A DNA stretch of 44,488 nucleotides from Sphyrna mokarran (GCA_024679065.1 JAGIQG010000272.1:1-44488); one strand, 5' to 3'; shown: positions 1 to 44,488, counted from the stretch's first letter. Numbers and translations are program-made. The notes: generated by a model from the letters alone, not told the origin.

Positions 1-1657
1 AATGTAGCTATGGAGAGCACTGAGGTACAGGGTTGCAAATTGGGAAGTATTGTAGTAGATAGGGAGGATGTGTTAGAAATTCTCGAGGGTTTGAAGTTGG
101 ATAAGTCCCCTGGGCCGGACGGGATTACCCTAGGATTCTCTGGGAGGCAAGAGAGGAGATTGCAGAGCCTCTGGCTCTGATCTTCAGGTCCTCGTTGGTT
201 ACGGGTGGGGTTCCGGAGGACTGGAGGATGGCGAATGTGGTCCCATTGTTTAAGAAGGGGAAGAGAGACCTTCCAGGGAATTATAGGCCAGTGAGTCTTA
301 CTTCTGTGGAGGGCAAGGTATTGGAGAGAATTATTAGGGATAGGATTTATAGTTATTTGGAGAGAAATGAATTGATTGGGGATAGTCAGCATGGTTTCGT
401 GAAGGGTAGGTCATGCCTTACTAACCTCATTGAGGTTTTTGAGAAAGTGACAAGAGAGGTGGATGGGGGTAAGGCGGTTGATGTAGTATATATGGACTTT
501 AGTAAGGCGTTTGATAAGGTGGCCCATGGAAGACTTCTACCGAAAATGCAGATGTGTGGAATAGAGGGTGATTTAGCTAATTGGATTAGGAATTGGCTGG
601 CAGATAGACGACAGAGGGTGGTGGTTGATGGGAGATATTCATCGTGGAGTTCGGTGACGAGTGGTGTGCCTCAGGGGTCTGTTTTGGGGCCCCTGCTGTT
701 TGTAATTTTTATAAATGATCTGGATGAGGGTATTGAGGGATGGATCAGTAAAATTGCAGATGATACTAAAGTTGGTGGTGTGGTAGATAGTGAAGAGGGG
801 TGTTTTAGTTTACAGAGTGACTTGGACAAGTTGCAGAGCTGGGCCGAGAGGTGGCAAATGGAGTTTAATGTGGAAAAGTGTGAGGTAATGCACTTTGCAG
901 GAACAATAAATGTGTAGAGTATAGGGCTAATGGTAGGGCTCTTAATAGTGTTGAGGAACAGAAGGATCTTGGTGTATGTGTCAATAGATCCCTGAAAGTA
1001 GTCAGTCAAGTGGATAAAGTTGTTAAGAAGGCATATGGAGTCTTAGCTTTTATTGGTAGGGGGATTGAATTTAGGAGCCGCAGCATCATGTTGCAACTGT
1101 ACAAAACTCTAGTGCGGCCGCACTTGAGTATTGTGTGCAGTTCTGGTCCCCACATTATAAGAAAGATGTGGAGGCATTGGAGAGGGTACAGAGGAGGTTT
1201 ACCAGGATGTTGCCTGTATGGAGGGCAGGTCCTATGAAGAGAGGTTGAAGGATTTGAGGTTGTTTTCGTTAGAAAGGAGGCGGCTAAGAGGTGATCTTAT
1301 TGAAGCATATAAGATGATTAGAGGTTTAGATAGGGTGGACAGTGCTAGCCTTTTTCCTAGGATGGAGAAAGCTAGCACGAGGGGACACAGCTTTAAATTA
1401 AGGGGTATGAGTTATAGGACGGATATCAGAGGTAGGTTCTTTACTCAAATAGTGATTAGGGAGTGGAATGCCCTGCCTGCAGCTGTTGTAGATGCGCCAA
1501 GTTTGGTGGCGTTTAAGAGGTTAATTGATAAGTATATGGAAGAGAAGGGAATGGTTTAGTTTGGAGGGGCCTTGCTTTTTATTTTGGTCGGCACAACATC
1601 GAAGGCCGAAGGGCCTGTTCTGTGCTGTATTGTTCTATGTTCTATGTTCTATGTTCT
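1..1657 (+). mobile_element. CR1 LINE copy (RT region to 3' tail), frameshifted, runs off the window edge
   Basis: ORFs 195-917, 1010-1237 and 1218-1559 are nearly identical to the RT at 6907-8862; (TTCTATG)n tail. Confidence 0.96.
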
Positions 1658-1699
1658 CCTAAAGTTCACGTGCAGGGGTTCGTCGGCAATTTGGAAGAA

Positions 1700-2330
1700 A
1701 AAAAAATCAATGTTCACATTCATGTCGAGAGGGCTGGAATACAAGCACAGGATTGTAATTGGGAGTCTGCATGAAGTTCTCGTCAGACCCATTTGGAGCA
1801 TTGCGAGCAGTCTGGGGCCCCATATCAAAGGAAAGATGTGCTCGTTTGGAAGACATCCAGAAAAGTTTCACAAGAATGATCCCTGTAATGAAGAGCTTGT
1901 CGTATGAGGAAAGATTGAGGACTCTAGGTCTATACTGGGTGGCGTTTAGAAGGATGAGGCGAGAACTTATTGAAAATTGCACAACACTGTGAGGCCTGGA
2001 TAGAGTGGATGTGGAAAGGGTGTTTCCACTAGCAGGAAAAATTAGAAACAGGGGGCACAACCACACGCTGAAGGGACAATCCCTTAAAACTGAAATGAGG
2101 AGGAATTTCTTTAGCCAGATAATCCGTGGAGCTCTGCCACGGAAGACTGTGGAAACCATGTCATTAAGTGCGTTTAAGACAGAGATAAATAGATTATTGA
2201 TTAATAGGGCATTAGGGCTTATGGGAAAAGATAGGAGAATGGGGATGAGAGAAAGAAATAACCATTATTGAATGGTAGAATAGGCTCAATGGGTCGATTG
2301 CTCTATTCTGCTCTTTTGTCTTATGGTCTT
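1700..2330 (+). mobile_element. Older degenerate CR1 3' fragment
   Basis: FTRMIPVMKSLSYEERLRTLGLY and RGHNHTLKG...MRRNFFSQ remnants. Confidence 0.8.
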
Positions 2331-2521
2331 GCAGTGTTATGATTGCACCGTTTTCGTGTCACATTCTAAAGGCGGAATCTGACTCAATTCTCCCACAAGT
2401 TTCGTTGAAACACCGGAGTGGTTACATGGGAATTATATATTTTTTTATTATTATTTATTCATGGGACTTGGGCGTCGATGGCTGGTTAGCTTTTATTGCC
2501 CATCCCTGTCTGCCGTTGGAG

Positions 2522-3340
2522 AGTACAAAAAACAAAGAACAAAACAGCACGGGAAACAGGCCCTTCGGCCCAACGACCCCGCCCCGCAACCCCGATATTC
2601 CCATCTCTACTCGCGATTCCTGTTCATGTTTACAGATCTATGGATTAAAAACCAAATTTGAGACAATTTAGGGAGAATTTGTTTTGCCAATTAGCCTAAG
2701 AGCACATCTTTGGGATGTGGGAGGAAGCCGGAGCTCCCGAGAAAACCCACGCAAACACGGGGAGAATGCGCAAACTCCCACAGACACAAGCCCAAATCCA
2801 TGTATCTGCACAGCACAGCGATAGTCACTGAGCTGTCGTGTTACCATCAGATGGTCCAGGTCAAGCATACACTAACAACGTGAAGTAGTAGGATACTCTC
2901 GAAAAAGATCCAAGAGCAGTCCTCTCACGACCCATCGCGTGTATGCCCCTCATTAGACAACAAGGTGGACCAAAGCACCTGTAGGATAAAATACACCAAT
3001 ATCATCATCTATTTACACACTTCCCAGGGATTCCCAAGGCTCATGATCCCTACTTTAAATCAGTTTTCTATACCCCTCCATTCCCATTCTGTTCGTGTGC
3101 CCATCTAATATTTCTTAAATAACTCCAAAGTACCTGCCTCCACCACTTTACTTGGCAGCGTATTCCATACCCCACCACCCTCTGTGTTAAAAAACTCCCT
3201 CTAGCATCCAAATTATACCTTACCCCCTCACCCTAAGCCCGTGACCCCTCGTGGTATTTGAGTCCATCTAGGAAAAAGCTTGGGCCTGTTTACTCTATCA
3301 ATTCCCATCAAAATTTTGTACACATCTAGCAGATCTCCTC
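2522..3340 (-). mobile_element. CR1 3' end with long SINE-containing 3' UTR (chimera copy 1), inserted in another SINE
   Basis: Collinear with 18098-18923 and with the reverse complement of 29070-29848. Confidence 0.85.
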
Positions 3341-3714
3341 AACCACAATGGAATGGCTCGGATGTCACATGCAGGCCAGATCAGATAAGGACGGCAGATT
3401 TCTTTGCCTAAGGACATCAGTGAACCACGGGGGAGGGGGGGGGAGGTTTCTAACAATTGAGAATGTTTTCATGGTCATCAGTAAATTCTTAATTCCAGAT
3501 ATTTGTGAATGTAATAAATTAAAGAACTTCAACAAAGCAACACTTCTCAGAGAATATATTCTGTCATCTATACTCTTTGCTTCTTATGCACTATCTTTGG
3601 GCAAAGTAGGTAATTTAGTCGAACGTTCTACTTGAATAGATCCCTTCTCCACAGATGCCTATATTTTCACTGGATAAAATTTACAGCTTTAATCCCGGGT
3701 ACACTTAACAATGA

Positions 3715-4170
3715 ACCCGAGCCTCGTGTTTTATTCTGGCCTTGAGCGATTTCCTGCGTGGAGTTTGAACGTTCTCCCCGTGTCTTTGTGGGTTTCCTCT
3801 GAGTGCTCTGGTTCCCTCCCATACGCAAAATGCATGGATTGGCCATGCAAAATCCTGTCTTGGTGTCCCAGAACATGTCGGCGATGTGGGTTGGCCATGC
3901 TAAATTGCCCTTTAAAGGCCAAGGATGAGTAGGATAGGAGCATTTGCCATGCAAAATTACCCCTTATTTTCCACAAATGTGCGGGTTAGGGGGATTGGCC
4001 AAACAAAATCGCGCTTTCGTGTCCAAAGATACGCAGGTAATGTCGATTGGACATGCTCAACTATTCCCAATATCAGCGAGATTAGTTGGATAAATATACC
4101 CATTTGAGATTATTGATGGTGATTGTTCAATGGATCGAATATCCTATTCCTCTACTGGAGGCATTTGATG
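3715..4170 (+). mobile_element. tRNA-derived SINE (elasmobranch HE1-like), degenerate, with internal repeats
   Basis: Core GTGGAGTTTG-ACGTTCTCCCCGTGTCT-GTGGGTTTCCTC shared with many copies in the window; family name from recall. Confidence 0.65.
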
Positions 4171-5454
4171 ATTCGCTTTATATCATTTTCATTAATTGTT
4201 ATTGATTAATACACAACATTTTCCCCTTCGTTAATATTTGTTTTGTTTCATATTAAATGTGCATGCCAAACTGCATAATCACATCACCGCAGAGCACAGT
4301 TGGAGACCATTCCGCCACCAGTAACTCTGCTGCACCTTTGATAGATTTATCTAATTAGTTCTAGCTCCGACTTTTCTTGTTTCCCCCATATCTCTGCAAT
4401 TTTTGTTCATGACACATTTTTGATCCAAATCTGCTCTTTGATCTGCTTACACCTCCCGTTTTAACAACGGTTTCATTTGGCAATAATATGTTACTTGTCC
4501 CGATTTACTTCAAACTGCTTCTCTCTGATCACAGACCCACAATTAAAATAGTATCTCCATATTTACAACATACAAATCCGTATGCACTCTACCTTAATTT
4601 GGCAAGGATATCTCACCCTGGAAGAGATGGAACAATACACAAACGCCAAACAAACGCATTGTCCTTGACCCGATCGGTGGGAGTGTGAATCTCAATCCGA
4701 ATCTCACTGCGAAATTGCTCTTGTCCTCTCTGTGAAGGAGGTGTGAAATATGCAGTGTGAATGCTGTGCTCTGTGCTTATTAATACATACACAATTGGTT
4801 TTGGAAAATAAAACTGATGTAGAAAGTTCTCTGTGGTTTTCCTGTTTACTACAGGCCCAAGTGTGGCAACGCACTGAGCACATTTTCCAAAATACCTACC
4901 CATATCAGGTGGACCAGAGTTTGAAAACAGAGCACGGAGGCTCTTAATCTGATAATGATAAAGATGTCAATGGAACAGTGTTCTAAATACTTCACAAGAT
5001 TGACAGCAGAATTGATAGGCCCTAACTATCTGACAGCATTGAATAGGCAGGAGCTCTTCTCTCTAAAACAAATGACTACTGAGGATTGTAAGGAAAGAGA
5101 CAATTACGAATACAGAAATGTTTAAAATGCTGACGCAGGATTTCTAATGAATGGGTCAACAGTTTAAGCTAGTCACTAGTAAATTAAATAGGAAATTCGA
5201 GACACTCGGGAGAATTTGATTGGATTTGATTCGAATTGATGCAATCGATTATTGCCACAGTTAATATGTATTCTTGGCGCACAGTGAAAAGTATCATTTC
5301 ACGCGCTATACAGACAAATCATACCGTTCATGATGTGCATAGATTTGATTCAATACTTTTACATGTATTGATATGCAATGAAAAGTATTGTTTTTTTTTT
5401 GTGTGCTACAGTGACAAAGCATACCGAACATAGAGTACATGGGGAGATGGAAAG

Positions 5455-5742
5455 TTGTAGGAGTTTGCACATTCTCCCTGTGCTTGCGTGGGTTTTCTCC
5501 GGGTGCTCCAGTTCCCTCCCATACCCCAAAACTTGCTCTTAGATTGATTGGTGTTAACAAATTGTCCCTAAATTACTCTTCCTTGAATCTGGTTATGGTT
5601 CCTTTATTGTGGAGTTCAAAAGACGTAGACAAAGGTCATAGGTAGAGGAGGGGACTCACAATGTTAAAATGGCGGCGCGGGCTTGTGGGGCCGAAGTGCC
5701 TGTTTCCGTGCTGTCTTGTTTTTTGTTTTTCTTTGTTCTTTG
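5455..5742 (+). mobile_element. SINE core plus CR1-type 3' tail
   Basis: GGAGTTTGCACATTCTCCC core, GGGCCGAAG-GCCTGTTTCC stem and TTCTTTG tail. Confidence 0.7.
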
Positions 5743-6351
5743 AAAGGGGAGGGTGCAGATCATAACGCCACAGTCACAATTAGGTTGCTGAGAAAGATCA
5801 TACAAATATAAGGTCCGGCCATTCAAAAGTCCGATGGCGGCAGAGAAAGAGCTATTCTCGAGTCGCTTCTTACCTGTTCGTAGACTTTACCTTTTTTTTT
5901 AACCCGGCAAACCAAAGTGAACAAAAAGTGGAAGTGTGTAGAACACACTATGACAGGAAATATTTGAGATGAATAGCAGAAGGGAATGTAATGAATGAGT
6001 TGGAGAGAGGGAGCAGAGAGAAATGAATAGAAGAATAGTTGATGAGGTGATATGATGAGGAAATACGATGAGGCAAAGGTGGACAATAAAAACAGCACAG
6101 AGCAGATGGGCCGAATGATCCCAATTTGCGCTCTACATTTTATACAATTGTGTAACAAAAAATATGCATTGAAAGTTGTGCTGATCAAAAGCATTGAAGG
6201 GCTAACATGCAAGCAGTTAGCACTGCCTCTTTTCTTTGTATGGTCTTCAACTGGGCATATTTGTCATTGTTTCCGTAAGATGGTAAGCGTCCTGCTTCAG
6301 ATAGAAACAATCCCGCCCACAGGATGTTTCATGGTTCTTTATAGTAATTGA

Positions 6352-6810
6352 AAAGTAGGCAGTCAAGTGGATAAAGTTGTTAAGAAGGCATATGGAGTCT
6401 TAGCTTTTATTGGTAGGGGGATTGAATTTAGGAGCCGCAGCATCATGTTGCAGCTTTACAAAACTCTAGTGCGGCCGCACTTGGAGTATTGTGTGCAGTT
6501 CTGGTCGCCACATTATAAGAAAGATGTGGAGGCATTGGAGAGGGTACAGAGGAGGTTTACCAGGAGGTTGCCTGGTATGGAGGGCAGGTCCTATGAAGAG
6601 AGGTTGAAGGATTTGAGGTTGTTTTCGTTAGAAAGGAGGCGGCTAAGAGGGGATCTTATTGAAGCATATAAGATGATTAGAGGTTTAGATAGGGTGGACA
6701 GTGATAGCCTTTTTCCTAGGATGGAGAAAGCTAGCACGAGGGGACACAGCTTTAAATTAAGGGGTATGAGTTATAGGACGGATATCAGAGGTAGGTTCTT
6801 TACTCAAAGA
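6352..6810 (+). mobile_element. 5'-truncated CR1 copy, left part (host of the nested insertion)
   Basis: ORF2 C-terminus ([11 protein letters not shown]...GRFFTQR) broken at CAAAGA. Confidence 0.93.
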
Positions 6811-6906
6811 ACATAGAACATAGAAACATAGAACAATACAGCACAGAACAGGCCCTTCGGCCTTCGATGTTGTGCCGACCAAAATAAAAAGCAATGCCCC
6901 TCCTAA

Positions 6907-8862
6907 CTAAACCATTCCCTTCCTATCCATATACTTATCAACTAACCTCTTAAACGCCACCAAACTTGGCGCATCTACAACAGCTGCAGGCAGGGCATTC
7001 CACTCCCTAATCACTCTTTGAGTAAAGAACCTACCTCTGATATCCGTCCTATAACTCATACCCCTTAATTTAAAGCTGTGTCCCCTCGTGCTAGCTTTCT
7101 CCATCCTAGGAAAAAGGCTATCACTGTCCACCCTATCTAAACCTCTAATCATCTTATATGTTTCAATAAGATCCCCTCTTAGCCGCCTCCTTTCTAACGA
7201 AAACAACCTCAAATCCTTCAACCTCTCTTCATAAGACCTGCCCTCCATACCAGGCAACATCCTGGTAAACCTCCTCTGTACCCTCTCCAATGCCTCCACA
7301 TCTTTCTTATAATGTGGGCACCAGAACTGCACACAATACTCCAAGTGCGGCCGCACTAGAGTTTTGTACAGTTGCAACATGATGCTGCGGCTCCTAAATT
7401 CAATCCCCCTACCAATAAAAGCTAAGACTCCATATGCCTTCTTAACAACTTTATCCACTTGACTGCCTACTTTCAGGGATCTATTGACACATACACCAAG
7501 ATCCTTCTGTTCCTCAACACTATTAAGAGCCCTACCATTAGCCCTATACTCTACACATTTATTGTTCCTGCCAAAGTGCATTACCTCACACTTTTCCACA
7601 TTAAACTCCATTTGCCACCTCTCGGCCCAGCTCTGCAACTTGTCCAAGTCACTCTGTAAACTAAAACACCCCTCTTCACTATCTACCACTCCACCAACTT
7701 TAGTATCATCTGCAAATTTACTGATCCATCCCTCAATACCCTCATCCAGATCATTTATAAAAATTACAAACAGCAGGGGCCCCAAAACAGACCCCTGAGG
7801 CACACCACTCGTCACCGAACTCCACGATGAATATCTCCCATCAACCACCACCCTCTGTCTTCTATCTGCCAGCCAATTTCTAATCCAATTAGCTAAATCA
7901 CCCTCTATTCCACACATCTGCATTTTCTGTAGAAGTCTTCCATGGGCCACCTTATCAAAAGCCTTACTAAAGTCCATATATACTACATCAACCGCCTTAC
8001 CCCCATCCACCTCTCTGGTCACTTTCTCAAAAAACTCAATGAGGTTAGTAAGGCATGACCTACCCTTCACGAAACCATGCTGACTATCCCCAATCAATTC
8101 ATTTCTCTCTAAATAACTATAAATCCTATCCCTAATAATTCTCTCCAATACCTTGCCCACAACAGAAGTAAGACTCACTGGCCTATAATTCCCAGGAAGG
8201 TCTCTCTTCCCCTTCTTAAACAATGGGACCACATTCGCCATCCTCCAGTCCTCCGGAACCACACCCGTAACCAACGAGGACCTGAAGATCAGAGCCAGAG
8301 GCTCTGCAATCTCCTCTCTTGCCTCCCAGAGAATCCTAGGGTAAATCCCGTCCGGCCCAGGGGACTTATCCAACTTCAAACCCTCGAGAATTTCTAACAC
8401 ATCCTCCCTATCTACTACAATACTCCCCAATTTGCAACCCTGTACCTCAGTGCTCTCCACAGCTACATTTCCAGCACTCTGCGTGAATACCGAAGAGAAA
8501 TATTTATTCAGTGCCTCGCCAATCTCTTCAGGCTCCACGCACAACTTCCCACTGCTATCTATGACTGGCCCTAATCTTGCCCTAACCAATCTTCTATTCT
8601 TAACATATCGAAAGAAAGCTTTAGGATTCTCCTTAATCCTATCAGCCAACATCTTCTCGTGTCCCCTCTTAGCTCTCCTCAATTCACTTTTTACCTCCTT
8701 CCTAGCTAATCTATAGCTATCCATTGCACTACCTGAGCCTTCAAGCCTCATCCTGACATAAGCCTCCTTTTTCTTCTTAACCAGCAAATCAACTCTTTTC
8801 GTACACCAAGGCTCTCTTACTCGTACCATTTCCTCCCTGCCTGACAGGGACATACTTATCAA
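6907..8862 (-). CDS. CR1 ORF2 C-terminal part, reverse transcriptase
   Basis: [46 protein letters not shown] motifs; authentic frame starts near RVREPW (about 8823). Confidence 0.95.
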   Translation of the reverse strand: MISMSLSGREEMVRVREPWCTKRVDLLVKKKKEAYVRMRLEGSGSAMDSYRLARKEVKSELRRAKRGHEKMLADRIKENPKAFFRYVKNRRLVRARLGPVIDSSGKLCVEPEEIGEALNKYFSSVFTQSAGNVAVESTEVQGCKLGSIVVDREDVLEILEGLKLDKSPGPDGIYPRILWEAREEIAEPLALIFRSSLVTGVVPEDWRMANVVPLFKKGKRDLPGNYRPVSLTSVVGKVLERIIRDRIYSYLERNELIGDSQHGFVKGRSCLTNLIEFFEKVTREVDGGKAVDVVYMDFSKAFDKVAHGRLLQKMQMCGIEGDLANWIRNWLADRRQRVVVDGRYSSWSSVTSGVPQGSVLGPLLFVIFINDLDEGIEGWISKFADDTKVGGVVDSEEGCFSLQSDLDKLQSWAERWQMEFNVEKCEVMHFGRNNKCVEYRANGRALNSVEEQKDLGVCVNRSLKVGSQVDKVVKKAYGVLAFIGRGIEFRSRSIMLQLYKTLVRPHLEYCVQFWCPHYKKDVEALERVQRRFTRMLPGMEGRSYEERLKDLRLFSLERRRLRGDLIETYKMIRGLDRVDSDSLFPRMEKASTRGHSFKLRGMSYRTDIRGRFFTQRVIREWNALPAAVVDAPSLVAFKRLVDKYMDRKGMV

Positions 8863-9688
8863 GGACTCTCAGCAGCTGCTCCTTGAATAAGCACCACATT
8901 CCAGATGTTCCCAGTCCCTGTAGTTCCCTAGTCCAATCTACGCACCCTAATTCTCTCCTGATGGCCTCATAATTACCCTTCCCCCAGCTATAACTACAGC
9001 CCCCAGCTTCATGCCTATCCCTGTCCATCACTAAGGTGAACGTAACCGAATTGTGGTCACTATCACCAAAATGTTCACTAACTTCCAAGCCTAACACCTG
9101 GTCTGGCTCATTGCCCAGCACCAAATCCAATGTAGCCTCACCTCTAGTTGGCCTATCTACATACTGAGTCAAAAAACCTTCCTGCACACTCTGTACGAAA
9201 ACTGACCCCTCTAACGAGCTAGAGCTATAGCTATTCCAATCAATATTAGCAAAGTTAAAGTCCCCCATCACAATTACCCTACTACTTTCACTCCTAATCA
9301 GAATTGACTTCGCAATCCTTTCCTCAACCTCTCTAGAACTATTAGGAGGTCTGTAAAAGACTCCCAACAGGGTGACCTCTCCTCTCCTGTTTCTAATCTC
9401 AGCCCATACTACCTCAACAGACAAGTCCTCATCAAACTTCTTTTCTATCACCGTGATACAGTCTTTGACCAATAACGCCACTCCTCCCCCCCTTCTACCT
9501 CCTTCTCTACTCCGACTAAAGCATTTGTACCCCGGAACCTGCAACATCCATTCCTGTCCCTGCTCTACCCAAGTCTCTGAAATGGCCACAACATCGAAGT
9601 TCCAGGTACTGGTCCAAGCTGCAAGTTCCTCCCCCTTATTGCGAATACTCCTTGCATTAAAGTATACGCATTTCAAACCATGCCCCAC
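8789..9688 (-). CDS. CR1 ORF2 N-terminal part, apurinic-like endonuclease (separated from RT by one frameshift)
   Basis: YFNARS, ISETW, GGGVALLV, YRPP, MGDFN, LDLVL, SDHN motifs. Confidence 0.92.
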   Translation of the reverse strand: MGHGLKCVYFNARSIRNKGEELAAWTSTWNFDVVAISETWVEQGQEWMLQVPGYKCFSRSREGGRRGGGVALLVKDCITVIEKKFDEDLSVEVVWAEIRNRRGEVTLLGVFYRPPNSSREVEERIAKSILIRSESSRVIVMGDFNFANIDWNSYSSSSLEGSVFVQSVQEGFLTQYVDRPTRGEATLDLVLGNEPDQVLGLEVSEHFGDSDHNSVTFTLVMDRDRHEAGGCSYSWGKGNYEAIRRELGCVDWTRELQGLGTSGMWCLFKEQLLRVLDKYVPVRQGGNGTSKRALVYEKS

Positions 9689-9789
9689 CCCACCCGTACG
9701 CCGCTGTGTTTTACAACTCTCTTCTATAACCCCCTTACTCTCATCCCTCTCAGCACCCCAACTACTTAGGATCCCACCCCCCCCCCGAA

Positions 9790-10713
9790 TCAGTTTAAAG
9801 CCCCCATCATAGCCTTAGCAAATTTTCCCCCCAAGATATTAGTCCCCCTCTGGTTCAGGTGTAGACCATCTCTCTTGAAGAGGTCCCACCTATCCCAGAA
9901 TGAGTCCCAATTGTTAAGGAACCTGAACCCCTCCCTCCTGCACCATCCACGCAGCCATGAGTTCAAACTATCCCTTTCTCTGTTCATCTCTAAACTATCC
10001 CTTGGCACAGGCAAGAGTCCAGAGATAACCACTCTGCCTGTTATGGACCTAAGCTTCCACCCTAACTCCATAAATTTCTGTTTAATATCCCCTTCCCTTG
10101 TCCTACCTACATCATGTGTCCCCACATGAACAATGACTTGGGGCTGACTCCCCTCACCCTTAAGAATCCTAAAAACCCGATCTGCAACATCCTGGACCCC
10201 AGCCCCTGGGAGGCAACACACCAGCCCTGAGTCCTGTTTATTACTATTTACCCTCCTATCTGTCCCTCTAACTATGGAGTCTCCTATAACTAGGCCTAAT
10301 CTCTTATTCCCCCCACCCACCTGAGCATTCTCAGCAGTCTCACCCCCAGAGACCTGCTCCCTTTGGTCAGCTCCAGTTGATTCTTCCTCAACTGTAGCCT
10401 CCAAGACAGAAAATTTATTTTGGAGGGGAACAGCCCCAGGGGATTGTCTCCCCGATTGCTTCTTACCCCTCCTCCTAATAGTTACCCAATTATCACTTAT
10501 AGGAGTTACAATCTCTTTGTTACTCCTGCCTATATCCTCCTCAACCTCTCGAATTACTCTGAGCTCCTCTAATTCCAGCTCCAGCTCCTTAACACGATCC
10601 TCAAGGAGCTGCAAATGTGCACACTTCCTGCAGGTATAATCAGCAGGAACACCACTGGTGTCCCTTACCTCATACATACCGCAGGAGGTGCAATGTACTA
10701 CCTGCACTGCCAT
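9790..10713 (-). CDS. CR1 ORF1p (zinc finger, coiled coil, SGNH/GDSL esterase-like domain), 307 aa
   Basis: CTSC...CRKC, LEDRVKELELELEEL, VIGDSIVRG, HVGTHD, DGLHLN; first ATG (MAVQ) at 10713. Confidence 0.92.
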   Translation of the reverse strand: MAVQVVHCTSCGMYEVRDTSGVPADYTCRKCAHLQLLEDRVKELELELEELRVIREVEEDIGRSNKEIVTPISDNWVTIRRRGKKQSGRQSPGAVPLQNKFSVLEATVEEESTGADQREQVSGGETAENAQVGGGNKRLGLVIGDSIVRGTDRRVNSNKQDSGLVCCLPGAGVQDVADRVFRILKGEGSQPQVIVHVGTHDVGRTREGDIKQKFMELGWKLRSITGRVVISGLLPVPRDSLEMNRERDSLNSWLRGWCRREGFRFLNNWDSFWDRWDLFKRDGLHLNQRGTNILGGKFAKAMMGALN

Positions 10714-10856
10714 CACTGTTACTTTAATTTGCAGGAGAGAAAAAAAAAACCTACACACACACTATTATTATTAGGTTAGAGGAGGGGGGAGGGTGGGATA
10801 CTCTACCTGTGTAGAGTATCGGGTTACCTCTCTGTAAGAATTTATAGAGTCAGAGA

Positions 10857-12366
10857 GAAAAACTACAACTACCGGCAGCCTCCTAGTGACGACTTCCGGT
10901 TACAAGTTAGTTTAAAATAAAAACGGCAAAAACTACTCCCGCTCGCTGTTTTAAACAAAGAGAAAAGTTAAAAAGCTACTTATCAATCGAACTTCTCGCT
11001 CTCCCAAATCGCTGCCTCTCCGTGCTGCTCCAATGGAACAATGAGGCCGATACCCAGAGGTTAGTACTTATATAGCTTAAAAACTACAACTACCGGCAGC
11101 CTCCTAGTGACGACTTCCGGTTACAAGTTAGTTTAAAATAAAAACGGCAAAAACTACTCCCGCTCGCTGTTTTAAACAAAGAGAAAAGTTAAAAAGCTAC
11201 TTATCAATCGAACTTCTCGCTCTCCCAAATCGCTGCCTCTCCGTGCTGCTCCAATGGAACAATGAGGCCGATACCCAGAGGTTAGTACTTATATAGCTTA
11301 AAAACTACAACTACCGGCAGCCTCCTAGTGACGACTTCCGGTTACAAGTTAGTTTAAATAAAAACGGCAAAAACTACTCCCGCTCGCTGTTTTAAACAAA
11401 GAGAAAAGTTAAAAAGCTACTTATCAATCGAACTTCTCGCTCTCCCAAATCGCTGCCTCTCCGTGCTGCTCCAATGGAACAATGAGGCCGATACCCAGAG
11501 GTTAGTACTTATATAGCTTAAAAACTACAACTACCGGCAGCCTCCTAGTGACGACTTCCGGTTACAAGTTAGTTTAAATAAAAACGGCAAAAACTACTCC
11601 CGCTCGCTGTTTTAAACAAAGAGAAAAGTTAAAAAGCTACTTATCAATCGAACTTCTCGCTCTCCCAAATCGCTGCCTCTCCGTGCTGCTCCAATGGAAC
11701 AATGAGGCCGATACCCAGAGGTTAGTACTTATATAGCTTAAAAACTACAACTACCGGCAGCCTCCTAGTGACGACTTCCGGTTACAAGTTAGTTTAAAAT
11801 AAAAACGGCAAAAACTACTCCCGCTCGCTGTTTTAAACAAAGAGAAAAGTTAAAAAGCTACTTATCAATCGAACTTCTCGCTCTCCCAAATCGCTGCCTC
11901 TCCGTGCTGCTCCAATGGAACAATGAGGCCGATACCCAGAGGTTAGTACTTATATAGCTTAAAAACTACAACTACCGGCAGCCTCCTAGTGACGACTTCC
12001 GGTTACAAGTTAGTTTAAAATAAAAACGGCAAAAACTACTCCCGCTCGCTGTTTTAAACAAAGAGAAAAGTTAAAAAGCTACTTATCAATCGAACTTCTC
12101 GCTCTCCCAAATCGCTGCCTCTCCGTGCTGCTCCAATGGAACAATGAGGCCGATACCCAGAGGTTAGTACTTATATAGCTTAAAAACTACAACTACCGGC
12201 AGCCTCCTAGTGACGACTTCCGGTTACAAGTTAGTTTAAAATAAAAACGGCAAAAACTACTCCCGCTCGCTGTTTTAAACAAAGAGAAAAGTTAAAAAGC
12301 TACTTATCAATCGAACTTCTCGCTCTCCCAAATCGCTGCCTCTCCGTGCTGCTCCAATGGAACAAT
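10857..12366 (-). repeat. Tandem array of about 6.8 near-identical 220-221 bp monomers forming the CR1 5' UTR
   Basis: Anchor CTACAACTACCGGC recurs at 10863, 11084, 11305, 11525, 11745, 11966 and 12187; by eye the units differ only in one A-run length. Confidence 0.98.
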
Positions 12367-12571
12367 CAAAGAGTGATTAGGGAGTGGAAATGACCCTGCC
12401 TGCGCAGTTGAGATGCCGCCAAGTTTGGGGCGTTTAAGAGGTTAATTATAAGTATATGGAAGAGAAGGGAATGTTTTAGTTGGAGGGGCATTGCTTTTTA
12501 TTTTGGTCGGCACAACATCAAAGGCCGAAGGGCCTGTTCTGTGCTGTAATGTTCTATGTTCTATGTTCTAT
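12367..12571 (+). mobile_element. Same host CR1 copy, right part with 3' UTR and tail
   Basis: Resumes CAAAGAGTGATTAGGGAGTGG and ends in (TTCTATG)n. Confidence 0.93.
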
Positions 12572-12954
12572 GAAGCATATTTGGAACGGCAGTGACGTTT
12601 GTACTTCTGTACTCAATAATAGACTTTCCAATACAACATCTTTGGAACAGAAATTTGCTAATGACTTGATAAGCTAACTTTGAACTCTTATTTTTATTGA
12701 ATTGTAGCACATGAGCGACGCTAGTTAGCCAGTATTTTAAGCCTATCCTTCGTTACTCTTGGAAGGCATTTGATAATCAATTTGACAGGCATTTGAGAAA
12801 CAAAGCTGCGCATTTGGAGCCGTATGTCAGGCGTTCCAGGTCAGGACGCCAGATTTCCTTCCTTAAAGGGCATTAATAAACAAAACGAGTTTTCATTACG
12901 ATCGAGATTGGTTTCATGGTCATCAGTAAAGTCTTAATTCCTGACTGTTTTTAT

Positions 12955-13540
12955 TAGAACATGGAAAAAGTGCAACACAGATGTAGGCCATTCCGCTCAG
13001 GCTGTTGTGCGGAACGTCACACCAAGTTAAACTAAACTTTTCTGTCTTCCCTTCTTCCACTTCCATCTATTCCGTGCATATCGATGTTCTCATCGAAAAA
13101 AAAGCTCCATAAACACTCCAGTCGTATTTTCCTCTGCCACCAACCCTATCAGTGAGTTTCAGACACATACCACTGTGTAAAAAAAAACTTGCACCTCTCA
13201 TCGCCATTGAAATTCCATGTCTAAGTGACCTGCACTCAACTATATATTTCAACTCTGGGGAAAATACTCGAGCTGTCAACACTATGTGAGCGTCTCAAAA
13301 TTTTTATAGACTTCTATCAAGTCTCTCAGCAGCCTTCGCCAGTGCAAGTACACAATTTCTCCAGCCATCCCACCACACCACCCCCCCCACCCCCGCTCCT
13401 CACTTACAGCTTCCATGTTCGAATGTGGGCAACATCCCAAATAAAATCTTCTGTACCCTTTCCAAAGCATTCACATCCTTCGTGAAATATGGCGATCAGA
13501 ATTAAAGTCAATACTCCAAAAGCGGTCTAATCCAGTTTGA
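12955..13540 (-). mobile_element. Old CR1 3' fragment
   Basis: RRLLRDLIEVYK remnant (13282-13470) and degenerate 3' tail. Confidence 0.65.
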
Positions 13541-14469
13541 AATACTTGGAAATTCCAGTATCTGTCGAGGGAGGAATCGGACATGGGCCACCAGAGTATT
13601 GATTAACATTTCTGGATCAAACTTCCAGCGAAAATACCGCGACACCATCAACTCCTCTTTGATAAGAGGTAAGTATTAGTCCAGAATCCTGTCTTTATTT
13701 TCTTCTGACAATTTCATTTTCCACATTTACATCTGCCTTCTGCTAAAGACAGCATCTCATCAATAGTGCAGCACTCCCTCGGCAATGCACGGATGTAACG
13801 ACATGGATCAACTGCCAAAGTTTCAAGAATCGAATTGATAATTCGAAAGCCAGGGTGTTATGATTTAGAAACTCACAAACTAGAATAAGAGTAGATCATT
13901 CGGAACTTTGAAACTGCTTCGCCATTCATTTTGATTATTGGTCATTATCCTATTCAATATCCTTGTCCTCTCTTCCAACTACCTGCCCCCCTCTTCCCAC
14001 CTCTCTATTCTCCATATCACCTCCCCCCACCATATCCCTTGATTTATTTAACCCTAAGAGCAATGCCTAAATTAATCTTGAAAGTGGACTCCGGGAAAAG
14101 GGATTGAAAGTGATTTTGGTGTCTTGCACATCCAACAATTTCCATCACTCCAACATTCCTGATTTATAGTAAGCTGACTCGGACCTCAGGTATTGGGCTC
14201 TCACCTTAAATCGCTCTGCCTCTATCCATGTTTAAAACAATCCTTAAACTTAACAGTTTATCAAAACGTTTTGCTTGAGCGTCCTAATCTAGGCAGCATT
14301 CCTGGTCAACTTCTCCTGCACTTTTTCCAAAGCATGCCACCCCTCCCTCCGCTTATAGTGCGGCGACCAGAATTGAATGCCATACTCCGAATGCGGCCTA
14401 AACGAAGTTTCACACAGTCCAGCGAAAATACCATGAGACAACCGCCTCCTGTACATCCAGATAATTCTC

Positions 14470-15806
14470 CTGGAGAGAATTATTAGGGGTAGGATTTATA
14501 GCTATTTAGAGAGAAATGAATTGATTGGGGATAGTCAGCATGGTTTTGTGAAGGGTAGGTCGTGCCTTACCAACCTTATTGAGTTTTTTGAAAAAGTGAC
14601 CAAAGAGGTGGATGGGGGTAAGGCAGTTGATGTGGTATATATGGACTTTAGTAATACGTTCGATAAGGTGGCCCATGGAAGGCTTCTGCAGAAAATGCAG
14701 ATCTATGGGATTGAGGATGATTTAGCTAATTGGATTAGGAATTGGCTAGCAGATAGAAGACAGAGGGTGGTGGTTGATGGGAGATATTCATCGTAGAGTT
14801 CGGTGACAAGTGGTGTGCCTCAGGGGTCTGTTTTGGGGCCCTTGCTGTTTGTAATTTTTATAAACGATCTGGATGAGGGTATTGAAGGATGGATTAGTAA
14901 ATTTGCGTATGACACCAAAGTCGGTGGAGTGGTAGATAGTGAAGAAGGGAGTTATAGTTTGCAGAGAGACTTGGACAAGTTGCAGAGCTGGGCCGAGAGG
15001 TGGCAAATGGAGTTTAATGTGGAAAAGTGTGAGGTAATGCACTGTGGCAGGAATAATAAATGTGTAGAGTATAGGGCTAATGGTAGGATTCTTAATGGTG
15101 TTGATGAACAGAGGGATCTTGGTGTATTTGTGCATAGATCCCTGAAAGTAGGCAGACAAGTCGATAATGTTGTTAAGAAGGCATACGGAGTCTTAGCTTT
15201 CATTGGTACGGGGATTGAATTTCGGAGCCACAACGTCGTGTTGCAACTGTACAAAACTCTAGTGCGGCCGCACTTGGAGTATTGTGTGCAGTTCTGGTCC
15301 CCACATTATAAGAAAGATGTGGAGCATTGGAGAGGGTACAGAGGAGGTTTACCAGGATGTTGCCTGGTATGGAGGGCAGGTCTTATGAAGAGAGGCAGAG
15401 GGATTTGAGGTTGTTTTCGTTAGAAAGAAGGCGGCTAAGAGGAGACCTTATTGAAACATATAAGATGATTAGAGGTTTAGATAGGGTGGACAGTGATAGC
15501 CTTTTTCCTAGGATGGAGAAAGCTAGCACGAGGGGACACAGCTTTAAATTAAGGGGTGATAGTCATAGGATGGATATCAGAGGTAGGTTCTTTACCCAGA
15601 GGTTGGTTAGGGAGTGGAATGCCCTGCCTGCGGCAGTTGTAGATGCGCCAAGTTTGGTGGCGTTTAAGAGGTTAGTTGATAAGTTTGTGGAAGAGAAGGG
15701 AATGGTTTAGTATGGAGGGTCATTGCTTTTTATATTGGTCAGCGCAACATCGAAGGCCGAAGGGCCTGTTCTGCGCTGTAATGTTCTATGTTCTGTGTTC
15801 TATGTT
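14470..15806 (+). mobile_element. 5'-truncated CR1 copy (RT to tail) with a stop and a frameshift
   Basis: ORFs 14521-14796, 14803-15408 and 15327-15710; (TTCTATG)n tail. Confidence 0.95.
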
Positions 15807-16164
15807 CCTCTTTGATAAGATGTGAACATTAGACCAGAAACCGGTCTTTACGTTCTTCTGACATAATTTCATTTTCTACTTTTATATCTGCCCCCTGCCA
15901 CAATGCAGTGCTCCCTCAGCAATGCACGGATGTAACGACAGAACTTGCGAGATAAGGAACGAATCCGGATCCCAAGAACATTAGCTAAATTTCGGGATTA
16001 AGGGTCCAGGAAATTATAACGAGGCCAATGTTTCCTACTTAACAGAGGTGAATATTAGTCAAAAATCTCATAACATTTAAACATTTTGAGTCAAGGTGCA
16101 CCGGTACACTTTGGAGTGAGGGATCGGGAGGTGTGGGCATATGGATGCAGATGCTTAATAATCT

Positions 16165-16960
16165 GGATGTACGTGAGGTCATCCACTTTGATAGCAAAAA
16201 TAGGAAGGCAGAATATTATTGTATAGGTCTAACTTGACAGAAGTAGTTACTCAGCAAGACCTTGGTGTCCTCGGGAATCAGTGGCAGAAAGTAAGTGCGT
16301 AAATAGAGCGGGAATTTAAAAAGGAAAATGGTATGCTGGCCTTCATAGCGACAGGATTTGAATATACGGATAAGGATGTTTTGAGGCAATTGCATTGCGC
16401 GTTGGTATACCGCAGCTGGAGCATTTTGTGCACTTCTGATATCCTTGTCTGAGGAAAGATGTAGAGAGAGTACAGCAAAAGTTCACCAGGCTGATTCCTG
16501 AGATGGCATGTCTGTCACATGAGAAGATATGTTATATGGGATTATATTCACTGGAGTTGGGAAGACTGAAAAGGAATCTCATGGAAACGTATCAATCTTT
16601 TAATGGGTTTGAGATGATGGGTGCAGAAAGGAATTTACCCATGGTAGGGGAGTCCAGAACTAGTGGTCATATTTTGAGGATAAATGTTTACCTAATAGTA
16701 CTGAGGTGAGGAGAAATTTATTCATTCAGAGAGCGGTGAATGTGTCGAATTTACTACCACAGAAAAATAGTTGACGACAAAACATTGTGTGATTTCTCGA
16801 AGAAATTAGATATAACTTTCAGTGCTTAAGGAAATAAAGGATATGGAGTTCAGGCGAATCAAGGCATGAATTTGATGATTACCCATGACCAAAATAAATG
16901 GCAGACCGTGTTCGAAGGGCTGAATGGCCGACACTTACTTCTGTGTTCAATACTACTATG
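16165..16960 (+). mobile_element. Old CR1 3' fragment
   Basis: GLYSLELGRLKRNLMETY...ESRTSGHILRI remnant and tail stem CGAAGGGCTGAATGGCC. Confidence 0.75.
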
Positions 16961-18097
16961 TAACCATGTTGAAATTCCTCTTTAGAATCATGTCATGCGT
17001 ACAGAGTGGCATAATGCTCTGTTGGCCATTGTCTGAACGTCAACTTTCACTTTGACAAATAATACCAAAGGCAGATTGTTCCTTAAATGGGAAATTGGCA
17101 ATTGTGACTAGACAACGGAACCTAGGTATCTTTGTTTTCAGCTATAGCATGTGAATGTATAAGCAAGTCAGAAGCCTTTGAAGGTTTGGTAAACGTCATC
17201 ACGAGGAGATTTATGTACCCTTATAAGGATTTCTTGCTATACTTGTATAAGATCCTAATGAGACCTCGCCTGGAGTTTTGCATCCAATTTATTCCCCTTC
17301 TCCCAGCTGTGACATACATCCCAGAGATGTAGTGCAATGCATGGTTAGCAGATCAATGCTTTGTATAGGGATTTGTCTGAGGAGAGATTGATGACACATA
17401 ATCCATATTTCCAACAGCTTTGAAGAATGAGGCGAACGCTTAATTCTGCATATGGTGTGACAGATTGCAAAGGGGTGGACTAGATAAGGTTCCCCGTGCT
17501 TGATTAATGAAATACCTGCGGCTGGGGTGGCTAATTTCAGGAGGTGGAGTGGGCATTTTGAACAAAGAAGGTGGAGAAATTATCCAATCAAAGTGATGAA
17601 TCTTTGAATTGTCTACTCTAGAGAGCTGACAAAACGGGTCATTAGGAAGGTTGAAGGCAAAAGTCTCTGGATCCCTAGAGACGGATGGCATTAAGTGAAA
17701 TAGTGATCCTGTTGGGAAATGCAGATAAGGTCAGTCATCACCTCTCACCTAACGGAACGTCAGGACCATCTCGACGGGTTGAAATTTCACTTCCTGTTTT
17801 TCGACTCCGATGTCTTTGTTTCCTGCGCCTTTCCTGGAACTCCAATGGCTTTTCCCAGAGCCCTGCATTTACTTAACGTCAGAAAAGCATCCAATTCTAA
17901 TCTCAATAATTTTGAGTCAATAGTACTCCATCGCTCTGAGACAGCATAATCCAAAACTTAAACATTGTCTATGTGGGATAGAATGGTTGACTTTTTTTTT
18001 AAATCACCTGCAGTTTTTAATATCTTTTTTCACAAATACATGTTGGCCTACTTGTAGTCTATTATAAGTAATGATGTGGAGATGCCGGTTTTGGATT

Positions 18098-18923
18098 AAC
18101 AAAGAATAAAGAACAAAGAACAAAACAGCAAGGGAAACAGGCCCTTCGGCCCAACGAGCCTGCGCCGCCACCCCGATGATCCCACCTCTACCCGTGATCC
18201 CTGTCTACGTTTATAGATCTATGGATTAAAAACCAAATTTGAGGCAATTTAGGGAGAATTTGTTTTGCCAATTAGCCTAAGAGGAAACCGGAGCACCTGG
18301 AGAAAACCCACGCAAGTACGGGGACAATGTGCAAACTCCCACAGACACAGGCCCAAATCCATGTATCTGCACAGCAGATAGTCACTGAGTTGTCGTGTTG
18401 CCGATCAAATGGTCCAGGTCAAGCGTACACTAACGACGTGAAGCACTAGGATACTCTCGAAAAAAATCCAAGAGCAGCCCTCTCACGACCCATCGCGTGT
18501 ATGCCTCTTGTTAGACAACAAGGTGGACCAAAGCATCTGTAGGATAAAAACAAGTACATCAATATCATCATCTATTAACACATTTCCTAGGAACTCCCAA
18601 GGCTTATGATCCCTATTTTAAATCAGTTTTCTATATCCCTCCATTCCCATTCTGTTCATGTGCCCATCTAAGTATTTCTTAAATTACTCCAGAGTACCTG
18701 CCTCCACCACTTTGCTTGGCAGCGCATTCCGTACCCCCACCACCCTCTTGTGAAAAAAACTCCCTCGAGCATCCAAACTATACCTTACCCCTCTCACCCT
18801 AAGCCCGTGACCCCTCATCTTACTCGAGTCCATCCTAAGAAAAAGCTTAACACTGTTTACTCTATAACCCTCATAATCTTGCACACCTCTATTAGATCTC
18901 CTCTAAGTCTATGTCTTTCTAAG
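18098..18923 (-). mobile_element. CR1-SINE chimera copy 2
   Basis: ORF 18684-18884 (RGHGLRVRG...RGSFFHKRVVG) followed by the shared 3' UTR, SINE core and TTCTTTG-type tail. Confidence 0.85.
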
Positions 18924-19259
18924 CTGGTGTTGTGAGATTTCTCACTACTATAAGTAAGCCAGGCAGGTAAAGCACAGATCCAGGAAGGTTCTCAATTCAA
19001 AATTCAAAGAAATAATTGTTCTCAGAATGATCCAGAACCTTCCCTTTAAGACGAACTAGTAAATAGAGTCATGGTCGTTATTTATCAAGGCGGTTCTGGA
19101 AAGCAAGCACATCTATTTATTGCATAGACAATACCATTTAAATTGAAGTTCCTGGGTTATTCTGGTTTGCCCACATGGTTGTTATCATATTATTACCACA
19201 CATGATTAATCTGCAGATATGCATCTACTTTCTTTTTGTTCATCTTTGGATATGGGCAT

Positions 19260-19592
19260 TTCTAGGTGTTCAGCATTTATTGTAGATCATTAGTTGCCCG
19301 AGAGCAGTTGAGACTAACCTACCTCCGTGGCTCTGGAGTTACATGCAGGACAGACCTGGTAAAGACAGCAGATTCCTTTCCATAAAGGACATTAGTGAAC
19401 CATATGGGATTTTTTTTTCAATAGATGACTGTAATTTCATGATCGTCAGAAAATTCTTAATTGCACTTCTTTATTTTTTTTCTTGAATTCTAATTCCATC
19501 ATCGGCCATGACGGAATTCGAACGCGGGTCCCCAGAACACTAGCTGAGTTTCTCGATTACTAGCGAGAATACCACTCGGCCATCGCCTCCCA
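19260..19592 (-). mobile_element. tRNA-derived SINE, second family
   Basis: Reverse complement of 33015-33390; B-box-like GTTCGAATTCC; related pieces at 2455-2520, 3345-3510 and 12700-12950. Confidence 0.7.
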
Positions 19593-19689
19593 TATTTACT
19601 CCCTATATTCCAAAAAAGAAACAATCCTGTACATCCTCAGTGATGGCAGTATTTGTCTATTGTATGATGACCTTGCGAAAAGGGGAATA

Positions 19690-20222
19690 CAACAAAGGTT
19701 TGCCAAGCTGATTCCTGGATCCGTCCTATGAAAAGAGACTAAATCCGTTCGTGCTGTATTCACTAAAGTTTAGAAGAGTGAGAGGGAATCATATAACTAA
19801 AGTTTAGAAAAGTGAGAGGGGATCTTATAGAATCAAATTAAATTCCAGTAGGTGTAGACAGGGTTGATTCAGGAAACAAAAATATCCCCAGTGGTGGGGG
19901 AGTCAAGAACTAGAAGTCAGAGTTTAGGTAGAAGGGGGTAAACCATTCAGAAATGGAATGAGGGGAAGTTTCTTCACCCAGAGAGTGTGAATGCGCAGAA
20001 TTCACTCCCTCAGAAGATAGCTGAGGCCAAAGCGATGCGTGATTTCAAGAATAAATAAGATTTAGCTTTGTAGTTAAAGGGATGAAACGACTTGCGGGAA
20101 AGGAGGGGGGGGGAATCAGGATATTTTATGCGTTGATAAGCCACTATCAAGATGAATGGTGGGGCAGGCTAGAGGGGCCGAATGACCTACTCATGTTTTT
20201 TTTTGTCTCTATATTTCTATGA
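19690..20222 (+). mobile_element. Old CR1 3' fragment
   Basis: TTCTTCACCCAGAGAGT and GGGCCGAATGACCTACTC 3'-end motifs. Confidence 0.7.
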
Positions 20223-21026
20223 CAAGTTGACAAACATAATTATTTCATATTGGAACTTTTGCCACCTACTCCAGGACCATGGGAACAGGAAAATTTGTAA
20301 TGTCGGTTTGCCTAGTCCATCTACACCCCATTAAAATTCAGCTTGCTCACCACTTTTACGAGTCTGTTTGGAACTTACCGTTCCCACCCGCCACGTGTTC
20401 ACGTTCCCTTTGAACTGATTACACAAAATCACAAATATGCAGCTTTCAATTCTTTCATCAGAAGCATCATTAAATATGATCAAAGAGCAAATGTACCTCA
20501 ATTCTTCACTTGATTTGAGGTACATTTGATCAAATGTACCACCACCCATCAATGATTTAATCTCCACTCTCTGCTCCCAACCTCTCAATCAATTGGCAAT
20601 CACAATCTGAAAGTTTTAACTCATCCAGTGCGGATGAGTTATTGGTCACCTTGTGGGAAAATCATGCACTTATGATTCAGAGAGAATTTACTATCTCACT
20701 GGTTCGTAAACTCCTAAGCACATTCATCGGACAGGATTCCCTTTGTTGAAACTATCATTGCACTCCCTACTCAGTTCATTTCGGTGCAATATTTGCTCAT
20801 ATTAGGTATGGCAGCAGATCACAATGAACTCTCCACAGTTGTTGTCACATGCTTGAGGATACCTGGCTTCACTTCCCGTTCTAACTGTAACCTTAATTAA
20901 TTGACTAATTACTGGCAGGTGGTGTATGATATTGAAACATGTGAAACAACCCGCTCGAATGGAAAATCTAAAAATGAGGATTCTTTAAAAGCCTGAAGGA
21001 TTAGGACATTCTGATATTCCAGTTTG

Positions 21027-21375
21027 AGCGGCACGGTCAGCACTGCTGCCTCACAGCGCCAAGGACCCTGTCTGGTTACACCCTTGGGTGACCATCTGCG
21101 TGGAGTTTGCACCTCTCCCTGTGTCTACGCGGGTTTCCACTGGTGCTTCAGTTTCCTCCCACAAACCAAACGGGTGCTTATTGGGCGGATTGGCCATGCT
21201 ATTTGCCCTTTAGTGTCCACAGATGGGCAGGTTAGATTGAATTGCCCTGCTAATTTCCCCCTATGTTCAGGGAGATTAGCGCCGTGAATACCTGGGTTTA
21301 CGGGAAATGGGCCTGGAGGGATCTGCTGCTATTGCAGGCTCAATGAGCCATATGCACAAGTTCTATGATTTTACG
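21027..21375 (+). mobile_element. HE1-like SINE
   Basis: GCGGCACGGT...CAGCACTGCTGCCTCACAGCGCC head, shared core and TTCTATG tail. Confidence 0.75.
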
Positions 21376-24058
21376 ATTCAGATAGCTTTCATATTCTTGT
21401 GCAGAACATACATTTACCAGAAAGTACCCAAACAATTTGGAAATAAAAACATTCCTTGGTTGAGATTTATTGCAATGGATGAAGTATTTGTGGTGATCGA
21501 TGAGTAAGGAATGCTACTGCAAGCAAGCCTCATGTCAGTGAGACTGTGCCAAGAATATTGATTGCCGTTTAGTTGTTTTTTTTTTACAGCAGAAAGCTGC
21601 ATTTGCCTTTTGGGTAAGATCCTGAAGCTTCATGCCTGGTAGGAAAGGTTTGTCCTGTCCGGGCACATTCATTAGTTTGGATCAACGTTAGCTGGAGTTC
21701 GGAAACTTAATGTGTGTAAATGAGAAGATTCGGGCTACGATTTCAGTATTAGGATTGAGAACTTGTTTGTGCCTTGCTGGTGAGTCCAGAACATCGCGTT
21801 CATAGTCTCAGAGTACATACTGAGATGAGCGGGTAATCCTTCATTGATAGATTTGTGAGCTTTTGAGATATTCTGCAATAAGAGCTCTGGATGATCATTG
21901 AAGAGACAGACCGATTCTGCGAGGAACCAAGGCAATGTGGAATTAATGTACAGTCAGGATCTAAACGCCTAATGGAGATCGAATGAAGTCTTTATTTAAC
22001 ATGTTTCAGTATGTTAAACTCACTGTGGTTGTTGCAATTTCTCGTCCTGGCCCCACCGTGCCGCTCAAACTCTACCCTTGTATTTCCCTATTACCCAGTC
22101 CTCCTGCAGTGAAATATTGTCTGCTGCCTTTCCTTCTCCCCCTTTCGCTTTCTTTGTCAAACGTTGGCCACGTCTTCATTCTGGGAGGGGTGTCTGTCAT
22201 TGATTCATGGCGACAAATCATTCTTTACAAGAATACTCCAGGCGTGATCTCACCAAGACCGATAACATTACACCAAAGCATCCCTATTTCGATACTCAAA
22301 CCCTCTCGCTCTGAAGGCCAAGGTATCATTTCCGTTCTTTATTGTCTACTGTACATCCGTGCTTACTCTAAGCGAGAAACTATTCGAAGAGGTTTCGCTG
22401 AAGGCAAAACAATTGCCTACTATTCGGAAATGCATCCATAACTGTGAAAATACTGAAAAAAAAACATTATTATTCTATTCTACATCAATCAAAACGTGTT
22501 TTCGTTGTTTTGACTAATACTGGAGCTTCGGTTTGATTCTCGGGGTTTAGCCTGCTCCACTGCCCTCCCCCCTCCCTCCCGGCCACTTCTGCCACCCCGC
22601 CCTCCCCCCCACCCACCCACCCTCCACCCCCACTCACTCACCACCACCATCGTATTGCTCCTTACTGGACTGCAGGGGCTCTATTTTTGATATATTTGAT
22701 CAGACTTTTTTTTTCAATTGATTGCATTCCCGTCACCTCGAATATACCCTGGGATATCTATTAGCGGATCGATTTCAGGTCCAGCGAGTCAGGCAGAAAC
22801 TTCGACATCGGCCTCTCTATGGAAGTTTGGTTCAATGACACTCTCTATACTTCCACTGTTGAAATTAACTCCCGTGGAAGTCTTATGAATGGAAGTGTCT
22901 ATTAGAAAGCAACATAATAGTTTGACGGGGAGTACACAATTCAGACCTTCGAGGACGCTCCGAATTCTACATGACCATGGCTGTGTTTTTTCTGACCTCA
23001 ACTCCACTGACCTGTCTGTTACCCATAGTTCTTTATCCGGCTTTTCATTAGCCAAGTATTAATTTCTTTCTTGATCTTGTTGACTGATTCTGCCTTCACT
23101 GCCAGCTGGAGCACAGATACACAACCCTTTGAGAGAAATAGTTTCTCCTCATCGTAGTTTCGAATCTATCCCCTCTCTCGCTATATCTCTGAGCTTTTGT
23201 CCTAGACTGTCCCATTTGGGGGTCATCTGTTGAACGTTCACCATATCAATTCCTTCAGCATGTTATATACCCGATCTGATCACCCACGCCCCCCACCCCG
23301 CCCCGATTCTTCTAAATCCATAAGCCCAAGCAACGCAACTGTCTCTCGTATGATGGACACTTCGTCCCCGAAATCAATCTTGTGGACTTCCTGTGAACTT
23401 CCTCCGGCGTCACCACATCCTTCGTCAAGCTGGGAGGACAAAATTGGACAGAATGCTCCATGCGAGGACTTCCAACGCCTTATTCAATTCTAAAAAAAAA
23501 CACTTCTATGTATCACAATCTAGACCTTTTGCAATAAATGTCAAGATTCATTTTCCATTACAGAGGGCGAGGTATTGCTAGTGACCGTTTCCCAATTTAT
23601 GGAATAGTGAGGTGTGACATTTGTTAAAGTGGACCAATTTATCAAATTACAAGGGATCCCTTTTCTATGTGTGTCCCTGTTAATCAGTAGCTACTGCAGA
23701 TGTCTCAATTTTACTCAATTTAAATCACTGTATTTTTTATTCTATTTGCTATCTATATCCCAGAGACACTGTAGATGCTCAATCAATCAAATGGATTGAT
23801 AGACAAAAATAAACAGGATATGTAAGATCCCAATGGGAACTGAACTTGATTCGAAAATTGACGATTAGGTTTGTTCATGACCTATCAATGATTCAATGAT
23901 CGAATGAAAAATAACCGTCAATTTATGTTGTGTAACTGAATTCACTGATTCTATCTCCACTGCACTTCGGGACAGTGGGTTCCACTGATTCACAATCCTC
24001 TGAGAGAAGCAGTTTCTTTTTCTCGCTGTTTTGAACTTATCACTCCACTATATATATA

Positions 24059-24865
24059 GATAGGATGCAAGACTGGGCGGAGAAGTGGCAGATGAACTTC
24101 AAAACGGATAAATGACTAGTGGTCCATTTTGGCAGGAATAGTGGGATGAAGGAGTACAATCTAAGGGGTAGGAGTCTTAGCTGTGTTGTAGAGCAGAACG
24201 ATCTCGAGGTCCAGGTCCATAGGACTCTTAAATCGGCCTCGCACGTGGAGGAAGTGGTCAAGAAGGCGTACGGTGTACTGGCCTTCATTAATCGAAGAAT
24301 AGAGTTTAGGAGTCAGGAGGTAATGATGCAGCTCTATAAGACTCGTGTCAGACCCCACTTGGAGTATTGTGAGCAGTTCTGGTCGCCTCACTATAGGAAG
24401 GATGTAGAGAGTGCAGAGGAGATTTACAAGGATGCTGCCTGGATTGGGCGGCAGGCCTTTTGAAGATACGTTGAGGGAGCTGGGACTCTTCTCAATGGAG
24501 AGACGTAGGTTGAGAGGCGACCTGATAGAGGTTTATAAAATGTTGAGAGGAATAGGTAGGGTGGACTGTCAGAGACTATTTCCCCGAGCTGAAATGGTCA
24601 CTACGAGAGGACACAGATTTAAGGTGCAGGGAAGCAAATACAAAGGAGATGTCAGGGGTAGGTTTTTCACTCAGAGGGTGGTGAGTGAATGGAACCGAAT
24701 GCCGTCGGAGACGTTGAGGTAAACTCACTGGGGCCTTTTAAAAGACATCTGGATAAGTATATGGAAACGAATAGGATAGGGGATTATAGATAGGTCTGTG
24801 GATTGGTAGATGCGATCGGCGCAACACCTGGGCCGAAGGGCCTGTTTGTGCTGTATTGTTCTATA
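24059..24865 (+). mobile_element. 5'-truncated CR1 copy of a second subfamily, flanked by (TA)n on both sides
   Basis: ORFs 24119-24463 and 24411-24722; close to 35597-36398. Confidence 0.92.
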
Positions 24866-24959
24866 TATATATATGGCCTCTCGTTCTGGATTGTCCACGA
24901 GGGAGGACATCTTTTCAAAGTATAGTATAACTTGGAGGAAGGAAGTGAAGGTGTTACGA

Positions 24960-26580
24960 AGAGAAGTGAACGATTGCCGATGAGTTTCATTCATGTTTCA
25001 TCAGACTCGAGTAGCCGAATCTTAAACAACTATCAGCTCACAGAGCATCCAGGAGGAAGAGCGGGTGATGGATAGTAGTTATTGAGAAGCGGTAACACCT
25101 AAAAATGAAGCTAGCTGTGTGACAGTCAGGAGAACGGAGGAGAGGAGGCAATCAGTGCAGGAATCCCTTGTGATTATTCTCTCCAAAATAAGTATACCTT
25201 TTTGGATACTGCAGGGGAGGATGACCTTCCAGGGGTATGTCTTAGTGACCAGGTCTCTGGTGCCGAGTTGGACTCTATGGGTCAGAAGGAATAGGGGGAG
25301 AATATGAGAGTCATAGTAGTGGGGGACTCAGTCGTTAGAGGCAGAGACATGTGGTTCTGTGAGCGTGAACGAGACTCCAGGATGGTCGACTGTTTCCTTG
25401 GTGCTACGATCCTGGTTGTCTCTGAACGAGTAGAGAGCACCCTAAAAGGGGTCATTGTCATTGTCTACCTTGCTACAAATGACATAGACAGAAAATAGGG
25501 AAATCCAGCAAGGACAATTTAGGGCTTTAGGTAAAAGGCTAAAAAACAAGACTTCACGTGTAGAAATCTCTGGATTGTTCCCCGTGCCAAATACTAGTGA
25601 GGCTGAGAATAGGGAGATAGTGCCGCTGAACACATGGATAAAGAACTGCTGCAGGAAGGAGGGTTTCAGATTTGTGGATAACTGGAATGTCTTTCAGAGA
25701 AGATGGGACCTGTACAAGAAGGAAGGATTACACCTGAACTGGAGAGGCATCGATATCCTGGCTGGGAGGTTTACTATTGTGTTTCGAGTAAATTTAAACT
25801 AATGTGGCAATGGGGTGGGAATCAGAACAGGTCAGCAAGAGAAGAGACTCGGGGGTGGGGGGGGGGGGGGGGGGGGCGAGCACGGGGCCAAGTCAAGGCT
25901 ACCCAAGAGGAACAGCAATCTCGGGAAGGATAAACTCAGTCAGCCTGGAGTTCTGTAGTGCATCTGCTTAAATTAAGGAGCGAATGCGCAAGGCAGATGA
26001 ACTTGGAGCTTTAAGACAGGTGGTAAACTTCAATGTGGTTGCAGTGAGAGGAACTTGAAAGAAGGACAGGACTGACAGCCGAATATTCCGTGTACAAGTG
26101 CTTTAGGCGTGATAGAAGAAGAGATAGTAGAGGTGGGAGAATAGTAATACTGGTTAGGGAGTATATTGCAGCGGTACAGAGGGTGGACAATTTGGTAGGA
26201 TCATGTAATGAAACACTTTGGGTAGAGCTCAGAACCAGGGACGACGCAGTCACTTTTCTGGGGTTATACTACAAGGTCTCCCGACAGCCCACGGAAAGTT
26301 GTGGAACGGATACGTAAGAAAATTCTGGATAGGTGTAGAAAAAATAGGGCGGTTGCAGTGGAAGACTTTAATTTCCCTCATACAGACTGAATTCCGTTAG
26401 GACTGGAGGTCTGGACGAGAAAGAATTTGTGAAATGTGCCCAGGAAGTTTCTTTGGAACAACACGTTGATAGCTCTACTAGAGAGGATGATTTACTGGAC
26501 TGATAAATGGTTAATGAGGCCGGTCAGGTCATCAAACTTTCAGTGGAGGAACATGTGGCGAACAGCGATGACAATTCAGT
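24960..26580 (+). mobile_element. Degenerate 5' half of a CR1 (ORF1 esterase and endonuclease remnants), RT absent
   Basis: VIVVGDSVVRG, CRKEGFRFVDNW...DLYKKEGLHLNW, YKCFRRDR...ETLWVELR. Confidence 0.85.
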
Positions 26581-27470
26581 ACACTAAATCCTATGGCACA
26601 GTTGAGCATAAGGTGTTTCACTCTGTGTATGATTCAAAGAACCAACATGAAAGCTTGTATCAAACAAAGTTTATTTTAGAATATGGCTGAATTTAAATCG
26701 AAATAATTTGCATAACGTTTCCCAATTACACGATTCGAATATGATATAGAATAGACTTTACCAGCCAGCTGTCTATGAAGTTCCAATTCAAACAACATAT
26801 CCCTTTCTAGCCTTAGAACAACCGTAAACATATTCACGTGGTGCTGAGTTTTCAGCTGTTTAACTCCTATCGTGAACTGATCCTTTGAATTTTGGATTAA
26901 ATCACTGAGGCTTCCGAGTCCCAGAAATTTCCAAAACACCTCTGGAGAGAGAAATGGACCGGGACATGCCAGCCTCCATCAGCTGCTAACAGTAATTCAC
27001 AGACAGCATAACTTGAAACTCCAGAGCAAGGGCAACTGCTTCCCACCTCAGGATACTGCTGAACAAAAAAAGTAAAAACTTGCACTTCTCTGCGAAAGAA
27101 AAAAAAAGTCCCCAGGCACCAGCTGACTTAAGAATCACACTCCACCCCGTCCTTTCAAAAGGATCATATCACCGGAGGATTCTGCATTAGTCCAGGTTAA
27201 AAATGAACCAGATGGCAATTATATTGCTTCAGTTGCAATTGGAGGACGATGGTCTCTGTGACCAAAGCATGGCCAACACAATACTAGGAGCTGCTTGAAA
27301 AAGCTACTAAATAACATGATCGCAATCACATTCTTTTTATTGCCACAACTACTTATAGTTATATTGGCTGTGAATGGAAACATTACACTCTTGAATGTAA
27401 TTGTTTAGAAATACAGCCGTCTGCTCAAATGAGCATGTCAATCACATGTGAAATATTTTCTTTTTACTTA

Positions 27471-29068
27471 CATATAGAACATAGCACATGGAACACTACA
27501 GCACAAACAGGCCCTTCGGCCCACAAGTTGTGTCGATCATATCTATACCTACCAGGCCATAGAATTATCTGTAACTCCCAATCCCATTACATCCCATGTA
27601 CTCGTCCAGAAGTCTCTTAAAAGACCCCAGCGGGTTCGCCTCTAGCACCACTGATGGCAACCGATTCCATTCACTCACTACCCTCTGAGTGAAAAACTTA
27701 CCTCTAACATCTCCTCTGTACTTGCCCCCCAGCACTTTGAACCTGTGTCCTCTCGAAGCGACCATTTCAGCCCTGGGAAATAGCCTCTGAGAATCCGCCC
27801 TACTATTCCTCTCAACATCTTATAAACCTCTATCAGGTCGCATCTCAAACTTCGTCTCCCCAGAGAGAAGAGACCTAGCTCTCTCAACCTATCTTCATAA
27901 GTCATGCCCCCAATCCAGGCAACATTCTTGTAAATCTCATCTGCACCCTCTCAAAACCTTCCAAAATCCTTCCTATACTGAGGCGACCAGAACTGAACAC
28001 AATACTCCAAAGTTGCAGCATTACCTCCCGACTCCTAAACTCAATTCCTCTATTAATGAAGACTAGTACACCATATGCCTTCTTGACCACATCCTCCACT
28101 TGCAGGGGAGATTTAAGAGCCCTATGGACCCGGACCCCAAGATCCTTCTGCTCTTCAACGCTGCAAAGACTCCTACCCCTGATATTATACTCCTTCATTC
28201 CATTGGTCCTACCAAAACGGACCACCACACATGTATCCGCGTTGAAGTCCATCTGCCACTTCTCCACCCAGTCTTGCATCCTGTCTGTGTCTCACTGCAA
28301 CTTCTGACATCCCTCCAGACTATCCACAACACCACCAACATTCGTATCATCGGCAAACTTACTAATCCATCTCTCCACTTCCTCATCTACGTCATTTATG
28401 AAAATGACAAACAGCAAGGGTCCTAGAACATATCCCTGGGACACTCCACTGGTGACTGACTTCCATGCAGAAGATGACCCATCCACAACTACTCTCTGCC
28501 TTCTGCAGGCAAGCCAGTTCTGGATCCACAAGGCCAAATCCCTTTGGATCCTATGCCTTCTCACCTTCTGAAGAAGTCTTGCATGGGGGACCTTGTGAAA
28601 CACCTTGCTGAAATCCATGTAAACCACGTCCACTGCTCTTCCTTTGTCAATGTGTTCAGTCACATTTTCGAAGAATTCAACTCGGCTCATAAGGTACGAT
28701 CTGCCATACCAAAACCGTGTTGACTATTCCTGATCAAATTGAATTTCTCTAAATGATCATAAATCCTATCTCTCAGAATCCCCTCCATCAACTTACCGAC
28801 CACTGAGGTCAGACTCACTGGTCGGTAATTGCCCTGGCTATCCCTATTCCCCGTCTTGAAAATAGGCACCACATCGCAATCCTCAATCTTCCAGAACCTC
28901 TCCTGTCTCTATCGACGACGCGAAGATCATGGCCAGAGGCTCAGCGATCACTTCCCTCACCTCCCACAGTAACCTGGGGTACATCCCATCTGGATCTGGC
29001 GACTTATCTACCTTGATGGAATTTAACAGTTCCAATACCTCCTCTTTCTTAATATTCGCATACTCGAT
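27471..29068 (-). mobile_element. 5'-truncated CR1 copy (RT to tail), frameshifted
   Basis: ORFs 28883-29113, 28687-28872, 28292-28690 (FADD), 27902-28279, 27678-27905 and 27565-27765. Confidence 0.93.
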
Positions 29069-29069
29069 C

Positions 29070-29848
29070 TTTAACAGGGTTAAGCTTTTTCCTAGAATGG
29101 ACTCGAATAGCACATGGGGTCACGGGCTTAGGGTGAGGGGGGTAAGGTATAATTTGGATGCTAGAAGGAGTTTTTTCACACAGAGGATGGTGGGGGTATG
29201 GAATGCGCTGCCAAGTGGTGGAGACAGGTGCTCTGGAGTTATTTAAGAAATACTTAGATAGGCACATGAACAGAATGGGAATGGAGGGATATAGAAAACT
29301 GATTTAAAATAGGGATCGTGAGCCTTGGGAGTCCCTGGGAAGTGTGTAAATAGATAATGGTATTGATGTACTTGTTTTTATCCTACAGGTGCTTTGGTCC
29401 ACCTTGTTGTCTAATGAGGGGCATACATGCGATGGGTCGTGAGAGTGTGGCACTTGGATTTCTTTTCGAGAGTATCCTAATGCTTCAGGTCGTTAGTTTA
29501 CGCTTGACCTGGACCATTTGATGGGCAACACGGCAGCTCAGTGACTATTGCTATGCTGTGCAGATACATGGATTTGGGCCTGTGTCTGTGGGAGTTTGTG
29601 CATTCTCCCCGTGCTTGAGTGGGTTTTCTCCGGGTGCTCCGGTTTCCTCCCACATCCCAAAGATGTGCTTTTAGGCTAATTGGCAAACAAATTCTCCCTA
29701 AATTGTCTCAAATTTGGTTTTTAATCCATAGACCTATAAACATGGACAGGGATTGCGGGTGTAGGTGGGAACATCGGGGTAGCACGGGCTCGTTGGGCCG
29801 AAGGGCCTGTTTCCCTTGCTGTTTTATTCTTTATTCTTTGTTATTTGT
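29070..29848 (+). mobile_element. CR1-SINE chimera copy 3
   Basis: LFPRMDS...GHGLRVRG...FFTQRMVGVWNALP, then the same 3' UTR, SINE core and tail. Confidence 0.85.
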
Positions 29849-29883
29849 GTTTACCCCTGTCCAACGCTGGCATCTCTACATCA

Positions 29884-31770
29884 TGAAGGGACTATTCCCA
29901 ACATTAATGAGCTACATTAATCTGAGTGTGAAGAGCCTGGTAGAAAAAAATACTGACAAAATGGTTCTGAAATGAGCAGTGAATGTTGAGCCTCACTGAG
30001 GGTCTGAACTGCAGACATGCTTGAGGCGGTATAGGCAGCCGCAGAGAGCGGGGCTCGGCAGCAAAGAGGCTCATTGCCTATGATCGCATCTGTTTGCTGT
30101 GAGTGTCAGAACACTCTTATTAACAGCCCATTGGGTGCTGTGCAAAACGCACTGAGGGGAGGAGAACGCTGACCAAGATTCTGACCACTTCACCACCTGA
30201 TGCTAGAGATGGAAAATGATGTTCGAGCTGTAGCTATCAGTGCATTTCCTGTTTCAATAATTGTCGTGCTTTAGGCTCAGAACAGCCTGCAGTAGTCAAA
30301 CGCTGGGACTAAGTGTTAGAATGCAGATTGTCGAGTGCGTCCGCACTATGGTATATTAGATCAAACAGACAACAGGCTCGTATACAATTTGACAGAGAGA
30401 AATCCTGCGGAAACTCCATCAATTCCTCCATGCCAACTAAGTTTCCAAATCGGAAGTAATCCTATTTGCCTTTTCCACCCGTATACCTGTTCAAGTGTCT
30501 TTTAAATATTGTAATTGTACGCATCTGCCACCTCCTCTGGAAGTTCATTCTAGATATCTGCAAAAGGTCTCTCCTCAAAATCCTTTTAACAATTCGCCGC
30601 TCAAATTCAAGCTATGGTCCTTAGTTTTAGACTCTCTTATCCTGGAGTATTGACACCTAAAAAACGGTGCAGATGCGGGAGGAAGGTGCAGACTCCATAC
30701 AGACAACGACCCAAATCGGGAATTGAACCAGCGTCCTTGAAACTATGAGACAGCAATGGAAACCAGAATAATACAGTCAATGCAGGATACAGCCGGGAGG
30801 GCCGAGATTGTCGAATTCCCATGTGCCCTGTGCTCCTCCCACCAATTTCCAACAGATAGCAATTTTGCTGAATTGTTACAGTGCACTTTTGTAGATATTA
30901 CACAGTGTGACCCCAGTGAGCTGCTGGTGAAGGGATTGGTCCCTTACATTAATGAGTTGTCCTAATAGGAATGTGAAGACCTCGTGTAAAGGATTACTGT
31001 TATAATGGGTTCTGAAATGAGCAGACAATGTTGGGCCTTACTGAGGGTCTGAACTATTTACAGAAATGTTTGATCTTGAATAATGATGAAGGGAGTCAGC
31101 AGAGGCAGTAGCTGAGAACCAGCTCCGGTAGCAACGAGGCACATTTCCTGTGACTGCGGCTGTTCGCTGTGAGTCTCAAAATACTCTTACCCACAGCCCA
31201 ATTGGGGCTCTGCAACATGAACTGGAGACGGTTGGCCAAGATTCTGATCACTTCATCATCTGATGCTTGAGATGGAAAAAAAAATGATGTTCTTGCCAGA
31301 AGTTGTCAATGCCTTTCCTGTTTTTTTTACAGTTGAGGCGCTTCATGTACAGAACCGCATAAGGTGGTCAAACACTGGAACTAAGTGTTAAACTGCAGAT
31401 TTATGAATGTTACCCGCCGGGGGTGGCTAGGAGTAAACAGAAAATAAGCTTGTGTATGATTAGAGAGAGAGAAATGCAGCATGGAGCAGATTCTTCTGCC
31501 GAACTCGTCCTTGTTGATCAGGTTTCCTAAACTGAACTAATCTCACTTTCCTGAGCTTGACCATATCCTTTCGAACTTATCCATCCATGTACTTGTACAA
31601 ATGTTTTTTTTTAATGTTGCAATTACACCTGTCACTAACACACCCTCTGAAATCTCATTCCATATGCGCACCACGCTCTGTATGAAACAGTTTACCCCGA
31701 TACCCTTCTATACGTTGCCCTCTCAACTTCGAGCTACGCTCCTCATTTTTTGTTTCTCGACTCCTTTTGA
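29884..31770. repeat. Old local tandem duplication (copy A about 29884-30650, copy B about 30927-31770)
   Basis: Collinear shared blocks: ACATTAATGAG, GGTTCTGAAATGAGCAG, CTGAGGGTCTGAACT, GCTGTGAGT, CCAAGATTCTGA, TTTCCTGTTT, ACTAAGTGTTA. Confidence 0.85.
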
Positions 31771-32004
31771 TGAAGTTGCTTGTGCAATTCACTAGGAAAA
31801 TGCAAAACCCAACGGCAAGGGCATACATCTATAACACCCATAAGTTGACTTTTGTACAGAAGACTTTACTTCCAATTTGGACGAACTGTCTCCATTTGTG
31901 CCCCTCCATCGTACAAAGAGGAAATTCTGACACTGGAATTAGCGCAGTGTCTCAGAAGAATTGCAGAATGGAACTACCATTAGTAACATGAAAGGTAAAG
32001 CAGA

Positions 32005-32915
32005 ATGGGATCAGTAAATTTGCAGATGATACTAAAGTTGGTGGTGTGGTAGATAGTGAAGAGGGGTGTTTTAGTTTACAGAGTGACTTGGACAAGTTGC
32101 AGAGCTGGGCCGAGAGGTGGCAAATGGAGTTTAATGTGAAAAGTGTGAGGTAATGCACTTTGGCAGGAACAATAAATGTGTAAAGTATAGGGCTAATGGT
32201 AGGACTCTTAATAGTGTTGATGAACAGAAGGATCTTGGTGTATATGTCAATAGATCCCTGAAAGTAGGCAGTCAAGTCGATAAAGTTGTTAAGAAGGCAT
32301 ATGGAGTCTTAGCTTTTATTGTTAGGGGGATTGAATTTAGGAGCCGCAACATCATGTTGCAACTGTACAAAACTCTAGTGCGGCCGCACTTGGAGTATTG
32401 TGTGCAGTTCTGGTCCCCACATTAAAGAAAGATGTGGAGGCATTGGAGAGGGTACAGAGGAGGTTTACCAGGATGTTGCCTGGTATGGAGGGCAGGTCCT
32501 ATGAAGAGAGGTTGAAGGATTTGAGGTTGTTTTCGTTAGAAAGGAGGCGGCTAAGGGGGATCTTATTGAAGCATATAAGATAATTAGAGGTTTAGATAGG
32601 GTGGACAGTGATAGACTTTTTCCTAGGATGGAGAAAGCTAGCACGATGGGACACAACTTTAAATTAAGGGGTATGAGTTATAGGACGGATATCAGAGGTA
32701 GGTTCTTTACTCAAAGAGAGATTAGGGAGTGGAATGCCCTGCCTGCAGCTGTTGTAGATGCCCAAGTTTGGTGGCGTTTAAGAGGTTAATTGATAAGTAT
32801 ATGGAAGAGAAGGGAATGGTTAGTTAGGAGGGGCATTGCTTTTTATTTTGGTCGGCACAACATCGAAGGCCGAAGGGCCTGTTCTGTGCTGTATTGTTCT
32901 ATGTTCTATGTTCTA
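32005..32915 (+). mobile_element. 5'-truncated young CR1 copy about 0.8 kb upstream of the IgSF gene
   Basis: Starts near FADD; ORFs 32153-32425, 32398-32583 and 32601-32789; (TTCTATG)n tail. Confidence 0.94.
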
Positions 32916-33014
32916 TTTTTTTTTTAATTTAAGAACGTAATGCCGAGGGGTAACAGAATAGATGTCCAGAAAATTCGACCATTAGCACGTACTCAGTGAC
33001 AGTTTCCGGTTTAT

Positions 33015-33390
33015 GGGGAGGCGATGGCCTCCTGGTATTATCGCTAGACTATTAATCGAGAAACACAGTTAATGCTCTGGGGACACGGTTAGAATCCTGA
33101 CACTGGTGCTAATTAAATTTGGGTTCAACATGAAAATCCAGAAAATCTGGAATTAAGGATCTACTAATGAACATGAAACCATTGTTCACTCTCAGAAATG
33201 AACGGAACTGGTTCGCTCAAATCCTTTCCGAAATAAATCTGCCGTCCTTATCCGACCTGGCCTACCTGCGACTTTACAGCCACAGTAATGTAGTGCTGAA
33301 GTCTCAATGAGTCTGAAATGCCGTCCACGTGCAACAATTCATCGACAGTAAATGTCGGCCAACCAGCACGCCCATGTCCCACAAATGTTT
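33015..33390 (+). mobile_element. tRNA-derived SINE, second family
   Basis: GGGGAGGCGATGGCCT..TGG A-box-like head and GGTTAGAATCC B-box-like motif. Confidence 0.7.
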
Positions 33391-33519
33391 GAAACCGTAG
33401 ATATTTAAACTAAAAAAAAGTTCACCCGAACTTTCAGCCTGCATCTATTCAATAGAACACTCAGAACTACAATGGAGAATAGTTAATTTGTACTCTACCA
33501 GTTGGGTGTTATGGCTCAC

Positions 33520-33718
33520 AAACTGAGGAATGTCAAACGAATATTGTGTTCACCCAACAATGTCCTACAATGGTGACGTAATCTCCACAACGGAGGTCGT
33601 CATAGTTTTCATCGAATCTGTAAAGGCCCAACTGAATGGGACGCAGGCCACGTCAGTGTGTCCACAGTTTCTGTAGAAGCGAGCCCGTGAGACACGACAC
33701 ATTGAAATTTCTATCAAG
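33520..33718 (+). promoter_or_regulatory. Putative proximal promoter and 5' UTR of the IgSF gene
   Basis: Apparently non-repetitive stretch before the ATG with GAGGAA (33525), CRE-like TGACGTAA (33574) and CCACGTCAG (33648); no obvious TATA or octamer. Confidence 0.4.
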
Positions 33719-33773
33719 ATGGCCGAAGAATCTCTATCTCTGATACTCATTTTCCAAATACTGAGGTTTCACT
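33719..33773 (+). CDS. Exon 1, leader peptide [18 protein letters not shown]
   Basis: Strong Kozak context (caagATGG), hydrophobic core, phase-1 donor T|GTGAGT compatible with the V-exon acceptor at 34302. Confidence 0.8.
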
Positions 33774-36700
33774 GTGAGTAAGAGGCGGGTGGGAATTTCA
33801 AGCGGAATCGATTTTATAAACTCGAATGAGCGTTTTCTAAGCTGAAAGCGTGAGTGAGCCAGTGTTCGGGTGAAGACATTTGCACTAATCATATAAGTTA
33901 ATTTATTGGTTTTACTCATGAAGTTAAGAAAAAAAATGACAAACAATGATTTAAATGAATGAGGAGATTATGCAGAGGATAACACTGCTGCCTCAAAGCG
34001 TCACAAAGCTTTGTGTGGACTGTGGAGACTGCGTGGGTTTCCTCCGATCGCCCCAGTTTGCTCCCACAGTCCAAAAGAGGTGCTAGTTGATGCATTGACG
34101 GTGCTAAAAAATATCCCTCAGTGTATCTGGACAGGCTCGCAGTGTGGAAGTTAGGGGAATTTCGCCGTAACTTCATTGCAGTGTTAATGTAAGCTTACTT
34201 CTGACATTAATAAAATAAACTTTCATTCGAGACGATTTGATTTTTAGAGTTAGCTTCTGGTATTTCAATAATCATTGCTTATCTCACAATAATCTCTCTA
34301 GTTACAGAATCCGAGTCCTCTCTGTATCAGATCCCTTTCACATTGACAGCTGCGAGAGGCCAAACGGTGGAATTATTCTGTCATGACACTCAAGAAGTGG
34401 ATTTGGTGTCCAACTATGCTTGGTACAAACAGCGGCTAGGTGAAGCCCCGATTCTAATAACCACTACATCCTGTACTGGGCCCGACTGTAAGTTTATTTC
34501 TGAAAAAGGCGATCCAGGGAACGTGTTGATTCTGAAAATTCGCAATGTCCAGATGAATGACTCTGGTTCCTACTACTGTATGTATATATACATAGATCGG
34601 TCTTTACTGTTCCGGTATGCAACCACACTCCTGGTTGGAGGTAAGGGAGAAAGTGAATTCACTCAGAGTATGCACATTATCCTTTTTTTATGTGCGTAAA
34701 TTAATCATTAACTGTGTCCCAATTTCTGTCCAGACAGTTCCACCAACAAGACGGTTGTGCAAGTATTTGTCCCGCCAGCTGATCTGGATGTGAATGATAA
34801 TGTGCCTTTAGTCTGTTTGGTCAGTGGAGTTTCTTCCAAGCAGATTGCTGTTTTCTGGAATATTTCCGGCTTGGTCACTGAGGGATCGAGTGATCCCGGG
34901 ATAACTGGGGAGGACGGGACCTACAGCATCAGAAGTCATGTCATGGTGTCGGGGCAAGTCTGGAGAAATGGCGGTGTCTGTACTTGCATTGTTCAAATGG
35001 GGATTCCAGGCAAATATTGGACGAAAAGTGTATCCTCCCCCAATTCAGGTGAGTTGTCAACCTCCACAATGATGGTTTGAATTCAACTTGTAATCAGTTG
35101 CAGTAATATTCCAAATATTCAGAAACTGACGTCTGTTACGTACACAGAGAGATCTCCAATTGTACCTGCATTATTTATTTGTGGCACACGTATGCTTACG
35201 TTAAAGCTACAAATAAATTGCTGTGAAATATGCCTATTCGCCGTACTCCTGCGCCCATTGGAGTGCACTGCAGAAAATTCAGTCTGCCCAATTCCCGCGA
35301 ACCAGCATGGCTTCAGAGAGTTGGAGGAAACTAGATCGCCTGCAGGAGACGGTGCCAACCTGCACAGACAGTGAATCAAGCCGCGAATCAAACCATGTTC
35401 TCTGGAACTATATGGCGGCAATAGTAATCAATGTGCCACCTGGAATCCTGTCACTTCTCCCCTTCAAGGTAGACTCCGTTTCCCAGCTGAAAGTTTTTAT
35501 TGAATCTGCTTCCATCGTCCTTTTCAGACATTGGATTTTCCAACCCATTTGAAGTCAGTGCAACACTGGATGCGCTTTGCAATCGAGAAACGGAAGCATT
35601 GGACTTCAATACAGATAAATGTGTAGTGGCCCATTTTGGCAGGAATAATGGGATGAAGGAATACAATATAAGGGGTAGGAGCCTTAGCTGTGTTGTAGAG
35701 CAGAAGGATGTCGGGGTCCGGGTCCATAGGACTCTTAAATCGGCCTCGCAGATGGAGGAAGTGGTCAAGTAGGCGTACGGTGTACTGGCCTTCATTAATC
35801 GAGGAATAGAATTTAGGAGTCAGGAGGTAATGATACAGCTCTATAAGACTCTTGTCAGGCCCCAGTTGGAGTATTGTGCGCAGTTCTGATCGCCTCATTA
35901 TAGGAAGGATGTAGAGGCTATTGAAAGGGTTCAGAGGAGATTTACAAGGATGCTGCCTGGATTGAGAGGCAGGCCTTATGAAGATAGGTTGAGGGAGCTG
36001 GGACTCTTCTCACTGGAGAAACGGAGGTTGAGAGGCGACCTGATAGAGGTTTATGAAATGTTGAGAGGAATAGATAGGGTGGACTGTCAGAGACTATTTC
36101 CCCGAGCTGAAATGGTCACTACGAGAGGACACAGATTTAAGGTGCAGGGAAGCAAATACAAAGGAGATGTCAGGGGTAGGTTTTTCACTCAGAGGGTGGT
36201 GAGTGAATGGAACCGACTGCCGTCGGAGGCTGTTGAGGCAAACTCACTGGGGTCTTTTAAGAGACTTCTGGATGAGTATATGGAAAAGAGTAGGATAGGG
36301 GGTTATAGATAGGTCTGTGGATTGGTAGATGTGATCAGCGCAACTCGTGGGCTGAAGGGCCTGTTTGTGTTGTATTCTTCTATGTTCTATGTTCTATGTT
36401 TAACTATTTTCGAAATCTGTCTTTTCTAGTTTCCCTTGAGGTATTAGTTCAATTTTCTATAATAACACTCCAGAATTTTTAGGTTCCGTTTGGCATCTGT
36501 TTTCGTATAAATTCCTAATACCTGGACTCTAATCGCATTAAAATCAAGATGAAAAACAACACATAAATTACATTTTCGACTATTTTATGCTATTTGGTAT
36601 TGTGATTCAGAGAATGTCTGCATGGCCAATGGAATCTATTACAATACATTTCACAACTGGAATTGTATTTGGACTCGTAGTGAGAAATGTGCAAAACTGT

Positions 36701-39700
36701 GGGGGAAATTTAAATAGAGTGACAGTATTTCAATAGCTATTTCAAAGATGGGGTGCAGTCTACGTGCTGTGGGTTGACCCATAATGACATTAGGGATGCA
36801 GTTCTAGGATTTTGACCCAGCAACTGGGACAGAATGCCAGTATGTTTCCAAGTCGGGATACTAAGTGGCTTGTAGAAGGAAACGCAGTGGCGGTGTTCCC
36901 TTGTATTCGCTGTCCTTGTCCTTCTGGATGAAACTGTTATAGGTTTGAAAGATGCTGTCTAAGGATCATTGGTGAATTGCTGAGTGAGTGTACGCGCTGC
37001 TGCTTCTGAGCATCGGCTGATGGAGGGAGTGAATGTGTTGCCAATCGAGCGGGCTGATTTGCCTTTGACGATGTCAGGTTTCTTTCGCGTTGTTGGAGTT
37101 GCACCCAACTAGGCACGTGGGGGGTAATCCATCATACTTCTGACTTGTGCTTTACAGATGGCGAACAGGTTTTGAGGAGTCAGAAGGTGAGTTAATTTCA
37201 TAGAACATAGAACATAGAACATTACAGCACAGAACAGGCCCTTCGGCCTTCGATGTTGTGCCGAGCAATATAAAAAGCAATGCCCCTCCAAACTAAACCA
37301 TTCCCTTCTCTTCCATATACTTATCAACTAACCTCTTAAACGCCACCAAACTTGGCGCATCTACAACCGCTGCAGGCAGGGCATTCCACTCCCGACCACC
37401 CTTTGGGTAAAGAACCTACCTCTGATATCCGTCCTATAACTATCACCCCTTAATTTAAAACTGTGTCCCCTCGTGCTAGCTTTTTCCATCCTAGGAAAAA
37501 GGCTATCACTGTCCACCCTATCTAAACCTCTAATCATCATGTTTCGATTAGGTCCCCTCTTAGCCGCCTCCTTTCTAACGAAAACAACCTCAAATCCCTC
37601 AGCCTCTCTTCAAAAGACCTGCCCTCCATACCAGGCAACATCCTGGTAAATTTCCTCAGGATTTCCAGCCTCTGACCTGCTTTTGTACCTACTCTGTTTA
37701 ACTGGGGATTCCAGTTGAGTTTTGATCAATGATAATCTGAAAAAAATGCCATTGGTTGTTCAGTTATGGTTATAATATAGCATGACGAGAGGCAACAATT
37801 AGAGTGTCTGAGTTCAGCTTCCCGTCCTAGAAACGCGGAACGATTTATTTGACCCAGCAGCAATTTGAAATAGTTTTCTCTCTATAGGATGGTGCAATCT
37901 GGAACATTCCATTGTCATAATTATCCTGTTGGTCCCGATTCTCCTCTTTGTCCTTCTTTCCATTTGTATTTGGAAGAGCAGCAGATCAGGTGAGGAATAA
38001 TTTTAAGTAGGGATATCATTATTATTGTTCATCTCATGTAATTCCCCTTGTAGTTTTAAATTGCTGATCACAGTGTCTTGTTTCAGGAGAGCGAGCAGAG
38101 GGAACCGGTATTGAAAGGTGAATAATTGAGCCATTTTCAAAGTTCATCTCTCTATATATATCATAATAAACGCAGTTCAAAACCAATATTTATTCCTATG
38201 GCACATACTGAGATTTTCCATGTTTTAAAATTAAGTACCCTTTCTCTCAAATATTTCCGGCCAGGTTTTGCAGGATATAATACCTGTTTCATTTTGTTTA
38301 TTTTCTCAAGTAGTTTTAGCTTGAGACAAAAATTGCGCAGAGGACAGCGGAAAGAGAGACAAACGGGTAAGTTACATCCAAATGAAGGCAAATATTCAAT
38401 ATCGTTGAACAGATAAATCATAGGGACTTTGCAGTGGGCGACACGATGGCACAGTACTTAACACAGCTGCCTCACAGCTCGAAACCTGTGTTTGATTCCC
38501 CGGCTCGGGTCACTTCTGTGTGGAGTTTACACATGCTCCTCGTATCTACTTGGGTTTCCTTTAGGTGCTCCGGTTTCCTCCCACAGTCCGAAGATATGCG
38601 GGTTAGGTTGAATGGCCATGTTAAAATTGCCCATTAGTGTCTTAAGAAGCTTAGGTTAGAAGCATTAGTAGGTAAAATATGTAGGGATATGGGGGTGGGG
38701 CCTGGGTGGGTTTATGGTCGGTGCAGACTTGATGGGCAGAAGGGCCTCTTTCTGCACTGTACGGTTCTATGATATTTCATCAGTGCAGAAGGCCAGTCAG
38801 CGCATCAAACCTGCTTTGACACCAATCCCATCCATGCTCTATCCCTGTTGTGCCGCACATTTACAGAGCGAATGCCCCTGGCAGTGAGCATAAATGAGCA
38901 CGGTCCATCCACCTAATCTACACATCTTTGGACTTCTGTAAACTAACTCTACCCGCCACATAGACACCAGTGACATTTATATAAATGACGGAATATGGTG
39001 GTGGTGGGGGGAAGTGGGGGTTGGGTAGGAAACAGAACCTTGTGGTACACCAAGGGACACTGGCTTCCAGGTACTAAGCATCCTCCTGTCGTCACTTGCT
39101 GTTTCCAGCAACTGATCCGATTCTGGATGCACTTTATCAAATTACCTTGAATATTTGCAAGTCTCCTATTTGGAACCATGTCAAAGGCTTTGCTGAAATG
39201 CATCTAAACTACAACGGCTACACTACCTTCGTCTGCACGCCTGGTCAGCCGCACAAAATTCAATCAGATGTGTTAGGCATGACTTCCCTCTGGCGAAGCC
39301 ATGCTCACTATATCTGCACAAGCTTTGTCTCTCCAAGTGTCGATAGATTTTTCTCCTTCAGATTCTTCTTTCATTGTTTTCCTACCACTGATGTGAGACT
39401 CACTTGTCTGTAGTTCCCTGGTTCATCTCTAAAACATTTTCCTAAATAACCCAACCATATTTGTCGTTCTTCTGGGAGTTCCCATGGCCAGTGAGGAATT
39501 GAAAAATATGAGCCAGTGCCTCTGCAATCTCCCCTCTTGCCTTCCAATGTTGCTGGGGGCGTAAATCAGCTGGACTTGGAGATATATCCAATTTTGAGAC
39601 TGCCAACACCTCCAATAGCTTATCTTACCCAATGTCAATTTGCTCCAGAACCACACAGTCCCTGAATTCTGGATCAGAGTCCTCATTTTCTTGGGTGGAA

Positions 39701-42700
39701 AAGGATGTGATGTTTTCATTTAGCACCTGGCCCCATGTCCTCTGGCTCCACCCACAGTTTATCGCCTTCGCGCCTAATGGGCCCTATTCTTTTCCTGTTT
39801 GATATACAAATCGATTATGCTAGGATTTTCCCTACTTTTGCCAGACAGAACTTTCTGATATCCGTTCTCTGTATTCCTAACTGCTTTCCTAAATTGACAT
39901 CTTCCACTTCGTTACACAGGTGACTATCGCCAAACATATGGAAATGGAACACAAGACTGTGCAGTTCAGGTAAGCGCTTTACGAATAATTTAATACCATT
40001 GAGGAAATTGGATTTTAGAATAAGTTGCAGGATGTCCCATCCGGGATACTTCATGCGGCTATCAGCATGCAGCTCACGGTCTGAAGCATCTAATTGTGAA
40101 CGAAACCACATTCGCCCACACTTTGGAATCAGAACACATATCTCTGCGGCTCTTCCAAATGTTCGTGCAGCGATTGAGTTAATGTTCCAGTTACAATATA
40201 TCAGACAGACGTTGCTGTCGGTTTCCAGCAGTTTTCATTGTTGATTGCCAGATTTTTGTTTCGTTTGACTCTATTTATTTTTGCGGTGGATCTAGTTCTC
40301 CCCCCGTCAGTTCCAGGTTTCCTCCCACCCGCACCCAGTTGGAATTGTACTAATTGCTGGGATTATCTTCACAGTGAGATAATGGTTAACAATGCTGCTT
40401 CACAGTGTGAGGGACACGGGTTCAATCCTCGGCTTGGGTCACTGTCTCTGTGAAGTTTGCACATTCTCCCCGGGCCTACATGGATTTCCTCCGGGTGCTT
40501 CAGTTTCCTCTCACCGCCCAAAGATGTGCGTATTAGGTGGGTTGGCTGTGCTGAATTATCATTAATGCCAGGCGGACTTGCGAGAATGAGATTATGGGGA
40601 TAGGGCTTCGGTGTCATTGTGGTGCACACTGAATGGGCCGAATGACTTCATGCTGTACCGTAGGATTCTACATATTGTCGTTTTGAGCCTGTGTGTTTGA
40701 GAGATTCTGTGCATATCTCTTTGTCTGTGTTTTTGAGAGGTTGTGTTTGTGAGATTGTTAGATTTTCTTTCTGTGTATCTCGGTGAGAAATTGTGTCCGT
40801 TGAGCGGAACGGGTGAATGTGTGTGTGCCTGTGGGGGAGACTCAGAGAGAGAGAGAGAGACACTACGTGTTTGAGGGATACATAAATGAATGAATACTTG
40901 TGTGACTGTGTGTGTTTGTATGTGCATCTGTGTTTCTATGCATGTGTGCCTGAGCGTGTGTGAACGAAATCGCTTCTGTGTGTTTGTGTCTCTGTGTGTT
41001 TGTATATCATGAGATAGCATAATCGGCTTTGGACTTCGGTGGGCATCACATTAAAGTCCTATAGATGTATTTGCAATCGTGAACTTTTGGAGTGCTGCTG
41101 GTTCATCAGGTGAGTCCTGGTGTATGTACTTATAAGAGTGCCTGAGTGTATGGGAGTGAAAGTGCTTCTGTTCATGTAGTTCAGTTTTCGGTCTCTTGTT
41201 CCCGTCAGTATTTAATCACTCAACAAACATTTAAAAATATGACAATTCATCTGTCTCATTATTGAATTATTCCTTAATTTAATCATACTGTTGGCAAAGG
41301 CGCTGCCAAATTTACTACTTTCGATGGGTAAATACAACTTCAACAAGTGGCAATCAATGATTAGGCTTTGAAGAAGCTCAGGAATTACACAGTTATTGTA
41401 CAGTAACTGGTATTTTGAATTCATTGTCTGGTTTGATGGAGGAAGTTTTAGTTATTTAAAGGGAACCAGAATATATTTGTGAACTGTTGTACCCTGAAAT
41501 TTGGCGCTGACACTGGAATTAGAAGAGACTGCCAGTTGTCTGGCCAGCAAAGATATGATGGTGTAATGGCCTCTTTCCACGTGGTTCCTGTTTGGTTGTT
41601 CAATGCTGCGGCTGGTTGTGTTTAAATGTCGGGGACTTCCCAAAACTCAAAGATTGAGGGCGTCACGGTGGCACAGTGGTTAGTGCTACTGCCTCGCAAC
41701 ACCAGGGGCCGAAGCTCGATTCCTCGGGTGGCTGTCTATGTGGAGTTTACAAGTTTTCACCATGTCTGCACGGATCTCCTCTGGGTGCTCCGGCTTCCCA
41801 CAGTGCGAAGATTTACAGCTTAGTTAAGTTAGCCATGGTAAATATGTGGGGATACAGGCAAAGGATGGGGCGAGGCCTGGTTCAGATACACCGTCCGAGC
41901 ATTGGTGCAGACTTGACAGCCAAAAGATGTATGATTCTGAAGGGGCTTAACACAGTAGATAGTGATACGATGTATGATTCTCGAAGGGCTTGATGCGATA
42001 GATTCTGAGACGCTCACCAGGGAATCTTGAACATAACACATATCGAAATATAGTAATCGGATTGGCTGTTGAATAGTAATCAATTGATAGTCATAAACAT
42101 TTTATGTGTAAGTCGCATTCCAAATTCTGCTTCTCTATGATTACGTTCCTTCAGTCAATTGCAGTCTTTGACGCTGGGTCGTTAAGAATGGTCAAGGCTG
42201 AGATAGGTTCTTAATAAATAAGGAAATCAAGCGTTATGCACATAACGTCAGAAAGTGGAGTAGACAGCTGTCATATCGGAGCACTCATGAGCTCATTGAA
42301 TAGTGGAACAGACTTGATGGGCAGAACGGCCAACTTCTGCTTCTGTGTCTTATGGTAAACCATAGAAATCCAACAGTGCAGAAAGAGGCCATTCGGCCCA
42401 TAGAGTTTGCACTGACAACAATCCTGCCCGGGCCATATCCCAGTATGTCTACATATTTACCCGCCAATCCTTCTCACCTCACCCGCATATCTTTAGTCTG
42501 TCAGAGGAAACGGGAACAGCTAGAGGAAACACACGCAGACTCGGGGAGAATGTGCAAACTCCACACAGACAGTGACCAGAGTGGGAATCGACCCCAGGTC
42601 CCTGGAGCTTGAAATAGCAGTGCTACCCCCTATGCAACAGTGCCACGCACGATGGGCACATTATGGGCTAATTCTTCCACAGATGCATTAAGCCATTAAT

Positions 42701-43542
42701 TTTGCAATTGATTTAGAGGCCACCAGAAGTGTCTAAACAAACACATTGAAAAGAAATTGGAAAACTGTTTTTGTTTGAAAGAACATTGCCGAGAATTATG
42801 AAGAAAACTGAAGTGAAGTTTGGATTAAATGGGATGCGATGGCCTTGCGGTCTCATCGTTAGCAGATTATTCAGCTGAATGTTTTGAGGATTCTGTTCCA
42901 ATCTAGCAACAACAGAGGGCGGAATTTATAGAACATAGAACATAGAACATGACAGCGCAGAACAGACCCTTCGGCCTTCAATGTTGCGCCGACCAATTAG
43001 GAAAAAGCAATGAACTTCTAACCTAGATCATTCCCTTTTCGTCCATAAACTTATCTTAAGAATCCACTGATGAACGAGAAACAAGTATCAGAAAATCACG
43101 TGGTACATTATTGTTCTTCAGGATGTAAATATGTCATTCATATCTAGTCTGGACGACACGCAACTTCAGAGCCACAACATTATGGTTGTGGCTAAATAAG
43201 GACAACTAAGAATGCGCAAAGCTAACGATGCCCACGTCCCACGGATGAATTAAAAGTGGATTGCTCTTTCAAAGATCCAACATGGATTCATTGGGCCGAA
43301 TAGTTTCCATCTAAACAGTAGCATTTTATGATTTTATGTACCGCTTTTGAGTTTTGGTATCATCTTAATTATTTATGGGCCGAACGCCTCCTTCTGCACT
43401 TTCGGGAATCTATTGCTCTCCTTGATCATTCTCTGATTTGTGAATGTTTCAGAGTGGACCTACCTACGCCTCCCTGGATTTGGCCGCCTTGGAAAAGAAA
43501 TCAAAAAAGAAGTCGGATCGAAAAAAAGAATCCAAACCATGA
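33719..43542 (+). CDS. Spliced gene for a non-rearranging antigen-receptor-like IgSF type I membrane protein (leader-VJ-C1-TM-cytoplasmic tail with Tyr motif). Exons 33719-33773, 34302-34640, 34734-35048, 37888-37989, 38087-38117, 38320-38366, 39920-39969, 43453-43542; about 342 aa
   Basis: Manual splicing gives one open frame of 1029 nt with GT-AG introns of phases 1,1,1,1,2,1,0. It has a signal peptide, V-set and C1-set motifs, a hydrophobic TM segment and a tail ending [31 protein letters not shown]1 and TM exons are firm; the small cytoplasmic exons are less certain. Confidence 0.85.
33975..34225 (+). mobile_element. SINE in intron 1
   Basis: CACTGCTGCCTCA head remnant, TGCGTGGGTTTCCTCCG core and AATAAA-rich tail; related - strand copy at about 35118-35410. 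Confidence 0.65.
34302..34640 (+). CDS. Exon 2, Ig V-set domain with J-like G strand in the same exon
   Basis: [26 protein letters not shown]...[15 protein letters not shown]...[16 protein letters not shown]...[11 protein letters not shown]. Canonical B-strand Cys, WYKQ and DSGxYYC; acceptor ctctctAG, donor G|GTAAGG. Confidence 0.95.
34734..35048 (+). CDS. Exon 3, Ig C1-set domain
   Basis: [15 protein letters not shown]...PLVCLVSG...IAVFWN...[28 protein letters not shown] matches the Ig/TCR/MHC C1-set pattern; acceptor ttctgtccAG, donor CAG|GTGAGT; 93-nt intron after the V exon. Confidence 0.95.
35597..36398 (+). mobile_element. 5'-truncated CR1 (second subfamily) in intron 3
   Basis: ORF 35950-36312 plus upstream RT remnant with stops; (TTCTATG)n tail. 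Confidence 0.93.
37199..37650 (-). mobile_element. Short CR1 3' copy inserted in an older LINE remnant (about 36740-37770) in intron 3
   Basis: CATAGAA tail at 37199; candidate TSD AATTTC at 37194-37199 and 37649-37654; host remnant reads [13 protein letters not shown] on the - strand. Confidence 0.88.
37888..37989 (+). CDS. Exon 4, stalk plus transmembrane segment [34 protein letters not shown]
   Basis: 102-nt phase 1-1 exon; acceptor ttttctctctatAG, donor CAG|GTGAGG; about 20 hydrophobic residues followed by W-K. Confidence 0.9.
38087..38117 (+). CDS. Exon 5, cytoplasmic mini-exon [10 protein letters not shown]
   Basis: Acceptor tcttgtttcAG, donor AAG|GTGAAT; phase 1 in, phase 2 out, matching the next exon. 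Confidence 0.7.
38320..38366 (+). CDS. Exon 6, basic cytoplasmic exon [16 protein letters not shown] (alternative in-frame starts 38311 and 38314)
   Basis: Long pyrimidine tract, three in-frame AG acceptors, perfect donor G|GTAAGT. Confidence 0.7.
38436..38772 (+). mobile_element. HE1-like SINE in intron 6
   Basis: GGGCGACACGATGGCACAGT head, shared core and CR1-like tail. Confidence 0.8.
38960..39890 (-). mobile_element. Old CR1 RT remnant in intron 6
   Basis: [11 protein letters not shown] remnant (38949-39203), roughly collinear with 7740-8690. Confidence 0.7.
39920..39969 (+). CDS. Exon 7, cytoplasmic exon [17 protein letters not shown]
   Basis: Acceptor cttccacttcgttacacAG, donor CAG|GTAAGC; phase 1 in, phase 0 out. 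Confidence 0.7.
40370..40670 (+). mobile_element. HE1-like SINE in intron 7
   Basis: GGGTTCAATCC B-box-like motif and shared core. Confidence 0.75.
40680..41005. repeat. Degenerate (TG)/(AG)-rich simple-sequence tract
   Basis: Runs of TGTGTG and GAGAGA; explains the spurious T/H/Q-rich ORF 40592-41020. Confidence 0.85.
41658..41940 (+). mobile_element. HE1-like SINE
   Basis: GGGCGTCACGGTGGCACAGTGGTTAG A-box head and shared core. Confidence 0.75.
42355..42650 (-). mobile_element. HE1-like SINE
   Basis: Reverse-strand core GGGGAGAATGTGCAAACTCCACACAGAC and B-box GGGAATCGACCC. Confidence 0.8.
42928..43056 (-). mobile_element. CR1 3' UTR and tail stub
   Basis: (ATAGAAC)3 followed by the CCCTTCGGCC stem. 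Confidence 0.8.
43453..43542 (+). CDS. Exon 8, terminal coding exon with ITIM-like TYASL
   Basis: Acceptor gaatgtttcAG; phase 0 reads [32 protein letters not shown]. Confidence 0.8.
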   Translation, partial: SGPTYASLDLAALEKKSKKKSDRKKESKP

Positions 43543-43894
43543 TTTATGAAGGGGGCAGAATTTCCCGAAATTTCGCAGTCTCATGGAGGTAACCATGGAA
43601 CCAATGAGATTCCCTTCAAACAGTTATACTTTCTCCGCGGATCCGCCAATCATTGACATTTACTGTAAATGCTTGGAAATTGATTTTAGGATATTTCAGC
43701 TGAATGGTGTCCTTCAGCTGTAGACAAAACTTCGAGCAATGCTGAGAGACTTTCCTGAGTTTCTCTTAAAATTTTCTGCTGATCGTATTACTCAAGTTGA
43801 TCACATAAGCTGTACCACTTCTCGTTGTAAATGTCAACATGTGAATACCAATTAATGATTCTAACTTTACAACGATGTCTTGATCTTGATCAAT

Positions 43895-43900
43895 AATAAA
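43895..43900 (+). terminator. Candidate polyadenylation signal of the IgSF gene
   Basis: AATAAA about 350 nt downstream of the stop codon. Confidence 0.45.
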
Positions 43901-44488
43901 CTTATAACTAAATGTAACATTTATTGATGCGGCAATTTCTATTGAACTGACACTCACTCAGTCCAGTATTCAGATGTTTGCCAATGCTTCAGGTGTGAGA
44001 AGTTTGAATATTTGTCAAATTGGAATTCAATGAGAGATGGGCCCAGATTGTAATGCATGGAATTTCCAGTGTTTGTTACAATTGTACACAGTGAAATTGT
44101 ACACAGCGTTTGCTTTTAACATAAACTGTATATTTCAAAGTAATAGGATGAGTGAAATGTTATGGAAGAAGTAATGAATTTCGATTTGCGCTCTGCAGCG
44201 TCTGGATCTTCTTATCAATCCTTGTCATTTCGTCGCCAGCTCTGTCCTGATTTATATAAATTGGTATTAATCCAGAAACTCACATGCCACAAACTCAATA
44301 GTCTTTCATGCTCAGGCGTTTGAAGAGTTCATCTCAATGCTTCTTAAATGTCGTGAGATTTTCCAACGTTACCCCATTCAGGCAATGACTTCCATGTTCT
44401 TACTACCATCTGAGTGGAAATCATTTTCATCCCATCTGCTGTAAACTTCAAGCTCTTTAGCTTAAATCAATGTTCCAGGCTGTGCATT

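Follow-up and report, generated by a model that had tools for sequence, protein, structure and literature searches.

The locus and its CR1 element

The window, meaning the whole stretch of 44,488 nucleotides that was analysed, is from Sphyrna mokarran (GCA_024679065.1 JAGIQG010000272.1:1-44488) and carries on its minus strand a CR1-type LINE of ~5.55 kb (6811–12366), recognised as full-length by its ORF layout, its Pfam domains, the shark and ray relatives of its ORF1, and a duplication at both ends. ORF1 (9790–10713, minus strand) is intact and encodes 307 amino acids with a cysteine motif, a coiled-coil-like stretch, and an SGNH/GDSL esterase domain (PF13472, E-value 1.5e-9, supported by alignment). 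Its closest named relative is a protein of Mustelus asterias (64%), followed mostly by proteins of rays, skates, and other sharks (67 hits); the named hits with more than 45% identity and high coverage are all from sharks and rays, except for a single record with a bacterial label. In public databases such labels are attached to elasmobranch-like CR1 proteins from short contigs (protein hits P0010, P0079, and P0126), most likely as a result of contamination, and a comparison of an alignment of ten ORF1 sequences with prokaryotic genome contigs gave 30 pattern matches, none of which was confirmed.

ORF2 (6907–9814, minus strand) contains an APE endonuclease (PF03372/PF14529) and a reverse transcriptase (PF00078), and is broken by a single frame switch between about 8931 and 8840, so that the copy as presently sequenced may be dead in cis. 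Its best 120 hits are mostly reverse transcriptase proteins of birds, turtles, and elasmobranchs that lack family labels and are presumably CR1. A 3' UTR (6811–6906, minus strand) ends in short tandem repeats without poly(A). The APE and RT domains of ORF2, the esterase-type ORF1, the short-repeat 3' end, and a TPRT-type insertion with a 7-bp duplication are those of canonical CR1, and by these features, rather than by a tree, the element at 6811–12366 is classed as a full-length, canonical-type elasmobranch CR1 of the autonomous type. Membership of the L1 clade is ruled out, the esterase ORF1 not being of the Transposase_22 type and the repeat tail not being poly(A).

Several other repeats share the window. 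Five more copies of the same family, all 5'-truncated and ~83–98% identical, lie at 1–1657, 14471–15807, 32008–32923, 37199–37657, and 42925–43055, and their presence speaks for recent, repeated activity. Sequence searches also identified a second, older CR1 on the plus strand (25047–26581), with a broken ORF1, part of ORF2, and its 5' UTR region lost, together with about ten older CR1 fragments. A repeat family of ~800 bp has three copies with 86–89% identity (2525–3340, 18071–18903, and 29073–29884), and a short SINE-like family has four (21039–21236, 38436–38760, 40433–40552, and 42373–42624). An Ig V-set exon (PF07686, E-value 2.7e-10) that has a J-like segment in frame with it occupies 34241–34699 on the plus strand; its top PDB matches are antibody light-chain V domains, and it is possibly a non-rearranging VJ-type immune receptor gene.

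The 5' array and its junction

The 5' UTR of the element is an array (10858–12366, minus strand) of six units of 220–221 nt and one partial unit of 185 nt, for which Tandem Repeats Finder reports a period of 221, 6.8 copies, and 99% matches. Read on the minus strand, the units begin at 12366, 12145, 11924, 11703, 11483, 11263, and 11042, the last being the partial one. No substitution separates the units over 1509 nt, and the full-length units differ only in that one T of a T-run is missing from units 4 and 5. This identity exceeds what is expected from the divergence of the element, which shows six private substitutions over 1336 columns (Poisson P 0.001, or ~0.01 if the clustered private substitutions are counted as one event), and, taken at face value, it indicates recent duplication or homogenisation. 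The array contains 76 CpG dinucleotides and its composition is CpG-island-like, with an observed/expected ratio of 1.17 compared with 0.33 in the element body and 0.53 in the window. No other copy of the monomer was found in the window by blastn, or by nhmmer at E-values up to 10, and the monomer has no match to the element's own 3' end. A special RNA structure of the monomer was rejected, as 25 of 200 shuffled sequences are equally stable (z −1.3).

Each unit carries a characteristic set of motifs. A nonamer that we take to be an ETS consensus site (12216–12224 in unit 1, minus strand, −79 to −71 from the start of the next unit) is present in all seven units, as is an adjoining motif that we take to be a half-CRE (12211–12215, minus strand, −70 to −66); a TATA box (12170–12177, minus strand, −32 to −25) is present in the six full units, and the partial unit lacks the octamer. 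An initiator-like hexamer spans the boundary between units 1 and 2 (12143–12148, minus strand), with a predicted start at 12145 and further predicted starts at 11924, 11703, 11483, 11263, and 11042. The initiator-like A lies 32 nt from the TATA box, or 30 nt from the inner TATA. The sequence-only reading had described just these monomers, with an ETS motif next to CGTCA, a TATA box, and an Inr-like A 30–32 nt further on, and the motif counts confirm it. The distances of the ETS site, half-CRE, and TATA box match the consensus spacing of a proximal promoter. By hand arithmetic from base composition, rather than by shuffling, ~6% of such units would contain a consensus TATA octamer by chance and ~0.4% a perfect ETS core when both strands are counted. 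Outside the array, the window contains no further ETS nonamer and no further TATA octamer. No start codon lies upstream of ORF1 in the 365 nt of monomer plus tether, by eye, where hand arithmetic predicts ~6.

Two splice-site-like features recur in the units. The 8-nt motif at 12161–12168 (plus strand), which overlaps the end of the TATA spacer and has the same place in each full unit, is a near-consensus splice donor in antisense orientation, and an antisense promoter with splicing into flanking DNA is possible. Every unit also has a strong polypyrimidine tract with a splice-acceptor-like end (12270–12299 in unit 1, +68 to +97), which could capture splicing from an upstream host transcript.

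The array is joined to ORF1 by a unique tether of 144 nt (10714–10857, minus strand) without a significant match to the monomer. Local alignment does not support the tether as a diverged whole monomer (101 of 500 shuffled sequences score as high), and the only part comparable to the monomer is a second TATA-like box (10840–10846, minus strand) 11 nt past the end of the partial unit. Further along is a perfect 10-bp hairpin with a 4-nt loop (10797–10820, minus strand); a shuffled tether folds with equal stability in 17 of 1000 cases. No copy of the tether was found elsewhere in the window by blastn, and nhmmer gave one hit with an E-value of 7.2.

The element is nested, in antisense orientation, in a 5'-truncated copy of its own family, and the empty site can therefore be read. 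The left half of this target copy lies at 6352–6810 and the right half at 12373–12575 (both plus strand), and the element is flanked by a 7-bp target-site duplication at 12366–12372 and 6804–6810, the first bases of the latter also matching the tail repeat. The element itself and the copy at 32688 have the same seven bases at the corresponding site, and three other copies have them with one or two changes. Base 12366 is common to the target and to monomer position +1, so that the element begins either at the initiator A or at the next base, two of the 221 possible phases. The earlier proposal of a 5' junction at 12366, at a base that is also compatible with a 7-bp duplication, is borne out by the empty site together with its ambiguity. 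A random end would fall on one of these two bases with a probability of 2/221 (0.9%), or 25–36 nt after the TATA box with a probability of 12/221 (5%), figures that refer to one junction and to an initiator picked after the fact. As target and monomer have just one base in common at the breakpoint, the phase is not accounted for by homology-guided truncation. Position −1 of the outermost unit is a purine contributed by the flank; we infer that the G adjoining the junction was templated by the target, and a cap-derived G, which would be indistinguishable, is compatible with it. All six other aligned copies are 5'-truncated, so that chance truncation remains a live prior for a single junction, and five of these sibling copies show only candidate duplications of 4–5 nt, too short for certainty. 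The alternative that two copies were joined by deletion instead of nested was rejected, as the two halves of the target copy keep their register on either side of the 7-bp duplication; it is also contradicted by the nature of the right half's excess difference, which consists of indels, not substitutions.

Published elasmobranch CR1 consensi

We compared the element with the published CR1 consensi of PMC13343379 (Supp. Table 2), taking the first 400 nt of each; all of the observations that follow were made by eye and are unscored. The set holds 97 elasmobranch entries—23 from catshark, 24 from white shark, 16 from whale shark, 24 from dogfish, 7 from sawfish, and 3 from skate—with the remaining sawfish and skate entries and all stingray entries standing outside it. 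Many of the 97 start within ORFs. Direct repeats (~30–290 nt) are present at the start of at least 18, from six species, and a TATA-like box in each unit is clear in eight of these 18, weak in three, and absent in seven, which shows that the repeats do not need a promoter of this type. The TATA-less units of ScyCan_CR1-7a/7b and CarCar_CR1-2/23 open with a motif that we assume to be CTCF-like. Shark Zenon consensi begin with apparent tRNA-like heads. The monomer described here occurs in none of the 97 within the first 400 nt. By these counts 5' arrays are a family trait, and TATA-type units one recurring kind, as far as the consensi represent the family.

The eight consensi with a clear box allow the register of the units to be examined. 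An initiator-like site lies 27–35 nt past the box in four (RhiTyp-7, ScyCan-6, ScyCan-19, and PriPec-4), where ~1 is expected. Three start 32–36 nt after the box (RhiTyp_CR1-2a, RhiTyp_CR1-7, and ScyCan_CR1-11b; ~0.8 expected) and five miss the predicted phase (ScyCan-6, ScyCan-19, PriPec-4, LeuEri-1, and CarCar-14), consensus ends being a crude proxy for the ends of copies. Clustering of 5' ends in phase across the consensi is thus only modestly supported: the sequence-only view that the 5' end of the element is the start site of the monomer extends to three of eight testable consensi and fails in five. Both this view and its companion claim, that the units are promoter monomers, agree with the motif geometry, the CpG-island composition, the lack of an upstream ATG, and the recurrence of TATA and initiator in units of other shark CR1 elements. 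RhiTyp-8, RhiTyp-11, and two chimaera L2 consensi likewise have a TATA-like box with an initiator at 27–32 nt.

Other parts of the layout recur as well. The 8 nt past the TATA box of the array resemble a motif past the box in RhiTyp-2a, -7, -8, CarCar-14, and ScyCan-6, and several other shark families have a perfect version of the donor-like motif there. The succession of full unit, partial unit, and tether is also seen in RhiTyp-2a, ScyCan-19, ScyCan-7a, CarCar-23, and SquAca-15b. The tether hairpin and the C-rich block that follows it are present in ten of the 97 consensi, from four species (PMC13343379 supplement), and the hairpin variants include two-sided (compensatory) changes and G-U pairs, which point to an RNA structure and suggest the hairpin as a candidate cis-acting RNA element. 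An AT-rich, TATA-like box stands ~26 nt before the hairpin in six of these ten, like the box at 10840–10846 in the present tether, and the partial unit and tether may represent a conserved and older core promoter at the foot of the stack.

A proposed promoter stack and its relatives

The observations to be explained are the repeat structure, the motif positions, the 5' junction in register with the unit boundary, and the membership of CR1. That this is a real 5' UTR array we regard as highly probable, and it is likely, from its motifs and composition, that it acts as a promoter; that the TATA box sets the start at the initiator A is reasonably probable. The best explanation of the whole, which we favour with some caution, is a consumable stack of Pol II promoters, with units re-duplicated, that would serve an autonomous-type elasmobranch CR1. 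Each full unit would end in a conventional Pol II promoter, with the ETS site and half-CRE at about −75 and the TATA box at −32, and transcription would start at the initiator A that opens the next unit, giving an RNA without the unit that drove it and with all of the units downstream. An RNA that starts at a unit boundary would yield a complete cDNA ending exactly at a unit boundary, as the present element does. The outermost unit of a new insertion would be silent at its own +1, having neither TATA box nor initiator upstream of its first base, so that daughters of the present copy should have at most 5.8 units, and the persistence of the family would depend on re-duplication.

Units could be regained during reverse transcription if the nascent cDNA re-anneals from the 5' end of the RNA to a downstream unit, for which the 185-nt partial unit would be the minimal homology. 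We lean tentatively to this homology-guided route over crossing-over or slippage because it predicts identical units, an end in register, and the recurring layout of full plus partial unit. Unequal crossing-over or slippage in DNA is a possible but somewhat unlikely source; at a single locus, unequal crossing-over makes nearly the same predictions, and the present locus cannot separate the routes. Earlier, the parent had been supposed to be driven by a further upstream monomer. If units are added during copying, it would have needed only two units, not eight. A bolder reading, which we consider doubtful, is that shark CR1, and perhaps chimaera L2, abandoned the internal promoter for TATA/initiator stacks rebuilt by an LTR-like cDNA jump, in which the cDNA would pass from the 5' end of the RNA to the next homologous unit and the partial 3' unit would act like the R region of an LTR. 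If true, a non-LTR element would regenerate its promoter in the style of LTR elements, and a lineage could capture and amplify any host-type core promoter.

The most serious alternative to a consumable stack, though an unlikely one, is an internal promoter as in most LINEs, with elements downstream of +1—a reversed NF-Y-type box at about +9 to +13, and the ETS and CRE sites acting within the unit—placing the start on the first base of the unit; in that case the outer unit would be kept, the TATA box would be accessory, and extra units would mainly add strength. Promoter activity lies inside the 5' UTR in most characterised LINEs (PMC2881922), in mouse L1 the starts are clustered close to an internal YY1 site (PMC10620060), and lizard and zebrafish L1 open with an ETS-like motif inside the element, from a reading of the printed consensus (PMC5381506). 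Among the shark consensi, ScyCan_CR1-6 opens with a 7-mer that is found at +7 in the present unit, far from its own TATA-like box, and many have, by eye, a module of CRE and reversed NF-Y downstream of their repeats. That module is degenerate in the present monomer, again by eye; the ETS site, half-CRE, and TATA box stand at canonical upstream distances from the next unit, not at internal positions; and unrelated shark monomers keep the TATA-to-initiator spacing. A version in which Pol III defines +1 internally, the first 70 nt of the unit being a tRNA- or SINE-like head, we rate as barely credible. It would use an A-box-like string at +11 to +22, a B-box-like string at +50 to +59, and a T-run at +69 (+11 to +59 being 12308–12356 in unit 1). 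The strings stand at tRNA spacing, by eye and unscored, and the seemingly tRNA-derived heads of shark Zenon consensi offer a precedent. A ribozyme- or tRNA-headed 5' end finds no support in Rfam (no match at E-values up to 10) or from ARAGORN, which made no call; no tRNA family was detected in the window at E-values up to 5, the invariant C is missing from the B-box-like string, each unit has six runs of at least four T that would stop polymerase III long before ORF1, and the folding of the monomer is unremarkable (z −1.3).

Two further alternatives question the history or the reality of the array. The array may be real and the junction a matter of ordinary 5' truncation that happened to fall at the initiator, or the units may have grown after insertion in the manner of a minisatellite, without a role in the cycle. 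Six of the seven aligned copies are truncated and there is one informative junction, the identical units are what local expansion would leave, and five of eight consensi are off phase; the phase has a chance probability of ~1–5%, there is no helpful microhomology, and the presence of 5' repeats in 18 or more of the 97 consensi, across six species, makes the array a family trait, all of which renders this account improbable. An artefact of assembly or polishing, with fewer true units or with diverged units overwritten by the family consensus, is less probable still. In its favour are ten one-base indels within 95 nt (12388–12482), just outside the junction, compared with four or fewer per 110 nt in five other stretches, two to four in the densest 110 nt of four other copies, and none in the 459 nt of the left half of the target copy. 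The cluster looks like unpolished long-read sequence, so that the number and identity of the units are uncertain. Sibling copies have scattered one-base deletions, ORF2 has a lone frameshift, and the differences between units are confined to a homopolymer; reads from other copies may have homogenised the units in assembly or polishing, and the unit number may be wrong. Against this, the junction flank is clean over its first 22 nt, the window contains no N, the two ends agree in register with the duplication, and such arrays are found in the consensi of other sharks. The 36-nt segment that carries the TATA box occurs only inside the array, and at least one unit-to-unit junction must therefore come from real DNA. 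An artefact could alter the number and identity of the units and is unlikely to have created the architecture.

A long-standing problem is how a LINE can retain a promoter located upstream of the site where its own transcription begins. In Drosophila HeT-A and TART, and in LTR-type elements, such a promoter is supplied by repeated sequence, coming from the 3' end of a neighbour or copied from the 3' end of the element; the shark monomer, in contrast, has no match in the 3' end of its element or elsewhere in the window. The Dictyostelium element TRE5-A, of an unrelated lineage, has A-modules in tandem. Its 200-bp 5' A-module shows activity as a promoter and is described as an internal promoter (PMC3159450), in a paper whose accessible text does not use the word "tandem". 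Closer relatives offer other arrangements. Chicken CR1-B and CR1-F, which are canonical CR1, have promoter activity in a single-copy 5' UTR of ~240 bp with E boxes, and direct repeats of 32 bp are reported for elements of turtle and pufferfish (PMC2734521); the chicken UTR has no large monomer array, and "TATA" is absent from the accessible part of that report, whereas the shark element has both. Some ORF1-less vertebrate elements of the CR1 group have one to five repeating 5' subunits of 100–500 bp with species-specific sequence (PMC13343379, Fig. 4 legend; the same passage is in bioRxiv 10.64898/2026.01.13.699120). The shark CR1 consensi in the supplement of that study hold such repeats and share the tether hairpin. 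Its text, in the parts available to us, places the subunits in ORF1-less elements only, gives no function, and does not contain the words "promoter" or "monomer", whereas the element described here has an intact esterase ORF1 and 6.8 units.

The nearest functional parallel is mouse L1Md (A, TF, and GF), in which CpG-rich tandem monomers of ~200 bp are joined to ORF1 by a tether (PMC5381506, PMC9022269), as CpG-rich units of similar length and a tether precede ORF1 in the shark element. In mouse L1 the 5' ends gather at a start site inside the monomer (PMC6454616), daughters have 0.6–1.8 fewer monomers, with starts near YY1 sites (PMC10620060), and the regain of monomers is ascribed to second-strand priming or unequal crossing-over, the mechanism being stated as unresolved (PMC6454616). 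A consumable stack is therefore an already known kind of system; as an idea it was anticipated by mouse L1 (PMC10620060) and by the CR1-group subunits (PMC13343379), and that part of the sequence-only reading is not new. Its statement that the arrangement is undescribed for shark CR1 has held up: in the literature searched, with Repbase Reports and most subscription papers outside its scope, no account of TATA/initiator monomers turned up for a CR1 that carries ORF1. Mouse L1 starts are fairly broad and near YY1 or AP-1 sites, mouse monomers come in subtypes, and "TATA" is absent from the accessible text of PMC6454616 and PMC9022269; the units of the shark element are identical, combine an ETS site, half-CRE, TATA box, and initiator in upstream geometry, and predict a sharp start with loss of whole units. 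TATA-directed monomers should thus give a single-base start, which would make gains and losses of units exactly countable across shark CR1 copies. CR1 constitutes 15–17% of the genome in white shark and catshark (PMC13343379, Supp. Table 4), and shark genomes would, if the stack reading is true, be seeded with strong TATA-type promoters of CpG-island character. The two LINE clades differ, which makes the likeness convergent, and the monomer strategy would then have arisen independently in CR1 and L1. That the shark array works like the mouse L1 monomer promoter, with upstream-type TATA/initiator units in an ORF1-bearing CR1, is partly supported.
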